Virus record (IMG/VR): IMGVR_UViG_3300005264_000029
Span: 1 to 64,000 of that record
Source of the DNA: a virus
Taxonomy: Duplodnaviria; Heunggongvirae; Uroviricota; Caudoviricetes
Length of the DNA stretch: 64,000 nucleotides
Reading direction: 5' to 3' (one strand)
The notes below the pieces were generated by a model, which ran no database searches, was not told where the DNA came from, and saw only the letters and a list, made by a program, of their open reading frames with translations. Positions 1 through 64,000 of this stretch are shown piece after piece (position 1 is the first letter of the stretch; each line of letters begins with the position of its first letter). A program made the position numbers and the translations under genes.

Positions 1-108
1 ATGAAACTGAGGTTGTTGAAGAAACAAATGAAACTGAGGTTGTTGAAGAAACAAATGAAACTGAGGTTGTTGAAGAAACAAATGAAACTGAGGTTGTTGA
101 AGAAGAAG
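1..108. repeat. 27-bp tandem direct repeat x4 ('GAAACTGAGGTTGTTGAAGAAACAAAT'), in-frame inside partial CDS
   Basis: four consecutive identical 27-mers visible at window start. Confidence 0.9.
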
Positions 109-221
109 TAGTTGAAGAAGAAGTAGTTGAAGAAGAAAAGGAAACAAGTACATTAACGATTGTGGCATATACTATTGGTATAGCTATAGGTGGATTAGTA
201 TTATGGGCATTCTTTGCATAA
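3..221 (+). CDS. C-terminal part of a repeat-rich acidic protein (ETEVVEETN x4, then EEVVEEE) with C-terminal TM anchor; 5' end outside window
   Basis: open frame from window edge to TAA at 219-221; hydrophobic tail TLTIVAYTIGIAIGGLVLWAFFA. Confidence 0.55.
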   Translation, partial: ETEVVEETNETEVVEETNETEVVEETNETEVVEEEVVEEEVVEEEKETSTLTIVAYTIGIAIGGLVLWAFFA

Positions 222-228
222 ATAACAA

Positions 229-534
229 ATGGTAGATAATAAATTAAAAACAAAGAAGATATCTAATAAATATTTATTAGATCAAGAAGTATATGTTCTA
301 ACACATAATAAGTTAGTGAATACAGAAGTTGTAGGATTTAAAAAAAATGATAGAAACGGTATTGATTATACATTAAAAGGTTTTGGTGGAATAACTAAAG
401 AATCAAATATATTTGAAACACCAAAAGATTGTTTCAATTATTTAGAAGAAAATATTACAAATCCAGATTCTTTAGGAAATAAGGTAAAAAGTAAATTAGA
501 TTCTGTAAAGAGTATGTTTAGAAATAAATTATAA
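229..534 (+). CDS. hypothetical protein (101 aa)
   Basis: ORF track; compact spacing with neighbours. Confidence 0.5.
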   Translation: MVDNKLKTKKISNKYLLDQEVYVLTHNKLVNTEVVGFKKNDRNGIDYTLKGFGGITKESNIFETPKDCFNYLEENITNPDSLGNKVKSKLDSVKSMFRNKL

Positions 535-535
535 G

Positions 536-790
536 ATGACGTTCGGGGTTTTAGAGATAGCAATGATTGGAATTATTGCTGCAGTATGGTTTGGATATAT
601 CTCTAAAGAACAATGGAATAAAGGAAGGGATAAAATAAAAAATGTTGTTGGTGAAGTTAAAGAATTAGAACATGATTTTCGCAGTGATGTTGAAGATGTT
701 GATAATAAATTAAAAGAAAAAAGAACAAAAAATGAACAAAAAGAAATTAGTGACAAGACTATTGTTGATAATGATAATTTACATAGCTAA
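536..790 (+). CDS. hypothetical small protein with N-terminal TM helix and charged tail
   Basis: ORF track; starts 2 nt after previous stop. Confidence 0.45.
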   Translation: MTFGVLEIAMIGIIAAVWFGYISKEQWNKGRDKIKNVVGEVKELEHDFRSDVEDVDNKLKEKRTKNEQKEISDKTIVDNDNLHS

Positions 791-821
791 TTTTGTATTT
801 GCTAAAGGAGTAGTACAAAAA

Positions 822-1436
822 ATGTTTGAATCTCTTAAAGGTGAATCATATAAAATAGTATCTCTTGAAATAGGCGCAGCTTTTTTTGCTGTGGCACTTT
901 TAGCACTTTATTTTTTGTTCTTACAAACAATACCATATTTTATATATTTATATTTTAAACATTCTGATATATTTTATTCTGAAGAAAAAGAAATAATTAG
1001 GTGGACATTACTAACTATCCCTATGGGAATAGTTGGCTCTACATTTAGTTTTACAATTGTAAAGGATATGATAATTCCATTCTTCTTAGCATTCTCATCA
1101 TTTCTAGGAGTAGAAGAATATATTGGTATTATACAAATAATAAATCTTACAATAACTATGGCAGTGACATTTTTTATTATTTTTCAATTACCTTTAATAA
1201 TAAAGTTTCTAACATCAATTAGAATAATATCAAAGGATAATTTAAAAATGAAAAGTGTTAGATTATCTATGTTATTAATAATAAGTGTAGTTGCTGCATG
1301 GATAACACCAAGTGATATAGTTAGTATGTTATTAGTAGCCGTGCCAATATATACAACATATGAAATAGGTATAATGATTAGTTCGGATAATTCTAATTTT
1401 GTAGAGTGTTCTCTAGATGAAATAATAACTTATTAA
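822..1436 (+). CDS. multi-pass integral membrane protein (about 6 predicted TM segments)
   Basis: ORF 732..1436; start moved to ATG 822 preceded by AGGAG at 805-809; very hydrophobic. Confidence 0.5.
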   Translation: MFESLKGESYKIVSLEIGAAFFAVALLALYFLFLQTIPYFIYLYFKHSDIFYSEEKEIIRWTLLTIPMGIVGSTFSFTIVKDMIIPFFLAFSSFLGVEEYIGIIQIINLTITMAVTFFIIFQLPLIIKFLTSIRIISKDNLKMKSVRLSMLLIISVVAAWITPSDIVSMLLVAVPIYTTYEIGIMISSDNSNFVECSLDEIITY

Positions 1437-1496
1437 AAACTCTTCCTACGCGCAAAGCACTGCGGTCGTAACTTACACACTAAAATCTGTAAAAAC

Positions 1497-1955
1497 ATGG
1501 TTAAACAAAAATTAGAAGGAATATTTACAAAATCAGTAAAGACAAGAGAAGATCTATGGTATATTAAATTACAAGTGCATCCAATGGCTCATACTGTAAG
1601 TCCAGGGGATTTCTTAGTACTTGGAAAAAATAAAAGATATTTAATTGAATGTAAGCAAGTAGACATGCGTAGAAATACAAAGAACACATGGCCGATGAAA
1701 CGTCTTACACAAGAGGAGGATATGAATAAGTTTGATATTAAGTTTAAAGACAACACAGCATACTTACTTATATTGTTCCTGCGTAGCAGACTTGATAAAT
1801 CAGACTTTTATTTAGTTCCTATATCAAAGTATAAAAAACAATTAAAGACCTGGCCTAAGAAGTCTATAAGGTTAGAAGAGTTTCAAGAGTTATTTTATGA
1901 TTGCAGAATACTTTCAGGCAAGAAAGGAATACTTGATTTGAGGACTTTAGAATAA
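1497..1955 (+). CDS. Holliday-junction resolvase (Hjc)-like PD-(D/E)xK nuclease
   Basis: motif 'SPGDFLVLGKNKRYLIECKQV' resembles Hjc 'VDLVAGNGKKYLCIEVK' (D...E-x-K); recognised by eye only. Confidence 0.45.
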   Translation: MVKQKLEGIFTKSVKTREDLWYIKLQVHPMAHTVSPGDFLVLGKNKRYLIECKQVDMRRNTKNTWPMKRLTQEEDMNKFDIKFKDNTAYLLILFLRSRLDKSDFYLVPISKYKKQLKTWPKKSIRLEEFQELFYDCRILSGKKGILDLRTLE

Positions 1956-1966
1956 ATTCACGTCAA

Positions 1967-1995
1967 TAGGTTTATAAACACTTAATCATTTATAT
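1967..1995 (+). promoter_or_regulatory. class-A archaeal-type promoter (BRE/TATA) 'AGGTTTATAAACACTTAA'
   Basis: same motif recurs upstream of genes at 4730, 14045, 15381, 21099, 26676, 32315, 36095. Confidence 0.5.
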
Positions 1996-2023
1996 TATTT
2001 ATAACACCAAATATAGTTATAAA

Positions 2024-2245
2024 ATGAGCGAGATAAAAAATATTAAAATTAATAATAAGATAGGATCTAGTGAGAAGTCATTAGTCTTTGATAGTAAGGA
2101 AGACTTACTAGAAGTATATGACATGTTAGAAAATAATAAAAATTTTGTTTTAACATATAATAATAAATCAACATTAATTATTGCAGATAATTATTACGCA
2201 CAAGTTAAAAATGGAGACATTGTATTGGAGGCAAACGAAAAATGA
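2024..2245 (+). CDS. hypothetical protein (73 aa)
   Basis: ORF track; ATGA overlap with next gene. Confidence 0.45.
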   Translation: MSEIKNIKINNKIGSSEKSLVFDSKEDLLEVYDMLENNKNFVLTYNNKSTLIIADNYYAQVKNGDIVLEANEK

Positions 2246-3621
2246 TAGGATGGATTATTTTAGCAGGATTTATTGGATTGATGGTTATTGTATTAATGTC
2301 ATTACATAGAATTGTTAGACCAAGCGAAGCACATTTAATTGTTAGAGCTTCAGGAGTAACAGGAGTATATTCTGCAACTAAAAAATTTAGAACAGATAAT
2401 GCCGGAACATCATATTTTCTAATTCCTGAATTTATTCCACACTTTGGAATGACTATTACACACCTAGATGTAACAATTAAGGAATTAAACTTTGAACAAA
2501 ACACTGTTGAACAAGACCAAGCAGAATATATTATTTCATCTTCTACTAAATATAGAACTGTTGATGCACAAAAAAATGCAGAGTCAATTCTTAGTGGTGA
2601 GGATTTAGCAGGACAATTAAAAGATATTGTACAAGCAGCTGTTAGACAAGTTACAGGTAAATATGATATTGTAAAAGCGAGATCGGAAAGAGAAGAAATT
2701 GCTACAAAAATTCAAACAGCTATTGGAAAAGATTTTGAAAGTTGGGGAGTGGAATTGGTTAATTTTGTACTTATCGATTTTAAAGATGTTGAAAATAAAA
2801 CAGTTATTCAAGATATTTCTAAGAGAAGAGAAATGGAAATTCATTCTACTACAAGAATTCAAAATGCTGCAAAGGATCAAGCTGCAAGAATGAAAGAAGC
2901 TGAAGCGGATGAAAAAGCTAAAGAGAGAGAAATTGAAAGGGACAAAGTTGTTGAAGAAAGAAAGCAAGAGATGGCCCAAGCAATTGCAGAAAAAGAAAAA
3001 GTAGCTCAAGAGAAAGCATTTGAAGTGATTAAAGTACAAACAATTAAACAAGCAGAGATTACAAAAGATGCTGCAATTGTAAAAGCCGAAGAGGATAAAA
3101 AAGTAGCTATTGTAAAAGCTCAACAACAAAAGGAAGCTGAAACTATTCTTAAAGAACAAAAGAGATTAGAGGGAGAAGGTGATAAACTTAAAGCTGAAGC
3201 TATTGCTAAAGGAGAAGCTGCACCTATTAGAGAAATGGGTAATGCTGAGGCAGAAATCATTTTAAAGAAATTAGTTGCTGAAGCTAAAGGTAAAGAAGAT
3301 TTACAAAAAGCACTTAATAAATTTACACCATCGGCAATCAATGCACTTACAGCAGAGTTACAAATTGAAGCTAATAAAGATGTAGGAATTGCAGGAGCTA
3401 AAGCGTTAGAACAATCAGAGATGAAAGTATTTTCAGGAAGTGATAATGGTGGAGGATTCGATACAGGAAAAGTATTAGCACAAATTGGAGTATCTAATTC
3501 AGGATTAGAAAATGCCATGCTTAATAAAACTGCAAGACCACAAGATTTAGGATTTACAGCACTTCAATTAAAGGATATGTATGATGAACAACAAAAAGTT
3601 GAACAATCATCCAATAAATAA
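2242..3621 (+). CDS. SPFH/band-7 (flotillin-like) membrane protein with long E/K/A-rich coiled coil
   Basis: N-terminal TM helix, SPFH-like core (...IVRASGVTGVYSA...FEQNTVEQDQAEYIISS...), then about 200 aa EA/KE-rich heptads typical of flotillins. Confidence 0.6.
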   Translation: MIGWIILAGFIGLMVIVLMSLHRIVRPSEAHLIVRASGVTGVYSATKKFRTDNAGTSYFLIPEFIPHFGMTITHLDVTIKELNFEQNTVEQDQAEYIISSSTKYRTVDAQKNAESILSGEDLAGQLKDIVQAAVRQVTGKYDIVKARSEREEIATKIQTAIGKDFESWGVELVNFVLIDFKDVENKTVIQDISKRREMEIHSTTRIQNAAKDQAARMKEAEADEKAKEREIERDKVVEERKQEMAQAIAEKEKVAQEKAFEVIKVQTIKQAEITKDAAIVKAEEDKKVAIVKAQQQKEAETILKEQKRLEGEGDKLKAEAIAKGEAAPIREMGNAEAEIILKKLVAEAKGKEDLQKALNKFTPSAINALTAELQIEANKDVGIAGAKALEQSEMKVFSGSDNGGGFDTGKVLAQIGVSNSGLENAMLNKTARPQDLGFTALQLKDMYDEQQKVEQSSNK

Positions 3622-3624
3622 AAG

Positions 3625-3681
3625 ATGAAAATCGAGAACAAAGTTCAAGTTATGAACGGAGCGAAGAGAAGTGAATATTAG
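3625..3681 (+). CDS. 18-aa leader mini-ORF (MKIENKVQVMNGAKRSEY) overlapping GTG start of next gene
   Basis: paralogous to 19176..19232 (MVMKIENEVRVLNGVVAK); conserved at nt level. Confidence 0.25.
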   Translation: MKIENKVQVMNGAKRSEY

Positions 3682-4360
3682 TAAGGTAATATTAATTTAC
3701 TTACTATTATTCTTCGGAGTTGTTGGTGCATTTTATTTTCCATATGATATATTTGAAAGTGACGAATCTACATTGGTTATTGATGATATAAAAATATATG
3801 ATAGAGCATTAACTCCTGAGGAAATTCAAGAAGAATTATATACTACAAATACATCACATAACGATGGAACATTGAACGATAAAGAATTTAATGATGGTTT
3901 AGTATATCATGAATCATTCGAAGAACAATTATTACCAAGTAATTTAACAGGTAGTGAAATATCTATATTATCTGAAGAAGCACGAATAGTGTCGATTATA
4001 AATAGTTGGTTTCCTATATTGTTTGGAATGATGTTCCTTATAGTTTTTGTAAATGCATTGACTAGAACAATTTCACCTAGTGCCAATAGGGATTCAGAAG
4101 ATGATGATAATGAAGAAGATTCCGATGAAGACGAAATTGAATGTTTAGAATGTTTAGAGTGTGGTATAGAGTATGAAAAGGAAGATAGTAATGCTACAAG
4201 ATCTGATAGATTCTGTTCAAGAACTTGCGAGAATGAATCTGAGATAGATCCAGATTATTATAATTGTGAAAGTTGTGATAGAGAGTATTATGTAAATGAT
4301 TCTAATGCAAATGATAAAATATCTTATTGTTGTAGAACTTGTGAGAAAAATGACGAATAA
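3671..4360 (+). CDS. membrane-anchored acidic protein with LamG C-terminal-motif fragment and two FCS-like zinc ribbons
   Basis: GTG start; 'IDDIKIYDRALTPEEIQEELY' matches the LamG repeat end-motif of the giant proteins; 'CLECLECG...FCSRTC' and 'CESC...YCCRTC'. Confidence 0.5.
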   Translation: MNISKVILIYLLLFFGVVGAFYFPYDIFESDESTLVIDDIKIYDRALTPEEIQEELYTTNTSHNDGTLNDKEFNDGLVYHESFEEQLLPSNLTGSEISILSEEARIVSIINSWFPILFGMMFLIVFVNALTRTISPSANRDSEDDDNEEDSDEDEIECLECLECGIEYEKEDSNATRSDRFCSRTCENESEIDPDYYNCESCDREYYVNDSNANDKISYCCRTCEKNDE

Positions 4361-4483
4361 AAGTAGTGAAGAGGTAATACAAGTAAGTACATGTAATCTA
4401 TCGAGTTGGAGAAAAAAAGAACTTATTAAGTTCTTACATCAACATAGATATTCTTGGGAAGAAGTAATAATTGATTAATAAAA

Positions 4484-4723
4484 ATGGCACATAAAACAAC
4501 GATACAATATATAGAAAAGATATCTAAAGATTTTCCTAATGGGCAATATTTTAAAGTTAAAGTTAATCCTCAGACAACTGGAGGATTTTGGAGTATTGAA
4601 ATTGATTGTTCTGAAAGGACACATGTGATAAAAGAAATAGAGCATTTTAGTAGATTTGTCGGACATATGTTTGGGGAGAATGTATGTATGGATGTTAAAA
4701 ATAATATATTAAAAATTTGGTAA
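4484..4723 (+). CDS. hypothetical protein (79 aa)
   Basis: ORF track. Confidence 0.4.
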   Translation: MAHKTTIQYIEKISKDFPNGQYFKVKVNPQTTGGFWSIEIDCSERTHVIKEIEHFSRFVGHMFGENVCMDVKNNILKIW

Positions 4724-4729
4724 AAACAA

Positions 4730-4749
4730 TAAGTTTATAAATACTTAAG
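4730..4749 (+). promoter_or_regulatory. class-A promoter 'AAGTTTATAAATACTTAAGT'
   Basis: 28 nt upstream of ligase ATG; 'GGGTGAAACGAAATG' SD region follows. Confidence 0.5.
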
Positions 4750-4777
4750 TATTAATATAATTAATGGGTGAAACGAA

Positions 4778-6157
4778 ATGGATACTGAGCTATTAGAAAA
4801 AATAAAGAATACTCCTGGAACAAATGATAAGATCTTTTTATCAGTAACAGGATTTAAAGATGATGAACATTTGTACATGACTGAATGTTTTAGTAAGAAA
4901 ATATATGGAATAGCAAAAACAAGTATTGCAAAAGCTATTGGATATGATAAAGAACATTATGGAACATTTGAAGATCTAGGAGAATTCTTAATTACAAGAC
5001 CACTTGGAGGATATGATGTTTTATCTTCTGAAGATTCTGATTATAGCTTAACTGATTTAAATAAGTTCTTAGATGGTCTAGAAAATATATCAGGTGATGA
5101 TCAAATTAATGAATTACAGAATAGATTAATTAAAGTAGACCCTTTATATAGACCTTATTTTGTAAGAGTGTTACTTAAGGATCCTAGGATGGGAATATCA
5201 TTAAAGACATATAATTCTATTAGGATTAAATCTAAGTTGAAACCTATTAAAGTACATATTGTAAAATTAGCTGAGTTACTTGAAACATCTATTCCACCAA
5301 AACCTGATGATTTTGCTAAATTAAGTTTTCCTGTATATGAAGAAAATAAAGAGGATGGAATCAGAATTTTGGTTGAATACAAGAATAAAACCGTTAAGTT
5401 AACTTCAAGAGACGGTAATGATATTACAGTGCAATATCCTGAGATAGTTAAATATACTAAAGGATTATTTGATTATTATAATGATGTAGATTCTATTACT
5501 CTTGATGGTGAAATCGTGTCATCTAGTTTCAATGCTTTACAAAAAAGAATGAACCGACTTGAGGGAAATTTAAATATAGATTTTGATCTTAAATTAGTAA
5601 CATACGATATTACTGAGATCAATGGAAAGGATTTAATTGATTTTCCATTAGCTGATAGAAGGTTACAATTAGAGACAATCAATAAATTAATGCCCGAGTT
5701 TATATTAAGTGAAATGATTGTTTGTAATACTAAGGAAGAAATATATGAACTTTTTAAAAAAGCAATTGATAATAAGGAAGAAGGTATAATGCTTAAATCA
5801 CCAAAATCTAAATGGGCAAAGAAAAAAGATGATAGAAAGGATTGGTGGAAGGTAAAGGATATTCGTGAAAATACATTTGAAATTGTTGATTTAGATTATG
5901 GTAATGGTAAGAACAAAGATGTTTTCACAATTGTATATGTAAAGGATAAAACAGGTAATATTAATTCAAAGGTTAGTGGTGGGTTATCAGATGCTGATAA
6001 AAAAACATTAACCGAAAAAGGAAAAGAATATTGGATTGGTAAATGTGTTGATATTCAATATAATCAAATAACATCTAAGAACTCTCTTAGACATCCTAGA
6101 ATAATTAAATTCCGGTTTGATAAAACTGTTGCAGATACTATAGAAAATGATGATTAG
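4778..6157 (+). CDS. ATP-dependent DNA ligase
   Basis: motif I 'KEDGIRIL' (KxDGxR), III 'LDGEIV', IV 'EGIMLK', V 'WWKVK'. Confidence 0.85.
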   Translation: MDTELLEKIKNTPGTNDKIFLSVTGFKDDEHLYMTECFSKKIYGIAKTSIAKAIGYDKEHYGTFEDLGEFLITRPLGGYDVLSSEDSDYSLTDLNKFLDGLENISGDDQINELQNRLIKVDPLYRPYFVRVLLKDPRMGISLKTYNSIRIKSKLKPIKVHIVKLAELLETSIPPKPDDFAKLSFPVYEENKEDGIRILVEYKNKTVKLTSRDGNDITVQYPEIVKYTKGLFDYYNDVDSITLDGEIVSSSFNALQKRMNRLEGNLNIDFDLKLVTYDITEINGKDLIDFPLADRRLQLETINKLMPEFILSEMIVCNTKEEIYELFKKAIDNKEEGIMLKSPKSKWAKKKDDRKDWWKVKDIRENTFEIVDLDYGNGKNKDVFTIVYVKDKTGNINSKVSGGLSDADKKTLTEKGKEYWIGKCVDIQYNQITSKNSLRHPRIIKFRFDKTVADTIENDD

Positions 6158-6497
6158 TAAAAAGACCAGAAAATATTTAATGTTAGATACTTGGCAGAAT
6201 AAATTATTATTTATTCCAAGAGTTATTTTATATTCATTAGTATTTATAGGTGGAGCTGTAATAGTTTTATGGTTTTGGATAATGAATAAATTATTAGGCG
6301 AAGAATGATGAAATATACAATAAAAATACAAAGGGTTAATTTGAACATACAAAGTAGAATTACTATACACTTGGAGTATAGCAGAGGAATAATCAAACGT
6401 TGTGTTAACATCAACAATACGATAATTAAGCAAGTATTTAGATACTTGAATAGTGAGATAGTACATTATACAAAGAATTAGACTAAGTTAAATAAAA

Positions 6498-6734
6498 ATG
6501 AAAATAGATAAAAAAATTATTGAAAAATCAAAAGAATTTAAAGTTTATTTAAAACAAAAAGAATATTTTATAAACAAATTTAATAATAAAGAATTAACTA
6601 ATTTAGATTTAATTAATTTAATAATTGAAGAAAGAATAATGAGATTCGAAACTTATAGAAAATATGTAGAACAAAGAAAAAAGAGAATAAATTTAAGTAA
6701 AAAATTAAATAAAATTAATGCGACAATTAATTAG
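6498..6734 (+). CDS. mini-gene array member (78 aa)
   Basis: ORF track; ends ...TIN* inside junction motif AATTAGATTAAGACAAATG. Confidence 0.45.
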   Translation: MKIDKKIIEKSKEFKVYLKQKEYFINKFNNKELTNLDLINLIIEERIMRFETYRKYVEQRKKRINLSKKLNKINATIN

Positions 6735-6744
6735 ATTAAGACAA

Positions 6745-6972
6745 ATGGAAAAAATAAATAAATATGAAATAACAAATAATACTAATAATTATGCTCTAGG
6801 TTATGAAGAATCAGAAAATGGAAAATGGTTAAAAGTTGAAGATGTTGAAAAAAGATTATTAGAAATAAAATCAAGAGTTTGTACTTGTGAATTTCCTGAA
6901 TCTATTTGGAATTGTCATGGGTGTAGGATAATTGAAGAATTATTTGGAAAAATCGAAGATACAATCAATTGA
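6745..6972 (+). CDS. array member, CxxC...CxxC zinc ribbon (75 aa)
   Basis: ATG inside junction motif; 'CTCEFPESIWNCHGC'. Confidence 0.45.
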   Translation: MEKINKYEITNNTNNYALGYEESENGKWLKVEDVEKRLLEIKSRVCTCEFPESIWNCHGCRIIEELFGKIEDTIN

Positions 6973-6988
6973 ATTAAGACAAATAAAA

Positions 6989-7195
6989 ATGGTAAAAATA
7001 AATAAAAGAGAATGTGATAAGTGCGAAACATTAGAAAATGTATCAACCTATAGTAAAGATTCAGAGAGTTATGATTTATGTGCTAATTGTTTAAAAGAAA
7101 ATATTTTTTATCAATTAGGAGCTAAAAAAATACTTGAAGATATAAAATATGATTTAAATGAATTAGTTGAAGACTATGAGGATACTTACAATTAG
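6989..7195 (+). CDS. array member, zinc ribbon (68 aa)
   Basis: 'CDKCETL...CANC'; ends ...TYN*. Confidence 0.45.
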   Translation: MVKINKRECDKCETLENVSTYSKDSESYDLCANCLKENIFYQLGAKKILEDIKYDLNELVEDYEDTYN

Positions 7196-7207
7196 ATTAA
7201 GTTAAAT

Positions 7208-7405
7208 ATGGCAGAAAAATATACTAAAACTTGGTGTTGTGTTTGTGGTAAAGAAACAATTCATACATATAAAATAAGGCATGGGCATAATCAACAAGAA
7301 ATGAAAAAAGCTCAAAAAGAATTACTTGAGGAATACTTTAAATTTGAAAGAAAAGATAGAAATTCTTTTATGATTTCAGAATTAAACAAACTTTCAAACA
7401 ATTAG
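7208..7405 (+). CDS. array member, zinc ribbon, C-term ...KLSNN (65 aa)
   Basis: 'CCVCGKE'; 5' 104 bp duplicated at 7794-7897. Confidence 0.45.
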   Translation: MAEKYTKTWCCVCGKETIHTYKIRHGHNQQEMKKAQKELLEEYFKFERKDRNSFMISELNKLSNN

Positions 7406-7408
7406 AAA

Positions 7409-7513
7409 ATGACAAAAGGAAAAAAAGTATATTTAACAGAAGAACAAGCACTTGAATTAATTGAATTAAGGCAAAAATTAAATTTAGAAAAAAATTTAAG
7501 TGGAATAGAATAA
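7409..7513 (+). CDS. array member (34 aa); duplicated at 10644
   Basis: 102 bp identical to 10644-10745. Confidence 0.35.
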   Translation: MTKGKKVYLTEEQALELIELRQKLNLEKNLSGIE

Positions 7514-7663
7514 ATCCTGAAAAGATACAAATATATAATTTAATATATACTAGAGCTCAAAAAGAATTACTTATGTCAATACTTTTACATAAAAAAAACA
7601 ACACTCTTGATAAATTTATAAATAAAAAAATAAAAGAATTAGAGTTAGACAATTAATTAGAAG

Positions 7664-7786
7664 ATGACACAAGAAGAAAAACAACATTTAATAACATTAT
7701 ACGAGGGAGATGCAATTAAAATAAATTGTGAAAAAGAAATTAAAAACTTCTTAGTTCTTAATGGGAGATTAAGAGAAACAAATTAG
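7664..7786 (+). CDS. array member (40 aa)
   Basis: ATG after 'AATTAATTAGAAG'; ends ...ETN*. Confidence 0.3.
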   Translation: MTQEEKQHLITLYEGDAIKINCEKEIKNFLVLNGRLRETN

Positions 7787-7812
7787 TTTCAATCAATTAG
7801 ATTAAGTTAAAT

Positions 7813-7914
7813 ATGGCAGAAAAATATACTAAAACTTGGTGTTGTGTTTGTGGTAAAGAAACAATTCATACATATAAAATAAGGCATGGGCATAATCACA
7901 ATCAATTAGATTAA
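7813..7914 (+). pseudogene. truncated duplicate of gene 7208..7405 (first 28 codons identical)
   Basis: 7794-7897 identical to 7189-7292, then diverges into junction motif. Confidence 0.5.
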
Positions 7915-7925
7915 GTTAAATAAAA

Positions 7926-8156
7926 ATGACAAAAGATAGAGATATAAGTTGGAATAAAGATATGGGAAATACAATGTTAAATTTAGCAGATAATGAATGG
8001 ATAACTTTCACAGTAAAAGGAAAAAATATGATTATAATGAACAATTCCAAATTTAATACTATGAAAGAAGAATTGCCAAATAAAAATAAATTGAAATCAA
8101 GAATTCAAAAACTAGAAAGGGAAATAGTAAGAAAAAAACAAGACGATGTGAGTTAA
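7926..8156 (+). CDS. array member (76 aa)
   Basis: ORF track. Confidence 0.4.
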   Translation: MTKDRDISWNKDMGNTMLNLADNEWITFTVKGKNMIIMNNSKFNTMKEELPNKNKLKSRIQKLEREIVRKKQDDVS

Positions 8157-8183
8157 AAAACTCAGAATACAATTAATTAGACA

Positions 8184-8363
8184 ATGAAAATTAGTAATAC
8201 ATTTAGAAAAAGTATTCAAGAAAGATGTTATGAAAATGAATCTGGAAGAATTATAGTTCCTACAGATATTTTAAATAAGTTCATTAAAGAAACAAACCAA
8301 GAAAATGAACTTAGAGGTCTGGTGAGAGGTCAAATAATAGATATTGCTAGAGGAGACAAATAA
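8184..8363 (+). CDS. array member (59 aa)
   Basis: ATG in 'AATTAGACAATG'; stop in junction motif. Confidence 0.35.
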   Translation: MKISNTFRKSIQERCYENESGRIIVPTDILNKFIKETNQENELRGLVRGQIIDIARGDK

Positions 8364-8377
8364 TTAGATTAAGACAA

Positions 8378-8527
8378 ATGATAGAAACAATAGATACGGT
8401 TGAAACAATAACAACAGACAAAGGAACTTATAAAGTTCATACTGATTGTTATAATCAAATTAGAAAAGAAGCTCAAAAAGAATTACTTGAAGAATTAAAA
8501 AATGGAAAAAGAAATAAAAATAAATAA
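8378..8527 (+). CDS. array member (49 aa), contains 'AQKELLEE' box shared with 7208 gene
   Basis: ATG inside junction motif. Confidence 0.35.
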   Translation: MIETIDTVETITTDKGTYKVHTDCYNQIRKEAQKELLEELKNGKRNKNK

Positions 8528-8615
8528 ATTAAGAGATAAAGGATTCTGTTATTTTGAGATTGCAGGAATTTTAGAATTAACATTAGAAGAAGTTAAAAAA
8601 CTTTCAAACAATTAG
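8502..8615 (+). CDS. array member (37 aa) ending ...VKKLSNN
   Basis: overlaps previous in another frame; conserved C-terminal 'AACTTTCAAACAATTAG'. Confidence 0.3.
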   Translation: MEKEIKINKLRDKGFCYFEIAGILELTLEEVKKLSNN

Positions 8616-8625
8616 ATTAAGACAA

Positions 8626-8802
8626 ATGAAAAATATAAAACTAAATAATCAAGAAATAAAAGATTTAATTTATGCAATAGATAATCAAGATTATTTAATT
8701 AATGATGAATTAGAATTAAATTTTTATTCAGAAAAAGAGGGTACGAGATTAAGTGATAGTTTATTAAATATTCGTACAAAAATCAATGCGACAGATAATT
8801 AG
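8626..8802 (+). CDS. array member (58 aa)
   Basis: ATG inside junction motif; ends ...TDN*. Confidence 0.35.
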   Translation: MKNIKLNNQEIKDLIYAIDNQDYLINDELELNFYSEKEGTRLSDSLLNIRTKINATDN

Positions 8803-8810
8803 ATTAAGAA

Positions 8811-9014
8811 ATGGTAATGAAAGAATATAAACAAAGTGTGGTTGTAATGAATTTTATTTCAGACCAATCAAATGAAGATATTGAAACAATGATTCAAGAG
8901 TTTTATATAAAACATCAAAAAAAAAAAATGATTGGAATGAATGTATTAAATTTAAAAGATAATATAAATAAATTTCCACAAATTAAAAGAATTTGTGAAG
9001 ATACAAGCAATTAG
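8811..9014 (+). CDS. array member (67 aa)
   Basis: ORF track; ends ...TSN*. Confidence 0.4.
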   Translation: MVMKEYKQSVVVMNFISDQSNEDIETMIQEFYIKHQKKKMIGMNVLNLKDNINKFPQIKRICEDTSN

Positions 9015-9215
9015 ATGATGAAACCAAAAAATAAAATATTAAAACATTTGAAAGAATTAACATTATGTTATTGTCCATCTAAAAAAGATAAATGTTATAA
9101 TTGTGGTTCTGAAAATTGTATATTATATAGGAAAGATATGAGAGATAATCCAAGTGTAACTCAATGGTATTTTTGTAATGATTGTACTATTGAATATTTG
9201 GATACTTATAATTAG
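9015..9215 (+). CDS. array member, Cys-rich zinc ribbon (66 aa)
   Basis: 'CYCPSKKDKCYNCGSENC...CNDC'. Confidence 0.4.
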   Translation: MMKPKNKILKHLKELTLCYCPSKKDKCYNCGSENCILYRKDMRDNPSVTQWYFCNDCTIEYLDTYN

Positions 9216-9307
9216 AAAATGGATACAGAAAAAAAAAAGAAAAAATAGATATATTAAAAGGATATATAAACATTGCAAAACTTGATTCTAAATATTATCA
9301 AAAGAAA

Positions 9308-9373
9308 ATGGAATACTGTTTAGAAGAACAAAAAATTTATGAATCTGAATTAAACGAACTTTCAAACAATTAA
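9308..9373 (+). CDS. array member (21 aa) ending ...ELSNN
   Basis: shares C-terminal box; may be remnant. Confidence 0.2.
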   Translation: MEYCLEEQKIYESELNELSNN

Positions 9374-9376
9374 AAA

Positions 9377-9511
9377 GTGGATAGATTAGAAGAAATTATG
9401 TGTATCATTTGTATGTTTAGAAATGATAGAGATTTAAGTAACGAGCAATTCGCAATTAAAATTGATGAATTTGAAAAAGAAATTAGAAAATTAAAACTTT
9501 CAAACAATTAG
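9377..9511 (+). CDS. array member ending ...KLKLSNN (GTG start; alt ATG 9398)
   Basis: 'CIICMF'; conserved C-terminal box. Confidence 0.3.
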   Translation: MDRLEEIMCIICMFRNDRDLSNEQFAIKIDEFEKEIRKLKLSNN

Positions 9512-9514
9512 ACG

Positions 9515-9676
9515 ATGAAACAAGAAATTAAAGGTATATTGAAAACAATAGATATTTTAGATTTAAATTTAAAAAATTTAGAATTAAATCATCGACAAGA
9601 AAGTTATGCTTATTACTACTTTGAAAATTGTAAAGAAGAATGTTTAAATGAAGTAAAAAAATTAGAGGACAATTAA
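9515..9676 (+). CDS. array member (53 aa)
   Basis: ATG in 'ATTAGACGATG'; ends ...EDN*. Confidence 0.35.
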   Translation: MKQEIKGILKTIDILDLNLKNLELNHRQESYAYYYFENCKEECLNEVKKLEDN

Positions 9677-9683
9677 TTAGAAA

Positions 9684-9860
9684 ATGGATAAAAAAGAAAC
9701 GACAACTAAAGAAAAAGAATTATTGGACCACTTAGAATTAGCATGGGGAATTATTGCTAATGCAAATAATGGAAACTGGGAAGAGTTACCTAAAGATTGG
9801 GTAAACGCGGCTGAAAACTGGAGAGATAAATATTATAAAGATATTCTTTCAGATAATTAG
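9684..9860 (+). CDS. array member (58 aa)
   Basis: ATG in 'ATTAGAAAATG'; ends ...SDN*. Confidence 0.35.
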   Translation: MDKKETTTKEKELLDHLELAWGIIANANNGNWEELPKDWVNAAENWRDKYYKDILSDN

Positions 9861-9870
9861 AATTTGACAA

Positions 9871-10020
9871 ATGGAAATAGATAAAGAAGAATTACAATAT
9901 ATGATGATGGAAAATTGGGCATTAGAAAATAATGAAGATTGTCATTTAGCAACAGTACAATTCTGCGATAAATGGGGAATTAATTTAGATGAAATTAATA
10001 TGCGTAGAGAATACATTTAA
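9871..10020 (+). CDS. array member (49 aa)
   Basis: ATG in 'TTGACAAATG'. Confidence 0.35.
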   Translation: MEIDKEELQYMMMENWALENNEDCHLATVQFCDKWGINLDEINMRREYI

Positions 10021-10034
10021 TTAGATTAAGACAA

Positions 10035-10262
10035 ATGATAGATGAAGAAAAAATAAAAATGTATGAATCTGAATTATTCCGAATGTCTGGGATATTTTTT
10101 ATTCAAGGAATATTATGTGCAATTAGTATGTTTGGATTATGTTTAACATTATTAAAAAATATTACTTATTGGTATATTTTTATAATTCCAATATTTATTA
10201 TATTTTTAATATTACAAAATTTAGAAAAAATAATACTAAAAAATGAGAATGCAAATAATTAG
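10035..10262 (+). CDS. array member, two-TM membrane protein (75 aa)
   Basis: ORF track; ends ...ANN*. Confidence 0.4.
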   Translation: MIDEEKIKMYESELFRMSGIFFIQGILCAISMFGLCLTLLKNITYWYIFIIPIFIIFLILQNLEKIILKNENANN

Positions 10263-10265
10263 AAA

Positions 10266-10481
10266 ATGGATTTAGCAAACAAATTAACAGAATTATTTGA
10301 AACAGACCTAGAGAAATTTATTGAATTACATGATAAAAATAAATTGAAATTTATTAAAAATAATGATAAATTAAGAAATGACTATAAACAATTAAAAAGA
10401 AATTTCACTCCTGATATGAATTTAAAGTTTTTAATAAACTTACAAAAACATATTGCAAAAATCAAGACGACAAACAATTAG
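10266..10481 (+). CDS. array member (71 aa)
   Basis: ORF track; ends ...TNN*. Confidence 0.4.
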   Translation: MDLANKLTELFETDLEKFIELHDKNKLKFIKNNDKLRNDYKQLKRNFTPDMNLKFLINLQKHIAKIKTTNN

Positions 10482-10484
10482 AAA

Positions 10485-10631
10485 ATGACAGAATATGAAA
10501 TAAAAATAGAAATAAAAGAAAATGAAATATTTTCAAGAAGTATTGAAGGTACAATTATAATCAATTCAGCATTAGCTAGAAAAGAAGTTGGAAATGTAAT
10601 AGTTGATAGAATTAAAAAAACTTTCAAATAA
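10485..10631 (+). CDS. array member (48 aa)
   Basis: ends ...KKTFK* with 'AACTTTCAAATAATTAA' box variant. Confidence 0.3.
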   Translation: MTEYEIKIEIKENEIFSRSIEGTIIINSALARKEVGNVIVDRIKKTFK

Positions 10632-10643
10632 TTAAATAGAGAA

Positions 10644-10772
10644 ATGACAAAAGGAAAAAAAGTATATTTAACAGAAGAACAAGCACTTGAATTAATTGAA
10701 TTAAGGCAAAAATTAAATTTAGAAAAAAATTTAAGTGGAATAGAAATTATTATCTTCTTGAGGATAAATTAA
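10644..10772 (+). CDS. array member (42 aa), duplicate of 7409 gene with different tail
   Basis: 102-bp identity to 7409-7510. Confidence 0.3.
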   Translation: MTKGKKVYLTEEQALELIELRQKLNLEKNLSGIEIIIFLRIN

Positions 10773-10785
10773 ATGGAATTTAAAA

Positions 10786-10965
10786 ATGCCTGATTTAATA
10801 ATTGAGAAAGCAATGTCGTATCCAATTGATGATGTATTTCATTATGATTTAGAATTAAAATGTAATTTCAAAAAAGATAAGATGACAACAAAAGAGTGGG
10901 ATAAATTTGATGAAATAAGATGGAAAATAATGGAGATCAATAATCTATTTAGGGAGTTAAAATAA
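10786..10965 (+). CDS. hypothetical protein (59 aa)
   Basis: ATG-to-stop frame; adjacent to next gene. Confidence 0.35.
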   Translation: MPDLIIEKAMSYPIDDVFHYDLELKCNFKKDKMTTKEWDKFDEIRWKIMEINNLFRELK

Positions 10966-10966
10966 A

Positions 10967-11092
10967 ATGCCAGTGTTAATATGTAGTAATTGTAGTAGAC
11001 AAGTAAGAGATAGTTTTCATGAAGAACCTATCAAGCACCCTAGATTAAAGGATGGATGGTGTAACTGTAGCGATAAGTTTATAAAGACTTAA
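10967..11092 (+). CDS. small zinc-ribbon protein (41 aa)
   Basis: 'CSNCSRQ...CNCSDKF'. Confidence 0.35.
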   Translation: MPVLICSNCSRQVRDSFHEEPIKHPRLKDGWCNCSDKFIKT

Positions 11093-11113
11093 CTGTTTAT
11101 ATATATTATCAAG

Positions 11114-11314
11114 ATGGAAAAAGAAGTAAGAGAGAAAATTAAAAGTTTTATAGAAACATATCCAGAGGATATGCGATACAATGTTAAATTAGGGAACTGT
11201 GTCGCACTAATGGAATGGTCCTGGTCACAATCACAAAAGGAAATTCTAAAAACGAGTGAAAAATTTGGGTACATTACTTCTGAACAAATCGAGAAGATCA
11301 TAGCTAATAAATGA
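11114..11314 (+). CDS. hypothetical protein (66 aa)
   Basis: ORF track. Confidence 0.4.
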   Translation: MEKEVREKIKSFIETYPEDMRYNVKLGNCVALMEWSWSQSQKEILKTSEKFGYITSEQIEKIIANK

Positions 11315-11469
11315 AAAATAAATTTTATTATTTGAAAGATAAAGATAACAATATAAAAATCTCACCTGTTACAAAAGAGTATCCAATGTTTTGGAATACT
11401 AAAGGTCGTGCTGAAAATTATGCAAAAAAACATGCTAAAGATTATACAGTATTTGAAATACAATTGTGA
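11311..11469 (+). CDS. hypothetical protein (52 aa)
   Basis: ATGA overlap with previous. Confidence 0.35.
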   Translation: MKNKFYYLKDKDNNIKISPVTKEYPMFWNTKGRAENYAKKHAKDYTVFEIQL

Positions 11470-11472
11470 AAA

Positions 11473-11619
11473 ATGGGAATTAAAAATGAATTAAGTATTT
11501 GTGTTATGTGTAAGGAACTTAAGAATCTACCAGTAGGTAGAGTTACATGTGGATCAATGTGTGCTAAGAAATATAGATTATTAAACACAATCGAAAAAAG
11601 AGAATTATTATATAAATAA
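11473..11619 (+). CDS. FCS-like zinc-finger mini-protein (48 aa)
   Basis: 'CVMCKEL...TCGSMCAKKYR' matches family at 23851/27232. Confidence 0.4.
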   Translation: MGIKNELSICVMCKELKNLPVGRVTCGSMCAKKYRLLNTIEKRELLYK

Positions 11620-11621
11620 AC

Positions 11622-11933
11622 ATGGAGCTAAATAAAAAAGATTTACTATCGAACGATTTCAAAGAATATAAGGATAACCATTTCCAAAAAAGAGTATGGG
11701 AAGGGTCTAATACAAAATATTTTATAAATGTTGAATATTATGAGTTCGATGCATCAGGCATTACGTATAAATCGTTCGAGTGTAAGGTACAATTCATGCA
11801 CGCAGTATATAATAAGAAAGACATCTGTTACAATTATGATTTTAACTGTTCTGAATTTACCATTAAAGAAATTGAAGGTATCGTTGAAAAATTATTTATA
11901 GATGCAAATAAACCATATTACAATAAGGAGTGA
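11622..11933 (+). CDS. hypothetical protein (103 aa)
   Basis: ORF track. Confidence 0.45.
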   Translation: MELNKKDLLSNDFKEYKDNHFQKRVWEGSNTKYFINVEYYEFDASGITYKSFECKVQFMHAVYNKKDICYNYDFNCSEFTIKEIEGIVEKLFIDANKPYYNKE

Positions 11934-12172
11934 ATAAAAAAATGAAACAAGAAAAAGATAATGATTATATATCAGAAGCAAAAAGATTAAGATCGCAAAT
12001 AGCGCAGGGACAACTATCAGTTAATGATTTAGTTGGAATGATAGTTGATTCAAAAAAACAAATAGATTTTTATAAAGTTAGATGTGTAGAAATTAAAAAA
12101 GAATTAAATGAATTAGAATGTGATTATCAAGAAATGGTAGATCATCATGATACGGAAAAAAATGAAAGCTAA
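11930..12172 (+). CDS. hypothetical protein (80 aa), coiled-coil
   Basis: ORF track; ATGA coupling. Confidence 0.45.
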   Translation: MNKKMKQEKDNDYISEAKRLRSQIAQGQLSVNDLVGMIVDSKKQIDFYKVRCVEIKKELNELECDYQEMVDHHDTEKNES

Positions 12173-12389
12173 AACAATACTTGATTGTTCAGACCAAAAA
12201 AAGAAGGTCAGGTTTTTAAATTCGTTTAGTAATTTGATATTTAAATATCAGGATGAATTAGGATGTTCATATCGAGATATGCTTGAGTTTACAAAAAAGA
12301 AAATAGAAGCGGATTTATTATTTGCTACAAAAGATGGATCTATTAATTATAATTTGGAAGAAAAAAGAAATGCATGTAAAATGAAATAG
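12162..12389 (+). CDS. hypothetical protein
   Basis: ORF 12147..12389; internal ATG 12162 chosen to reduce overlap. Confidence 0.4.
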   Translation: MKAKTILDCSDQKKKVRFLNSFSNLIFKYQDELGCSYRDMLEFTKKKIEADLLFATKDGSINYNLEEKRNACKMK

Positions 12390-12390
12390 A

Positions 12391-12678
12391 ATGATATTTA
12401 ATAAGAAAGCTGGAATAGTAGGAGATATAACAATTGTAATATTAATATTATTCATTGTAGGATATATATTATTGCCAACTGTAATGTATGAAGATGATGA
12501 TTCTGGATTTACTAAATATGGATGTATTTTTATAAAACCGCAATACAATGAATCGGGGCCGGCTAGAAGTTGCTTTACAAAACATTGGAATTCATACTGT
12601 AGAGAAATAGCGCCAAGTGATTGCCCTGATTATAATGCAAATCAAAGTAAATCATATAATCAATATAATAAAAAATGA
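12391..12678 (+). CDS. membrane-anchored Cys-containing protein (95 aa)
   Basis: ORF track; N-terminal TM helix. Confidence 0.4.
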   Translation: MIFNKKAGIVGDITIVILILFIVGYILLPTVMYEDDDSGFTKYGCIFIKPQYNESGPARSCFTKHWNSYCREIAPSDCPDYNANQSKSYNQYNKK

Positions 12679-12749
12679 ATGTCCGAAAGCAAAGCTTGAG
12701 GTTATGAATGAAGTCCAAATGAAACAACGTGTAGAGAGGAACGAACGAA

Positions 12750-13124
12750 ATGAATGTAACTGATACAATAACAATGCAAGTGTACGATGATGTAAAATCG
12801 TTTTTAGTGGATGCTGGACAAATAGCAGCAGATGGAGCAACTCAGGGATTTGAGATAATGGTCATGAAACATTTCTGGGTTGATGGTGTAGTTACACTAA
12901 TATTATCTATTATAGGAATGATAGCATGGATATTCTTTTTTATTAAATGGATTAAAATATTAAAAGAATCGAGGGAAGATGTATTTATAAGTGCAGCAAT
13001 GTTTGGTGGAATGATATTAGTAATGTCACTTATAGGATTAATATCTGCCTTATATAGTGGAGCAGCAAATGTATTTATTCCTGAGTATTATGCTATCATG
13101 GATATAATTGAAGTTGTCAAATGA
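12750..13124 (+). CDS. two/three-TM membrane protein (124 aa)
   Basis: ORF track; hydrophobic segments. Confidence 0.45.
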   Translation: MNVTDTITMQVYDDVKSFLVDAGQIAADGATQGFEIMVMKHFWVDGVVTLILSIIGMIAWIFFFIKWIKILKESREDVFISAAMFGGMILVMSLIGLISALYSGAANVFIPEYYAIMDIIEVVK

Positions 13125-13318
13125 GACACACTGGAAAGAAACCGGTAATTGATTATATCGAACATGCTATCTATGCTATCTCTAGAGATATGTTAAAAAT
13201 TAAAAAAGGAGTTAGAATAATTGATGGTATTAATGATAGTAAGAAATTGTTTAATATTAAAATGCAATTAAAAAACTGTCGTGATGATTATAATCGAAGT
13301 CGAGAAAAAAAGATTTAA
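13121..13318 (+). CDS. hypothetical basic protein (65 aa)
   Basis: ORF track. Confidence 0.4.
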   Translation: MRHTGKKPVIDYIEHAIYAISRDMLKIKKGVRIIDGINDSKKLFNIKMQLKNCRDDYNRSREKKI

Positions 13319-13334
13319 AAGATTTAAAAAGTAT

Positions 13335-13628
13335 TTATTTAAAAATACTTATAAGTCCAAATGCTGCAAGTACAATAATTCCTACTGCAATTAAAGCAAA
13401 TCCTGCGAACACAGTTGTTTGAGTACTTGCTACTCCGTCAACATATCCTGTATCATCCATTGTTAAGGATGTATTATCTACACATGGAGCAACTACTGGT
13501 CCTCCTAAACATGCATTATCTATTTGTGGAGTTGGTAATGCGTCTTTTACTTTAGCTATAACTAAATATCCGATCATAATTACTATTCCGATTCCTATTG
13601 CCGCGATGGCTATTTCCATAAATACCAT
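13335..13628 (-). CDS. small hydrophobic two-helix protein; candidate spindle-virus-type major capsid protein (VP1/VP3-like), paralog A
   Basis: N-term 'MVFMEIAIAAIGIGIVIMIGYLVIA' and C-term 'FAGFALIAVGIIVLAAFGLISIFK' are nearly identical to 13788..14015; fold class inferred. Confidence 0.45.
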   Translation of the reverse strand: MVFMEIAIAAIGIGIVIMIGYLVIAKVKDALPTPQIDNACLGGPVVAPCVDNTSLTMDDTGYVDGVASTQTTVFAGFALIAVGIIVLAAFGLISIFK

Positions 13629-13662
13629 TTTTATATGATATTAATATTATAGCACTTACTCT

Positions 13663-13710
13663 TTATATATGTAATTATTTATGACCACTAGATAATAATT
13701 ACATATATAA
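13663..13710. promoter_or_regulatory. bidirectional class-B promoter: perfect 18-bp inverted repeat TTTATATATGTAATTATT / AATAATTACATATATAAA
   Basis: lies between divergent paralogs; same motif upstream of minus-strand structural genes at 59940, 60556. Confidence 0.55.
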
Positions 13711-13787
13711 ACCTCCAGCGATATAACTTACTATCCTGAGAGAGGAGATGTAAAAATCTTCGCACTCTATAACGGTATTAAATTAAA

Positions 13788-14015
13788 ATGGTATTCATGG
13801 AAATCGCAATCGCAGCTATTGGAATCGGAGTGGTTCTAATGGTAGGTTACTTAGTTGTAGCTCAAGTTAAAGCAGCATTACCAACAGAAAGTTTGGATAA
13901 TGAAACAATTGATGGAATTAATTCCGCGCAAACAACTGTTTTCGCAGGTTTTGCATTAATCGCAGTTGGAATTATTGTTCTAGCAGCATTCGGTCTAATC
14001 AGTATTTTTAAATAA
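13788..14015 (+). CDS. small hydrophobic two-helix protein; candidate major capsid protein, paralog B
   Basis: 75 aa; shares N- and C-terminal helices with 13335..13628. Confidence 0.45.
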   Translation: MVFMEIAIAAIGIGVVLMVGYLVVAQVKAALPTESLDNETIDGINSAQTTVFAGFALIAVGIIVLAAFGLISIFK

Positions 14016-14029
14016 ATACTCTTTTGGCT

Positions 14030-15400
14030 TTTCACAATTCAAACTAAAGGTTTATAAACACTTAATTATTAATATTTCTTAATGACAAAAACTTCTTTAA
14101 AAGTTAGATTGCGAATCAACAAATATAAATACAATATTCTAAAAACATTATGTTTACATTCTAAAAATCTTTATAATCAAGCGAATTATTTAATACAACA
14201 ATATTATAAATATACTGGAAAATATTTAACTTATTATGATATGTATTATATTATGCGAAATCGTGAAAATTTAGAACATGAAATTAATTTTAAAAAATTA
14301 AAATCTGGTGTATCGCAACAAGTACTAATGATACTAGATACAAATTGGAAAGCATATTTTAGAAGTGTTAACGATTGGAAAAAAAATAAATCAAAATATA
14401 ATGGGTTACCAAAACCGCCTGGATATATAAAAGAATATAATAATTTAGTGTATACATATGTGGTATTTCAAAATAAAAATAAATATATTCAGTTGGAAAA
14501 AAAATTAGGAATAAACATAGATATACCAAAACAATTAATAAATAAAAATATAAAACAAATAGAAATAATTTCACGACGAGAATGTTTTGAAGCTGTGTTT
14601 GTGTATGATGACGCAGTAAAGTATAAACAAATTGAAAAGAATGATAATGTATTAGGAATTGATTTAGGATTAAATAATATAGCTACTTGTGTCAGTAATA
14701 ATATAAAACCGTTTGTAATTAATGGTAAACCGTTAAAATCAATAAATCAATATTCTAATAAAAAAATAGCAAAAACTAAAAGTTGCTTGGAACATAGGAA
14801 TACCGTTAAGACAAGTAAGAAGATTATACAATTATATTATAAACGTAATAATAAAATTAGTGATTATTTGCATAAGGCTAGTAGACTAATAGTTAATAAG
14901 TGCGTGGAGAATAATATCTCCAAAGTAATCGTTGGTGATATAAGTAAATCACTTACCAAGATTAATCTTGGTAAAAGAAACAATCAAAATTTCATAAATA
15001 TCTCATTAGGCCAGTTTGTTGATAAAATAAAATACAAACTTGAGAAGCACAATATTAAAACAATTATAACTAATGAGAGTTATACATCAAAGTGTTCATT
15101 CATTGATAATGATACACTTCCACAGAAATTAGATACCAGTAAGAAATTTGTATTTAGTGGTAAAAGAATTAAACGTGGAATGTATAGAACTAAGAATAAT
15201 ATCTTAATAAATGCTGATGTGAATGGTGCTTATAATATAATTAGAAAAGTAATACCAAAGTTTGATATTAATTTATTAAAGGATGGTATAGAGGGAGACA
15301 CTATGTGTCGTTGGTTACACCCACATAAATTAACTGTATAAGTTTACAGTCTTTATGGTATTCAAATATTATTTAAAACTAAAGGTTTATAAATAATTAA
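14030..15400 (+). mobile_element. IS200/IS605-family TnpB-only (IS1341-like) element or domesticated derivative
   Basis: TnpB ORF flanked by 'AAACTAAAGGTTTATAAA' at 14036 and 15374; no tnpA. Confidence 0.5.
14082..15341 (+). CDS. tnpB: TnpB/OrfB-like RuvC-fold protein; RuvC-II and zinc finger appear degenerate
   Basis: 'GIDLGLNNIATCV' (RuvC-I), 'NFINISLGQFVDKIKYKLEKHNIKTIITNESYTSKCS', 'NADVNGAYNIIRK' (RuvC-III); expected 'xEDL' reads 'VIVGDI' and only one Cys remains in the CxxC...CxxC region. Confidence 0.75.
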   Translation: MTKTSLKVRLRINKYKYNILKTLCLHSKNLYNQANYLIQQYYKYTGKYLTYYDMYYIMRNRENLEHEINFKKLKSGVSQQVLMILDTNWKAYFRSVNDWKKNKSKYNGLPKPPGYIKEYNNLVYTYVVFQNKNKYIQLEKKLGINIDIPKQLINKNIKQIEIISRRECFEAVFVYDDAVKYKQIEKNDNVLGIDLGLNNIATCVSNNIKPFVINGKPLKSINQYSNKKIAKTKSCLEHRNTVKTSKKIIQLYYKRNNKISDYLHKASRLIVNKCVENNISKVIVGDISKSLTKINLGKRNNQNFINISLGQFVDKIKYKLEKHNIKTIITNESYTSKCSFIDNDTLPQKLDTSKKFVFSGKRIKRGMYRTKNNILINADVNGAYNIIRKVIPKFDINLLKDGIEGDTMCRWLHPHKLTV

Positions 15401-15430
15401 CTTCATATATATGTATGGAGGTTAAGTAAC

Positions 15431-15736
15431 TTGATAATAGAAATTTTTATTCTGCTACAGTGTTTTACAATAGTTCTATTTTTACTAGCTTGGTATAGGC
15501 AAGAACCGATGATGTGGGTCTTGGGGTTTATTTTCTCTGCAATAAATATATTTGCATCGTACAATGTTGAATATGTTGTTATGACTTTTAGTAAAGGAGT
15601 TCTCGAACAAAATATGATATCGATGAGCTACCCAGTAGTTTCGTATATAAATATGATTTTTCTCGCAATAAGTATGTTAATGTTTTTTTGGGATATATTT
15701 GATCCTAGGAACGAGCCTCTTCAAAGAAGCGATTAA
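15431..15736 (+). CDS. membrane protein (101 aa)
   Basis: ORF track; three hydrophobic segments. Confidence 0.45.
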   Translation: MIIEIFILLQCFTIVLFLLAWYRQEPMMWVLGFIFSAINIFASYNVEYVVMTFSKGVLEQNMISMSYPVVSYINMIFLAISMLMFFWDIFDPRNEPLQRSD

Positions 15737-15761
15737 ATAATAACATTATAATAAAATAAAT

Positions 15762-16313
15762 ATGGTAGAAAATAACGAAAATAATATAACAGGAGCTAAT
15801 TCTCAAGTAGTTGAAGCTGAGCAACCGCAACAACAATCAGTGTTTCCATCTAATGTACAAAACACTGGATATAATATGTATAGTGGAATGTCTAATGAAA
15901 ACTATCCAGTAGCCGAAGGAGATCAAATGATGAACTCATTGATGTCTGATAAAAATATTCCTAAATCAGTATTGAATAAATATTGGTGGGTATTTGCAAA
16001 AGATGTTGTTTTAACTTTCTTAGATAAAGATAGAAAGAAAGCTAAATTATTAGCATTTGATATTTCTAGAATTAATTATTTACTAACACTTCCTTATTAT
16101 CAATACGATTGGAAGATCGAACAGGAGTTAGATAATATTAGAAATATATACGATATTAAATTAGACAGAGCGTTAGGGACAGATAAGTCTACACAGATTA
16201 ACGAGAGAATAGCACAACGTTCACAGTTTAGTGAACAAAGACAAACAATGTCCGAAGGGGGATCTGGAACCGTTAGAGATGGTTTTTTATCCAGGATGCT
16301 TAGAAGGAAATAA
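15762..16313 (+). CDS. hypothetical protein (183 aa), Q/N-rich N-terminus
   Basis: ORF track. Confidence 0.5.
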   Translation: MVENNENNITGANSQVVEAEQPQQQSVFPSNVQNTGYNMYSGMSNENYPVAEGDQMMNSLMSDKNIPKSVLNKYWWVFAKDVVLTFLDKDRKKAKLLAFDISRINYLLTLPYYQYDWKIEQELDNIRNIYDIKLDRALGTDKSTQINERIAQRSQFSEQRQTMSEGGSGTVRDGFLSRMLRRK

Positions 16314-16353
16314 ATTAAAATAAGCATCACATTAATATAATATAAATATAACA

Positions 16354-18042
16354 ATGGTATTCAAGAAAAAAGTAAAAGAAGAAGTTATTGTAGATCCTAT
16401 GTCAAGTAGTCCATTTGATAATATGAAGGAACCAAATGTTCCAAAGATTAATACTGAGTCTGTAGAAAAACCTATAGAAGAGATTAAAATAAAAGACCCT
16501 GTTGAAACACCAATTGAAAAACCTATAACTATTAAAAAATCTGATGAAGTTATAGAACCAAAAATAACAATTAATTCTGCAGCAAATATTGAGGAATCTC
16601 TTGAAGAGGTTGATGGTGATGAAACTGTCGAGATGTCTGAGGAGGAATTCGAAAAATTGAAAGCCTCAGGTGAACTAGGTGAGATAGAAGAAGATAATGT
16701 TGTTGATGCTTTACAACAAGGAGAGGAAAATATTGAGGAACTTAAAGGTAAATTGGAAAGACAAAAATTAGCAGATGATGTTAATGAAGGAACCTTTAAA
16801 CCTGATAAAATTATTGAACCTAAAACTACTCCTAATGTAGAATCTAATATTCCATCACAAGAAGAACTGATTGATATTATTAAAAAACAAGAAGCGCATA
16901 ATATTCAAATGCAAGAAGCCATGGTTCAGCAACAGCAATCGATGCAAACTATGAGGGCAAAAGAAGTTGGAAAGGTACAACCAGTAAATAATACATACAA
17001 CGGTAGAAATATGCCATCAGCTCCAGATAGAATCGATGATAGTAATGGACCAATGCCAGGAGCTAAACCAAAATCTAAATGGAATATTTTATCCAAATTA
17101 AAAAATGATGGTACTCAAATTCCGAAAGTTATACCTCAAGGACAAAATATAAATAGTTCTGATTTAGTTGGTGGTGGACAAGAGAAAGCAATTAAAGCAA
17201 AGAAAGACTTTGATATTATTTGGAAAATAACTACAGGAGTATTTGGATTTTCCACAGTTGGATTACTTGGTGGAATGTTTATGTTTAATGGATCTATGGT
17301 ATGGATTGGTGGAACATTCACATTTTTTATATTGTTCTTATTGATGTTTGGATTTATTATGTATCTTGGAAAAAAGACTCATGCTATGCTTGAGTTTAAG
17401 GCTATGGTTACAGGTAAACCTATTTCATTATTCTTTACCGACCATAAAAGAATTGATTGGAAAGTTATTGAACCCGAGGGAAACATTTTAGTTGATGAAC
17501 AATATGGAGCTTTCTTAGTAAATGAAAAAGGTGCTTATGTAGATCAGAAAACTAAAAATGTATTCTTAGCATTCAATCCGGCAATTGGATCTAATGCAGC
17601 AGTTGAGTGTTTTAAAATTACTGATGTATTATCGAAAGTACTTAGAGATGAAAAATATCTTGCAGAGATTAGAGAAGCTTTATTACATGGTGAATTAGCT
17701 GGAGAAGATATCGTATTTCAAATTAATGGTAAGGAAGAAAGATTAAAGAGATTTGATAAGCTTAAAGAGAATGTTGATTTCTCACATTTAAAATCAATAC
17801 TTAATACATTAATTCCACATGCAATTAATTCAAAAATTGAAATGACTGTGCAGCAAAGAATGGGTGGAGCTTCAAAAATAAATACAGCACAAATTATACT
17901 TGTGGCGCTATCTATAATTATGGCTGGAGGATTTGTTATCATGATGCTTAACATGTATGGTGGAGGTGGAGGTACAACAACTATAGTTAAAGAAGTTGCA
18001 GCACCAGTAGCAGCTCAAGCAGCATCAACAATAGCAGGATAA
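16354..18042 (+). CDS. large membrane protein: acidic N-terminal region, central TM cluster, C-terminal TM and Gly-rich tail
   Basis: ORF track 562 aa; hydrophobic 'GVFGFSTVGLLGGMFMF...FILFLLMFGFIMYLG'. Confidence 0.55.
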   Translation: MVFKKKVKEEVIVDPMSSSPFDNMKEPNVPKINTESVEKPIEEIKIKDPVETPIEKPITIKKSDEVIEPKITINSAANIEESLEEVDGDETVEMSEEEFEKLKASGELGEIEEDNVVDALQQGEENIEELKGKLERQKLADDVNEGTFKPDKIIEPKTTPNVESNIPSQEELIDIIKKQEAHNIQMQEAMVQQQQSMQTMRAKEVGKVQPVNNTYNGRNMPSAPDRIDDSNGPMPGAKPKSKWNILSKLKNDGTQIPKVIPQGQNINSSDLVGGGQEKAIKAKKDFDIIWKITTGVFGFSTVGLLGGMFMFNGSMVWIGGTFTFFILFLLMFGFIMYLGKKTHAMLEFKAMVTGKPISLFFTDHKRIDWKVIEPEGNILVDEQYGAFLVNEKGAYVDQKTKNVFLAFNPAIGSNAAVECFKITDVLSKVLRDEKYLAEIREALLHGELAGEDIVFQINGKEERLKRFDKLKENVDFSHLKSILNTLIPHAINSKIEMTVQQRMGGASKINTAQIILVALSIIMAGGFVIMMLNMYGGGGGTTTIVKEVAAPVAAQAASTIAG

Positions 18043-18104
18043 ATAAAATGAACGAAGAGAATTTTAATTTACCGACTGAAGTGCAACGAAAGGAGGATAA
18101 ATAA

Positions 18105-18797
18105 ATGGCAGCAACAGGAAATAATAGTTGGAAAAATTACTCGGCAAATTATGCATCGACAGGTCAAGAGATTAAATCTCATTCATCTGTTTTATTTAAT
18201 GAAAGACTTAATGCTTTATTTATGATGTATGATACCGAGGTTATTGATTTAGATATTAAACCAGACGTTAAAAAGATACTTAGAGCTAGATCATTACTTT
18301 CAACCATTTGGAGAAATGTTAGACCTATCATATCTAATAATCCAAAGGCTAGACATATTATGAGTATGAATACTAAACACGATGGAGTGTATACTCCTGA
18401 TATGGGGTTTAGTCATATACAAGAATGTATAGCTGAAATGGTAATTCAAAATGATTATGCATATCCAAAATTAATGTATACTATACAACAGATACAAAAT
18501 ATTGAAACAATAATCAGAGAGGTTATGCAGTTTTTCAGTTACTTCATTAGACAAGACTCATCACAGAAACCTGATATTAATGTGGCATCACAGAAATACC
18601 AGAAGATGGCAGACGAGAAAACGGTTGAAGAATTTAGAGATACACTTGGTGATAGAACACAAATCGCCGATGAATCTCATGAGAAGCCTGTAGGTGATGA
18701 GTTTTTTGATGATATGTCAGATTACTTATTATCTGACAAATCGCAGGATGAAGACGATATAAAATTTGCAAATGATACACACGGTGAAACAAAATGA
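18105..18797 (+). CDS. hypothetical protein (230 aa), acidic C-terminus
   Basis: ORF track; 'AGGAGGATAAATAAATGG' SD. Confidence 0.55.
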   Translation: MAATGNNSWKNYSANYASTGQEIKSHSSVLFNERLNALFMMYDTEVIDLDIKPDVKKILRARSLLSTIWRNVRPIISNNPKARHIMSMNTKHDGVYTPDMGFSHIQECIAEMVIQNDYAYPKLMYTIQQIQNIETIIREVMQFFSYFIRQDSSQKPDINVASQKYQKMADEKTVEEFRDTLGDRTQIADESHEKPVGDEFFDDMSDYLLSDKSQDEDDIKFANDTHGETK

Positions 18798-19174
18798 ATA
18801 ACTCAATATATATTAGTAAGCTTTCAGGCATAACTATACCTGAGAAACAATGGAAACTTATGACAAGTGAAGAGAAAATAGAATATGAAACTAGATATAG
18901 TTTTAATCTGGGAGTTAATCTTGGAATAATAAGTAATTTTATTTTAACAACTGCTGTCGTAATGATGTCGTACGCTGTATTAATATTACAACAACCTGAG
19001 AACTTACAGGATTTAGCAACGATAGGGAACTCTCTTGCCTTATTAATAAAGGCTATTTGGATAGTAGTTTTATCTATGATATCAATTGAATTAGTTACAA
19101 CACTTTGGAGATTTTATAAGTTATTGAATTGGAAAAAGACTCTTAATTTGAAAGATAGAGAGGATGATAAATAA
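18794..19174 (+). CDS. membrane protein (126 aa)
   Basis: ORF track; ATGA overlap. Confidence 0.5.
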   Translation: MNNSIYISKLSGITIPEKQWKLMTSEEKIEYETRYSFNLGVNLGIISNFILTTAVVMMSYAVLILQQPENLQDLATIGNSLALLIKAIWIVVLSMISIELVTTLWRFYKLLNWKKTLNLKDREDDK

Positions 19175-19175
19175 A

Positions 19176-19232
19176 ATGGTAATGAAGATCGAGAATGAAG
19201 TTCGAGTTCTGAATGGAGTGGTAGCGAAATGA
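19176..19232 (+). CDS. 18-aa leader mini-ORF (MVMKIENEVRVLNGVVAK) overlapping next gene start by ATGA
   Basis: paralog of 3625..3681. Confidence 0.25.
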   Translation: MVMKIENEVRVLNGVVAK

Positions 19233-19471
19233 AGACAAAAACAATAACAATTAGAAAAATTAAAAGGTCGTCAAAGCCAGTTAATGTTAATCCTGGAATA
19301 GTAACTATGAAAGCTGAGAAGTCTCCTAAATTACTGCGTAAGAGTAATGCAAAGCCTATAAAGAAAACAACTAAGTTGAAAGTAAAGAAATGTAAGCCGG
19401 CAAAGAAACTTAAAAAATCATTAGTATCTGCAGGTAATAAATTTAAAAAGGCTATACTTTCAAAAATTTAA
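19229..19471 (+). CDS. highly basic Lys-rich small protein (80 aa), probable DNA-binding protein
   Basis: about 35% K/R: 'KPIKKTTKLKVKKCKPAKKLKK'. Confidence 0.5.
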   Translation: MKTKTITIRKIKRSSKPVNVNPGIVTMKAEKSPKLLRKSNAKPIKKTTKLKVKKCKPAKKLKKSLVSAGNKFKKAILSKI

Positions 19472-19473
19472 AA

Positions 19474-19716
19474 ATGGAATCTATAAAAAAATCAAAATCT
19501 GATATGTTAGAAATATCTGTACCAAAGGAATGGATACAATCATTTATTACTGCAGGACAAAACTATCAGAACAGAATTGAGTATTTAGAAAGAGAAGAAA
19601 AAATATCAGCATATAAATTGCAACGTATTAGGGACACTACAATGTACGACCTTGAAGCTGGAATGGAATATTTTAGAACTTTATTAGGAGTTACAAAACA
19701 AGAGGATACCGAATAG
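19474..19716 (+). CDS. hypothetical protein (80 aa)
   Basis: ORF track; abuts integrase start. Confidence 0.45.
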   Translation: MESIKKSKSDMLEISVPKEWIQSFITAGQNYQNRIEYLEREEKISAYKLQRIRDTTMYDLEAGMEYFRTLLGVTKQEDTE

Positions 19717-20661
19717 ATGTCTGCATTTGGAGAGATAGGAGAAGTATCTGTACTTATTGATTATGAGGAATATATGAAACGTCTTGGTCACAAACCATCA
19801 TATATATATCCTTCAATGGTGGCACTGCGATGTTTCGTAAAGGAAGGATATAATTGGGAGAAGTATGAAGACTATAATAGATTCTTAATAAAACACACCG
19901 TTAATAAAAGATCTACTGCTTACTTTGATGTATTAAAGAAATTTGTTAAATGGAAATTTAAGGAAGATAGAGAATTAAAAAATATAGTACTTGAATCTAT
20001 TCAGATGACAGGTAAAAAAGCTAGAGATCCTAAACCAAGAAACTCTATAATTACCGAAGCTGAACAAATGAGAATAATTCAAAACATAAAAACACCAAAA
20101 CATCAATTAATAGCATGGCTTCAAAAAGAATCAGGTGTTCGTGCCGGTGATGTACTTCGTACTTTAAAAGATAATTTTAAAATGGGAATGTATACTGATG
20201 ATGATGGCAGTGTGAGAAAAGTAATGGATATTGTATTTGTTAAGAAAGGTGACAGAGTTGCAAAGATTCCTATTTTTAATCCACATTTAATTCAATACTT
20301 AAAAGTACATTTAGAAAATTTAGATGGTGATGAAGATCTAGCGTTTATTAATAGAGATGTTGTTAGTAAAAAAAATAAAGATAATGAATATGCACTTATT
20401 CGTAGAAACTATAATTTATATCATGCTGATCTGAAACAAGCTTGTGATGATCTTGGATATGACTCAGGACAATTCTCAACTCACGATTGGAGAAGAAATT
20501 TTGCAAATAGAATTTGGGTTGATGTTCTTAAGAAAAATGATATCGTGGCACTCCAACGTGCGATGGGTCATTCACAAGTTGAAACAACGGCAATCTATTT
20601 AAGACAATCAGGATTACAAAGTAGAGATATATACAAACAGTCATATGATTTATCTAAATAA
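19717..20661 (+). CDS. int: tyrosine recombinase/integrase (XerC/D-like)
   Basis: 'GVRAGDVLRTL' (Arg-I), 'THDWRRNFA' (H-x-x-R), 'GHSQVETTAIYLR' (catalytic Tyr). Confidence 0.8.
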   Translation: MSAFGEIGEVSVLIDYEEYMKRLGHKPSYIYPSMVALRCFVKEGYNWEKYEDYNRFLIKHTVNKRSTAYFDVLKKFVKWKFKEDRELKNIVLESIQMTGKKARDPKPRNSIITEAEQMRIIQNIKTPKHQLIAWLQKESGVRAGDVLRTLKDNFKMGMYTDDDGSVRKVMDIVFVKKGDRVAKIPIFNPHLIQYLKVHLENLDGDEDLAFINRDVVSKKNKDNEYALIRRNYNLYHADLKQACDDLGYDSGQFSTHDWRRNFANRIWVDVLKKNDIVALQRAMGHSQVETTAIYLRQSGLQSRDIYKQSYDLSK

Positions 20662-20679
20662 TTATAATTATTTAGATAA
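20650..20679. repeat. 30-bp perfect palindrome TTATCTAAATAATTA|TAATTATTTAGATAA overlapping integrase stop codon
   Basis: checked base by base; 'GATTTATCTAAATAATTA' repeated at 20706-20723. Confidence 0.85.
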
Positions 20680-20746
20680 TCCAAACGAAGTGTTAGCGAA
20701 GTGCAGATTTATCTAAATAATTAATGTAATTAGTACATAATAAAAA

Positions 20747-20929
20747 ATGGGATATAAAAAAGGACATAAAGGATTTACAGGAACAAAGATAAAATCACCT
20801 ATGCAAAAATTGGTTGATGAATTTAATAGCTTGAAACAAAAAAATTCAAGAAAACATGAAATATATTTAGAGATTATGAAACTTGATGCTGAATTACAAA
20901 ATAATAAAAAAACAGTGGCAGCTAATTAA
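20747..20929 (+). CDS. hypothetical protein (60 aa)
   Basis: ORF track. Confidence 0.35.
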   Translation: MGYKKGHKGFTGTKIKSPMQKLVDEFNSLKQKNSRKHEIYLEIMKLDAELQNNKKTVAAN

Positions 20930-21098
20930 TATTTTAGGGTCTTATGATATAACTTTTTAAAAAAGTCTTCTAATATAGGCTCTAATTAATTCTATATATG
21001 TGAATATATTATCATACATTTCTAAACCATTAAATTCGAGTAGTACAAAGGTTTTAGTATAATCTAAATATATTACATTACACCAACAATAGATAACA

Positions 21099-21120
21099 AA
21101 AGGTTTATAAAGTATTAAGT
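21099..21120 (+). promoter_or_regulatory. class-A promoter 'AAAGGTTTATAAAGTATTAAGT'
   Basis: motif match. Confidence 0.45.
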
Positions 21121-21409
21121 GTTTATAATATATAACATGGTAAATACTGTTATAGAAGAAAAGAAAGATTTAATTAAATTTAATAGCGAGAATAAAAAAG
21201 ATCTAATGAGATTTGGATTAGATATGTTTATTGAGAAACAAAAAATTATGAAAGAGAACACTGCATATTTATGGGACCTAAAAAATAAATTTCAAGATAA
21301 GGTACAAAGAGATCAAACTCAAAAAATGCATTTAGCATATCAATTAAAATATGGTAACAAAGATATGATTGGAAGTGAACGTAGTGTTGGAAGACCTAAG
21401 AAGAAATAA
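21119..21409 (+). CDS. hypothetical protein with AT-hook-like C-terminus 'SVGRPKKK'
   Basis: ORF track; GRP core. Confidence 0.45.
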   Translation: MFIIYNMVNTVIEEKKDLIKFNSENKKDLMRFGLDMFIEKQKIMKENTAYLWDLKNKFQDKVQRDQTQKMHLAYQLKYGNKDMIGSERSVGRPKKK

Positions 21410-21415
21410 TTATAA

Positions 21416-21589
21416 ATGGCTCTAGTCAAATGTGATTTATGTAAAGTCAAGCAATCATTTGCTTTCTGTTATATTTTTAAATGTATTAAATGCGAACACC
21501 ACAAATTCGAATACGAAGGAGAAATTTATAGAAGTGGTCATGATGGTGGTAAGCATTATTCAAAAGAATGTGAAAAAGATGAAATTTGA
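21416..21589 (+). CDS. small Cys/His-rich zinc-finger protein (58 aa)
   Basis: 'CDLCKVKQSFAFCYIFKCIKCEHH'; frame differs from track ORF 21432. Confidence 0.3.
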   Translation: MALVKCDLCKVKQSFAFCYIFKCIKCEHHKFEYEGEIYRSGHDGGKHYSKECEKDEI

Positions 21590-21923
21590 TATAACTAAAC
21601 TATTTAGAAAATCTGAATATGAAAAGGAAATCGAAATAGAAAAAAGAATTAAACGTGAGTACTTAAATGTTGCATATAATATTTTAGATAATGATGATTT
21701 TAGAAAAATATACAAACATATTCGAGGGAGTGATGAAATAGAAATTGATAATTTATTATCCACCTCTATAAAAACAATAACTAATAAAGAATTAAGATAT
21801 TGGTATTTTTATATATTATATAATTTAAATGATTTTCAACTTGATGAATTATATGATGCCACAAAATATATAGTTAAAGAGAATAATATAAAAGTCGAAG
21901 ATTCTAATAAGGAAATTAAATAA
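21577..21923 (+). CDS. hypothetical protein starting 'MKFD...' (115 aa)
   Basis: 3' part of track ORF 21432..21923; MKFD start shared with 22877 and 23173 genes. Confidence 0.4.
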
Positions 21924-21930
21924 TATAAAA

Positions 21931-22161
21931 ATGGGAAAAGAAATGATAATTGTAACTCCAGAATTTCTAGAAGAAATATCGATGCATATGACACATGGAA
22001 TATTATGTGATAAAAAAGTACGTAAACCTAATGGAAGTATTGATGGTGAATTAGTTAATAAATATATTTTAGAAAAACTAAAGAAAGTTTATATTTTGAA
22101 AGTTTATATTTTAGGAGCTAAAGATAAGAACATTTCAATTAATAAAAATGAAATCAAATAA
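21931..22161 (+). CDS. hypothetical protein (76 aa)
   Basis: ORF track. Confidence 0.4.
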   Translation: MGKEMIIVTPEFLEEISMHMTHGILCDKKVRKPNGSIDGELVNKYILEKLKKVYILKVYILGAKDKNISINKNEIK

Positions 22162-22531
22162 GATACTAACAATAAAAGATCAGATTGGATATGTAGCAAG
22201 TATATATGGATCTGATGATCATGCTGAGCTAGCAGACATATGTAAATCAAAAGATTGCGAACCTATGACTGTAGTAGAACTTGAGGATCTTCAGGATACA
22301 CTTAATAATTTTCTTATCGATTACTGGAGAGAAAGTCATGAAGGTGATAAGTATAAACAATATATTAGCTGTGATGATTTAGATTACTTGGTTAATAAAC
22401 ATTTTGGAGCAATCATAGATATTAAGACTCTCCAGGAACTTGAAAACCCTTTTCCAGTCCCTGCTGAATGTGATTATAGTAATTTAGATGGTAAATGTAA
22501 AAATTGCCATGATAAAAAAGAAAATGAATAA
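22148..22531 (+). CDS. hypothetical acidic protein (127 aa)
   Basis: ORF track. Confidence 0.45.
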   Translation: MKSNKILTIKDQIGYVASIYGSDDHAELADICKSKDCEPMTVVELEDLQDTLNNFLIDYWRESHEGDKYKQYISCDDLDYLVNKHFGAIIDIKTLQELENPFPVPAECDYSNLDGKCKNCHDKKENE

Positions 22532-22844
22532 TACAAAAGAAGAATTTATAGAAGATACTAAAGGTCTAAAAGTACTATGTGCTCGAATCGTTAAAGGTGA
22601 TAGTACATATCAAGATGAAGACGAATGTAAGACATATATTCTAAAACAAGGGTACACTAAAGAAGAATATAATATCTTTTTAGAATCGCTAAATTTTACA
22701 TATGATGATGGTTATGGTGGACAAGAGCTGTTTGGAATTATATGGTGTGAAGACAGTACTTGGTTATCAAGAGGAGAATACGATGGCTCTGAATGGTGGG
22801 AAGTAAATAAATATCCTGAAATTAGTAATGATATGAAAAGATGA
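22521..22844 (+). CDS. hypothetical protein (107 aa)
   Basis: track ORF 22488; ATG 22521 gives ATGA-style junction. Confidence 0.4.
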   Translation, partial: KMNNTKEEFIEDTKGLKVLCARIVKGDSTYQDEDECKTYILKQGYTKEEYNIFLESLNFTYDDGYGGQELFGIIWCEDSTWLSRGEYDGSEWWEVNKYPEISNDMKR

Positions 22845-22876
22845 AAATGACTTACAACCTAAAGGATATAAGATAA

Positions 22877-23146
22877 ATGAAATTCGATATAAAAAAATTA
22901 AAAAAAGAATACGATAATACAGGTAAGGAATCTATAAATGATGTTATTAATAAAAATGCCAAGCAAATCTTAGAAGATTATGATGAGTATTATGACGATG
23001 TAAAATATGCAATATTAGTTAGAGCTATTCAGATCATGCAAGAGAGCAATACAAGATATGCTGTTTATGATAAGGTAGATAAAGTCTTTAAAGATAATAG
23101 TGAGAATAACTTGAAAAAGGTTTTAGAAATACTTTCAGATAAATGA
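22877..23146 (+). CDS. hypothetical protein (89 aa), paralog pair with next
   Basis: 44-bp leader identical to that of 23173 gene. Confidence 0.45.
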   Translation: MKFDIKKLKKEYDNTGKESINDVINKNAKQILEDYDEYYDDVKYAILVRAIQIMQESNTRYAVYDKVDKVFKDNSENNLKKVLEILSDK

Positions 23147-23172
23147 CTTACAACCTAAAGGATATAAGATAA

Positions 23173-23394
23173 ATGAAATTCGATAAATTACCAATAGAAA
23201 ATCTAGTAGAGATCGATGTATCAGATATGAAAGATAAACTGCTTCATAGTGATAGCTGGGATAAAATAGTATCTATTCGAGATTACTGTGATGAGTTACT
23301 AGAACACTCAGACGATGAATATCCGAGACCTAAAACTATGAACCAGACTATTAACTATATCATAAATAAGCTAGAGGATATGAGAGACGAATGA
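23173..23394 (+). CDS. hypothetical protein (73 aa)
   Basis: duplicated leader 23141-23185. Confidence 0.45.
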   Translation: MKFDKLPIENLVEIDVSDMKDKLLHSDSWDKIVSIRDYCDELLEHSDDEYPRPKTMNQTINYIINKLEDMRDE

Positions 23395-23397
23395 AAT

Positions 23398-23835
23398 ATG
23401 AAGTGTCTAAATTATAAGTGTAATATTGAATTTGAAAAGGAACATAAGAATCATAACTTCTGCTGTATTGGATGTAGACGTAGACAATACTATCAGGATA
23501 ATATAGTTGCTATGAAGGCCCAGCATAAGGCGGATCGTATTAAACATTTAGATAGATTCATGGCTCGTGATAAAAGATATAGAGAATCTAATCGAGAGAA
23601 ACTGCGTCTTAGAAGTCTTGTATATGAAATTGAGAATAGAGAGAAACGAAGATTGAAATCGAAGAAGTATCATAAGACTCATAAAGAGCATGGGAAAGCT
23701 TACGCAGTAGAATACTATCAGAATAATAAAAAGACTCTATGTTTACAGTCTAAACTATTTTCTAGATATAATCTATCTGTACCTATGAAAGAGATAGAAT
23801 CAGATTATTCTAAGTATGAAGCGATGTGTTTATGA
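23398..23835 (+). CDS. FCS-type zinc-finger protein, basic (145 aa)
   Basis: 'CLNYKCN...FCCIGCRRRQYY'. Confidence 0.5.
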   Translation: MKCLNYKCNIEFEKEHKNHNFCCIGCRRRQYYQDNIVAMKAQHKADRIKHLDRFMARDKRYRESNREKLRLRSLVYEIENREKRRLKSKKYHKTHKEHGKAYAVEYYQNNKKTLCLQSKLFSRYNLSVPMKEIESDYSKYEAMCL

Positions 23836-23850
23836 ATTTAGTAATTAAAA

Positions 23851-24588
23851 ATGTATGTTAAGAAAATTAAAAAAAATAAAGTATGTATAGTATGTAATGA
23901 GAAATTCATAGCTGCTAGAAGTGACACAAAAGCATGTTCTAAAAAATGTAGATCTAAAAAATATGTTGATAGTAATAAAGATAAGATTAAACAATATAAT
24001 GCCGATCATAGTATGAAACATAGAAAATATATGAAACAATATAGGATAGATAATCGTGATAAGATTAAACAATATAATATAGATAATTCTGAACATATTA
24101 AAGTATATAGAAAACAATATAGAGCAGATCATATAGAACAAACAAAAGCGTATAAAAAACAATATAATATAGATAATGCCGAGAGTATTAAAGAATATAG
24201 AAAACAATATAGAGCCGAATACGGTGAGTGGCTCAAGGCGCAAAGTAAAATATATTATAGAGAAAACATAGAACAGTTCAAACAGTATGCTATAGATAAT
24301 TCTGAGGGTATTAAAGAATATCAAAAACAATATTATATCAAATATAAATGTATTATTAATAGTAATAGAAATCTATATTATAACTTAAATTCTGATCGTG
24401 AAAGGTTTTATAGTTCATTATATAATAAGACTCATAAACAGGAACGCACTATATATAATAAAAAATGGAATACATTAAATAAAAAATATATATCATTATA
24501 TAATAAGATAAAAAATAAAACAGGTGTATCATTACCTATAGTGATGATTCGTGAAGGATATGAAGAACTATCTTCAATACATATATAA
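23851..24588 (+). CDS. FCS-type zinc-finger protein with about 10 tandem 'K(Q/E)YxxDNxExIK' repeats
   Basis: 'CIVCNEKF...ACSKKCRSKKY' then KQY-repeats; C-term 'LPIVMIREGYEELS' shared with 24591 gene. Confidence 0.55.
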   Translation: MYVKKIKKNKVCIVCNEKFIAARSDTKACSKKCRSKKYVDSNKDKIKQYNADHSMKHRKYMKQYRIDNRDKIKQYNIDNSEHIKVYRKQYRADHIEQTKAYKKQYNIDNAESIKEYRKQYRAEYGEWLKAQSKIYYRENIEQFKQYAIDNSEGIKEYQKQYYIKYKCIINSNRNLYYNLNSDRERFYSSLYNKTHKQERTIYNKKWNTLNKKYISLYNKIKNKTGVSLPIVMIREGYEELSSIHI

Positions 24589-24590
24589 AG

Positions 24591-25112
24591 ATGGAATATA
24601 AAAAGATCGAGAAACACAGCGTAGTAAAGATCTGTGAAATATGTGGTAAAGACTTTATAGATGAAACTAAAAGTCACTGTCAGAGAATCTGTGGATCGAG
24701 AACTGAAAGTTCGAGTTCCGATGGAAGCGAAGTGAAAGGAGGGAATAAAGAATGTCAATTAGAAAGAGATAGAAGACGACAGAGAGCATATTATAAATCT
24801 AATGATTCATATGCTGCAAAAGCTAAAAGAGCTACTAAAATCTATTATAAGAATAATACTAAAAAATGTTTAGCATACCAGCAGCTATATAGAATAGAGA
24901 ATCCAGAGGTTATTAAATATCATAATACGAACTGGAATAAAGATAATAGGTCAGAGTATAGTAGAAAATATAATAGATCCTGGAGATTAAAGAATTTAAA
25001 ATATGAACAGTTAAGTGATAAAATAAAATGGAGAATAAAAACTACTATTCCTATAGAAATTATACGTGAGAAATATTCAGAATTATCAGATACATTTATA
25101 AAATCCGCATAA
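24591..25112 (+). CDS. FCS-type zinc-finger protein paralog (173 aa)
   Basis: 'CEICGKDF...HCQRICGS'; C-term 'IPIEIIREKYSELS'. Confidence 0.5.
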   Translation: MEYKKIEKHSVVKICEICGKDFIDETKSHCQRICGSRTESSSSDGSEVKGGNKECQLERDRRRQRAYYKSNDSYAAKAKRATKIYYKNNTKKCLAYQQLYRIENPEVIKYHNTNWNKDNRSEYSRKYNRSWRLKNLKYEQLSDKIKWRIKTTIPIEIIREKYSELSDTFIKSA

Positions 25113-25134
25113 TACAGTAGCATTATGCGGATTT
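25101..25134 (+). terminator. 13-bp perfect stem-loop followed by T-run
   Basis: AAATCCGCATAAT-acagtagc-ATTATGCGGATTT then TTTT; unusually GC-rich. Confidence 0.5.
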
Positions 25135-25148
25135 TATAATATATAAAG

Positions 25149-25310
25149 ATGGAAACTATAACACTAACTGAACACGAAATATGTGAAAAATTAATAGAAT
25201 ATATAGAGGATATGCTTAATGAAAAGAAAAATGACTTTAAGGTAATGAATAAAAATGATAGAGTTATACTTACTGAAGTATGGGAACTTATGAAAAAAAA
25301 AATAAAATAA
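25149..25310 (+). CDS. hypothetical protein (53 aa)
   Basis: ATG-to-stop frame. Confidence 0.3.
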   Translation: METITLTEHEICEKLIEYIEDMLNEKKNDFKVMNKNDRVILTEVWELMKKKIK

Positions 25311-25313
25311 AAG

Positions 25314-25694
25314 ATGGAAGATAATCACGATAACATAATGTATCCGAAAGCATCGAAGACCGAAGGTCTGAGTTGCGATCGAAACGAAGTGAAGAGAGCA
25401 GTTAATAAAAAAGACTGGAAATTAGGTGATAAATTTATTAATGCTAGAAAATATAAATCTGGAGAGGATACATTTATTTACACTATATATCAGTTTCATA
25501 GTGACTGCACTAACTTTATATGTGCTAGATCAGAAGATGATTCATGTGGAATTTTATTTGAACCTGGAGAGATTATACCTATAAATGGAAAAATGTATAT
25601 AGAACTCATGGATACTAGAATAGCTAGAAAGGAACAGGAAGTAGCTGATCTACGAGCTGAGAGAAATGATATATTATATGGATTTAAAAAATGA
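25314..25694 (+). CDS. hypothetical protein (126 aa)
   Basis: ORF track; contains left arm of 58-bp inverted repeat. Confidence 0.45.
   Translation: MEDNHDNIMYPKASKTEGLSCDRNEVKRAVNKKDWKLGDKFINARKYKSGEDTFIYTIYQFHSDCTNFICARSEDDSCGILFEPGEIIPINGKMYIELMDTRIARKEQEVADLRAERNDILYGFKK
25343..25399. repeat. left arm of about 58-bp inverted repeat (partner 26594-26652)
   Basis: reverse complement matches partner with one indel. Confidence 0.8.
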
Positions 25695-25960
25695 TGAAAA
25701 AAATATCATATACGCAGCAGGAATTAAAAAATCATAAGAAAGCATACATATCCATAGCTCTACTTTTCGGTGGGGGAATATTAATAGTCTTTGAAAGTAT
25801 GTGGACATTTACTATCGGATGGTTCTCTATATGTCTAAGTTGGTTTCTTATTGCAGCTACAGCATACTCGCATGGATGGGAATTAAAAAGAATATCCGAG
25901 CACGAAGTGCGAGATTATGACCGTAGCGAAGTGGAGAGAATAAGTATGGATGATGACTAA
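25691..25960 (+). CDS. membrane protein (89 aa)
   Basis: ORF track; two TM helices. Confidence 0.45.
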   Translation: MMKKISYTQQELKNHKKAYISIALLFGGGILIVFESMWTFTIGWFSICLSWFLIAATAYSHGWELKRISEHEVRDYDRSEVERISMDDD

Positions 25961-26072
25961 TATCTTAATTACATATACTTCTTTCATTTCGCTACGTTGC
26001 ACTACACTCGTGAATATTATTAAAGCTAACGCTTTAATTACATATATAAATTATTAACCATATATAATATAT

Positions 26073-26552
26073 ATGAATGAATTTCTAAAGACATTAATAG
26101 AAGGTCTAGTATTTACATTATTAATTATGATCATTGTGTTCTCAGGGATTTATGGAATGTTATTCGTGTTAGATACTAAATATAACACGCACGTCCTTAC
26201 AGAACCTCTACCAGTTTTTAAACATAATAATATACAGAATTCTCATAGTGAATATAGATCAGGCCTATTACATCATATGGCTAGGGAATTAAACTATACA
26301 GTGAATGTAGTCGCTGGAGCAAGTATGGAGCCTACTATTTTCGACGGTGATAATTTTATATGCGATCCTAAATTAACTCCTCAGATAGGAGATATAGTTC
26401 TAGTTAATAGAATTAATAATACCGAGTATGTACATAGAATACGCGCTATTTATTCAGATCATGTAGTTACTCAAGGTGATGATAATAACTATATAGATCC
26501 AGATATTAATATGTCTGATATAGAATGTGTGGTCGTAGGTGTATACTACTGA
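26073..26552 (+). CDS. type I signal peptidase (S26/Sec11-like; SF clan)
   Basis: N-terminal TM anchor; 'VVAGASMEPTIFDGD' (Ser box), 'GDIVLVNRINNTEYVHRIRA' (His where S24 has Lys), 'GDDNNYIDPD' (GDNN box). Confidence 0.6.
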   Translation: MNEFLKTLIEGLVFTLLIMIIVFSGIYGMLFVLDTKYNTHVLTEPLPVFKHNNIQNSHSEYRSGLLHHMARELNYTVNVVAGASMEPTIFDGDNFICDPKLTPQIGDIVLVNRINNTEYVHRIRAIYSDHVVTQGDDNNYIDPDINMSDIECVVVGVYY

Positions 26553-26593
26553 TACCTCATTACACTTCACTATCAATCGTAACCTCAAGCTTC

Positions 26594-26652
26594 GCTCTCT
26601 TCACTTCGTTTCGATCGTAACCTCAGACCTTCGGTCTTCGATGCTTTCGGAT
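26594..26652. repeat. right arm of about 58-bp inverted repeat
   Basis: see 25343-25399. Confidence 0.8.
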
Positions 26653-26675
26653 TTTCGGATACTACTAAATAGAAA

Positions 26676-26703
26676 CATTTATAAATACTTAAGTACTTAT
26701 ATA
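26676..26703 (+). promoter_or_regulatory. class-A promoter 'CATTTATAAATACTTAAGTACTTATATA'
   Basis: motif match upstream of ATG 26713. Confidence 0.45.
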
Positions 26704-26712
26704 TTTAACAAG

Positions 26713-26976
26713 ATGATGAATGGTAAATTAACAGATAGATTAAAACATTTAGATACATTAAAAGCTAATGATCTAAAGGAGATGGAGGACCATTATCAGC
26801 GATGGTCTCGTAAATGTGGTGAATGTGACTGCTGCGATTTTAATTATTCCTTAGTTCAAATATATAGATTCGAATCAGAATATCACATACAGGATAGGCG
26901 TAAAGGAGATATTCATGATAGAGTAGAATCATATTTAAATAAATTAAATATACATCCAACTGTATATAAGAAATAA
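26713..26976 (+). CDS. hypothetical Cys-containing protein (87 aa)
   Basis: 3' part of track ORF 26539; start after promoter. Confidence 0.4.
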   Translation: MMNGKLTDRLKHLDTLKANDLKEMEDHYQRWSRKCGECDCCDFNYSLVQIYRFESEYHIQDRRKGDIHDRVESYLNKLNIHPTVYKK

Positions 26977-26979
26977 AAA

Positions 26980-27228
26980 ATGCAAAGACAATTACTAAAC
27001 GATACCAAAAGATTAATAGGTAAATACAGAAGAAATTACTGTAATAGAAAATACGAAGCTGAAGATCTAATATGTGATATTCAGAACAGGCAAACTGCGT
27101 GCGCTGTAACTTTCGAAAAACAGATAGCTGATCCTAAGGTACTTAAAATCTTTAGAGAAGTTTATGGTAACTATAGTAAGGAAGGTCTCGCTAGGCCTAT
27201 ACAGCGAGTTATAGGAATAAGTAAATAA
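26980..27228 (+). CDS. hypothetical protein (82 aa)
   Basis: ORF track. Confidence 0.45.
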   Translation: MQRQLLNDTKRLIGKYRRNYCNRKYEAEDLICDIQNRQTACAVTFEKQIADPKVLKIFREVYGNYSKEGLARPIQRVIGISK

Positions 27229-27231
27229 AAG

Positions 27232-27594
27232 ATGGCAAAAGAAATAAAAGTGTGCGCCGCATGCGATAGAGATTTTAAAGTAAATAAAGATAGTCATATA
27301 ATTAGATGTCCTATATGTAGACAAGCTAATAATAATTATAAATATAATTATAGAACTAGGCGTTCAGATTTCATTAAAAAATATAATACTTACTTCGATT
27401 TAAATCGAATTAATAGTACAACCGGATTCTTTAATCTAGGACTTAATAAATGCTCATTAGAATTAGGAACTAAAATAGATAACATACAGGATTATGATAA
27501 ACATATAGAACATATAAGATCGATAATTTCAAGACTGCAAAGTGATATCTTAAAACTTAAAGTATTAAGTCATGAACGGAACGAAGAGAAGTGA
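27232..27594 (+). CDS. FCS-type zinc-finger protein (120 aa)
   Basis: 'CAACDRDF...RCPICRQANNNYKY'. Confidence 0.5.
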   Translation: MAKEIKVCAACDRDFKVNKDSHIIRCPICRQANNNYKYNYRTRRSDFIKKYNTYFDLNRINSTTGFFNLGLNKCSLELGTKIDNIQDYDKHIEHIRSIISRLQSDILKLKVLSHERNEEK

Positions 27595-27627
27595 ATATTA
27601 CTAAACTAGAATCACTAAAAAATAAAA

Positions 27628-28191
27628 ATGAATGAAATCATTATGAATAATATAGTAAAAGAAAATATAGAACTCAATAATAAAATAGAGATTTTATCAA
27701 ATACAATAGAGACTTTAAGGATAAAGATTAAAAATCAAGCAGATCATATTACTAGAGAAAATAAAATTAGGTCAAATGAAAGGCCTAAGATTATAAAGAT
27801 AGTATCTCCTACTAAGGAATCTGAAGGTCATGAGATTAAAAGATTACATAAACTCATACATAACTTAACTGAGAAACATTTAAAATTACAAGAGAAATCT
27901 GTAAAATATATAGCAAGGAATATGCAACTACAAGATGAACTTAAGCGCGCATCTTATTTAGATATTACAGGTAAATTCATATTCGCTAAATGTAAATTAA
28001 AATCCTATACAGGCTATGTACTTAAAGAAACTCTAAGACATATAATTATCGAAACAACAGCAGAAGATCCATATCAATATATATTTCATAAGAATGAAAT
28101 AAGAGGCGTGAAGATCTTTCATGATTTATATACTGAGGATCGAGAGACAAAAACTGAGTTTCGAACGAAACTCCGTGAAGTGAGGAACTAA
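27628..28191 (+). CDS. coiled-coil protein (187 aa)
   Basis: ORF track. Confidence 0.5.
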   Translation: MNEIIMNNIVKENIELNNKIEILSNTIETLRIKIKNQADHITRENKIRSNERPKIIKIVSPTKESEGHEIKRLHKLIHNLTEKHLKLQEKSVKYIARNMQLQDELKRASYLDITGKFIFAKCKLKSYTGYVLKETLRHIIIETTAEDPYQYIFHKNEIRGVKIFHDLYTEDRETKTEFRTKLREVRN

Positions 28192-28196
28192 CAAAT

Positions 28197-28469
28197 ATGA
28201 CAATAGAAAAGAAATTAGAATCATTACTGCATGTGGGAGATCTATGTACTAAGTTACAAGAAAATATGTATTATAAAATACAAGACCATTATAATTTATC
28301 TGATAAAGATATGAAACATAAATGGCTTATGTACCAATTCAAATCAATGCAAGAGGATTCAAGTATTAAATTAAATAAATGTTTAAGCGATATCGAAAAT
28401 ACTGCCATAGATAATTATAACAAAGATCCTAATGCTATGGGATACGTATATAAATTTGACAAGAGGTAA
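28197..28469 (+). CDS. hypothetical protein (90 aa)
   Basis: ORF track. Confidence 0.45.
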   Translation: MTIEKKLESLLHVGDLCTKLQENMYYKIQDHYNLSDKDMKHKWLMYQFKSMQEDSSIKLNKCLSDIENTAIDNYNKDPNAMGYVYKFDKR

Positions 28470-28474
28470 AGATA

Positions 28475-28636
28475 ATGGAAATAAAACAACTAAGAGAAAT
28501 AATTAATAAGAAAGCATTCGATAATATGAATGTAAGAGTTATGGTTGATGGGCATAAAGTAAATGAATTACATATAGGAGTAATTAATAACGAAGAAGGA
28601 TTCTGTAATATCATTCTCAGTTTCTCAGAACTTTAA
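28475..28636 (+). CDS. hypothetical protein (53 aa)
   Basis: ATG-to-stop frame. Confidence 0.3.
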   Translation: MEIKQLREIINKKAFDNMNVRVMVDGHKVNELHIGVINNEEGFCNIILSFSEL

Positions 28637-28645
28637 TATAAAAGC

Positions 28646-29434
28646 ATGGAAGAACTAAAAATAACTAATAAACATGAAAGAGATAGTAGGATAGTTTTCG
28701 ATGAGGAACCTCATATATACTATATAGATAAAGTAGCTTATGATATTTCTGTTACAGGATTTATTCATAAGTTCTTTTCAGAATTTAACCCAAAAGAAAT
28801 CATAGATAAGTATTATGATAAATGGCAACTAGATCAGTCGAGTAAATATAAAGGTATGAGTAAAGAAGATATAGAAAAGTCCTGGACAGATAATGGTAAG
28901 CTGCAGAGCGAACTAGGAACTAAGATGCATCTAGACATCGAGAACTTTTATAATGGAAAAGAAATCGATAATGATTCGATTGAATTCGAATTCTTTTTAC
29001 AATACTTTAGAAAGCATATATACTTAGAAGCATACAGAACCGAGTGGGAAGTTTTCGATGAGAAGCTTAAACTTGCAGGATCTATAGATATGTTATATAA
29101 AAATACTAAGACCAATAAATATGTTATATGTGATTGGAAAAGATCTAAAGAAATAAAGATGCGTAATAACTTTCAGAAGGGATCGAGTCCAGTTAGTCAT
29201 TTAGACGATTGCAATTTCAATCATTACTCATTACAATTAAATGTATATAAACGATTACTAAAAATCAATTATGATATAGATGTAGAAGAAATGTTTCTAG
29301 TAAGATGCCATCCAAACGCTTCAGACTATGAAAAAATTATAGTAAGTAATATGGATAAAGAAGTAGATCTACTTTTCACTTTTAGAGAAATGCAACTGAA
29401 TAAAGAAATTGATTTCAAATTTGATTGTATTTGA
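28646..29434 (+). CDS. RecB-family PD-(D/E)xK nuclease (YqaJ/lambda-exo/Cas4-like, no Cys cluster)
   Basis: 'GSIDMLY' (motif II), 'YVICDWKRSK' (hhDxK), 'YSLQLNVYKRLL' (QxxxY). Confidence 0.55.
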   Translation: MEELKITNKHERDSRIVFDEEPHIYYIDKVAYDISVTGFIHKFFSEFNPKEIIDKYYDKWQLDQSSKYKGMSKEDIEKSWTDNGKLQSELGTKMHLDIENFYNGKEIDNDSIEFEFFLQYFRKHIYLEAYRTEWEVFDEKLKLAGSIDMLYKNTKTNKYVICDWKRSKEIKMRNNFQKGSSPVSHLDDCNFNHYSLQLNVYKRLLKINYDIDVEEMFLVRCHPNASDYEKIIVSNMDKEVDLLFTFREMQLNKEIDFKFDCI

Positions 29435-29473
29435 AATTGAAATCAAAAACATTTTAATTCAAAATAATTTTTA

Positions 29474-29487
29474 CTAGGCATGCCTAG
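29474..29487. promoter_or_regulatory. perfect 14-bp palindrome CTAGGCATGCCTAG; first TGCCTAGA cluster (29474-29545)
   Basis: motif about 20 times in window vs about 6 expected, in four clusters. Confidence 0.5.
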
Positions 29488-29802
29488 ACCAGCACTAGAA
29501 AATCTAGGCATGATCTTGTTCTCTAATTTTTCCTAGGCATGATCTTGATCTCGATTTTTTCAAATTCTTATAAAATCAATTTCGTATTTAATATCAATCG
29601 ATTTCGAATTCAATTAAAATCAATTTCGAATTCAATCGAAATAATAAAACACCCATACGAAATCGATATAATACACTATTGAATAAAACACGAAATAAAC
29701 ATATTTTTCTAAGTAGTAAAAAAGTTTTTATTTTTCACTTTTTAGTTATAAAAATATACTCAAAAAATAAACTTATACTTTACTCTTTTATAGTGGTTAT
29801 AA

Positions 29803-29880
29803 AATGTTATAAACATTTAAGTAGTTATTTTATTATTAAGTGAAAAGATAAAACTTTTTATTTAAACTTTAAAAAATAAA
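29803..29880 (+). promoter_or_regulatory. promoter-leader copy 1 of hyper-AT island
   Basis: 'GGTTATAAAATGTTATAAACATTTAAGTA...AAGTGAAAAGATAAAACTTTTTATTTAAACTTTAAAAAATAAAAATG' similar to 32315-32396 and 36095-36180. Confidence 0.45.
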
Positions 29881-29881
29881 A

Positions 29882-30070
29882 ATGAATAATATAAAAATAA
29901 TAAAAAGTTTTGATTCATATAAAACTTATATTTTAGGAGTTAAAACAAAAATGAATATAAAGCAATTAAGGAGCTTAAAAAAGTTTTTTAATATGAGTAT
30001 TATAAAAAGTAATAATCTTTATAATATGGACTTACTAAGGACTATAAAAAGGAGTTATAAAAATGAATAA
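29882..30070 (+). CDS. hypothetical K/N-rich protein (62 aa)
   Basis: ORF track. Confidence 0.35.
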   Translation: MNNIKIIKSFDSYKTYILGVKTKMNIKQLRSLKKFFNMSIIKSNNLYNMDLLRTIKRSYKNE

Positions 30071-30359
30071 AGAAATAAAAAAATATGAAGTAAGAGAAAT
30101 AAACACAAGTGAAGTAATGTATAAACATTGCTTTAATAATGAAATTATTTATTTAGGTAATGATTTATATTTATTAGATATTGACAGTTTAGGCGATAGA
30201 GATTTTATATTATATGAATTTGAAGAAGATTTTATATTAGAAAATTCTACAAAAATAAATGATTCAGATTTAACAACAGAAGATATAAAAAACGAAATTA
30301 AATATTTAAAAACTAGTTTAGAAAATGATTTAGCAATTATAAAAAGTTTAGAAAAATGA
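30063..30359 (+). CDS. hypothetical protein (98 aa)
   Basis: ORF track. Confidence 0.4.
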   Translation: MNKEIKKYEVREINTSEVMYKHCFNNEIIYLGNDLYLLDIDSLGDRDFILYEFEEDFILENSTKINDSDLTTEDIKNEIKYLKTSLENDLAIIKSLEK

Positions 30360-30535
30360 ATAATTCAAAAATATATAAAGGTTATAAAATTATTTTCGAA
30401 CCAAAATTTAAAGGTTTTAAAGTAAATGTAAGTAAAAATAATTCTTTAGAAAGTGGACAAGAGTTTTTAAGTAGTAATATTGATACTGCTTTTAAACTTT
30501 CTAAAGAGTGGATAAATTTGGAGTTAAAAAAATGA
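30356..30535 (+). CDS. hypothetical protein (59 aa) with 'PKFKGFK' box
   Basis: ATGA overlaps; box shared with 30840 gene. Confidence 0.3.
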   Translation: MNNSKIYKGYKIIFEPKFKGFKVNVSKNNSLESGQEFLSSNIDTAFKLSKEWINLELKK

Positions 30536-30843
30536 ATAAAAAATATTATAGTATTGAAGAGTTTAAAGAATTAAAGGAATACTCAAAAGAGTATAATAAT
30601 ATTAAAAATGATTTAAAGGATTTTAAAAAATCTTATTGTTTTTATATTATAAAAATTAATAAAGAAAATATTGCTTTATTTGTATTTGATAAATATGAAT
30701 ATAATATAAATTTATACTATCAAAACGAAATTATAATTTATAATAATTTTGATAGTTTTGATTATTCAAGTATTGAAAAAAATTTAATAGATGAATATTA
30801 TTTAAAAGATTATATAACTAAAAAACTTGAGGTTTTAAAATGA
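30532..30843 (+). CDS. hypothetical protein (103 aa)
   Basis: track ORF 30508; start at ATGA junction. Confidence 0.4.
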   Translation: MNKKYYSIEEFKELKEYSKEYNNIKNDLKDFKKSYCFYIIKINKENIALFVFDKYEYNINLYYQNEIIIYNNFDSFDYSSIEKNLIDEYYLKDYITKKLEVLK

Positions 30844-31067
30844 ATAACCTATTCAAAAAAGATTTATTAAAACCTAAATTTAAAGGTTTTAAATTGTCTA
30901 ATAAAACAAAAGTTAAATTAAAATTTATTATTAAACATATTATATTTAATAAATTTTTTAATCATTTATTTAGTAGAAAAGAAAATTTAAATTTATATAA
31001 TGTTTTAACAAGTAAATTAAACCACAGAAAAATAAATATAAAAAAACATTATATTATTATAAACTAA
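30840..31067 (+). CDS. hypothetical basic protein (75 aa)
   Basis: ORF track. Confidence 0.35.
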   Translation: MNNLFKKDLLKPKFKGFKLSNKTKVKLKFIIKHIIFNKFFNHLFSRKENLNLYNVLTSKLNHRKINIKKHYIIIN

Positions 31068-31071
31068 AAAA

Positions 31072-31167
31072 ATGAATATACCAAATATATTAAAAAATAA
31101 AAGAAACGGCGACTTTATAGAAATTGAGTATAAAGAAAATTTAAATAATATGGAGTTAAGAAAATGA
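31072..31167 (+). CDS. hypothetical peptide (31 aa)
   Basis: ATGA coupling into RadC gene. Confidence 0.2.
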   Translation: MNIPNILKNKRNGDFIEIEYKENLNNMELRK

Positions 31168-31544
31168 AAAAAATAAAAATTTCAAATAGTGACGCAGTTT
31201 TTAAGAATATTAAAAAACATTTTGATTTATACCAAGAAAATTTTATATTAATTGGTATAAATTCAAATAGTGAAATATTATTAAATGAAGTAATTTTTAA
31301 AGGGGGTGTAAATAATTGTAACATTGATTTAAAGATTATATTTAAAAAATTATTATTAAATAATTGTACTAGTTTTTTTATTGCACACAATCACCCAAGT
31401 AAAAATTTAAATCCAAGTCAATCAGATTTAACAATAAATAATAAAATAAAAAAAGCTAGTGAAATATTAGATTTAAAATTATTAGATAGTTTAATATTTA
31501 GTGATAATAATTTTTATTCGTGTTTTGATAATGAGGTTTTATAA
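31164..31544 (+). CDS. radC: RadC-like JAB/MPN domain protein
   Basis: 'FIAHNHPSKNLNPSQSDL' matches JAB H-x-H-x(7)-S-x(2)-D. Confidence 0.65.
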   Translation: MKKIKISNSDAVFKNIKKHFDLYQENFILIGINSNSEILLNEVIFKGGVNNCNIDLKIIFKKLLLNNCTSFFIAHNHPSKNLNPSQSDLTINNKIKKASEILDLKLLDSLIFSDNNFYSCFDNEVL

Positions 31545-31968
31545 AGTGGTTAAATCAAAAATTATATTTATCAAAACTAAAGAAAATTGTTTTAAACAAA
31601 TTGGGAGTTTAAAATCTTTACATTTGGTTAAATGTAAAGTCATAAATGAATATATTACTTTAAATAATATTGTAAATAGACATAATCAAATTAAAGAAAA
31701 TACTACTTTAATAATTTTACATAATAAAAAAGAAGTGGAATTTAAATATAAAAAATCTAAGGAATTTAAATATATAAATTATGATAAATTACAAAACTTT
31801 TATTTTAATTTTTTACACGGATTTTTAAACAACTTTGAAAATATTTATATTATATATTTGAAGAGAAATAAACAATATTTAAAAGTTACACCTTTTAGTA
31901 ATATAAATAAAAATAGAGATAATTTTAAAGACATAATCACACCACTTTTAAAATTATATAATGATTAA
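31531..31968 (+). CDS. hypothetical protein (145 aa)
   Basis: track ORF 31501; ATG 31531 follows 'GAGGTTTTA' SD. Confidence 0.4.
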   Translation: MRFYKVVKSKIIFIKTKENCFKQIGSLKSLHLVKCKVINEYITLNNIVNRHNQIKENTTLIILHNKKEVEFKYKKSKEFKYINYDKLQNFYFNFLHGFLNNFENIYIIYLKRNKQYLKVTPFSNINKNRDNFKDIITPLLKLYND

Positions 31969-32047
31969 AAATAAAGAACGATATTAAAAATTTAATTTAA
32001 ATTAAAATATCTATTTGAATTAAAACGAAATTAAAGAACACAAACCG

Positions 32048-32110
32048 TGCCTAGATCTCGATGCCTAGATTTTAAAGAACAAACTGTGCCTAGATTTTTT
32101 TCTAGGCATT
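32048..32110. promoter_or_regulatory. second TGCCTAGA motif cluster (4 copies)
   Basis: GTGCCTAGATCTCGATGCCTAGATT...TGTGCCTAGATTTTTTTCTAGGCA. Confidence 0.45.
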
Positions 32111-32314
32111 TAGATAATCATTATTTTTTAACTATCTTAAAACATACCTTAAACTATAATATACTTATACTTAGAATATATAAAAGCATATAAGAAGACT
32201 TTTTTAAAAAGTAATGTTATGACATAACTTAAAACCTTTATACTTAAAATTTAAAATAAATATTATAGTGTCACTTGTCATTATATAAAAGTGTGTGTAA
32301 AATACACCACCTTA

Positions 32315-32396
32315 ACGAAAGGTTTATAAATACTTAAGTACTTATATAATTATCAAGTGAAGAGATAAAAACTTTTTACTTAAACCTTAAAAAATG
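32315..32396 (+). promoter_or_regulatory. promoter-leader copy 2; 32270-32347 near-identical to 36050-36127
   Basis: 'CGAAAGGTTTATAAATACTTAAGTACTTATATA' plus leader. Confidence 0.5.
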
Positions 32397-33368
32397 AAAA
32401 AAGAAATAAATAAAAAAACTTATGATTTAAAAAAATCACAAGATAATAAAAATAGTGAAGAAGTTATAAAAGCTAATATAAAAAATGTTAGTAAATTTAA
32501 TTTTAAAAAAAGTAATGAAATAATTAAAACTAATAATAATAAATTAACAACTTCAAGAGTTGCAATAAATAAAAAAGTTGAAGAGTTTAAATTTAATTTG
32601 GAACAAAAGACAAAAGAAGAAAATAAAAAACTAAGAGAAGAAACAAAAGAAGAAGAAGAAAACCAAGAGATTATAAACAAAACTAGAAGAGAGTTAAATT
32701 ATAGATTTAATTCTTTTTATAATTTTAAACCAAGTGTTTTAAACAATATGGATAAAATTAAAAACTTTGAATTTTATGAAAAAGGCGAAATTTTAAAAAC
32801 TTTTAAAGACGATAAAAAAGAGGGTTTAGTTTATTATCAAACTAATAATAATAATGTTAATTGTTATAGTTTAGGTTTTAGCTTTTGGAGTATTTACGAC
32901 ACTTTAAATTTATTAAATAATAGGTCAAGTGTTTTTTATCAAAATAAAATATACTTTTCAAATAGAGTTAGATTTAATTATAAAAATGAAAAAGATTCTT
33001 TTAATTTTCATACCGATTATTTAATAAAAAACTTTTCAAGTATTACAGAATTAAAAGAATATTACGAAAAGAACAAAAATAAAATCGAAAACAATATAAA
33101 TAAAAAACTTGAAATTGTAGAAAAAGAATTAAACCTTTATAATAAATTGTTTAAATCAAATTCAGATTTTAAAAAACATTTCCAAGAAGAAAAACTATAT
33201 TATATTATAAATAATTTTGGTTCAAGTATAAGAGATAACACTTTAAAAGATTGGGATAAAAAAAATAAATCAAATTACAATAATGAATTAATCGAAATAC
33301 TAAAAGATTTAAATTTAAAATTAGACTTTTCAAATAGATTTGATATTAAAGTTAAAGAGGTTTTATAA
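32394..33368 (+). CDS. large K/N/E-rich hypothetical protein (324 aa)
   Basis: ORF track; ends ...KEVL*. Confidence 0.5.
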   Translation: MKKEINKKTYDLKKSQDNKNSEEVIKANIKNVSKFNFKKSNEIIKTNNNKLTTSRVAINKKVEEFKFNLEQKTKEENKKLREETKEEEENQEIINKTRRELNYRFNSFYNFKPSVLNNMDKIKNFEFYEKGEILKTFKDDKKEGLVYYQTNNNNVNCYSLGFSFWSIYDTLNLLNNRSSVFYQNKIYFSNRVRFNYKNEKDSFNFHTDYLIKNFSSITELKEYYEKNKNKIENNINKKLEIVEKELNLYNKLFKSNSDFKKHFQEEKLYYIINNFGSSIRDNTLKDWDKKNKSNYNNELIEILKDLNLKLDFSNRFDIKVKEVL

Positions 33369-33369
33369 A

Positions 33370-33594
33370 ATGGTTTCTATGCAATATATAAAAGAATTAG
33401 AATTACAAGACGGAATAAGTTTAAACGCTTATTTTGAATATATTTATTTATCTTTAATTAATGGACAACGAACACAAGTAAAAGAATTAATTAATAAATT
33501 AAATAAACCACAGAAATTAAATTTTCACGATTATTTAAATATGGTTTATCAAAACACAGAATATAAAAACGAATTAATAAGAGGTTTAATTTAA
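33370..33594 (+). CDS. hypothetical protein (74 aa)
   Basis: ATG after 'GAGGTTTTATAAA'. Confidence 0.4.
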   Translation: MVSMQYIKELELQDGISLNAYFEYIYLSLINGQRTQVKELINKLNKPQKLNFHDYLNMVYQNTEYKNELIRGLI

Positions 33595-33595
33595 A

Positions 33596-33997
33596 ATGGA
33601 AAATATAGAAAAATTAAAAAACAAAGTTAAAGAATTAAACAATATTATTTATAATATGGAACAAGAAAAATTTTTAACTAAGGTTGAATGTGTAAAATTT
33701 AAAAATAATAATAATGGTGATGTTATTAATTTATTAAGAATATTAGATAAAGAATTAAAAAATAAATTAGAAATTAGAAATTTATATAGTTGTAAATTAA
33801 AAACTAAAAACTTTCTAGTGTCTTTTAATTATTGTAATAGAAAAAATAAAATATTATTTACTTTTGAAAAAGGTTATTTTTCTCATTGTGAATATATAGA
33901 CATAACAACAATAATTAAAAGATTTAAAACTTTAAGATTTGAATTATATTATAATATAGAATATAAAGAAATTAGCTTAAATATAAATATTAAATAA
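33596..33997 (+). CDS. hypothetical protein (133 aa)
   Basis: ORF track. Confidence 0.45.
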   Translation: MENIEKLKNKVKELNNIIYNMEQEKFLTKVECVKFKNNNNGDVINLLRILDKELKNKLEIRNLYSCKLKTKNFLVSFNYCNRKNKILFTFEKGYFSHCEYIDITTIIKRFKTLRFELYYNIEYKEISLNINIK

Positions 33998-33999
33998 AA

Positions 34000-34161
34000 A
34001 TGGAACGAAAAGAATATTTATTAAAAATAAAACAAACTAAAGAAGATATAAAAAACGCAGAAACTAAATATAAAGATTATTCAAATAAAAACGATATTAT
34101 ACATAATCTTAAAATAAGTTTAGATATACAAGAATTTAATTTAAAAGAGGGCAGATTTTAA
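34000..34161 (+). CDS. hypothetical protein (53 aa)
   Basis: ATG-to-stop frame. Confidence 0.3.
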   Translation: MERKEYLLKIKQTKEDIKNAETKYKDYSNKNDIIHNLKISLDIQEFNLKEGRF

Positions 34162-34163
34162 AA

Positions 34164-34409
34164 ATGGAATATTTGAAAACTAAAGATAATTTAAATTTAA
34201 TAGGAAAGAGAGCAAGAATAAAAAACAATGTTTTAGGATATTGTAGTTTTTTATATAATTGTGAAGGAATTATAAAAAATGTTAATGATAAAATTTATCT
34301 CGAATTTAATAAAATTGCATATAGAGATGAAACAGACAAAATAAATAAATCTCCTTTTGGTATGAATGGGGTTTATATTTGTTATGGAGTTATAGAGGTT
34401 TTAAATTAA
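34164..34409 (+). CDS. hypothetical protein (81 aa)
   Basis: ORF track; ends ...IEVLN*. Confidence 0.4.
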   Translation: MEYLKTKDNLNLIGKRARIKNNVLGYCSFLYNCEGIIKNVNDKIYLEFNKIAYRDETDKINKSPFGMNGVYICYGVIEVLN

Positions 34410-34410
34410 A

Positions 34411-34650
34411 ATGAGTCAATATAAAAAAGATTTAATAAAAGAAATGAAAAGTTTTAATATTGAAATTAATAAAAAAGGTATTATGAGCAAAGCACATATA
34501 TTATTAATATTAAATACTATTGATTCAATAAACGATTTAAATACTTTATATATTATAGGTCATAGCTTTTTTGAACAATTAGTATTTTTAAAAATTGATT
34601 CAAGAGATTATTTAAAAGTTTTACAAAGTAGATACAATATTAAAAAATGA
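34411..34650 (+). CDS. hypothetical protein (79 aa)
   Basis: ORF track. Confidence 0.4.
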   Translation: MSQYKKDLIKEMKSFNIEINKKGIMSKAHILLILNTIDSINDLNTLYIIGHSFFEQLVFLKIDSRDYLKVLQSRYNIKK

Positions 34651-34859
34651 AACAGAAAACAGAAATTAAAATAAAAACTAAAAGAGAAAATAAAGACTTT
34701 TCAAATAAGGATATAAAAGAAATAAGAAAAGAAATAAGAAAGAGCGTTAATAATTCACAGACTACCGAAGAAGATTTAAATTTAAAGCTTAATGAAATTG
34801 ATAATGTTTTAAAGAACAAGAAGAAAACACATAATAAATATTATATGAGAGAATTATAA
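34647..34859 (+). CDS. hypothetical basic protein (70 aa)
   Basis: ORF track. Confidence 0.4.
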   Translation: MKQKTEIKIKTKRENKDFSNKDIKEIRKEIRKSVNNSQTTEEDLNLKLNEIDNVLKNKKKTHNKYYMREL

Positions 34860-34912
34860 AACCTATTGGTTTTATATATCGACTAAATAAAATGAAAGGA
34901 GAATTATAAAAA

Positions 34913-35149
34913 ATGAATGAGGAACAAAGCGAAGAATTAATAAAAGTTTTAATTGATGTAAAAGAAGAATTAAAAAATATTGTAAAGGTCTTAAAACCTA
35001 AGCAAGAAATAAAAACCGAAATAGTTAAAAAACATTTATTATCTATGCAAGAGCAAAGACTTATAAGATTTAAAAATTATGTTACTTCAAATAATTTTTA
35101 TAATACATTAACAGAAAAACAAAAAGAAGAGTTATTAAATTTAAAATGA
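34913..35149 (+). CDS. hypothetical protein (78 aa)
   Basis: ORF track. Confidence 0.4.
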   Translation: MNEEQSEELIKVLIDVKEELKNIVKVLKPKQEIKTEIVKKHLLSMQEQRLIRFKNYVTSNNFYNTLTEKQKEELLNLK

Positions 35150-35418
35150 TGAAACAATATAAATATAAAATACAATGGTTAATTGATGTTAATAAGGACT
35201 ATAAATTTAATAATGAAATTAAACAATTATTAAATATTATAGGAGTAAGAAGTTTAGATAAAATTGTTTTAAGAGATAATGATTATAAAATTATTGATAC
35301 ATATAATAGTTTTATTTGTTTTCCTTATGGCTTAGCAGAAAAAGAAACTTTAAAATATATTAAAAAACAAGTTAAGAAAAATAATAAAATTGTTTATGTT
35401 GATTTTGTGAGGACTTAA
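35146..35418 (+). CDS. hypothetical protein (90 aa)
   Basis: ORF track. Confidence 0.4.
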   Translation: MMKQYKYKIQWLIDVNKDYKFNNEIKQLLNIIGVRSLDKIVLRDNDYKIIDTYNSFICFPYGLAEKETLKYIKKQVKKNNKIVYVDFVRT

Positions 35419-35422
35419 AAAA

Positions 35423-35593
35423 ATGAGTTGTAAATATAAATTAAAATCTAATAAACATAATTTAAATTGTTTATCTTTATTTGAAGTTGTAGAATATATA
35501 AAACTTTATGATAAGGATAATACTATAAATAAAATTGAAATAACAAAAGACACAATAAACAAAGAACAAATAAAACAATACTATAATATTTAA
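35423..35593 (+). CDS. hypothetical protein (56 aa)
   Basis: ATG-to-stop frame. Confidence 0.3.
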   Translation: MSCKYKLKSNKHNLNCLSLFEVVEYIKLYDKDNTINKIEITKDTINKEQIKQYYNI

Positions 35594-35767
35594 ACTTATT
35601 ATTACTTTTATATATTGTTTATTAAAGTCTTATTAGCTTTGATAAACTCATTTTTTAAAAGTTTAAGTATTAGTACAATTTTAAAATAAAGGTCTTAAAT
35701 AAACCTTTATATAATTCTATTAAATAAAACAAATTAGATATATAATAAAAAATATTTTTATACAGAT

Positions 35768-35935
35768 CATGCCTAGATTGAAAGTATGCCTAGATTTTTA
35801 AACTTACTTAGATGCCTAGAGTGAAATAATATTCACTACTTTAATATATTATATTGTTCTTAAAATAATTAAAAAATTAATGAAATTATATTATAATTTA
35901 AATTTAAATCAAGTGACATAAGTCTAGGCATCTAC
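35768..35935. promoter_or_regulatory. third TGCCTAGA motif cluster (4 copies)
   Basis: CATGCCTAGATTG...TATGCCTAGATTT...GATGCCTAGAGTG...GTCTAGGCATC. Confidence 0.45.
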
Positions 35936-36094
35936 TTTAAAGTTGTGTATAGAGTGTTTTAATACTTGTTAGTATCTTATATTAAATATTAGAAGAGATA
36001 ATAAAAAAGTAATGTTATGACACCCTAAAAATTAAAATACTCTATACACTCATATATTTAATTATATAAAGTGTGTGTAAAATACACCACCTTA

Positions 36095-36180
36095 ACGAAA
36101 GGTTTATAAATACTTAAGTACTTATATATTTATCAAGTGAGAGAGTCACAACATAGACACTTTTACTTAAACTAAAAATG
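36095..36180 (+). promoter_or_regulatory. promoter-leader copy 3
   Basis: near-identical to 32315-32396. Confidence 0.5.
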
Positions 36181-36324
36181 GATAACGAAAATAATAAACA
36201 AAACAAAAAAACAGAATTTAAGGATTTAACAATTATGTTAAAAGTTGGTTGTGTTGGTGGAGTAATTACAATTATAAGTTTTACTATTAATTTCTTTATA
36301 GGATTCTTTGGAGCTTTAATTTAA
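36178..36324 (+). CDS. small membrane protein (48 aa)
   Basis: ATG after leader; C-terminal TM. Confidence 0.35.
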   Translation: MDNENNKQNKKTEFKDLTIMLKVGCVGGVITIISFTINFFIGFFGALI

Positions 36325-36325
36325 A

Positions 36326-37120
36326 ATGAAAAATATAAAAGAAACTACTATTAAGAAATATATATGGAACTATATTAGAGATAACTATTCTAGTGAAATT
36401 GAAGAGTATAAAAAACACCTTAAAGAATTTGAAATTAAATTGAATTTGAAAGAAGAAATAATTGAAACTGTTTTACAAGGATATGATGAAAACCATTATG
36501 GAACAGAATTATTAAATGGTAGTGATGAAAACGATATGGATATGTGGGATAGAGTAACTAGATTTAGAGATGAAGTTGAAGACCAAGATTTAGATGACTT
36601 AATTAAGTATATGGATAAAGAAGAAGAAATATTTTGGGATAGGCAGTATATAGATAGCGATTGGATTATGGAAGATATTATGCATGAATTCAAATGGGAT
36701 AAAAAAGATTATGATAAATATACTAATTATTGTGATAGTTATCAAGGTAGTTTACATTTAACAAATAAATACTTCGAGGGTATTAATTCATTTAATCAAG
36801 AGTATAGAAATAAAAATGATATTGAAGAACACTTAGCTTATAATTTCGATTTAATAGAAACTATGAATATGATTTTAATTGAAAACTATAAAGGGTATGA
36901 TGTAGATTATAAAGAATTTAGAAAAGAAATATCAAATACAAAAACTAAAGTTAAAGAGGAATTAGAAAAAAGATTAAAAGAATTTAATAAAGAGAAAAAT
37001 ACAATTCTAAAAGAATTAAAATTAGTTGATTGTAATAATATTTATTTAGTTGGATTAATTGAAAGTGATTTAGCAAGTAAAAATATAGAGATTAAAAGTA
37101 TTATAGAGGTTTTAAAATAA
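36326..37120 (+). CDS. acidic D/E-rich protein (264 aa)
   Basis: ORF track; ends ...IIEVLK*. Confidence 0.5.
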   Translation: MKNIKETTIKKYIWNYIRDNYSSEIEEYKKHLKEFEIKLNLKEEIIETVLQGYDENHYGTELLNGSDENDMDMWDRVTRFRDEVEDQDLDDLIKYMDKEEEIFWDRQYIDSDWIMEDIMHEFKWDKKDYDKYTNYCDSYQGSLHLTNKYFEGINSFNQEYRNKNDIEEHLAYNFDLIETMNMILIENYKGYDVDYKEFRKEISNTKTKVKEELEKRLKEFNKEKNTILKELKLVDCNNIYLVGLIESDLASKNIEIKSIIEVLK

Positions 37121-37268
37121 AAATGGTAAAAATTAATGAAGAATATATTATAGAACAAGGTCAAGAAGTTTATGGGGATATTAGAAATACAATAGATGAA
37201 GTTTTATTTAATGAGGATTATTAAAATGAGTGTAACGAATTTTAATAAACTGAACGAAACGAAGTGTA

Positions 37269-37451
37269 GTGAGGAATACTAAAATGAATGTAAAAGAATT
37301 AAAACAATTACTTACTAAGTTTGATGATAATATTGAAGTGTTAATATCTATGGATAGTGAGGGAAATATGTATCATAATTTAGATGATATTTATCATAAT
37401 AAAACTCAATTGGTTTTATATCCAAATGATGAAGATATAGAGGTAGATTAA
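37269..37451 (+). CDS. hypothetical 'MNVKEL' protein (60 aa); paralog of 41404 gene
   Basis: ORF track; CGAAACGAAGTG leader upstream. Confidence 0.4.
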   Translation: MRNTKMNVKELKQLLTKFDDNIEVLISMDSEGNMYHNLDDIYHNKTQLVLYPNDEDIEVD

Positions 37452-37453
37452 AA

Positions 37454-37633
37454 ATGGAAATTAATACAAGACTTGAAATGAGCGAATTAATACTTGATTT
37501 AATTGTAAAGAAAAGAAACACAGATTTAACACCAATTGAAAATAGAAGTTTAGAAATATTACAAAGAGTAAGAGAAGAGGATTTGAGCGATAGTGAAATA
37601 CCGAATGAAGTAAAACGAAATGATGATAATTAA
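37454..37633 (+). CDS. hypothetical protein (59 aa) ending 'LSDSEIPNEVK...'
   Basis: C-terminal box repeated at end of 37779 gene. Confidence 0.35.
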   Translation: MEINTRLEMSELILDLIVKKRNTDLTPIENRSLEILQRVREEDLSDSEIPNEVKRNDDN

Positions 37634-37635
37634 AA

Positions 37636-37776
37636 ATGGAAAAAGAATTAAAAGAATATTATGTAGATTTTGAAAGTATTATTGTTATGGCTAGAGATAT
37701 AGAACACGCTAGGGAATTAGGATTTGAGCATATAAATAAATGTGATGTAGAAGTTACAAATATAGAATTAAATTAA
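37636..37776 (+). CDS. hypothetical protein (46 aa)
   Basis: tight spacing. Confidence 0.3.
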   Translation: MEKELKEYYVDFESIIVMARDIEHARELGFEHINKCDVEVTNIELN

Positions 37777-37778
37777 AA

Positions 37779-38351
37779 ATGGAAAATAGATATAATTTAA
37801 GAATTGGAAACGATAGTAAGATTTACATTAATGGTGAAGTTATTAATGATGAAATATTCACACAAGAAAAATGTGGGTATGTTGTTGAAGAAAGAGATGA
37901 AACTATTAATAATCTAATTAATTGGATTAGTGAAAATTCAAGTAATCACGAAAGAGAATTAATGAAAGATGATTTAAAATATTTAATGAGTTGTACCGAT
38001 AAATATTTATTTAGTGATGTATCTACAAATAGTTATATTTTAGAAGAAACTGATATTTGTGTATTTGATAATATTTGTGAGGACATTTTAAATTTAAATC
38101 GAAATGGTAATAAAGTTATGAAAAGATATAATGTATCTTTTTTAGTATATGAAAGAGTTTGTCAATACATTGAAACTGATGAAACTGATGAAGATAAAAT
38201 ATTTGAAATGGCAGTAGATAAAGCGACAAAAGAACAAGAAAAAGTATATTGGCAAGTTGATAATCATATGATTGGAACTGATGTAGAAATTGAGAATTTG
38301 AGCGATAGCGAAATACCGAATGAAACGAAGTGTAATAAGGGGTTAGATTAA
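37779..38351 (+). CDS. acidic hypothetical protein (190 aa)
   Basis: ORF track. Confidence 0.5.
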   Translation: MENRYNLRIGNDSKIYINGEVINDEIFTQEKCGYVVEERDETINNLINWISENSSNHERELMKDDLKYLMSCTDKYLFSDVSTNSYILEETDICVFDNICEDILNLNRNGNKVMKRYNVSFLVYERVCQYIETDETDEDKIFEMAVDKATKEQEKVYWQVDNHMIGTDVEIENLSDSEIPNETKCNKGLD

Positions 38352-38352
38352 A

Positions 38353-38739
38353 ATGGGAAGATTCGTGACAGGAGAAGGCTTTGAATGGAAATTTGCTTTT
38401 GGAACTCAAGATAGTAGTTTTGGAGAAGTACTTGAAGAGATATTAAATGATGATGATGATAATTATGTAAATAGATTTGTTGGAACACAAAATCAAGGAG
38501 AACAATTAGAATTGTATATTGATGATATTAAAGATTTAATCAATATAATTAAATCCTATATTGGAGAAGACTTTAAAATTATTGAGTGGGATAAAAAAGA
38601 CACTTATTCAAGTGAAGAAGAAACACGAAAAGGAGCAGATAAAAAATATTGGGATAAATTAATGATGTTAAAATTTCAAAAATATTTAGAAAAAGAAAAC
38701 TTTTGTGAAGAATATTTAAACTTTTATGTGGAGTATTAA
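38353..38739 (+). CDS. acidic hypothetical protein (128 aa)
   Basis: ORF track. Confidence 0.5.
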   Translation: MGRFVTGEGFEWKFAFGTQDSSFGEVLEEILNDDDDNYVNRFVGTQNQGEQLELYIDDIKDLINIIKSYIGEDFKIIEWDKKDTYSSEEETRKGADKKYWDKLMMLKFQKYLEKENFCEEYLNFYVEY

Positions 38740-38742
38740 AAA

Positions 38743-39054
38743 ATGGTAAGAGATGTAAATACAAATATATATTTAAGAGCTTATTATAATAAGTTTAACT
38801 ATTATAATACTCGAAAAGAAATTGAAAGCTTATCAAGATTTTCAGATAATGATTTAAAATATGGTTTGAAAGTAATGCAAGATAATTCATTTATTAAACT
38901 TAAAAGTGATAGACTCCTTTATATTTTTAGTGAAATTGTTGATGTACTTGAAAACCTTAATACTTACAAATGTGAGAAATGCAATACAATATATTATACT
39001 AAAGAAGATTTAAAAGAATGTGAATGTTTTATATATGAGGAATTAGAAAAATGA
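38743..39054 (+). CDS. hypothetical protein with C-terminal CxxC...CxC (103 aa)
   Basis: ORF track. Confidence 0.45.
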   Translation: MVRDVNTNIYLRAYYNKFNYYNTRKEIESLSRFSDNDLKYGLKVMQDNSFIKLKSDRLLYIFSEIVDVLENLNTYKCEKCNTIYYTKEDLKECECFIYEELEK

Positions 39055-39254
39055 AACAGATTAAAAAACAATTATTATATATAGAAAATTATGATACCGA
39101 AAATGAAAAAGATATCATAAAGGAATTTGATACTTTAAAAGAAGTGTTTGAATTTATTGATAAAGAACAATTAGAAATATATACTATTTATGTTGAAATT
39201 GATAACAAGTGTTATAATATATGTACCGAAGAAGAGGGGTTAGAATTTAATTAA
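39051..39254 (+). CDS. hypothetical protein (67 aa)
   Basis: ORF track. Confidence 0.4.
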   Translation: MKQIKKQLLYIENYDTENEKDIIKEFDTLKEVFEFIDKEQLEIYTIYVEIDNKCYNICTEEEGLEFN

Positions 39255-39256
39255 AA

Positions 39257-39706
39257 ATGAGCTTTGAACATAACGAAATAATTGAGAAAAAAGATTTTTA
39301 TTGTAGAACTTGTAGTGAATGTGGGAAAGGAATGAATGAGGGTTTTTTAGTTGGTGGTGGAATGGAATACTATTGTACTGATGAATGCTTACATAAACAT
39401 TACACTAAAGAAGAATGGGAAAATGAAATGTATAGTGATGATAGTGATGAAAATTATTGGACAGAATGGGATATTGATGAAGAGTATGAACAATATTTAG
39501 AAGATAATAATTTCGAATTAAAACAGAATTACATTACAAATAATCAAGATATTAGAATGATAGAAAAACATATTTATAATCGTGATTATGATGACCTAAG
39601 CGATTATGGAAAAGGTATAAGAGATTTACTTAACTATCTAAATAAGAGTGAAGAAATAGAACAAAAAGATTTAATATATTGTGAACTAAAAGCGAGGAAT
39701 AAATAA
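39257..39706 (+). CDS. zinc-ribbon acidic protein (149 aa)
   Basis: 'CRTCSECG...YYCTDEC'. Confidence 0.5.
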   Translation: MSFEHNEIIEKKDFYCRTCSECGKGMNEGFLVGGGMEYYCTDECLHKHYTKEEWENEMYSDDSDENYWTEWDIDEEYEQYLEDNNFELKQNYITNNQDIRMIEKHIYNRDYDDLSDYGKGIRDLLNYLNKSEEIEQKDLIYCELKARNK

Positions 39707-39709
39707 GAA

Positions 39710-40009
39710 ATGGTAAATAAAAAATTAAAAAATTATAGAGTTTTTATGGTTAGAGTTTTTAGAAATGTAAAGTCATATGAAGTAAAAGCAACAAGTGAAA
39801 AAGAAGCTGAAAAATTGGCTGAAAAGGTAGCATACAAAACTAATAATCAATATGAATTATTATACAATAGTGTAGATAATGGATTTTGTGAAATAAATTC
39901 AGTAGAAATTAAAAAACTAGGATATCATATTAGCGATGAAACAAAACCTTTTAAAGTTAAAAAAATATTTGAAAACGATATTGGGAAAGTATATATTAGC
40001 AATGAATAA
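39710..40009 (+). CDS. hypothetical protein (99 aa)
   Basis: ORF track. Confidence 0.45.
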   Translation: MVNKKLKNYRVFMVRVFRNVKSYEVKATSEKEAEKLAEKVAYKTNNQYELLYNSVDNGFCEINSVEIKKLGYHISDETKPFKVKKIFENDIGKVYISNE

Positions 40010-40023
40010 AAAATGAATAAAAA

Positions 40024-40206
40024 ATGAATAAAGAAAATGTACTTGTAAAACCAATGAGTGATATAGATTATTTACAATTTAGAATTACTGATTTAATCAA
40101 TTCTAAATATAATATAGAAACAACAATTATTAATGTAAATAGATTATTTGAAGATTATAAAACTAAAGAGAGTACCGATAAAAAACTAAGAGGAATTGGA
40201 TTATAA
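40024..40206 (+). CDS. hypothetical protein (60 aa)
   Basis: ORF track. Confidence 0.35.
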   Translation: MNKENVLVKPMSDIDYLQFRITDLINSKYNIETTIINVNRLFEDYKTKESTDKKLRGIGL

Positions 40207-40210
40207 AAAA

Positions 40211-40477
40211 ATGGTGAAATTAATAAATATAGATAATTGTGTAAGTGCGTGGAGTGTTTTTGAAATTTCAAAAGAATTAGGATTGACTAATGAATTTGAA
40301 GAATGGAAAAATCAATTAGATAACACCTTTGAATGTTATGGAACTTATGAAGATGAAACATTTAATTGTGAGGATACAGAACTACTACATAACTTCTTAG
40401 TATTTTGTGGTGGTAATTATCAAATGATTATAGGTAAGGTATTCGATGATGATTTATTTAGAGTGATGAGGGTATAA
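40211..40477 (+). CDS. hypothetical protein (88 aa)
   Basis: track ORF 40196; internal ATG 40211 avoids overlap. Confidence 0.4.
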   Translation: MVKLINIDNCVSAWSVFEISKELGLTNEFEEWKNQLDNTFECYGTYEDETFNCEDTELLHNFLVFCGGNYQMIIGKVFDDDLFRVMRV

Positions 40478-40483
40478 ATAAAA

Positions 40484-40648
40484 ATGGTTAGATGTATAAA
40501 AGTTATTCAAGAATATACTATTGGTATATTTGAAAGAGAAGTTAATAAGGTTAATAATGAAATTACTAAACTATATGGGATAAAATATAATACTATAGTA
40601 TTACAAGATAATAGAATTGTGTATATTGCATATATAGATTATGAATAA
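40484..40648 (+). CDS. hypothetical protein (54 aa)
   Basis: ATG-to-stop frame. Confidence 0.3.
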   Translation: MVRCIKVIQEYTIGIFEREVNKVNNEITKLYGIKYNTIVLQDNRIVYIAYIDYE

Positions 40649-40658
40649 AAAAAAGAAA

Positions 40659-41195
40659 ATGGTAGAAATGATAGAATTAAAATTAGATGAAATTGAACAG
40701 ATGTTTTGTGAAGATGAGGGAATACTCTCTAAGTATAGTGAAGTAACAAAAGATACTATACTTGATTGGTTAGTTGAAAAAGGATATTATCACGATATAC
40801 AAAAATTATATATGGTAGAATATTATTCAGATGAAACCGATTTATCACATACAACTTTTGAATTATTTAAATCGTATGAAAATGCTAAAGGATTTACTAA
40901 AGGATTAGGAGAAAATGCTATACATATTGCTAGTGCAGATTTTGATATGAGATGTGTTTGGATAGAAGATAATCATTTACAATATAATGATGTTAGTGAA
41001 TTATATGATTTAAATTCTATGGAAATCTTAAAAGAATTTAAATTAAAAATCATTTCTGATAGAGAAGATTTTATAGAAGAATTACTAGGAACATTTAGAG
41101 AAGATGTTGTAAGAGAATATGCTACTGAACATTTTGAAAACTTATTATCAATAGAAGAGAATATAGATAAATTTCAGGAGTGGATTGTAAAATGA
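40659..41195 (+). CDS. acidic hypothetical protein (about 178 aa)
   Basis: track ORF 40641; start trimmed. Confidence 0.45.
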   Translation: MVEMIELKLDEIEQMFCEDEGILSKYSEVTKDTILDWLVEKGYYHDIQKLYMVEYYSDETDLSHTTFELFKSYENAKGFTKGLGENAIHIASADFDMRCVWIEDNHLQYNDVSELYDLNSMEILKEFKLKIISDREDFIEELLGTFREDVVREYATEHFENLLSIEENIDKFQEWIVK

Positions 41196-41401
41196 AAATT
41201 ACAGAAAAAACTATTAGAAAACAAATTGTAGAACAAGTTGATTTTTTGTTTAATACCTATTGTGATTATATAGAAAAAGAAAACTATTCACAAGAAGAAA
41301 ATGATGAAATTGAAAGTATATTTATGTCTTACAGAAATGTAATTGCAGGTACAGAGTGGATAGGAGAAAAACAAGAATATGAAAAATATGAGGTTCGATA
41401 A
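41192..41401 (+). CDS. hypothetical protein (69 aa)
   Basis: track ORF 41180; ATGA junction. Confidence 0.4.
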   Translation: MKITEKTIRKQIVEQVDFLFNTYCDYIEKENYSQEENDEIESIFMSYRNVIAGTEWIGEKQEYEKYEVR

Positions 41402-41403
41402 AA

Positions 41404-41553
41404 ATGAATGTAAAAGAATTAATTAAAGAATTAGAAAAAGTGGATAATAAGGAAAAAGAAGTATATGTTTATGATGATTGTGAAATATTTGAAATTGCTT
41501 TAGTTGATTTATCTATTAGTGATAGAGTCGATATTAATATAGGTGGATTGTAA
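41404..41553 (+). CDS. hypothetical 'MNVKEL' protein (49 aa)
   Basis: N-terminus matches 37269 gene. Confidence 0.35.
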   Translation: MNVKELIKELEKVDNKEKEVYVYDDCEIFEIALVDLSISDRVDINIGGL

Positions 41554-41554
41554 A

Positions 41555-41677
41555 ATGAGTTATTATATAGTTAAAGTAAAAGGAAACAGCGAAGAGTTTA
41601 TAGTTAATGGAAATAGTGCAGAACATAGTATTGAACTATTTAATAAGGCTTATGTAAATGTGGAGTTTGTAAAATGA
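41555..41677 (+). CDS. hypothetical protein (40 aa)
   Basis: ATGA coupling. Confidence 0.25.
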   Translation: MSYYIVKVKGNSEEFIVNGNSAEHSIELFNKAYVNVEFVK

Positions 41678-41874
41678 GCTATAATTGGAATGGTATGATA
41701 AAAATAAACTATGAAGATTGTTTAACTTTGTTTGATAATGAAATTGAAACATTTTTACTTTATGATGATAATACGGAAGCCGTAACAACTTCAAGACAAG
41801 AAATTTATAAACACTATAATTTAAGTGGAGAATTTGGAATCGAAAATGTAGAAGACATTGAAGTAGAACAATGA
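41674..41874 (+). CDS. hypothetical acidic protein (66 aa)
   Basis: ORF track. Confidence 0.4.
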   Translation: MSYNWNGMIKINYEDCLTLFDNEIETFLLYDDNTEAVTTSRQEIYKHYNLSGEFGIENVEDIEVEQ

Positions 41875-42212
41875 TTGAAGATTTAGATATAAAAACAATT
41901 ATACCATATTATGAAGTAAAGGGGTGTTTTGGATATGAAACAAAATCTAGTATGAGATTACTTAAACCTATTATTAATTTCTCTTCTAGGTTTGAAGAAG
42001 TTACAACTCATATTAGTAAAGTACTCAAAGCTTATGATATTAAACATAACATAATGTTTAGAGGTAATGCTTATCATTTAAGAATGTCACATATAACAAA
42101 TTGTCATAGATTTACTAAGTTGCTTGTAGATGGTGGAATGAGAGTGAGATTAAAAGAAGTTGAAGAAATGTATAACTATTGTAATAAAAATGATAAACGA
42201 AATAAAACTTAA
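41871..42212 (+). CDS. hypothetical protein (113 aa)
   Basis: ORF track. Confidence 0.45.
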   Translation: MIEDLDIKTIIPYYEVKGCFGYETKSSMRLLKPIINFSSRFEEVTTHISKVLKAYDIKHNIMFRGNAYHLRMSHITNCHRFTKLLVDGGMRVRLKEVEEMYNYCNKNDKRNKT

Positions 42213-42498
42213 ATTCAGAACAGAAGAAACTACAACAACTATAAATGCTAATATTAAACCTATGAGTCTTGAAGAGTATAAACAATATTTAACCAATAAT
42301 AAATATTATCTTTTCTATTTGATGTATAAAGGATATACAGACCAAGTTAATAAATACTCAAAGTTGCACGATACATTTATGATTTTGTTTGAAACTGAAA
42401 ACCAAAAGATATTTATTAATCATACTGATACTTGTATCACCGAAATATTTGAAATGTGGTATAAAGAAGAAACTAAATTAATTAATATTTTTGATTGA
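42190..42498 (+). CDS. hypothetical protein (102 aa)
   Basis: track ORF 42160 trimmed to ATG 42190. Confidence 0.4.
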   Translation: MINEIKLKFRTEETTTTINANIKPMSLEEYKQYLTNNKYYLFYLMYKGYTDQVNKYSKLHDTFMILFETENQKIFINHTDTCITEIFEMWYKEETKLINIFD

Positions 42499-42611
42499 TT
42501 ATGAAAGTACTTTGTGATGTTTATATATTTCATCATTAAATAAAATATAGTATCCTTAAAACTTAGTTTTTAGGTCACGACCGAAACGAAGTGCAGGGAA
42601 TAAAATTAAAA

Positions 42612-42737
42612 ATGAGCGAAGAATATTACGAAGAAGAAAATAGACAAAGTTGGTATGATAGATATAACTCTAGGACTTCAAATTCATTAGAAGAAAAAAG
42701 ACTTAATGTTATTGATGTAATTAATGGATATAATTAA
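42612..42737 (+). CDS. hypothetical acidic peptide (41 aa)
   Basis: preceded by CGAAACGAAGTGCAGGGAATA leader. Confidence 0.3.
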   Translation: MSEEYYEEENRQSWYDRYNSRTSNSLEEKRLNVIDVINGYN

Positions 42738-42738
42738 A

Positions 42739-42996
42739 ATGAAACATAAAACCTTTTTAATTATATTTTTATCTTTAATAATTATTCTATGTTTTGTATA
42801 TTTAGGATTTATAATATATGAATCTAATAATGATAATAATAATAATAATGATACAGAAAAGGAAATTACTGATTGTTATGATAGATATGGAAATAAAATT
42901 ATAGGACAACAATGTGAAGTATCTGATAGAAACTTTCCTATACATTTAGTATTTTTAGCAATGATTATTATATTTATAGGATTTATGCATATTTAA
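42739..42996 (+). CDS. two-TM membrane protein (85 aa)
   Basis: track ORF 42724 trimmed. Confidence 0.4.
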   Translation: MKHKTFLIIFLSLIIILCFVYLGFIIYESNNDNNNNNDTEKEITDCYDRYGNKIIGQQCEVSDRNFPIHLVFLAMIIIFIGFMHI

Positions 42997-42997
42997 A

Positions 42998-43222
42998 ATG
43001 AATTTAGAAAATAATACAGACGGAAAAAGTACAATGACAATTCAATTGAGTAATATCATTGAAGAATTACATAAAGATAATAAATCAATTATCTTCGATG
43101 AGGCTATGAGTTCTATGGTTAAATTTGATAGAACAAAAGAAGACGAATTATTTAATATTGAACTTGAAAGAATATTACATAGAACAGAAAAAATAATTGA
43201 TAAACTAAATAATCGATTATAA
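42998..43222 (+). CDS. hypothetical protein (74 aa); last plus-strand gene
   Basis: ORF track. Confidence 0.4.
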   Translation: MNLENNTDGKSTMTIQLSNIIEELHKDNKSIIFDEAMSSMVKFDRTKEDELFNIELERILHRTEKIIDKLNNRL

Positions 43223-43367
43223 GCATACTTTTTATTTAATTTGATTTATGTATAATAAAACATATAATCTCTTTAAGATACTCGTTTCGTTACACTTCAA
43301 TCGTGACTTAATGTTCATTAAGATCAAGTGCCTAGACTTATACAAATTTATATTAATTCTTCCCACA

Positions 43368-43471
43368 CATATAACTTATATTCTTATTACATTCGAGAAT
43401 AAGTTTATTTCATATAACTTATATTCTTATTACATTCGAGAATAAGTTTATTTCATATAACTTATATTCTT
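43368..43471. repeat. 43-bp tandem repeat x2.4 with internal short hairpin, at convergent strand switch
   Basis: CATATAACTTATATTCTTATTACATTCGAGAATAAGTTTATTT twice plus partial. Confidence 0.85.
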
Positions 43472-43695
43472 TTAATATAAATATTATATCCTACAATGCA
43501 TTCATCATTAATATATTCTTCTGATTTGTTTAATACAGATTTATTAACTAATGATTTTATGCAACATATTAATCCTTTTTCTTTTGATAATATATCTAAA
43601 AAATCTGTTCCACTATTACCTAGATAATCTCGTGAATCATTATTCGCTTCTTTAATTTCTGTTCTCGGATAAACTTCAATTAATTTAGAATCCAT
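43462..43695 (-). CDS. hypothetical protein (77 aa), last gene of minus-strand block
   Basis: ORF track. Confidence 0.4.
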   Translation of the reverse strand: MDSKLIEVYPRTEIKEANNDSRDYLGNSGTDFLDILSKEKGLICCIKSLVNKSVLNKSEEYINDECIVGYNIYIKRI

Positions 43696-43803
43696 TATGC
43701 CTAGTTATGAATTTCAAAATTTATAAACCTTTGTTTATATATCTACTATAAATTTATACTTGCCTAGAATGTGAATTGTTTTCGATTGAATTCGAAATTA
43801 AAA

Positions 43804-43983
43804 ACGATTTTAATTATTAAGGCATGCCTATGCCTAGATGCCTATGCCTAGATAACATTTAATGAAGAATTCAATTGAAAATAAAAACTATTTTAATTAT
43901 TAAGGCATGCCTATGCCTAGATAACATTTAATGAAGAATTCAATTGAAAATAAAAACTATTTTAATTATTAAGGCATGTCTTA
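43804..43983. repeat. about 69-bp tandem repeat x2.5 containing GGCATGCCTATGCCTAGA iterons; fourth TGCCTAGA cluster 43690-43990
   Basis: copies at 43804-43887 (with 14-bp internal duplication), 43888-43956, partial 43957-43983. Confidence 0.85.
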
Positions 43984-43992
43984 ATAGAAGAA

Positions 43993-44232
43993 TTATTTAA
44001 TTTTTGTAAAATAGATGTTAAAATCAAAAGGTTTTTTCTTTGTAATCACAAGTGTATTATTAGGACCATTTAGAATCATTACATTATCAGTGTATCGATT
44101 TAAATTGTTTATGATTCTAGTAATATACGTTTCATTAATAGTCTTTTTGTCAAAGACTATTTGATTTTGTACTTTTAAATTACTGAACTTATTATATACA
44201 TCGAATTTTTGTGTTATTATTTTTATAGCCAT
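43993..44232 (-). CDS. hypothetical protein (79 aa)
   Basis: ORF track. Confidence 0.4.
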   Translation of the reverse strand: MAIKIITQKFDVYNKFSNLKVQNQIVFDKKTINETYITRIINNLNRYTDNVMILNGPNNTLVITKKKPFDFNIYFTKIK

Positions 44233-44234
44233 AT

Positions 44235-44528
44235 TTATTTTTTGAATGATATCTTATATAGTATTGCTGCCATTTCTAATACAAGTACTGAAACTAATGT
44301 ATATCTAAGTATTGGATCTACTTCATCTATAAATACTGATGCGAAAAACAATGTTGTCGTAAATGACAAATTCAAAGATTTTGTACCCATATAAAGCATT
44401 GTTTTAAATGCGAAAAATATCAATGTGATAAACCAGCCTTCAAACGATCCATTAAACATTATTGTGGCTGCACTAAAAATACTCCCATTAATTAATTCAT
44501 TCCATCCTGTTACGTTACCTATTACCAT
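44235..44528 (-). CDS. membrane protein (97 aa)
   Basis: ORF track; hydrophobic. Confidence 0.45.
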   Translation of the reverse strand: MVIGNVTGWNELINGSIFSAATIMFNGSFEGWFITLIFFAFKTMLYMGTKSLNLSFTTTLFFASVFIDEVDPILRYTLVSVLVLEMAAILYKISFKK

Positions 44529-44563
44529 TTTATTTTTAATTATACCCTAAAGGGTATAATATC

Positions 44564-44983
44564 TTAGCCCTCCTTATTTAGTTCTTTACCAGTGAACAAT
44601 GCAAATAGACTTAAACTATACATTATAGATATTAACCCATTTAAATACATTTCAAATGCTTGTGCTTCTGATGGTAGTATTCCAAGTATTATCTTTGGCG
44701 CAGCATATAAATAATCTGTCATAAAATCCATTGCATCAACTATAAATCCAAGTCCTAATAATCCTAATAAATTATCAGCCCAATTAGTTTCTGTTTGAAC
44801 AGGAACTTGATCAAACACTGTTGTATTAGTATTTTGCGAATCATAAATATCCATTTTTGCAAATTGTTCCTCATCAAATGATATTTGTTGTCCTACATAA
44901 TCCATCTCAAGTGCGTTGATTGTTATTCCTGATGCTATATTTATCATCAAAGTATATATTACTAATTTCCAAGCTAAATTCAT
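44564..44983 (-). CDS. membrane protein (139 aa), translationally coupled to giant gene
   Basis: start overlaps stop of 44980..50232 by ATGA. Confidence 0.5.
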   Translation of the reverse strand: MNLAWKLVIYTLMINIASGITINALEMDYVGQQISFDEEQFAKMDIYDSQNTNTTVFDQVPVQTETNWADNLLGLLGLGFIVDAMDFMTDYLYAAPKIILGILPSEAQAFEMYLNGLISIMYSLSLFALFTGKELNKEG

Positions 44984-47900
44984 TGTTTTTCACCCTCTCT
45001 TAACATACTTAGTATCGCAAGCAAAATTGCTGCAGATATTGCTACCCATGATAATGCGAACCATCCAAAGTATACCATCATTGCTGCAACAACGGATAAT
45101 ACCAATGATCCAGCAGTTGCAGATTTTGCTGTAAGTGTTAATGCCAAGAACCCTAAAAAGATTGTGATAATCCAATTCATGTCCATATTGAAGTTAACTA
45201 ACCCTAAACTTATTTCTCCATTTTCTCTCATTGAATCTCTATCAGAAACTATTCCATAATCTGTTATACCTTCAACCAATACATCAAGAGTTCTATTAAT
45301 ATATTCTGCAGGTGTCAAATAAACTAATTCAACACTACTTTGTCCAACCACTGTATTAGTATATACTAACTCACCATGTGGTCCATCTAATCTTACTTCC
45401 ATCTTAACCTCTTGAGTTGTACCTGAAATATCTTCCCACTTACCATACACAGTACCATTTATTTGATCTGAATATACAGACACTTTATCAGATATTACAG
45501 TTTGAGAAACTGAGAATGCAAGATCAAACAATGCTAAAGTTTCTACAACTGATTGTGTTGCTGTATAAAAACCTATACTTCTAATTGGTTGATTAGCAGA
45601 TTCAACTTCTAATATATACTGTTCGTTTTGAATTAAAAATGCAGTAACCTTTCCAGCTGCATCTGTTTTATCCCATGTAATTTCTTGAGATGTACCTTCA
45701 ATATTTCTCTTAAACGATAATGACAAATCGTCATAATCATTTAATAAATCAAACATATTAAACACTGCTGTAACTGCACTTGTTGTAAGTACATCAATTA
45801 AATATACTTTTTGATTAAGTACATCTTCATCAACTCTTACAGTTCTAAAGTAACTTGAATCTGAATATTGTAAATCAAATTTAAGTTTCTCCACTTCACA
45901 ATTAATCGGTACTACGAAATTGTCTTCAGTAATTGTTATTTGTGATACAGATGAATCTTCACAAATTGTTTGAAGTGTAATTATTATAGCACCTGATATA
46001 TTAAATGCTCCGAAATCTTTTTCATCAAGTAATGAAAAATTAAATACTGGCCCAAGTGTAATAGGTAATGTTTCAAACACTGTCGAATTTGATTTATTAA
46101 ACAATGTATATTTTGAACCATATTGTGATTTGGACGATCCAAAGTTATAATTACCAGGATTGATATATGTTAAATAATATGAAGTGTTTCCTGTACTTCC
46201 AATGTTACCTATTGTAGATTCATTAATAGTTACATAATCAATATCATTACCTGTCATTGCTGATGAATATGTAAAGTTAATTCTATACAAATCAACATTT
46301 ACGGTATTGTTATCTTCTACATTATTACTAACACTATCATAAATTGAAATATCTACTGTAGCATTACCTAAATTACTAAATATAAAACTTGCATTATAAC
46401 AACTTCCTAGATTCTGTACTACTTGTCCGTCTTCTGTAATCTGAGCGTTACATGTAACAGGAGTTAAATCTGTAATTGATATATAATCTGTTAAGTTAAG
46501 CGTTCTATCATTTAAATTAATAGTATCTGGAAATGATATATTTAATGTAGGTGCTGTATTATCTACATAAAATACATGGTTATTCTTATTGCTCGAAGTT
46601 CCATCTAAATACCAATTAGTATAAATACCCTCACTGAAATTCTGTACATAAAATCTAGGAGTAACTAATTCATGTCTTTGGTTATCGATTACATCAAGTA
46701 CTTCAGTATTTGAATGTTTATTAAAATCGTAATTAGCAACTAAGTTATCAGTTGAAACTTTGAAATATTCTTCATTATACAAATCAGTAACTTCTTGTTG
46801 CGATAAAGATTTATTATAGATTCTAATTTCATCAAGGTCTCCATTATATAACGCGTCACCCATTGAAATTGTAAAATCATTATCAGTTAGTACACTTCCA
46901 GATGCTATACTATTTATAGTAGTTACTAATTCGTTATTTACATACAAATGCATAGCTGTATCATTTCTAATAGCTACTATGTGATTCCATGTATTTAAAT
47001 TTGTAGCAGGACCTGAGACACTATGTTGTGTACCACTATACCAATCGTAAAATTCTGCTCTATTGTTTGCACCACATCTTATTAGCATCTTATTACTTGT
47101 ACTTCTCTGTTTAATAAGAGTGTCTATATTACATGCTGATTCAGGATTATACCATAATGAAATAGCATATTCATTAGTTAAAGATAAATCTAACCCTTCT
47201 GCACTACCAACACTAATATAATCATCTACACCATCGAAATGTACTCCTCTATCTTCTCTTTCAAATATAGGTTCCCCTGTAATAAATTCAAGATCTGGGT
47301 TTTCTAAATCAACTGTTGTTCCCCTGTAATCATATAGGTTCTCATAATCTAAAGTACCAGTTTCATATAATTCTAAAACTTCTGTTGCATTAAGTGCTTG
47401 ATTAAGTATTACTATATCATCAAGTTTACCCTGATACCAATAATTGATCTTATCATAATATGTTCCTATAACTGTATGTGAATCAGCTTCACTAATTTCA
47501 CCAGAGCAATATCCTGTATGGGCCGAATCTAAAACACCGTCAACATAAATATATACATTTGTATCTGATCTTGTAATAGTTACAGTATGTTCATTATTAT
47601 CATTATATAATCCAGTTGAATATTTTGATAATGCTGTACCATCTGAATTACAAAATGCTCTAATTTTACCATTTTGTATACCAATCATATTTCTATCAGT
47701 ATATCCTTGACTTCCACCGTATTTATCCATTACTACAGTATCAGCATTTTGTGTTGTAATAAATTTAAATCCTATTGTAAAATCATTTCCTGGCATTGGA
47801 ATATCGAGATCTACATAATCATCAACTCCATCGAATCCAAGAACCTCTTTTGGCTCGTAATTATTAATAGCTTCTCCAAGAGTCATAATGTTATCCCCTT

Positions 47901-50232
47901 CAAAGTTAAACTCGTATCCATTAGCTAGTTCATCATATTCAATATGTTTGTCATTATATAGATCTGTAATTTCTGTTTGATTTAAAGCATAATCTAGGAT
48001 TACTACATTATCCATTTGACCTTTAAAATACGATGTTGATCCAATAGTTGATCCTAATTTATTAAAATATCTAGGTTCTCCTAAAGTCGCATCACCAGAA
48101 TAATCTAAAACACCATTTAAATAATATTTTACTGCTATATCATCTAATGTATAACATAAATGATTCCAATCCCCATCAAACACTGTTGAAGAAGATATTG
48201 CGAAATCTACGGCATTTAATGAATCATATAATATCAAATACATTTTATTGTTTGCTAATTGAATTCTAGTTTTTGGTGTAACAGTTCCTTCAATTAACAT
48301 ATTACTCGGTGATACTTCTGTACTTACCCATACACATGCCGTAAAATCATCTACTGCCATTGGGTCAAATAGAACATAATCATCTACACCATCAAACACT
48401 AATGACTTACCTAATACTCCAGATACTCCTTTACCTAATGTTGATGTACCTGCTCCTTCATCCATCTTGAATTCATATCCTTGCACATGATCTATAGCTG
48501 TATAATCTATTTCTCCTGTACTATATAGACTTGAAACCTCAGCAGGTGTAAGGGCGTGATCTAATATTATTACATCATCGATTTGTCCATTAAACCAAGA
48601 TTCAGGTCCACTTCTATATTTACCAATTAAGTATGAATGTACTGCATCTGGGTCGTATGTACCATCAGTTGTAGCACCAGCACCATCAGCTGCACCGTTA
48701 ATATAAGTTTTCATTGAATTATCGGTTGCATCATAAGTTGCAACTACATGTGTCCATCCTGATGCCGCAAGAATTGTACTTGTACTAGATGCTGTTACGG
48801 TTGTTCCTACAACTGTATATGTCAACTTGAATGTATTATCAGAAGACATATATATACCTGGATGAAGGAAATCTTTTGTAACAATAGCCATTGTAGTTCC
48901 GTCCACATCTTTATTTACCCATGCGGCTAATGTAAATGATTTATCAGCTTGTTCTTCATAAATACCTGTGTCAATATAATCTGCTGTACCATCGAAGTCT
49001 ATACCTCTAGTCGCATCCCATAGAGGACCATTAACTAAAGTACCTATTGTATCAGTTGCATATTGCTCGGCTCCACCATTAATAGTTGCAGGAAGATCTT
49101 CTGTACCACTTACAATATAGTTATCATCAACAACTGTTACATTATCATATCCCTCAAAAGAATATGATGCTTTCAGATTTGCCGATCTTACAGGTTTAGC
49201 TGAATGCATTTCTTTAAATATTTCATCTTGAGTAAGTGCAGCATCCCAAACTCTAAATTCATCAAATGATCCTTCAATAGTTCCATAAGAATTTGTTTGT
49301 ACTGGTCTATCAAAATTTAACCATAATGCTTGTGATGTTGGTGGAGATATTTGATATAATACACCAACTTCTGTTTGTTCTACACCGTTAATATATAGAG
49401 TTTTAACACCTGCAGTAGATACTGCAGCTATATGCACTTGTTCTCCTTTATCAAAATATCCAAGTTTTCCATTATACACACCATTATAACTTTGATATGC
49501 TACCTTCCATTGATCACCATAATCATTAATCAGTAATGCATTCCTATTATTTCCACCATTACCATTAACCCAAACATTTCCATATGCAGATCCAGGTCCT
49601 AAATTTTCTACATCAATCCATATAGATGTTGTATATGTTCCGGCCTCTGTAACAAACTCAAGTACATCATTTTCTATAGCTACATAATCATCCATTCCAT
49701 CAAATTCTAAATATTTCCCGAATTTACCACCAACAGCCTTACCTGTTGTTTCTACTCCTAGATCCTCGAAGTCGAAATCATATCCCTTAACGAACTTTTC
49801 AGTATTATATGTACTAGTTTCATAAAGTGTTCTGATCTCGTTTGCATCAAGTGCATGATCTAGGATTAATACGTCATCAATTTGTCCTTCCCAATAACTA
49901 TCTGCTGTAGTATCTCTTCTACCTAAAACATAACTTCTATCTGTACTTGCAATACTACCATTAGCATCTATATTATTTGATACTGAAAAACCATTATCAC
50001 CATTGTAATATCCTTTTAATTTTTCACCATCATACACCATTGTAATAAATAACCATTCATCATTAGAAAATAAATTGGAATCTAATTGAATAATAAATGA
50101 CCCTTCTGTTGTAGTTATATATCCTCTAATATCTCCACCACTTGATCCTCTTTGATGAAATACTATATCTCTATTATCATCATAAATATATCCATTACCA
50201 TTAATATCTCCCATCGATAACCACATAGACAA
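44980..50232 (-). CDS. giant secreted/anchored protein of LamG/ConA-like lectin domains with C-terminal TM anchor (1750 aa as called; first domain truncated)
   Basis: at least 8 'FDGVDDYV ... IDDVxILDxALxxxEIxxLY' units; called start is TTG, and the LamG motif 'VDDYVEIDN' continues upstream to 50292. Confidence 0.7.
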   Translation of the reverse strand: MSMWLSMGDINGNGYIYDDNRDIVFHQRGSSGGDIRGYITTTEGSFIIQLDSNLFSNDEWLFITMVYDGEKLKGYYNGDNGFSVSNNIDANGSIASTDRSYVLGRRDTTADSYWEGQIDDVLILDHALDANEIRTLYETSTYNTEKFVKGYDFDFEDLGVETTGKAVGGKFGKYLEFDGMDDYVAIENDVLEFVTEAGTYTTSIWIDVENLGPGSAYGNVWVNGNGGNNRNALLINDYGDQWKVAYQSYNGVYNGKLGYFDKGEQVHIAAVSTAGVKTLYINGVEQTEVGVLYQISPPTSQALWLNFDRPVQTNSYGTIEGSFDEFRVWDAALTQDEIFKEMHSAKPVRSANLKASYSFEGYDNVTVVDDNYIVSGTEDLPATINGGAEQYATDTIGTLVNGPLWDATRGIDFDGTADYIDTGIYEEQADKSFTLAAWVNKDVDGTTMAIVTKDFLHPGIYMSSDNTFKLTYTVVGTTVTASSTSTILAASGWTHVVATYDATDNSMKTYINGAADGAGATTDGTYDPDAVHSYLIGKYRSGPESWFNGQIDDVIILDHALTPAEVSSLYSTGEIDYTAIDHVQGYEFKMDEGAGTSTLGKGVSGVLGKSLVFDGVDDYVLFDPMAVDDFTACVWVSTEVSPSNMLIEGTVTPKTRIQLANNKMYLILYDSLNAVDFAISSSTVFDGDWNHLCYTLDDIAVKYYLNGVLDYSGDATLGEPRYFNKLGSTIGSTSYFKGQMDNVVILDYALNQTEITDLYNDKHIEYDELANGYEFNFEGDNIMTLGEAINNYEPKEVLGFDGVDDYVDLDIPMPGNDFTIGFKFITTQNADTVVMDKYGGSQGYTDRNMIGIQNGKIRAFCNSDGTALSKYSTGLYNDNNEHTVTITRSDTNVYIYVDGVLDSAHTGYCSGEISEADSHTVIGTYYDKINYWYQGKLDDIVILNQALNATEVLELYETGTLDYENLYDYRGTTVDLENPDLEFITGEPIFEREDRGVHFDGVDDYISVGSAEGLDLSLTNEYAISLWYNPESACNIDTLIKQRSTSNKMLIRCGANNRAEFYDWYSGTQHSVSGPATNLNTWNHIVAIRNDTAMHLYVNNELVTTINSIASGSVLTDNDFTISMGDALYNGDLDEIRIYNKSLSQQEVTDLYNEEYFKVSTDNLVANYDFNKHSNTEVLDVIDNQRHELVTPRFYVQNFSEGIYTNWYLDGTSSNKNNHVFYVDNTAPTLNISFPDTINLNDRTLNLTDYISITDLTPVTCNAQITEDGQVVQNLGSCYNASFIFSNLGNATVDISIYDSVSNNVEDNNTVNVDLYRINFTYSSAMTGNDIDYVTINESTIGNIGSTGNTSYYLTYINPGNYNFGSSKSQYGSKYTLFNKSNSTVFETLPITLGPVFNFSLLDEKDFGAFNISGAIIITLQTICEDSSVSQITITEDNFVVPINCEVEKLKFDLQYSDSSYFRTVRVDEDVLNQKVYLIDVLTTSAVTAVFNMFDLLNDYDDLSLSFKRNIEGTSQEITWDKTDAAGKVTAFLIQNEQYILEVESANQPIRSIGFYTATQSVVETLALFDLAFSVSQTVISDKVSVYSDQINGTVYGKWEDISGTTQEVKMEVRLDGPHGELVYTNTVVGQSSVELVYLTPAEYINRTLDVLVEGITDYGIVSDRDSMRENGEISLGLVNFNMDMNWIITIFLGFLALTLTAKSATAGSLVLSVVAAMMVYFGWFALSWVAISAAILLAILSMLREGEKQ

Positions 50233-50288
50233 TGTAAAAGTATCACTTCCAGAAATTTGATGTAAATTATCAATTTCTACATAATCAT

Positions 50289-53200
50289 CTACTCATAGTT
50301 TTCATAGTTTACTTTTCCTGTATTATATAGTTCAGTAATTTCTGCTTGTGTTAAAGCTACATCTAAGATCTTTACATCATCGATTTCTCCATCAAAAAAT
50401 TCACTAGTTCCTCCATAACTTCCAAAATATATTTCGTCAGGAATATTAGGTATATTAATATTTGCAGAAGTTCTTTGATTTTGTAAAACACCATCTAAAT
50501 ATGTTTTAAATCCATTAACAGTGTTTTTTTCCCAAGTTAATGTTATCATATGCCAATTATCATCATAATAATTTCCAAAAGATACTCCACCACCTACTCC
50601 ACCATCGAAAGATAATATTGCTTCATCATTGTATGGTAATACGATATAATCACCAGATTGTATTCTAAATGCACTTCTAGTTGTAGCGTCATCTGTTTTT
50701 ATAAATAAATTAATTGTTAATTTAGATCCAGATAAATCTATATTTTTATTATATTGAACATAATCATCAACACCATCAAAACTTACTCCCCTATCTGTAC
50801 TCCAAGTTACTCCATTTTCTAGACTTCCTTGAACTGCTGAATGAACACCTACTCCATTTGTTAGAGTTCCTGTAATATCTTGATCTCTTGTTATAGATCC
50901 TAGATCATAATTAAAACCATATAATTCATTTCCGGCATCTGCTGTACCTGTAATTAAATATACTTTATCATTATATTCAAATTGTGATGGTGTATTATAT
51001 AATCCTACATCTCCAATAGAATTAATTATTTCTAAATCCATTTGCCATGCTGAATCTTTCCATACATAACCATATACAACACCGTTATATTCACCAGCAA
51101 TTAAATATCTTTCTCCATTAACCTCAAATACATCAGGTGAAGCTCGCTGTCCAATATCTCCAAGTCCAGAAATATATGATGAATCTGATACCCAAGCATT
51201 TGTTACCCATTTAAAAGATTCAAATGTTCCATCTTCCATTCCAGATATTAATATCCAATCAGTACCATCATGATAAACTTCAGGAGAAGAATAAATTAAT
51301 CCTCTAGAATCTCCTGGTTCATCAATTATTCCGTTAGTTATTGCTGTGTTTACCGACCACGCAGATCCAGTCCATTCATATCCTCTATTCTGATCATTCA
51401 TACTTCCCATGATTAAATACCATGTACTATCCTTATAGAATACTGTAGATTGTAAATAATCAATTCCTTCAGTAATTCCAGCCTCTATTGGAGCGTTAGG
51501 TTTCCAAGATACACCATTCCATTCATAACCAGTACATTGCCCAGATGAAATACATTGAATATTGTAAAGATTACCGTCCATTGTAAATACTTCAGGTTGT
51601 ACTCCTGAACTTGATCCTGGTAATCCATTAAGTAAATTTGTATCAGCAAACCATTTCTGATCTGTTTCTAAATTATATCCGTCGAATGTTCCGTCTTGAT
51701 CACCAGTTATAGTGTACCATGTATTTAACATATAAAATGTTGAAGCTGTAGAATAAGTGCCAACATCAGAAAGTCCACTAATCACTTCGGCATTTACACT
51801 CCATGAAGATCCTCCCCATATATACCCATCGAAATCTCCTACAGAATTTCCAATAACTAAATATAAATTCCCATCTTTTTCAAATGTTTTTGGTTTAGAT
51901 CGGCTGCCTACATCTGGAAGTCCACTAATTATACCTGCATCAGATGACCATGAAGATCCTCCCCATATATACCCATTGAAAACACCGTCATGTTCACCAG
52001 ATATTAAATACCAATTATCATTCAGATAAAATATAGTAGGTGCAGAATGCGATCCTACATCTGGAAGTCCACTAATTATACCTGCATCAGATGACCATGA
52101 GGATCCTCCCCATATATACCCATCGAAATCTCCATCGAAATTTCCATTAATTAAATATAAATTTCCATCTTTTTCAAATGTTGTAGGTGAAATGTAAGAT
52201 CCAGAAAGTCCACTAATTATACCTGCATCAGATGACCATGATGATCCTCCCCATATATGACCATTTGCTGAACTTCCAGATATTAAATACCATTCATTAT
52301 CAACTTCGAAAACTACTAAATCAGCATATGATCCAACATCTCCTAAACCTGAAATGATTTGTGTATTTGACAACCATGGGAAATCGTTACCTGTAACAGT
52401 ATCCATTATACTTCCATCATTAGTTGTTTTACCATTTACACTTCCATATAATTCGGCTTGTGTACCTGCAACTTGATTCATATCATAAGCAGTTATACCT
52501 TCTGTTTCTTCGAACGAAAATGATGAAACTAGGTTTTCATTCCTTCTTGGAATAGATGACTCCATTTCAGCCTTAATTTCTTCTTGTGATAAGGCAGCAT
52601 CCCAAATTCTTACTTCATCAAGTGACCCGTTGAAATGTTGTATATCTAATGGGTGCGCTCCTAATGTATCAACTAAAGAATAATCAAGTGCGTGATTGGC
52701 TTCATTTTGTTGATCTATTAATATTCCATCTATATATAACTGTTGAACAGATGTAGCTCCAGTTTCCCAATAATTTCCACAGTAATAATGCCAATCTTTA
52801 TATTCATCATACGTGATTGGTGATTGAATTGTTCGTGCACCTGAATTATCAAACCGCCATACTATATCTGTATATGTTGTAAAATCTCTAAATCCTAAAG
52901 TATGTGTTTCACCTACAACCATATTAAATGATGTTACTGTACCTAACATATCAGAATTGTGTTTAGCCCATGTACAATATGTTAATGCCGTTGCTGTAGC
53001 GTCTGGAGTCATCATATCCATTGATATTTTATCGTCTACACCATCGAATTCTAATGCTTTCCCATATTTACCTGTAGCTGTTTCACCTACTGTAATTGTA
53101 CCTGTCCCTTCTGAGAAATCGAAGAAATATCCTTCCGTTCTATCTATTTCACTTAATGCAGATCTACCATTTTTATATAATTCTTGTACTTCAGTATTTG

Positions 53201-56200
53201 TTAGAGCTCTATCTAGAATTAATACATCATCGATTTGCCCGAATATAAATCTATTAGTATATGCTCTTCCTATACCCTCAATTATAAAATTATCTTGTAA
53301 AACAATATCTACATCAGTTAATACTCCATTAGTATATGTAGATATTAACTGATGTGTTAAATTATAAGTTTCAAAATTTAATGATATATGTCTTAAATCT
53401 GTTCTTAATCCAGAAAGCTCTAATAGATGATTTGTACCTGTTGATCCTAGTTCTAAAGTTATATCTTCTCCTCCAGAAATAATAAAGTTTCTAGTTAGCC
53501 CTATTTCACCCATATATCCTTGATTAATTAATGAATCTGTTTGCACTATAAAATTTATAGAATATTCATCTCCTGCATTAAATGATATAGTTGGTACACT
53601 TACATAATCATCTACTCCATCAAACTCCAGACCACGTGAAGTCCATGTAGGTCCATTAATTAAGCTCCCAACTATATTGTCATTCCTTGTTACGCCACCA
53701 ATCATATTACCATCAGAGAAAGCGTAGTTTTCATATACACCATCATTTACATCTGTGGACTTAAATAATGCTTGCAGATCAAAAACTTTAGAATTAGAAT
53801 CCTTATAGGTTGTACATCCCACACATAATTGTTCATTTCTATCATGAATTACAGAATTCTCTAATTCCTCAAATGAAGCATGATATACAAGATTAGTTGT
53901 ATCAAAATATTCATTATTATATAATTGTTCAATATATTTACTAGGATTACCACATGTTATAGTTTCTATATGTTGCATTTGAGCACTTTCAATTGTCCAA
54001 CTTCCTGAATATTGATATTTTTGATGTCCAAACCCCATACCAGAATCAGTATAACTAACATGTTTTTCATAACCATTTTCTACACAATACTGATCTGCTG
54101 TAGCAGTATCTCTATATAAAGGTAGTCCAGCATGAGTTGGATTATTAATTATAACATCATCAGCTGTATTCATTAAAGATGTATTATAAATTCTTACATC
54201 ATCAAGAGAACCGTTATATCTAGTTGAACTATATCCAATACCTAAATATTGTAAACTTATATTTTTATTAGATGTTCCAGTATGATAAATATACTCACCA
54301 TTTTTATAGAAAGTTATTAAAGCGCTATCATAAACATAACATATATGTTGATAAACATTATAATCTAAAAAACCTACTGGAGAAGCAATAGAAGTTCCAT
54401 CTTTAAATTCCATAAAATATACATTAGTTCCAATATTAAATCCAAGAAAATTATCATTAGATGGAGAAGTATCTCCAATTAGTGATATTCTATTTGTTGA
54501 TGAAGCTTGAATAGAAGAAGGATTAAACCAATTACACACTGCAAACTCTGTTAAGTCCCCTGTATCTGTAAATGATACATAATCATCAACACCATCGAAG
54601 TACATAGCACTTTCTCCAATAATTCCCGAATTTAGATGATTTAGATCTTCAGTTGTTGTCCCACCTGTTTCTTCAAATGAATATGATGCAACTAATCCTT
54701 CTGATTTTATAGGTTTATTAGAATTCATCTCTTTCTGGATTTCTTCAGATGTTAATGTAATATCCCAAATTCTTACTTCATCAATTTGACCATCATAATA
54801 ATTAGATGCACTAGCTACATATAAAGCTCCTAACTCAAAATCTGCCATACTAGTAAGTAATGTATATGTAAAACTTCCAGCATTATAACCATTATTAAAT
54901 ATCTCAGCATTACCATTATCGTATCTTACACATCTATAATTCCATTCATTTAAATTATCTGTTACTGCATAACTTAATGTTTCTCCGTTACCAAATACCC
55001 ATTCAAATCTGTTTGCTGTAGTACCGGCCTGTAAATAAATCCTACTTCCAGAATTATAATGTCCAAATACTTTATCAAATGATGTTGTTGTGGATTCTGA
55101 ATTATGCCATAAGCATATGGTACCTTCTGTAGATGATAGCGCCGTACCACTAATACTTACATAATCATCTACACCATCGAATTCTAATGCTTTTCCGTAT
55201 TTACCATTAATTGTACTTGAAGTTGTTGTAGTATCATCAAGGATATTCTCGAAATTGAATTCATATCCTTCTAGGTGTTCATGTAATCCATATGAAGTAG
55301 ATCCAGTTTCATATAATTCAAGTACTTCCTCTGCTGATAATCTTGTATTTAATATAGTTATATCATCTATTTTACCACCCATTGGATGTCCACTTCCTGC
55401 TGCATAATCAAGACCATATACTTTATCACTAGTAGTTGCTTGATCTCCTCTAATTCTAAAATTTCCTTGATCAAAAAATAAATTCCATTTTGTATTAACT
55501 GTACCTTGAGAAATAACCCAATCATATTCACCTACGCCTATAGCATCTGGTTTAACCCAAAAACACACTGATAAATCTCCTTGTTTTAAATTAGGATTAG
55601 GAACTAGCACATAATCATCACTACCATCAAAGCTCATAGAATGTCCTTTTAGTCCGTTATGGTATTCTCCAGTTATAGTATTATCTAAAAAATGTTCAAA
55701 AACCATAGGTACTGAGTTAGATCCCACACTAGGTAATCCTGAAATTATTCCTCCATCAGATATCCATTGAGATCCATTCCAATTCCAACCATTGAAAGTT
55801 CCACCTATAAGTCCAGATATTAAATAAAGTTCATCATCAATATAGAATATTGTAGGTGAAGAATAATCTCCCACATCTGTTAATCCTGTAACAATAGAAG
55901 AATTAGAAACCCATGTAGATTCTACCCATTTATAACCATCGAATTGTCCATCATTACTTCCAGCTATTAAATAAAACTCTCCATCTTTTTCAAATACTTC
56001 TGAATCAAATGAAACAAAACTTGTTACAAGTCCGTTCATAATTGCCGTATCGGCAACCCATTGAGATCCGTTCCATTTATTTCCTGTAGCTGTTCCAGAA
56101 CCACTTCCACCACTAATTAAATACATACTACCATTCATCTTAAAAACATCAGGTTTAGACCATGTTCCTACTTCACCTATACCAATTACTATATCAGAAT

Positions 56201-57821
56201 CTGTTACCCATGTAACACCATTCCATTGATATCCATTATAACCAGCACCAGATTTTCCAGAAATTAAATAATAACTTCCATCATAAGTAAATGTCGTTGG
56301 TGCTGAATAATCACCTAAATCAGTTAATCCTGAAAATATATCTGTATCATATGTCCATGAACTTCCAGTATTTTCATACCCATAAAATTCACCATTTGCT
56401 GCACCTGATATTAAATATGTAGATGATTCCTTATCTAGATCAAACTCATACGCATTTACATAATCTATTTGATTATAATTAATTTGTTCAGATTCATATA
56501 CTTCCCTTACTTGTGTAGCTGTAAGTGCAATATCTAAGATCTTTACATCATCGATTGATTGATGTGCATAATTAAGATTTTGAAAACTTGATATTAATTT
56601 ATATAATCCATCATCTGTTGTTAAGGTACCTAAAGCATTATTTACACTTGTAGCAACAAGTTCTCCATCAATATATATTTTAGAATTTAATCCATCATAT
56701 GTGGCAGTTAATTCATAATATTTATCTATATTAGGAATCCAAGCATGTGATAAAGACAATACTGTTGCTCCATTACCTATCTGTAAAACTAATTCATTAT
56801 TTGTGGGATAATAATAAAATTGAGTAGCATAATTATATCCCGCTGTACCTCTTTCTTGAATTATTGCAGAATTTACTATAGGAATAGATAAATATTTAAT
56901 ATCTGCACTAATTGTAAATTCAGATATCCCATCAAATAATTGTTTATTATAAGTAGCATAATCATCTACTCCGTCAAATGCTAACCCTCTTTCATCATCA
57001 AGTATTACTCCATTAGTTAGAGTTCCTGTTACATCATTAGGCATAGTGATTCCACCATTAAGAGTACCTGTTAATTCTGAATGTCTTGTTACTCCACCAG
57101 AAGTTGTTCCATCATTAAATGTTTTACCTACTATATTTCCATCATTTCTTACTGGATATGTTTCTTCATCACCAGTAAATAAATATTTTAGAAAAGATGA
57201 CTCGTAATCATAATTTGATACAAACGTAGATGTTAAAGAATTACTAAAATATTGAATTTCATCAACTATTTCTATTGGTTGATATTCTAAAGTATTAATT
57301 TCATAGGAATGTGCAATATTTCCCCCTATAATATTATTTTCTAATTTAAGTCTAATACCTTGAACATTTTTATTTAAAGTATATGTTCCTAAATCTACTG
57401 CACCTCCACCATTAGAATTAGTAATATCACTAAGTGTAGCTTCAAAAGACCATGTACTACCATCATATGTTTCTAAAGATCCCCTTCTTTGTCTACCAGT
57501 ACCGGATGCACCATTAATAATAGTATATCTATATGTTATTGTTGATATATTAGTTTCTTTAAATATTTTTTGAACATATACATAAGTAGAACCAGTAGAA
57601 CCAGTAGAAGCTGATGCATATGTTCCATCATTATGATCGAATGTATTTTCAACATTTGACACTGTTAAAGATCCTCCAGACCCAGATGTTCCAAAAGCTG
57701 ATACATCCTCTCCTACAAAAAATAAATCTAAATCTACCTCTGATGTTGTAGCACTCGCCACACTAACTAATGTTAGACTCATTAAAAAAAATATTAGAAA
57801 TTTTGAAAAAATCTTATTCAT
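50289..57821 (-). CDS. giant secreted protein (2510 aa): signal peptide, multiple LamG/ConA-like domains, about 20 repeats of a roughly 50-aa 'YLISG...GYxWxGSxWxxDxxIxxGLxDVGxxSxPTxF' unit
   Basis: signal peptide 'MNKIFSKFLIFFLMSLTLVSVASA'; near-identical repeats 'GYIWGGSSWSSDAGIISGLPDVGS' x3; LamG boxes throughout. Confidence 0.75.
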   Translation of the reverse strand: MNKIFSKFLIFFLMSLTLVSVASATTSEVDLDLFFVGEDVSAFGTSGSGGSLTVSNVENTFDHNDGTYASASTGSTGSTYVYVQKIFKETNISTITYRYTIINGASGTGRQRRGSLETYDGSTWSFEATLSDITNSNGGGAVDLGTYTLNKNVQGIRLKLENNIIGGNIAHSYEINTLEYQPIEIVDEIQYFSNSLTSTFVSNYDYESSFLKYLFTGDEETYPVRNDGNIVGKTFNDGTTSGGVTRHSELTGTLNGGITMPNDVTGTLTNGVILDDERGLAFDGVDDYATYNKQLFDGISEFTISADIKYLSIPIVNSAIIQERGTAGYNYATQFYYYPTNNELVLQIGNGATVLSLSHAWIPNIDKYYELTATYDGLNSKIYIDGELVATSVNNALGTLTTDDGLYKLISSFQNLNYAHQSIDDVKILDIALTATQVREVYESEQINYNQIDYVNAYEFDLDKESSTYLISGAANGEFYGYENTGSSWTYDTDIFSGLTDLGDYSAPTTFTYDGSYYLISGKSGAGYNGYQWNGVTWVTDSDIVIGIGEVGTWSKPDVFKMNGSMYLISGGSGSGTATGNKWNGSQWVADTAIMNGLVTSFVSFDSEVFEKDGEFYLIAGSNDGQFDGYKWVESTWVSNSSIVTGLTDVGDYSSPTIFYIDDELYLISGLIGGTFNGWNWNGSQWISDGGIISGLPSVGSNSVPMVFEHFLDNTITGEYHNGLKGHSMSFDGSDDYVLVPNPNLKQGDLSVCFWVKPDAIGVGEYDWVISQGTVNTKWNLFFDQGNFRIRGDQATTSDKVYGLDYAAGSGHPMGGKIDDITILNTRLSAEEVLELYETGSTSYGLHEHLEGYEFNFENILDDTTTTSSTINGKYGKALEFDGVDDYVSISGTALSSTEGTICLWHNSESTTTSFDKVFGHYNSGSRIYLQAGTTANRFEWVFGNGETLSYAVTDNLNEWNYRCVRYDNGNAEIFNNGYNAGSFTYTLLTSMADFELGALYVASASNYYDGQIDEVRIWDITLTSEEIQKEMNSNKPIKSEGLVASYSFEETGGTTTEDLNHLNSGIIGESAMYFDGVDDYVSFTDTGDLTEFAVCNWFNPSSIQASSTNRISLIGDTSPSNDNFLGFNIGTNVYFMEFKDGTSIASPVGFLDYNVYQHICYVYDSALITFYKNGEYIYHTGTSNKNISLQYLGIGYSSTRYNGSLDDVRIYNTSLMNTADDVIINNPTHAGLPLYRDTATADQYCVENGYEKHVSYTDSGMGFGHQKYQYSGSWTIESAQMQHIETITCGNPSKYIEQLYNNEYFDTTNLVYHASFEELENSVIHDRNEQLCVGCTTYKDSNSKVFDLQALFKSTDVNDGVYENYAFSDGNMIGGVTRNDNIVGSLINGPTWTSRGLEFDGVDDYVSVPTISFNAGDEYSINFIVQTDSLINQGYMGEIGLTRNFIISGGEDITLELGSTGTNHLLELSGLRTDLRHISLNFETYNLTHQLISTYTNGVLTDVDIVLQDNFIIEGIGRAYTNRFIFGQIDDVLILDRALTNTEVQELYKNGRSALSEIDRTEGYFFDFSEGTGTITVGETATGKYGKALEFDGVDDKISMDMMTPDATATALTYCTWAKHNSDMLGTVTSFNMVVGETHTLGFRDFTTYTDIVWRFDNSGARTIQSPITYDEYKDWHYYCGNYWETGATSVQQLYIDGILIDQQNEANHALDYSLVDTLGAHPLDIQHFNGSLDEVRIWDAALSQEEIKAEMESSIPRRNENLVSSFSFEETEGITAYDMNQVAGTQAELYGSVNGKTTNDGSIMDTVTGNDFPWLSNTQIISGLGDVGSYADLVVFEVDNEWYLISGSSANGHIWGGSSWSSDAGIISGLSGSYISPTTFEKDGNLYLINGNFDGDFDGYIWGGSSWSSDAGIISGLPDVGSHSAPTIFYLNDNWYLISGEHDGVFNGYIWGGSSWSSDAGIISGLPDVGSRSKPKTFEKDGNLYLVIGNSVGDFDGYIWGGSSWSVNAEVISGLSDVGTYSTASTFYMLNTWYTITGDQDGTFDGYNLETDQKWFADTNLLNGLPGSSSGVQPEVFTMDGNLYNIQCISSGQCTGYEWNGVSWKPNAPIEAGITEGIDYLQSTVFYKDSTWYLIMGSMNDQNRGYEWTGSAWSVNTAITNGIIDEPGDSRGLIYSSPEVYHDGTDWILISGMEDGTFESFKWVTNAWVSDSSYISGLGDIGQRASPDVFEVNGERYLIAGEYNGVVYGYVWKDSAWQMDLEIINSIGDVGLYNTPSQFEYNDKVYLITGTADAGNELYGFNYDLGSITRDQDITGTLTNGVGVHSAVQGSLENGVTWSTDRGVSFDGVDDYVQYNKNIDLSGSKLTINLFIKTDDATTRSAFRIQSGDYIVLPYNDEAILSFDGGVGGGVSFGNYYDDNWHMITLTWEKNTVNGFKTYLDGVLQNQRTSANINIPNIPDEIYFGSYGGTSEFFDGEIDDVKILDVALTQAEITELYNTGKVNYENYE

Positions 57822-57840
57822 ATACTATTTAGAATTTTGT

Positions 57841-57866
57841 AGGTTTATATATGTATTTAGAAGAAT
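57841..57866 (-). promoter_or_regulatory. class-B promoter variant upstream of giant gene
   Basis: +strand 'AGGTTTATATATGTATTTAGAAG' = minus-strand TATATAAACCT TATA about 20 nt before start. Confidence 0.4.
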
Positions 57867-57872
57867 ATGTAT

Positions 57873-58364
57873 TTAGAGATTCCGAAGAATTCTATCAGAC
57901 ATTGATAATGGTTGTTGATTAGTATTTTTCTTACATTTCTTTTTTGACTTTGTAGTTGCTTGTGTTGCTTTTTGACCAAGTGCCCTAGAGACATCAAAGT
58001 TCATCCCACCGAATGAAGATTTTGCCCCTTGTCCCATTTGTTTACCTGCAGAATGACCTTGAGTGCCAACTTTTTTAGCCATATTACCTAATTTTTTCAT
58101 ACCGCCTTTAAACTTATCACCTGTTGTTCTTGTATCTCTAAGTTGATCTCTTTGTTTATCATATTTAGCAGATTCTTGAGATACCATTTCCTTTCTTCTT
58201 TCATCGAGAATTATCTTTCTATCTTCAAGGAAATCTGATCTTGCCTGTTTTCTTGCTTCTTCTCTATAAACTCTATCCCTTTCAGCAATATCTCTTTCAA
58301 ATTCTCTTTCTTCTTGTTTCCTATTTTGTCTATCGTGATAAGCTTTTTTTATTCCCTCAAACAT
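57873..58364 (-). CDS. charged R/E/K-rich coiled-coil protein (163 aa)
   Basis: ORF track. Confidence 0.5.
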   Translation of the reverse strand: MFEGIKKAYHDRQNRKQEEREFERDIAERDRVYREEARKQARSDFLEDRKIILDERRKEMVSQESAKYDKQRDQLRDTRTTGDKFKGGMKKLGNMAKKVGTQGHSAGKQMGQGAKSSFGGMNFDVSRALGQKATQATTKSKKKCKKNTNQQPLSMSDRILRNL

Positions 58365-58367
58365 TTT

Positions 58368-59906
58368 TTATAAGAACCTCATAACATCCATTTTCTTCTT
58401 AGGAACTCCTTTAGGTGCTGCAAATTTTCCACCTAATTTAGACATATCAAATCCTCCTGTTTTCTTTCCTCTACCAAGTAATCGCATATCAAATCCTTTA
58501 CTTTGAACTTGACCAGCTCCTGTGAATTGATGAATACTATCTACTCCTCTATTACCTTGACCAGCTCCTGTGAATTGATGAATACTATCTACTCCTCTAT
58601 TACCTTGAGAACCTCCTGTGAATTGCATGATTGACTCAGGTCCACTTCTTTGTTGCGACTGACCTCCTGTGAATTGTAATAATCTATCAGCTCCGCCAGA
58701 TTGTCCACCACCAAGTGCAGACCTTACATCTCCACCACGTCCTCCTGTGAATTGTAATATAGATGCAGCTCCTGCAGTTTGTCCTGCACCTCCTGTAAAA
58801 TCACTAACACTAGATTGAAATCCTAAAGATCCACCAGATTGACTACCGCCCATTGGAGCTTGTCCAGGACTTGCGCCTATCTGAGAGTATGAAACTGGAG
58901 CTTTTCCTTTAGTCATAGCTTCTAATGTCATTAATCTTTTAAATCCTGCTTTAGAACCACCAATCGCTAATAATTTCTTTTCATGAATAACAACTTTTGC
59001 TTTAGTTCTTCCAGCATGTTTCATTTTAATTCTATTACCATCAGCATCTAACACATATTCACCTTGTTTATTTTTCTTATAATAAACCCTTTCAGGTAAA
59101 CCCGGTAAATTATCTATAGAAATTCCTGAACCTTCATTTACAGCCATTGCACCTACTGAACTTACTGCTCCAGTAGTTTGATTTCCACCAAGTGCATTTC
59201 GTACACCATTTGAAGTTCCTCCACTTCCCTTAAGTAATGCTTTTAATCCTTCTTGTCCACTTCCACCAAGTGCTACTTTTTGTTGTACACTTCCTTGTCT
59301 ATACCCTGCAAGAGAATTAAGTACATCATTTTTTCTAATTCCTGTCATATCACCCATAGACGATAATACTCCTGATACTTTCGATTCTTGTTTTGTCTGT
59401 TCTTGTTTAGCTTGTGGTTCAGACTTAGGTGGTTCTTCTATTTTATTTTTTTGTATTTCTATATTATCAGCATCTGTTTTCATTCTAGCAAAGAAATCAT
59501 TTTCTGGTGGATTTGGAGCAGATGATGGAGCTACGTTATTTTGATATTGCATTACTTCTGCATCATTTTTCATTTTATTGAAAAAATTATCAGGTGAATT
59601 AACCCTTTCACCGGCAGATTTCATCTTTTCACTAAAACTATTATCGTTTTTTAATTTGTCAGCTGCAATATCCATTGCATTATTTCCAGATTTCAATTCC
59701 GGTTCTTGAGGAACATCTACATATTGTTCTCCTCTAGAATTCACTTGTGGTGTATTCATCATATTAGTATTACTTGACATACCAATTCCTGGATTACCTG
59801 TACCTGGAGTATTTAATACTGATCTATTAGGTTCATTTAACATAGTTTCCCCACCATATAATATACTAGGTTCTTCTTTAGTTTTAGAAATACTTTCTCT
59901 ATTCAT
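58368..59906 (-). CDS. Gly/Ser/Gln-rich protein with C-terminal tandem 16-aa 'VDSIHQFTGAGQGNRG / LQFTGG' repeats (512 aa)
   Basis: 48-bp nucleotide tandem repeat at 58513-58640 encodes the repeats. Confidence 0.55.
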   Translation of the reverse strand: MNRESISKTKEEPSILYGGETMLNEPNRSVLNTPGTGNPGIGMSSNTNMMNTPQVNSRGEQYVDVPQEPELKSGNNAMDIAADKLKNDNSFSEKMKSAGERVNSPDNFFNKMKNDAEVMQYQNNVAPSSAPNPPENDFFARMKTDADNIEIQKNKIEEPPKSEPQAKQEQTKQESKVSGVLSSMGDMTGIRKNDVLNSLAGYRQGSVQQKVALGGSGQEGLKALLKGSGGTSNGVRNALGGNQTTGAVSSVGAMAVNEGSGISIDNLPGLPERVYYKKNKQGEYVLDADGNRIKMKHAGRTKAKVVIHEKKLLAIGGSKAGFKRLMTLEAMTKGKAPVSYSQIGASPGQAPMGGSQSGGSLGFQSSVSDFTGGAGQTAGAASILQFTGGRGGDVRSALGGGQSGGADRLLQFTGGQSQQRSGPESIMQFTGGSQGNRGVDSIHQFTGAGQGNRGVDSIHQFTGAGQVQSKGFDMRLLGRGKKTGGFDMSKLGGKFAAPKGVPKKKMDVMRFL

Positions 59907-59939
59907 AATTATATCTTGATGACTAAAGTTTATATATGT

Positions 59940-59964
59940 AATTATTATCTAGAATTATATGTGT
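59940..59964 (-). promoter_or_regulatory. class-B promoter (+strand GTTTATATATGTAATTATTATCTAG)
   Basis: identical to 60556-60581 and to arms of 13663-13710. Confidence 0.5.
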
Positions 59965-59984
59965 GTTGTTAAAAAAGGTAAAAA

Positions 59985-60329
59985 TTATTTAATATTTTTA
60001 ATTTGTTCAAGTTTTGAATTAATGAACTGTGTTGATTGAGGACTAACAAATCTATCAGCTGTTATTTCTCTTTTAATGCCATTAACATCTGCAATGATTG
60101 CCATTCTGTTTTTAGCAAATGGTGATGATGCTCCAGAACCTAACATATTATTTAATACATTCGGAAATCTATTTGATCCACCAACAGTTCTACCTTGTAA
60201 TTGATTTAATCCAGCAATAACTTCATTTGAGATTTTCATACATTTAGATGTAGCAGACTGACTATAGTCTGGGGATTTACTTATATCTGATTTTAGTGTA
60301 GTTATTCTACTAATTAATTTTTCTATCAT
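59985..60329 (-). CDS. hypothetical protein (114 aa)
   Basis: ORF track. Confidence 0.45.
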   Translation of the reverse strand: MIEKLISRITTLKSDISKSPDYSQSATSKCMKISNEVIAGLNQLQGRTVGGSNRFPNVLNNMLGSGASSPFAKNRMAIIADVNGIKREITADRFVSPQSTQFINSKLEQIKNIK

Positions 60330-60337
60330 TTTTTTAT

Positions 60338-60532
60338 TTATTGAAAGAAGTTAGCTAGGTTTACTCTCATTACCTTACTTCCAGGATTAGCCTGCTCTAA
60401 TTGTTTACCTTTATGGATTGCTTCAAGTACTGAATTAGCATTTACATACTCTGTTCTATACTTTAAAGCTCCTGGTACTTTTATGTCAACCTTAAAAGGT
60501 CTTTCATGTGGTGTTCCGTGCATTCTTACCAT
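60338..60532 (-). CDS. small basic protein (64 aa), possible DNA-binding
   Basis: ORF track; class-B promoter directly upstream. Confidence 0.4.
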   Translation of the reverse strand: MVRMHGTPHERPFKVDIKVPGALKYRTEYVNANSVLEAIHKGKQLEQANPGSKVMRVNLANFFQ

Positions 60533-60555
60533 AATAATAATATAATCATATCATA

Positions 60556-60581
60556 GGTTTATATATGTAATTATTATCTAG
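60556..60581 (-). promoter_or_regulatory. class-B promoter
   Basis: GGTTTATATATGTAATTATTATCTAG on + strand. Confidence 0.5.
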
Positions 60582-60611
60582 TACTCTACGAATGAAATGA
60601 ATAGATAATAA

Positions 60612-60884
60612 TTACTGTTGCATTATACCAGAAACGAAGAAATATAACATTACGGTAAGTACTAATAGAATAGGTATTATTTCCCAATAGGATATCCATT
60701 CAGAATTCATTTGTTCAATCATTGCTTTATTTGGTGATTCATCATCAATCATTCCTTCAATTGTTGGTTGATAGTCTACTTGTATTACTTGGTTAAATAC
60801 AATATAAAGTATTCCAAGGCCGAATAGAAATCCTAATCCATATATAAAATTAAAGGCTAACGAACCTTTTTTATTAAACGTCAT
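60612..60884 (-). CDS. two-TM small membrane protein (90 aa)
   Basis: paralogous in topology to 60887..61183. Confidence 0.45.
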   Translation of the reverse strand: MTFNKKGSLAFNFIYGLGFLFGLGILYIVFNQVIQVDYQPTIEGMIDDESPNKAMIEQMNSEWISYWEIIPILLVLTVMLYFFVSGIMQQ

Positions 60885-60886
60885 TT

Positions 60887-61183
60887 TTAGAATTGCCTCT
60901 CAATTGGTTCTTTCTTGATTGATATAACAAACAAGAACACCATAATCATACCTAGTATAATATAAGGTAGAAATTTCCAAATATCTAAGAAATTATTAAT
61001 TCCTGCCTCAGCCTGAACTCCTACCTCTCCTTCAGGTAATGCATCAATTAGAACTGGGGCTAAATCTTCAAAGAATACCACGTTAAATGTGAGTACAAGT
61101 ACTGTAAGTCCAAACATTGTTGCTAGTGCGAAAATCCATTCTTGTCCTATTCCACCTTTTTTGTTATTATATAATTGTTTCAT
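60887..61183 (-). CDS. two-TM small membrane protein (98 aa)
   Basis: ORF track. Confidence 0.45.
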   Translation of the reverse strand: MKQLYNNKKGGIGQEWIFALATMFGLTVLVLTFNVVFFEDLAPVLIDALPEGEVGVQAEAGINNFLDIWKFLPYIILGMIMVFLFVISIKKEPIERQF

Positions 61184-62037
61184 CTTGTAAGAAACCTCTG
61201 AAAATTAGTATGTGATGTTGTCTTATGCGGAGTTTCTGCAAATGCTGGTTTAATTCTATTCATAAATGAAACAAATCTATTTTGTTTTTTAGGTTTTGTA
61301 TGATATGGGTTAATATTTGTATTTCCTCTATGTTGAGTTATGTCGCCAACAAATATTCTTTCTGGTGGTATAACATGTTTATCAAAATTATATTTCATCT
61401 TTTTCTTTATTACCGGTTCTGGATATGTTTTATAATTAGTATTTGTAATGGTTGTAAATATTGTATCTGAAAGTACTGGCATTTCTCCAGTATAATCTAA
61501 GTTTTTAAATTTCTTTCTAGGATTAGGAGGCGATAATTTAACACCTGCTTGTACTTTAATATTAGAAAGTGATGACTTTTCTTCTACTTGCATCTTAGCT
61601 ATCATTGCTATAGGAGATACTTTTGTCACCTCTTTAAGAGGTTTTATGATCTTTGTTTCTTTAGGAATTGTTATACTTAATTTAGGAAGTTCTTTTAATT
61701 GTTCAATATCATCTTTTTCAAAATTATTAAGTGTTATTTTTCCATCAAATTCTTTATATTTACAAAAGAACCCACCATCTTTTTCTATTACAAAATTATT
61801 TAATCTATATCTATCCTGAATATCTTTTAACTTTTTCTTAAGTGCTTTTTTCTCTCTTGGATTTGTAAGAAAATTAGTCTCATCCTCAAGATTGTTTATT
61901 TGTTTTAGAATATTATTTTCTTTTAACTTAGTATTTTCAAATTCTATTATGTGTCTTAAAATTACTGCATCTGTATCTTGCTCCTTAATTTCAGGAAATA
62001 CAAAACCATTAGAATTATCATTATTGTCATTAATCAT
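61180..62037 (-). CDS. hypothetical protein (285 aa)
   Basis: ORF track; ATGA coupling. Confidence 0.5.
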   Translation of the reverse strand: MINDNNDNSNGFVFPEIKEQDTDAVILRHIIEFENTKLKENNILKQINNLEDETNFLTNPREKKALKKKLKDIQDRYRLNNFVIEKDGGFFCKYKEFDGKITLNNFEKDDIEQLKELPKLSITIPKETKIIKPLKEVTKVSPIAMIAKMQVEEKSSLSNIKVQAGVKLSPPNPRKKFKNLDYTGEMPVLSDTIFTTITNTNYKTYPEPVIKKKMKYNFDKHVIPPERIFVGDITQHRGNTNINPYHTKPKKQNRFVSFMNRIKPAFAETPHKTTSHTNFQRFLTR

Positions 62038-62087
62038 ATGTATAATTAGAAACTTTGATACTTATATATGTATTTAAAAAATAATTA

Positions 62088-64000
62088 TTATAATTTAGAA
62101 AGAACATTGAATTTCTTTCTATTAACTTTTTTGTTTAATGATTGAATTGGGTTTACCTTAAACCCTCTTTGACTTCTACTACTATTACCCCATCCCATTC
62201 CTGTACCTTTAAATCCTGGAGGCATAACCATTGCTCCACTAAGAGGAGTAAATACAGGAATTGATGTTTGTGCTGCAGTTGAGGATTTTGCTTGCATATC
62301 TGTTAATGTTTGAACTCCTACTACCGGAGATATAGTCTCAGTGATTGTGGGCGTTGATACAATTGTAGGTGTTGTTGCAAATGTTGGTACTCCTGTAATC
62401 GATGGTACATTTGTTCTTGCACCTATAGGTAATTGTGATCTTGTTGATGTTAATGATTTTCTACTAGATGTTAATGCTTGTAGTTTAGACTTCATATTAC
62501 CTATTAATGATTTTTGTCCATTTGTTGTAGTTGATGATTGACCAATTGTTGTAGTTTTAAATCCACTTTTTAATTTTGATACGCCAACAGTTGGTCCTCT
62601 AAACGGTTTTTTTCTTCCTATCTTTTCTAGAATATCTCCTACTCCTTCATATGGGTCTAATACATATCCAGTAACTTCTGCAGTTTTTCTTGTAAGTTGT
62701 TTACCTGATTCCTTAACACCTAAGCCTTTAGTCAATCTATGTTTAGTAACCATTCCACCTAATACCCCAGCAGATATACCTCCTATAGTTCCAGAAGTAA
62801 GCAATTGTTTACCTGATACATCTTCACCACGTGATCCTGCAGTTGTTAATTCCGAAGCCATTCCTTCACTAATTCCAAGAGATGCTGTAGTTCTAGATGC
62901 TTGGCCTGTTAATGCAGTAATTCCTTCTCTTTTAGAACCTTCTTTAAAGACCTGTCCTGCACCAAATTTAGTTTTAAAATATTGAGATCCTATTCTTTCA
63001 GTTGTTGCCGCTCCTGCACCAAGTCCTGCAATCTCTCCATATTGTCTTGTTTTGAATTCTGCATATATTAAGTCTTTAGCTACTTGTCTATCCCTTGGAT
63101 TAGTTATTCCTTTAGAATCTAAATATCTATTAATAGAATCATCACCTAATTCTTTAACTTCACTAAATAATGCAGCTCCACCCATTGGTGATATTCCTGC
63201 AATAAAACCTTTTCCAGTACTATCAGTTGATGCTATACCTCTATTATATGCGGCCTGTCCAGCACTAGCACTAAATCCATATTTATTCTTTAGATTTTGT
63301 TTATTACGTTTATCTTCTTCAGTTGTTGTTACTTTTCTATATCCTTCAGTAACACCTAATTGAGCTGTACCTGATACAGCTGTAACTTTAGGTAATGCTG
63401 AACCTGCAACTTCTACTCTTTTACCAACATAACCAAATCCTGTACCAGCCTTTCCTTTAGTTTGCCATGCCATTTGTTGACCTACCCCTTTAATTCCAGC
63501 ACCAGTTGCTCGCAATCCGACTCCACCAGTTAATCCCATTGCAGTATATGAACCTATTTTTGATATTACTTTTGATGAATCAGCACCAACTCCTGCTTTT
63601 TGAAGTGCCGATGCACCAACATCGATACTTTGTTTTTGACCTGATAAATATCCCCCACCAAGTATTACTGAACCTACGGCAGCTCCACTCATTCTAGCTA
63701 ATACATTTGTATCTGCAGTTTTTGGTGAAACTTTAGTTTGAAGTGCAACTTCTTTTACACCCTTCATAAAATCACTTTTAGGTATTGCTTGACGATGCAT
63801 TGTATCTTTTGAAACAAATGTGTCACTTCCTCTTGTAGCTTCAGTAGTACTATAAAGTGTAGATACAGGTGTCTGAAAAGTATATTGTCCGGAATCACCA
63901 GATACATACGGATTAGATTTAAAACTTTTATCAATTTCTGCTTGTCTTGATTCAAATATATCTATTTTATCCTGTGTTTGATCTTCAGGTTTAGTTAAAT
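62088..64000 (-). CDS. Gly/Ser/Thr-rich large protein (at least 637 aa), N-terminus beyond window edge
   Basis: track ORF 62088..63800; frame stays open upstream of the called Met to position 64000. Confidence 0.55.
   Translation of the reverse strand, partial: LTKPEDQTQDKIDIFESRQAEIDKSFKSNPYVSGDSGQYTFQTPVSTLYSTTEATRGSDTFVSKDTMHRQAIPKSDFMKGVKEVALQTKVSPKTADTNVLARMSGAAVGSVILGGGYLSGQKQSIDVGASALQKAGVGADSSKVISKIGSYTAMGLTGGVGLRATGAGIKGVGQQMAWQTKGKAGTGFGYVGKRVEVAGSALPKVTAVSGTAQLGVTEGYRKVTTTEEDKRNKQNLKNKYGFSASAGQAAYNRGIASTDSTGKGFIAGISPMGGAALFSEVKELGDDSINRYLDSKGITNPRDRQVAKDLIYAEFKTRQYGEIAGLGAGAATTERIGSQYFKTKFGAGQVFKEGSKREGITALTGQASRTTASLGISEGMASELTTAGSRGEDVSGKQLLTSGTIGGISAGVLGGMVTKHRLTKGLGVKESGKQLTRKTAEVTGYVLDPYEGVGDILEKIGRKKPFRGPTVGVSKLKSGFKTTTIGQSSTTTNGQKSLIGNMKSKLQALTSSRKSLTSTRSQLPIGARTNVPSITGVPTFATTPTIVSTPTITETISPVVGVQTLTDMQAKSSTAAQTSIPVFTPLSGAMVMPPGFKGTGMGWGNSSRSQRGFKVNPIQSLNKKVNRKKFNVLSKL

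Follow-up and report, generated by a model that had tools for sequence, protein, structure and literature searches.

We analyzed a 64,000-nt stretch of viral DNA (the window) and tentatively interpret the place where its two coding arms converge, at 43.2-44.0 kb, as a composite inter-operon spacer combining terminators, operators and a promoter with recent duplications, a reading that we consider plausible, if somewhat short of an even chance. Regulator-binding sites and unstable duplications fit this region better than a replication origin or a packaging site, because the junction repeats appear to be one among several copies of an operon-head module. The motif TGCCTAGA that recurs in these copies is enriched, restricted to non-coding DNA, conserved among relatives, embedded in colinear modules and found in a promoter position, a combination that suggests binding by a protein and a regulatory effect.

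The window is very AT-rich (16-35% GC) and consists of two one-strand arms, with essentially only plus-strand genes from 1 to 43222 and only minus-strand genes from 43462 to 64000. The first-pass annotation was thus right in placing a convergent strand switch here, the final plus-strand gene stopping at 43222 and the minus strand alone being used from 43462 on; the region is not intergenic throughout, since 43462-43695 holds a minus-strand ORF. The conserved end of the minus arm comprises, in order, a giant fiber/adhesin gene and genes for proteins of 139, 97 and 79 aa, and the neighbors of the junction include a giant Laminin_G_3 protein and small membrane proteins. The parent JGI contig measures 125,063 bp, and the junction sits in the middle of contigs in assemblies of 125-126 kb. 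All the motif clusters described below fall within an island of low GC that extends from 29.4 to ~44.0 kb, and the low-GC stretch that separates the integrase from the tail-like arm constitutes the cargo region. Searches for tRNA and tmRNA genes found none, and Rfam at permissive thresholds gave no match across 29-45 kb. The features discussed are collected in Table 1.

Table 1. Features of the strand-switch junction and of the related upstream clusters, in window coordinates; L122, L124 and L136 are relatives described in the text.
Feature	Position	Strand	Remarks
Cluster 1, full module copy	29436-29660	+	palindrome CTAGGCATGCCTAG, 3 x CTAGGCATG, 22-bp ATTTCGAATTCAAT repeats x3.5
Cluster 2	32048-32108	+	TGCCTAGA orientations +,+,+,-; 215 nt upstream of conserved promoter and leader
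Cluster 3	35770-35930	+	TGCCTAGA orientations +,+,+,-; 173 nt upstream of 99%-identical promoter/leader copy
Final plus-arm gene	42998-43222	+	74 aa; no match in family search; no homologue in L122
TTTTTATTT run	43229-43237	+	7 nt past the plus-arm stop; putative oligo-T terminator
Inverted words of the CGAAACGA/GAAGTG family, loosely matching	43282-43309	-	minus strand reads AAGTCACGATTGAAGTGTAACGAAACGAG
Isolated TGCCTAGA	43329-43336	+	GTGCCTAGACTTAT; flank matches inverted site at 35923
43-bp array	43368-43471	.	starts within the 3' end/last codons of the minus-strand ORF
Small ORF	43462-43695	-	77 aa in window, 107 aa in ENA scaffold; ORFan
TGCCTAG site	43698-43704	+	between TATA-like box and small-ORF ATG; operator-like position
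AAGGTTTATAAA BRE/TATA-like promoter word	43720-43731	-	ends 24 nt upstream of ATG at 43695
Degenerate older array unit	43755-43823	.	61% identical; TGCCTAGA at 43761-43768; 20-mer AATTTCGAATTCAATCGAAA on minus strand at 43780-43799
Two perfect 69-bp units	43838-43906 and 43907-43975	.	preceded by 14-bp duplication of TGCCTATGCCTAGA from 43824
Imperfect palindrome TATTAAGGCATGTCTTAATA	43967-43986	.	7-6-7; adjoins stop of 79-aa gene
Final conserved minus-arm gene	43993-44232	-	79 aa; the junction is identified in L122, L124 and L136 by its homologues

Both tandem repeats reported at first pass were recovered. The 43-bp repeat amounts to 2.4 copies at 100% identity, each unit carrying a CTTATT/AATAAG hairpin (9 nt between the arms) followed by TTTATTT on the plus strand. 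The hairpin that had been pointed out inside this unit is present and weak, the whole array folding at -7.4 kcal/mol (z = -2.2). The 69-bp repeat can be described as 2.0 perfect copies (43838-43978) or, alternatively, as 2.4 copies at 90% extending to 44001; with a degenerate third unit, the array covers 43755-43990 at a unit spacing of 69-83 bp. Each 69-bp unit contains TGCCTA/TGCCTAGA, the palindrome TTCAATTGAA, AAAAACTATTTTAATT and AGGCATGCCT. On the minus strand AAAAACTATTTTAATT gives a T5/T4 run that resembles a terminator of the minus arm, and every unit includes the minus-strand oligo-T tract GTTTTTATTTT. A structured RNA or DNA element was not favored, given that the single-strand folds of the repeat units are weak (z -0.3 to -2.2), and a CRISPR-like mini-array of 69-bp period was discarded, since its "spacers" are identical in two units and colinear copies of the units occur elsewhere outside any array.

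An ENA scaffold (126,202 bp, SAMN06288063), which appears to come from the same sample as the window assembly, is 100% identical to the window across the shared 20 kb, with three exceptions: it has one 69-bp unit fewer; a 100-N gap and additional sequence at the 43-bp array lengthen the small ORF to 107 aa; and 101 nt join two giant Laminin_G_3 ORFs into a single one of >4,353 aa. One Logan contig stops within the 69-bp array. Because the ENA scaffold differs and this contig ends inside the array, the tandem copy numbers are either assembly-dependent or heterogeneous in the population, and we infer that the perfect 43-bp and 69-bp copies are products of recent slippage or duplication. A parallel is provided by Borgs, linear Methanoperedens-associated elements of 0.6-1.1 Mb with ~33% GC and terminal inverted repeats, whose perfect tandem repeats (threshold of at least three units) have locus-specific, rapidly evolving units that close relatives lack (PMC9879509). 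As in Borgs, the units here are perfect and head-to-tail, lie in intergenic and genic DNA with an array that may start in the 3' end of an ORF, vary in copy number and are badly handled by assemblers, and they are absent from the relative L122. In contrast to Borgs, the element is of ~126 kb with 16-35% GC, the arrays reach only 2-2.4 copies, and the 69-bp unit carries motifs that are conserved at other loci. The 43-bp array, for its part, behaves like the young, perfect and locus-specific tandem repeats of Borgs (PMC9879509).

The small minus-strand ORF belongs to no family and has no homologue outside this element and, being an ORFan, may not be a genuine gene. The 12-mer AAGGTTTATAAA that precedes it occurs in six exact copies in the window, every one directed at an adjacent gene; among the targets are a TnpB gene (14047) and two operon heads (32319 and 36099). 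A longer promoter word that also recurs, A(A/G)GTTTATAAAnnCTTAA...TTATAT, has this 12-mer as its core; in it, a stretch rich in purines and TTTATAAA are conserved, and at two genes the ATG comes 23-24 nt downstream. Since AAGGTTTATAAA ends 24 nt before its ATG, the small-ORF transcript is probably leaderless, and the promoter looks like an archaeal BRE/TATA promoter giving leaderless transcripts. Scanning for bacterial sigma-70 promoters yielded matches below the shuffle mean, and scanning for bacterial-type hairpin (intrinsic) terminators yielded none. The best NCBIfam matches of TatC, signal peptidase and the recombinase are archaeal models, all under cut-off. Promoter shape, these weak sub-cut-off matches and the scarcity of bacterial signals suggest an archaeal host, short of proof, and the virus-like element, which is uncharacterized, is probably archaeal. 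Archaeal repressors typically act between the TATA box and the start, which is where a TGCCTAG site lies ahead of the small ORF.

The window contains 15 copies of the octamer TGCCTAGA, where 0.99 would be expected, and none of 100 shuffles reached 15. All 18 window copies of TGCCTAG are non-coding and fall into four clusters across 14.5 kb (29.4-44.0 kb), spanning 29474-29541, 32048-32108, 35770-35930 and 43329-43921, with none in a further 14 kb past the window ends. The earlier list of junction copies needed amending: the copy at 43698 is TGCCTAGT, matching at 7 of 8 positions, the one placed at 43763 starts at 43761, and the exact copy at 43329 had been missed. An inverted copy of the leader had also been proposed at 43283-43310; the stretch 43282-43309 does hold CGAAACGA and GAAGTG, in an order differing from CGAAACGAAGTG, so that it counts as a loose copy only. 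The words said to be common to the 29.6-kb region and the junction are indeed shared, the 20-mer AATTTCGAATTCAATCGAAA being exact at 29622-29641 (+) and 43780-43799 (-). The TGCCTAGA sites are irregular in spacing and orientation, and the spacers between inverted half-sites vary (0, 6, 10, 14 and ~100 nt). The label "iteron" is acceptable in the loose sense of a real, selected cis-element, being enriched, non-coding and conserved; the motif is not specific to the strand switch. A literature search on the motif returned nothing, and when IMG/VR was scanned for pairs of TGCCTAGA separated by 5-30 nt, at least 119 loci emerged, all attributable to chance and none related to the window.

Clusters 1-3 occupy long spacers ahead of three operons that have a common promoter/leader, up to 99% identical over 73 nt, and encode unrelated proteins. 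Duplication of whole modules was therefore rejected as the origin of the repeated operon heads, the module proteins not being paralogous. Cluster 1 marks the start of the low-GC island, its 22-bp repeats being followed by ~240 bp of very AT-rich DNA, and cluster 2 includes the 9-6-9 arrangement GTGCCTAGA-TTTTTT-TCTAGGCAT at 32086-32109. In these three clusters the TATA box follows the sites at a distance of 170-260 nt, which exceeds that of typical operators, whereas the site at 43698-43704 falls between a TATA-like box and the ATG.

When reverse-complemented, 43740-43992 aligns colinearly with two other loci, cluster 1 and, in the relative L138, the spacer downstream of the integrase gene. 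That spacer contains TTCTAGACATGTCTAGA, TTTTTCTAGGCAC at two sites, ATTTCGAT in four repeats and the AAAGGTTTATAAA promoter. The shared order is a palindrome, a T-run with CTAGGCA (TCTAGGCA) sites, ATTTCGA repeats and a promoter; the junction holds a single exact ATTTCGA 20-mer where cluster 1 has 3.5 of the 22-bp repeats, and the junction palindrome TATTAAGGCATGTCTTAATA aligns with CTAGGCATGCCTAG of cluster 1 and with TCTAGACATGTCTAGA of L122 and L138. Because of this colinearity, the 69-bp array is one copy of a conserved operon-head module, facing the minus-strand ORF, and within this copy one unit would have been duplicated recently.

Distant relatives were reached via the 139-aa protein and the integrase. 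L122 comes from the same sample, with neighboring proteins 43-59% identical, and shares the junction with a spacer of 268 bp that houses all five TGCCTAG of its 8-kb contig (whole-contig shuffle mean 0.3) along with GGCATGCC and the palindrome TTCTAGACATGTCTAGAA; it contains no tandem repeat and no small ORF. L138, from another sample (SAMN12687858), has an integrase 58% identical, with the module directly 3' of the gene. The motif is thus kept among elements whose proteins are ~45-60% identical (L122, L138). In L124 (JGI metagenome 3300041991; 139-aa protein 46% identical) the junction spacer is 0 bp long and the integrase lies ~0.6 kb away; in L136 (Logan run SRR28495928; integrase 49% identical) the convergent genes overlap by 8 bp and the integrase lies 3.3 kb from the junction. 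TGCCTAG is absent from the available segments of L124, L135 and L136, all three of which have the integrase. L128, L129 and L130 end at or before the junction, and L002 too ends at or in it. The comparison of repeats among relatives that had been suggested as a check on the origin or packaging annotation went against it: the tandem repeats are missing from L122, the sole relative compared that keeps the spacer. A DNA search with 42.5-45 kb against 50,697 phage records gave no match, and protein-guided scans with the 139-aa and integrase families of IMG/VR, JGI metagenome contigs and GTDB genomes gave nothing usable; no relatives turned up in the phage, IMG/VR, JGI-contig and GTDB collections searched, and the element family is new, as are its sequences. 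Since the integrase-to-junction distance is only 0.6-3.3 kb in these relatives (L124 and L136), the corresponding 23 kb of the window represents a hypervariable cargo slot. The backbone is therefore one in which the integrase closes one arm, and the fiber, 139-aa, 97-aa and 79-aa genes close the other.

These elements can be assembled into a model of a terminator, operator and promoter spacer. The conserved genes of the minus arm would run into the oligo-T tracts within the 69-bp units. Next on the minus strand would come the operon-head module, with its CATG-centered palindrome, TCTAGGCA sites and ATTTCGA-type palindrome, then the BRE/TATA-like promoter AAAGGTTTATAAA, a TGCCTAG overlapping the probable transcription start and the small ORFan gene; the 43-bp repeat would follow this gene and adjoin the oligo-T end of the plus arm. 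Termination of both arms would rest with oligo-T tracts, TTTTTATTT for the plus arm and GTTTTTATTTT for the minus arm. The sequence (A/G)TGYCTAGA would be the half-site of an element-encoded DNA-binding protein, of which the palindromic versions CTAGGCATGCCTAG and TCTAGACATGTCTAGA could accept a dimer. Arrays of such sites might set or insulate the expression of the accessory cargo operons located between the integrase and the tail-like arm, and the 69-bp duplication would provide more binding sites.

As expected of an operator array, the motif is short, enriched and confined to non-coding control DNA, and it is conserved while the flanks diverge (five sites in L122; the palindrome and two sites in L138). 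The main weaknesses are the distance of most sites from the TATA box (170-260 nt) and the lack of a cognate binder among ~50 cargo ORFs, in which no DNA-binding Pfam, HTH, RHH or zinc-ribbon domain was found, the 107-aa form of the small ORF having also been checked as a candidate. The irregular spacing and orientation of the sites, and the absence of the motif from the available segments of L124, L135 and L136, also count against an operator array. The sole nearby winged-helix candidate is a weak Penicillinase_R match in L122, whose homologue is absent from the window. The binder could be of a novel fold or encoded beyond the window. Both components are of a known kind, control spacers with arrays of a short binding motif on the one hand and tandem duplications of the slippage type on the other. 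Operator arrays of this type are bound by known regulators, as with the omega heptads of pSM19035, the KorB O_B sites of RK2 and the F55 tandem sites of the Sulfolobus virus SSV1. Here too, a short motif (7-13 bp) occurs in direct and inverted orientation in several promoter regions of one element, with some sites apparently over the core promoter and others at least 100 bp off, and with a variable number of sites per array. Unlike in those systems, the motif sequence is unrelated, the promoters are archaeal-looking, no cognate regulator was found, and the sites lie within a colinear module of ~200 bp together with ATTTCGA repeats and a CATG-centered palindrome.

A replication origin, in which TGCCTAGA octamers and 22-bp ATTTCGA repeats bind an initiator beside AT-rich DNA, possibly with cooperation between clusters, is an unlikely alternative view of the same motifs. 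It agrees with the 3.5 repeats of cluster 1, at 22-bp spacing and ahead of ~240 bp of very AT-rich DNA, with the retention of the motif set in L138 and L122, and with the partial module copies, including tandem duplications, at the junction; however, AT-richness as an unwinding feature discriminates poorly because the entire island is AT-rich. Moreover, the flanking and cargo ORFs yielded no domain of the Rep, Orc1/Cdc6, MCM or primase type, so that the repeats are accompanied by no initiator gene, and the genes behind the three colinear module copies are unrelated. The position is not conserved either, as the cargo region and the junction spacer are missing or tiny in L124 and L136, which makes the slot dispensable. 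Cumulative GC skew, proposed at first pass as a check, has its maximum at 43-44 kb, the polarity of a terminus, where an origin would show a minimum, and does not change sign at 29.5, 32 or 35.8 kb. The skew is not independent evidence, since its reversal falls exactly at that of the coding strand. An origin specific to the strand switch, a candidate at first pass, is not supported, given the presence of motif clusters at four spacers, the absence of the spacer in L124 and L136 and the lack of an initiator nearby. The satellite phage P4 offers a model for such an arrangement, with octamer type I iterons at ori and crr bound by the nearby-encoded alpha primase-helicase. Like P4, the element has an 8-bp word that forms clusters at multiple loci separated by several kb, one of these loci consisting of long tandem direct repeats that each hold several copies of the word; unlike P4, it has no detected alpha-type initiator, four or five clusters instead of two, and a cargo region that is missing in relatives.

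Equally unlikely in our estimation is that the palindromes are core sites for the XerA-like tyrosine recombinase (19717-20661), the boundary copies being scars of stepwise cargo acquisition. The observations in keeping with this idea are that the L138 module lies immediately 3' of the integrase gene, that the integrase-junction region is a hypervariable cargo slot of 0.6-23 kb, that the low-GC island is bounded by the two fullest module copies (29.4-44.0 kb), and that the 9-6-9 palindrome of cluster 2 resembles a recombinase core site. Adjacency to the recombinase, however, holds for the colinear L138 module and not for the window, where the integrase is 23 kb away and is followed by a spacer with a different conserved hairpin, AAACGAAGTG, common to L135, and other shared words. 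In addition, L124, L135 and L136 have the integrase without the motif in their available segments, and beyond the candidate att palindromes at 32086-32109 (9-6-9) and 43967-43986 (7-6-7) the inverted half-site spacers are inconsistent. In phage lambda, attP is a complex repeat-bearing site just 3' of a tyrosine recombinase gene. The resemblance consists of a repeat-bearing site of ~250 bp just 3' of int, in L138, and of the accumulation of cargo genes between int and the late/lysis end; the differences are that the window has four or five copies of the module, 9-23 kb from int, and that the 314-aa recombinase has no identified arm-binding domain. In a stronger version, to which we give still less credence, the palindrome and TGCCTAGA module would be a recombination site at which the XerA-like integrase captures promoter-bearing cargo cassettes and stacks them between int and the tail-like arm, in an integron-like acquisition platform; the strand-switch copy would then be the distal boundary, and the newest cassette would be the ORFan gene with the 43-bp repeat.

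That the junction serves as a replication terminus, or as a dif-like dimer-resolution site where the one-strand arms converge, appears distinctly improbable. In the linear Borg elements, a replichore switch is read from cumulative GC skew (PMC9879509), and the present element resembles them in having one-strand arms that meet at a peak of cumulative GC skew, at 43-44 kb. The arms are convergent, the best NCBIfam match of the recombinase is the archaeal XerA, far under cut-off, and the 7-6-7 palindrome at 43967-43986 could suit such a site, but the skew flips exactly where the coding strand does, the motif is also present 8-14 kb away within the plus arm, and relatives with the same convergent junction lack the spacer. 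A packaging site (pac/cos), a role suggested at first pass, or a genome terminus is very improbable, since repeat richness and the breaking of assemblies here (L002, L128, L129), for which the dispersed module copies suffice, are its only support, while the site sits in the middle of 125-126 kb contigs, follows tail-fiber-like and small membrane-protein genes with no terminase gene found nearby, and is absent, spacer included, from L124 and L136.

For the present, the junction can be regarded as a rather ordinary spacer for control and termination in which tandem duplications arose recently. Its analysis supplies an unsampled family of very AT-rich, ~125-kb, virus-like integrative elements with a first cis-regulatory vocabulary, comprising a promoter word, the half-site (A/G)TGYCTAGA, a second type of repeat and a colinear operon-head module. 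It also locates accessory-gene turnover in the slot for cargo that separates the integrase from the tail-like arm, a slot whose length ranges from 0.6 to 23 kb among relatives. If the sites were recombination sites and not operators, they would represent a new mechanism of cargo capture.

The spacers downstream of the integrase (a XerA-like tyrosine recombinase gene, int) offer better attP candidates than the repeat-rich strand-switch region at 43.2-44.0 kb, for which the first-pass annotation had proposed an att role among others. Equivalent hairpins occur there in the window and in the relative L135 (Table). The spacers 3' of int in the window, in L135 and in L138, another relative, also have a word in common, AAAAAAGTCTTCT...GGCTCTAA.

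Table. Coordinates of features in the window and in related sequences.
Feature	Location	Strand or setting	Details
In-gene tandem repeats	window 1-137; 58508-58630		27 bp x3.9, 15 bp x2.8, 48 bp x2.5
In-gene tandem repeat	L124 (distant relative) 7371-7568		39 bp x5.1
TatC	window 732-1436	plus arm	
SPFH/flotillin-like protein	window 2242-3621	plus arm	
ATP-dependent DNA ligase	window 4778-6157	plus arm	
Small paralogous ORFs, mutually inverted	window 13335-13628; 13788-14015	-; +	ahead of TnpB; 62% identical
TnpB gene	window 14082-15341	+	NF040570, E = 1.5e-50
Hairpin, perfect	window 20665-20723	directly 3' of integrase	15-bp stem, loop with CCAAACGAAGTG
Equivalent hairpin	L135 5144-5270	within perfect 64-bp tandem repeat	loop ACAAACGAAGTG
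Inverted repeat pair, near-perfect, 58 nt	window 25342-25399; 26594-26652		31 nt at 100% + 28 nt at 96%
RadC-like JAB protein gene	window 31164-31544	low-GC island	E = 4e-29
Promoter word A(A/G)GTTTATAAAnnCTTAAnnnnTTATAT	window 1967, 4730, 11074, 14047, 15382, 21100, 32319, 36099, 43720	last copy (-)	repeated
Two neighbouring genes with intein-splicing domains	L133 253-2392	~8-10 kb past window's right end	

Other parts of the window also carry signs of mobility or separate acquisition. The 58-nt inverted repeats, which include CGAAACGAAGTG, enclose a 1.2-kb segment with an S24/S26 peptidase-like gene, an arrangement that resembles a segment capable of inversion or the termini of a small mobile element. 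One of the two small ORFs ahead of TnpB is 96% identical to an ORF of L138 (674-901) despite backbones that are only about 60-70% identical, which suggests that TnpB and these ORFs form an IS-associated unit that may have been mobile recently. The stretch 29400-36200 is a distinct island with a GC content of 16-20%, versus 25-33% elsewhere, coding for ORFans rich in lysine and asparagine, and is probably cargo acquired separately.

Repetition extends into coding sequence. The in-gene tandem repeats of the window and of L124 are in frame and perfect or near-perfect, and they resemble the tandem repeats of amino acids that have been described in Borg elements. Between 6400 and 10800, small paralogous genes form an array sharing a start-region word, CAATTAGATTAAGACAAATG (7 copies), and containing two long repeats, one exact (7407-7510 and 10642-10745, 100%) and one at 84% (7189-7353 and 7794-7958).

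The Laminin_G_3 ORFs of 1750 and 2510 aa are split solely by the absence from the window (50232-50294) of 101 nt present in both the ENA scaffold (L001 4588-4690) and a Logan contig (L002 1545-1647), where the gene is a single ORF of >4,353 aa. Either the window is misassembled here, or this giant fibre/adhesin gene has a genuine frameshift variant.

Auxiliary genes of cellular type lie on the plus arm (732-6157): TatC, the SPFH/flotillin-like protein and the DNA ligase are unusual cargo in a virus-like element. Both the intein-domain gene pair and a 998-aa protein, whose C-terminal 570 aa alone fall inside the window, are upstream of a tail-like module. Capsid, portal and terminase families all went unrecognised throughout, so the viral nature of the element is itself unproven.

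As to the host, the repeated promoter word resembles an archaeal BRE/TATA box. It precedes the ATG by 23-24 nt at two genes, TnpB and the small minus-strand ORF of the strand-switch region (43462-43695), a spacing suggesting that their transcripts may be leaderless. Judged from these sequence signals, promoter word and ATG spacing point to a putative archaeal host.

Follow-up and report, generated by a model that had tools for sequence, protein, structure and literature searches.

The window analysed here, a 64,000-nt stretch of viral DNA taken as a whole, carries on its minus strand two consecutive giant open reading frames built of LamG repeats, which raises the question of whether they are two native genes or one gene that has been broken and, if broken, whether the break is a regulatory device, a real lesion or an error of sequencing or assembly. 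The initial annotation had read them as a single gene of about 4270 aa interrupted by a +1 frameshift and a stop. The features of the locus are as follows, in coding order:

57822..57851 (-): TATA-like element (tatataaacc...), some 25-30 nt ahead of the ATG of ORF1
50289..57821 (-): ORF1, 2510 aa, the N-terminal part of the broken gene, with an ATG start and a TAG stop at 50291-50289
57750..57821 (-): signal-peptide-like N-terminus MNKIFSKFLIFFLMSLTLVSVASA, by hydropathy
50301..50804 (-): last complete LamG unit of ORF1, aa 2340-2507, ending ...ELYNTGKVNYE
50293..50310 (-): perfect 9-nt tandem duplication AAACTATGA x2 (NYE-NYE) abutting the break (TRF period 9, 2.0 copies, 100%)
50289..50295 (-): frame break, TGAGTAG on the coding strand, by frame arithmetic
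49789..50292 (-): LamG unit at the junction, first of those in the ORF2 frame, by the unit HMM
50233..50292 (-): 20 sense codons (VDDYVEIDNLHQISGSDTFT) ahead of the called TTG, holding the LamG start-box and first strands
44980..50232 (-): ORF2 as called, with a TTG start, 1750 aa
45181..46740 (-): conserved C-terminal module, all-beta, with tandem Ig/FnIII-like sandwiches, from homologues and a predicted model
44986..45180 (-): three predicted membrane helices forming the C-terminal anchor (module residues 521-538, 542-557 and 565-585)

Translation of the minus strand bore out the boundaries proposed for the two frames: the 2510-aa ORF1 ends ...LYNTGKVNYENYE-TAG (also written ...ELYNTGKVNYENYE), with its TAG at 50289-50291, and the second frame, open from 50292, reads VDDYVEIDNLHQISGSDTFTLSMWLSMG... 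(VDDYVEID) and runs straight into the 1750-aa ORF2. Within TGAGTAG, the TGA (50295-50293) closes the ORF2 frame upstream, and the LamG unit in that frame begins with the GTA at 50292-50290. The sign of the proposed shift was wrong: codons start at positions equal to 2 modulo 3 in ORF1 and to 0 modulo 3 in ORF2, which on the coding strand places ORF2 in the -1 (= +2) frame relative to ORF1. The true +1 frame at the end of ORF1 reads ...T M S R * (AGT AGA TGA), and a +1 slip on TAT GAG TAG ATG, suggested earlier as a check, cannot join the ORFs; we rejected it because of the frame arithmetic and because a TGA follows two codons on. Restoring one base joins ORF1 and ORF2 into 4280 aa, a slightly larger product than that first estimated. 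We also considered an alternative code in which TGA is read as glycine (code 25), under which the ORF2 frame would have its glycine precisely where FDG is expected; it was ruled out because each of the stop codons TGA, TAA and TAG terminates well-formed genes in the window, ORF2 included, and because a TAA closes the ORF2 frame 13 codons further up, leaving it still separate from ORF1.

Both ORFs belong to the LamG/ConA-like group, scoring above the PF13385 (Laminin_G_3) gathering cut-off of 27.6 bits, with E=8.6e-90 over seven stretches in ORF1 and E=2.6e-102 over six stretches in the extended ORF2. Using a LamG unit HMM built from 11 other units of the same protein, we found that the last unit of ORF1 matches the whole profile (1-179), and that the alignment of the junction unit starts at profile position 12 ('vDDY'), which is the first codon of the ORF2 frame. 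The 11 N-terminal profile columns (xxxxxLxFDG), 'FDG' included, are absent from the junction unit alone among the 12 units aligned, and this unit otherwise scores normally (68.9 bits vs 55-110 for the others, leave-one-out). Thus the first downstream LamG domain does begin upstream of the called TTG, as had been proposed: the 20 codons ahead of that start raise the LamG score by 12.7 bits, so that the match there is not due to chance. The TTG at 50232 cuts the unit at about profile position 32, inside the predicted beta-strand 19-27; the AlphaFold model of the junction unit (mean pLDDT 60.8, residues 1-14 below 50) is informative only for this placement. From LY to FDG, the six other inter-unit linkers (four measured, two counted by hand) span 39-43 aa, whereas the junction has 10 2/3 codons from LY to V, without any FDG. 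The shortness noted in the initial annotation therefore stands, with its figures (about 35 aa reduced to 8) replaced by these, and what is missing relative to the usual linker amounts to about 94-106 nt, necessarily 3n+1. Together with the unit that follows it, the junction unit forms an 'A-type unit / GK(Y/F)GK.LEFDG / B-type unit' pair of the kind seen twice inside ORF1.

The two ends of the joined product are divided between the ORFs. In ORF1 a signal peptide is combined with seven LamG units and with beta-propeller-like repeats of ~49 aa, arranged in two blocks, and there is no membrane anchor; ORF2 lacks a signal peptide and ends, after six LamG units, in a beta-sandwich stalk with membrane helices. 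The 12-mer hydropathy maximum is 2.72 at the ORF1 N-terminus vs 0.47 at that of ORF2, and the only hydrophobic segments of the joined 4280-aa product are residues 3-27 and 4217-4277. Nothing comparable to the TATA-like element of ORF1 lies ahead of ORF2. A word-indexed protein search with the N-terminal 280 aa of ORF1 returned no homologue.

The C-terminal part of ORF2 has a large family of its own. The module (~420-540 aa, all-beta, then helices) corresponds to no Pfam or NCBIfam model; ORF2 scores 449.6 bits against an HMM of the module, and its C-terminal 586 aa have 336 homologous cluster representatives, the best at 43% identity. In these, the match always lies at the extreme C-terminus, in proteins of up to 3,710 aa. 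The membrane tail is present in 146 of 150 homologues, and a signal-peptide-like start in 68 of the 81 that are at least 1000 aa long (84%) and in 26 of the 30 of at least 2000 aa. A profile scan of metagenomes added 30 distant loci with the module; in nine metagenomic loci the contig covers the beginning of the gene, and every one of these ORFs starts, directly behind the preceding stop, with a signal peptide. Members of this stalk-anchor family (L001-L031), to which ORF2 is 25-43% identical and whose full module it shares at the extreme C-terminus, are thus single ORFs with a signal peptide on the same polypeptide, whereas here it is ORF1, upstream and in a different frame, that carries the signal peptide; ORF2 alone lacks it, and only the joined ORF1 and ORF2 have it.

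Comparison with homologous loci, which had been proposed as a check, was informative on one side: the family members are single ORFs, pointing to one gene, and no close relative spanning the junction was found by exact-protein look-up, by word-indexed searches with the ORF2 C-terminus and the ORF1 N-terminus, by scans of genomes, metagenomes and viral contigs with the single protein, or by BLAST against phage DNA and proteins. The closest relative, L031 (43% identity), lies on a 3.4-kb contig that ends 450 nt upstream of the module, short of the junction, and keeps the synteny between ORF2 and the small membrane proteins downstream. We also considered a viral origin of the family: searches of IMG/VR and INPHARED found no family member, the neighbouring proteins gave no Pfam or PHROG matches, and the 570-aa and 512-aa upstream neighbours showed no homology (BLASTP) to the like-sized neighbours in L007.

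That ORF1 and ORF2 belong to one gene is well supported, because the domain array is continuous across the junction, the signal peptide and the anchor are complementary (the former only in ORF1, the latter only in ORF2), and this is the architecture of the 150 homologues and the nine loci. We therefore retain the proposal of a single gene whose frame was disrupted by a small deletion or a frameshift, with a sequencing error as one possible cause. With moderate confidence, we consider the two ORFs to be halves of one gene of ~4,280 aa disrupted by an unprogrammed frame-breaking lesion, most likely a real deletion. The intact gene would have encoded a signal peptide, 13 LamG/ConA-like domains with two beta-propeller-like blocks, the stalk and three C-terminal membrane helices, and an unprogrammed lesion at 50292-50295 would have shifted everything downstream into the -1 frame. 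The likeliest event would be a real deletion of ~94-106 nt (3n+1), a size that we infer from the linkers; with it would have gone most of the ~40-aa linker and, from the LamG unit that follows, the first strand with 'FDG'. Alternatively, a 1-nt deletion may have occurred in a linker that was already short. From the sequence as given, the ORF1 promoter would drive a 2,510-aa secreted, unanchored LamG protein, while the 1,770 downstream codons would be effectively silent, since they have no signal peptide, promoter or credible start, and the gene would be a pseudogene or truncated allele in the organism that presumably carries it.

A single break in a 12.8-kb gene is unremarkable, because a 1-nt deletion frameshift was found in the 1.3-kb module of L030, one of the 30 metagenomic loci (ATT-AAG-TAC, against ATT-GAA-GTA-CAT in its relatives). 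The present break resembles such ordinary frameshift pseudogenes and metagenome indel errors in being a single interruption of conserved coding sequence without recoding signals; it differs from the L030 type, a 1-nt event, in that it coincides with a loss of ~100 nt (linker and first strand) and may be a larger deletion. Collapse of repeats during assembly is unlikely, as the LamG units are only 60-80% identical in DNA; counted by hand, the junction shares at most ~17 nt of uninterrupted identity with any other LamG unit.

The initial annotation had also raised the possibilities of a programmed frameshift and of a phase-variable switch, and the break itself offers no signal for either. Known programmed -1 sites combine a slippery heptamer X XXY YYZ with a downstream structure, as in Sulfolobus fucA or bacterial dnaX, and the programmed +1 site of prfB consists of CUU UGA C with an upstream SD. 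The present locus shares with such sites two long same-strand ORFs that a single shift beside a stop could join, but all of their defining elements are missing. The zero frame reads AAC TAT GAG TAG, without a slippery heptamer, and the shift needed is in the -1 direction, unlike a prfB-like site, which calls for a downstream ORF in the +1 frame. The only codon boundary open to the -1 frame falls after GAG (50294-50292), where re-pairing would be on UGA. Folding of the RNA from 50300 to 50180 revealed no downstream stimulatory structure (MFE -17.2 kcal/mol vs a shuffle mean of -19.6, z = +0.87, with 164 of 200 shuffles folding as well). Within 60 nt on either side of the break the longest homopolymer is A4 or T4, with no A/T run of at least 7 for transcriptional slippage, and the only tandem repeat nearby is the 9 nt x 2.0 duplication, a multiple of 3 that keeps the frame and therefore is not the lesion itself. 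No inverted repeats flank 50290 and no invertible segment was found in 44000-58500, where weak inverted repeats (18-37 nt, 73-90% complementarity) are scattered; there is no terminator at the break and no excess of promoter-like sites. Since heptamer, simple-sequence repeat, structure and inverted repeat are all lacking, programmed frameshifting and phase variation are unsupported, and nothing suggests a regulatory device; the observation is real but ordinary.

We weighed the remaining explanations against a real deletion. A sequencing or assembly artefact, in which the gene is intact and the assembled sequence is one base short (or two too long) at 50292-50295, is possible though clearly less likely. 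Loss of a G from GGA in ...TAT GGA GTA GAT GAT TAT, for example, gives ...NYENYGVDDYVEID..., and inserting one G restores an uninterrupted 4,280-aa ORF together with the Gly of the (FD)GVDDY box; such an error would be like the 1-nt deletion in the assembly of L030, and the topology and family evidence for one gene fits it equally well. However, the site (G/GG) is not a long homopolymer and no run nearby exceeds 4; the other 12.8 kb of the AT-rich coding sequence are free of frame breaks, which argues against an indel-prone assembly. The repaired unit would moreover still be short of ~10 profile positions and ~30 linker residues, so that a second, in-frame deletion must be assumed. Reading 'ENY[G]' in the ORF1 tail as a degenerate 'EFDG' box would favour a 1-nt deletion, but the similarity is not significant, since 57% of random positions score equally under a position-weight matrix in which a 1-nt gap is permitted. 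At 4,280 aa the joined product is longer than any of the 150 best homologues (maximum 3,710 aa), which leaves room for another event, unlikely in our view: the fusion out of frame of two tandem paralogous surface genes by one multi-kb deletion, the upstream gene losing its stalk and anchor and the downstream gene its signal peptide and first domains, so that a 4,280-aa protein never existed. The abrupt junction, without linker or FDG strand, would suit such a fusion, and the second LamG protein that L010 encodes 4.7 kb downstream of its family member indicates that such genes do cluster. Yet neither the 30 related loci nor the window holds a second copy of the C-terminal module, the A-type/B-type pair at the junction is the one found inside ORF1, giving an array without a visible seam, and multi-kb deletions are rarer than small ones.

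Two native genes, a secreted LamG protein from ORF1 and a membrane protein from ORF2 made by termination-reinitiation at the TTG at 50232 or the ATG at 50226, are very improbable, in agreement with the initial annotation. The ORF1 stop lies only 57 nt from the ORF2 TTG on the same strand, and a GGAAGTGA motif (7/8 match to GGAGGTGA) stands 10 nt before that TTG, which may allow weak re-initiation there; but such a start would split a LamG domain inside a beta-strand, the coding signal extends 20 codons upstream of it, and it would be the only TTG start among the 30 ORFs checked. ORF2 would furthermore lack a signal peptide although its homologues are exported ectodomains, and ORF1 would lack the anchor found in nearly all family members. 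Scarcely probable, too, is that the break is real and exploited as a switch between a shed 2,510-aa soluble lectin and an anchored 4,280-aa adhesin, whether within the population or through a low-frequency unconventional -1 event of the ribosome at GAG-UAG, which would make it a length or anchoring switch for host attachment in an episymbiotic archaeon. Least probable of all is a programmed device, whether regulated -1 frameshift, transcriptional slippage or phase variation, setting the ratio of the 2,510-aa secreted to the 4,280-aa anchored form. The frames overlap by exactly one nucleotide, so that a single -1 event after GAG would yield the full-length anchored protein, and surface adhesins are typical targets of phase variation; against this, the tRNA-Glu in the P site could only re-pair on UGA at the single codon boundary where both frames are open, the signals considered above are missing, a +1 model meets a TGA after two codons, other family members are single ORFs, and the trans-frame product would still be without the first strand of the LamG unit.

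The closest known counterparts of the joined protein are large secreted LamG/ConA-like lectin proteins of DPANN archaea (Nanohaloarchaeota, ARMAN-like Mia14), proposed to serve host attachment (PMC7443923; PMC5498576). Both are very large and organism-specific, with a signal peptide, multiple LamG/ConA-like domains and beta-propeller-like modules, and their settings are alike, being very AT-rich, gene-dense and near integrase or transposase genes; the joined protein is a putative adhesin or lectin. The present copy differs in being frame-broken and in its sequons: N-x-S/T sites are abundant in the DPANN lectin proteins (PMC7443923) and in the homologues found here, whereas the joined 4,280 aa are depleted in them (31 observed vs 55.7 expected from composition). 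The SPEARE proteins of Ca. Nanohaloarchaeum antarcticus, cited in PMC7443923 as giant multi-domain attachment proteins, can be set beside it by that description as giant surface proteins of several thousand residues, partly lectin-like and presumed to act in cell-cell attachment; protease and restriction-endonuclease domains were not detected here, and the C-terminal stalk-anchor module differs. The TatC and XerA of the window match best TatC-Arch and XerA_Arch (NCBIfam), both below the cut-offs, and the window contains no rRNA or tRNA genes. Its promoters look archaeal, TATA-like and leaderless, a layout that ORF1 has in common with several other window genes.

We recommend that the annotation join ORF1 and ORF2 in a single entry marked as a disrupted gene (a pseudogene or possible indel); the TTG start at 50232 is not credible. 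The broken LamG gene opens no new mechanism; if the lesion is real, the lineage would have lost the anchoring of its LamG protein, or sheds it, a turnover expected for fast-evolving host-interaction genes. The intact form would rank among the largest members of a widespread, unnamed surface-protein family of low-GC uncultivated microbes, which has the plan signal peptide, variable lectin-like head, Ig/FnIII-like stalk and three-helix anchor and probably serves cell-cell attachment.

The two giant neighbouring LamG-repeat reading frames were called as follows.

57821..50289, minus strand: ORF1, ATG start, 2510 aa
50232..44980, minus strand: ORF2, TTG start, 1750 aa

At the junction the coding strand reads ...GGA AAA GTA AAC TAT GAA AAC TAT GAG TAG ATG ATT ATG TAG AAA TTG.... 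ORF1 ends in ...ELYNTGKVNYENYE-TAG (TAG at 50291-50289), and the ORF2 frame opens with GTA (50292-50290), directly 3' of a TGA at 50295-50293, reads VDDYVEIDNLHQISGSDTFTLSMWLSMG... and runs on into ORF2. Translation of both frames confirmed the residues and coordinates of the initial annotation, which had proposed one gene of about 4270 aa broken by a +1 frameshift; the sign of this shift was wrong. Codons start at 2 mod 3 in ORF1 and at 0 mod 3 in ORF2, placing ORF2 in the -1 (equivalently +2) frame relative to ORF1 on the coding strand. Since the real +1 frame reads ACT ATG AGT AGA TGA, the +1 slip suggested for TAT GAG TAG ATG is unable to join ORF1 and ORF2.

Pfam Laminin_G_3 gave seven matches in ORF1 (E = 8.6e-90) and six (E = 2.6e-102) in the ORF2 frame when this was taken back to 50292. 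Using a unit HMM built from 11 other LamG units of the same protein, the last ORF1 unit matched the profile from end to end (1-179), the match closing with ...KVNYE three residues short of the stop, and the alignment of the next unit started at profile position 12 ('vDDY'), on the codon that opens the other frame; all other units began at positions 2-7 in leave-one-out tests. In the 12-unit alignment, 11 N-terminal columns (xxxxxLxFDG) were missing from the junction unit only. Apart from this loss it is a normal LamG unit, scoring 68.9 bits vs 55-110 bits for the others (leave-one-out). As first proposed, the domain starts upstream of the called TTG: the 20 preceding codons add 12.7 bits to the unit HMM score, and the TTG falls within a predicted beta-strand (residues 19-27, in a structure model of low confidence overall). 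Elsewhere in the array, the unit at ORF1 aa 731-845 (window 55287-55631, minus strand) is internally truncated in frame, with profile positions 4-65 joined to 139-178; therefore the array had at least one other deletion, one keeping the frame.

Restoring one base at the junction gave a single 4,280-aa ORF, whose only hydrophobic segments are residues 3-27, a predicted signal peptide, and 4217-4277, predicted membrane helices. ORF1 alone has an export signal without an anchor and ORF2 alone an anchor without an export signal (signal-peptide hydropathy measure 2.72 vs 0.47). ORF2 was also the only one of 30 ORFs inspected to start with TTG. It is not preceded by a TATA-like element such as that at about -25 to -30 of ORF1 and several neighbours, and its only start context is a GGAAGTGA motif 10 nt upstream, which belongs to Gly-Ser-Asp codons.

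Homologues were sought with the end of ORF2, which carries the following feature.

44983-46740, minus strand: C-terminal module, ~420-540 aa, putative tandem Ig/FnIII-like beta-sandwiches followed by three membrane helices

No Pfam or NCBIfam model covers the final 586 aa of ORF2. An HMMER scan, run in full over 1.84 billion cluster representatives, returned 336 homologues (best identity 43%; E <= 1e-10 for 186 of them); these proteins reach 3,710 aa, and the matching part is in every case their extreme C-terminus. Of the 150 best homologues, 146 had a C-terminal membrane stretch, and a signal-peptide-like start was found in 68 of 81 proteins of at least 1000 aa and in 26 of 30 of at least 2000 aa. 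One exception, P0046, aligns by eye to a homologue with a signal peptide but begins about 25 residues in; the true fraction is probably higher than counted. A profile scan of metagenome contigs yielded 30 loci, and in all nine whose gene 5' end lies inside the contig the gene opens with a signal peptide directly after an upstream stop. At least 336 cluster representatives, together with the metagenomic loci L001-L031, make up the family that this module defines; their heads are very variable, and no member was found in IMG/VR or INPHARED. In a structure predicted from a 25-sequence alignment (mean pLDDT 71; mostly 80-97 for residues 150-505), the module is all-beta and then forms three helices (521-538, 542-557 and 565-585); with Foldseek, the PDB matches were only generic ones to multi-domain Ig/FnIII/macroglobulin-like structures, at low TM-scores (best 6fwv, E = 1.2e-9). 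On this model the module is a stalk of tandem beta-sandwiches.

Just 3' of ORF2 (window 44235-44983, minus strand) lie small membrane proteins of 139 and 97 aa, which may be functional partners of the anchor. Their order is kept in the closest relative, L031 (ENA ERZ3624305 NODE_4217; 2081-2792), with 44% and 49% identity, and in L007 and L010 the next gene after the family member encodes a ~150-aa protein whose N-terminus is similar. The L031 gene itself may also be 5'-disrupted or mis-called: its frame is open for 135 codons 5' of the called ATG (45-458), with no signal peptide, and meets stops 45 nt from the end of this short contig.

Joined topology, homologue architecture and the lack of a start context for ORF2 support a one-gene origin of ORF1 and ORF2; with the continuity of the domain across the break and the complementary topology of the two parts, the view of one gene in two pieces was correct. 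Two native genes are very improbable, ORF2 having neither start context nor export signal. A large deletion that fused two tandem paralogues would fit the abrupt junction and a joined length exceeding that of all the best 150 homologues, but two C-terminal modules were seen in no locus, and the junction unit and its successor form the same unit pair that is present twice within ORF1, leaving this reading improbable. Hardly credible is programmed recoding or switching at the junction. The programmed frameshift considered initially finds neither an X XXY YYZ heptamer in the zero frame nor downstream structure (120 nt folded no better than shuffles, z = +0.87); since TGA closes the -1 frame right up to 50293, a shift would be possible only after GAG, re-pairing on UGA. 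Equally, a phase-variable switch has no substrate in homopolymers (longest within 60 nt of the break, 4), in tandem repeats at the junction with a unit not a multiple of three, or in flanking inverted repeats. The junction has no terminator-like site and no excess of promoter-like sites. A reassigned stop codon was rejected, TGA, TAA and TAG all ending well-formed genes in the window (ORF2 included), as was read-through of the ORF1 TAG, which yields M-I-M-stop.

LY-to-FDG linkers elsewhere span 39-43 aa (four measured, two counted by hand) vs 10 2/3 codons from LY to V at the junction, where FDG is absent, bearing out the unusually short linker first noticed; compared with the regular architecture, the junction lacks 94-106 nt, a number that must be 3n+1. 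The tail KVNYEN resembles the conserved start of other linkers (TLDYEN, EIDYTA, HIEYDE), and a single deletion of ~100 nt, from just after this motif to just before GTA GAT GAT TAT, would account for both the short linker and the changed frame. Alternatively, an older in-frame shortening could be combined with a 1-nt deletion: the restored G gives TAT GGA GTA (...NYGVDDY), which puts Gly where it is expected, but ENY[G] as a degenerate EFDG box was not significant by position-weight matrix, 57% of random positions being as good. A perfect, frame-preserving 9-nt tandem duplication (AAACTATGA x2, 50293-50310) adjoins the break and is possibly a trace of slippage; repeats scoring like it occur about once per 2 kb in the joined gene, and we did not count it as evidence.

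On balance, we favour a real lesion at the junction and consider a sequencing or assembly artefact rather unlikely. A base-calling error could give the 1-nt deletion, not the ~100-nt one. Against an indel-prone assembly, this break is the sole one in 12.8 kb of AT-rich coding sequence; against repeat collapse, DNA identity among the LamG units is 60-80% and, counted by hand, the junction shares no exact stretch longer than about 17 nt with another unit. One of the 30 loci, L030 (Ga0102926_1036161, 1270-1300), has a 1-nt deletion frameshift within its 1.3-kb module (ATT AAG TAC vs ATT GAA GTA CAT in relatives), dividing the module HMM between two frames at profile position 212. This gives a base rate of roughly one break per 30 kb of assembled family sequence, so one break in 12.8 kb is unremarkable, real or artefact.

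The window is very AT-rich (GC 16-35%), without tRNA or Rfam matches, and encodes TatC, an SPFH protein, an ATP-dependent DNA ligase, TnpB, a XerA-like integrase and a PD-(D/E)XK nuclease, the remainder being many small ORFs without annotation. In many genes 'tatataa' stands about 25-30 nt ahead of the ATG (e.g. 57822-57851 and 59907-59936); these genes lack a Shine-Dalgarno motif and are leaderless, of archaeal type, and operon-internal genes carry GGAGG or GGTGA 6-10 nt upstream. For TatC and XerA the best NCBIfam matches were archaeal models, below cut-off. Together with the leaderless TATA-like elements at -25 to -30, these matches suggest an archaeal origin of the window. Three genes sit among dozens of unannotatable small plus-strand ORFs.

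14082-15341, plus strand: TnpB (RNA-guided endonuclease family, 172.6 bits)
19717-20661, plus strand: XerA-like tyrosine recombinase
28646-29434, plus strand: PD-(D/E)XK exonuclease

It is possible that the region is a provirus or mobile element that has integrated; at L010, too, an integrase adjoins the family member. The 6 kb at 30001-36000 have only 16-18% GC vs 23-35% in the rest of the window, and their small ORFs gave no family matches.

The joined protein has as its head an array of 13 LamG/ConA-like units. In ORF1, ~49-aa (147-nt) repeats in two blocks (window 50892-52454 and 55662-56414, minus strand; consensus W.G..W..D..I..GL.DVG..S.P..F..DG..YLI.G) matched only the Pfam EPTP propeller repeat, below threshold, and look like possible beta-propeller blades. 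Copies at 51918, 52065 and 52206 were recently homogenised or duplicated, because they are 95-97% identical over 60 nt. For ORF1, the first 280 aa (window 56982-57821, minus strand), which take in the signal peptide and the segment that precedes the first LamG unit, had no homologue in a word-indexed search of 5.8 billion proteins and no Pfam or NCBIfam match.

From this architecture we infer the function of an anchored lectin-like adhesin. The closest known kind are the large secreted LamG/ConA-like proteins of DPANN archaea, which are described as expanded, organism-specific and often in genomic islands, and for which a host-attachment role has been proposed (PMC5498576; PMC7443923). Unlike these, the joined protein (window 44980-57821, minus strand) is depleted in N-x-S/T sequons (31 observed vs 55.7 expected from composition), which may reflect a lineage without N-glycosylation, or counter-selection; its homologues are, by sight, strikingly sequon-rich. 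What breaks the frame at the junction is an ordinary lesion (or error) in a giant surface protein of a known kind, and the ORF1 and ORF2 calls should be merged and flagged as one disrupted gene.
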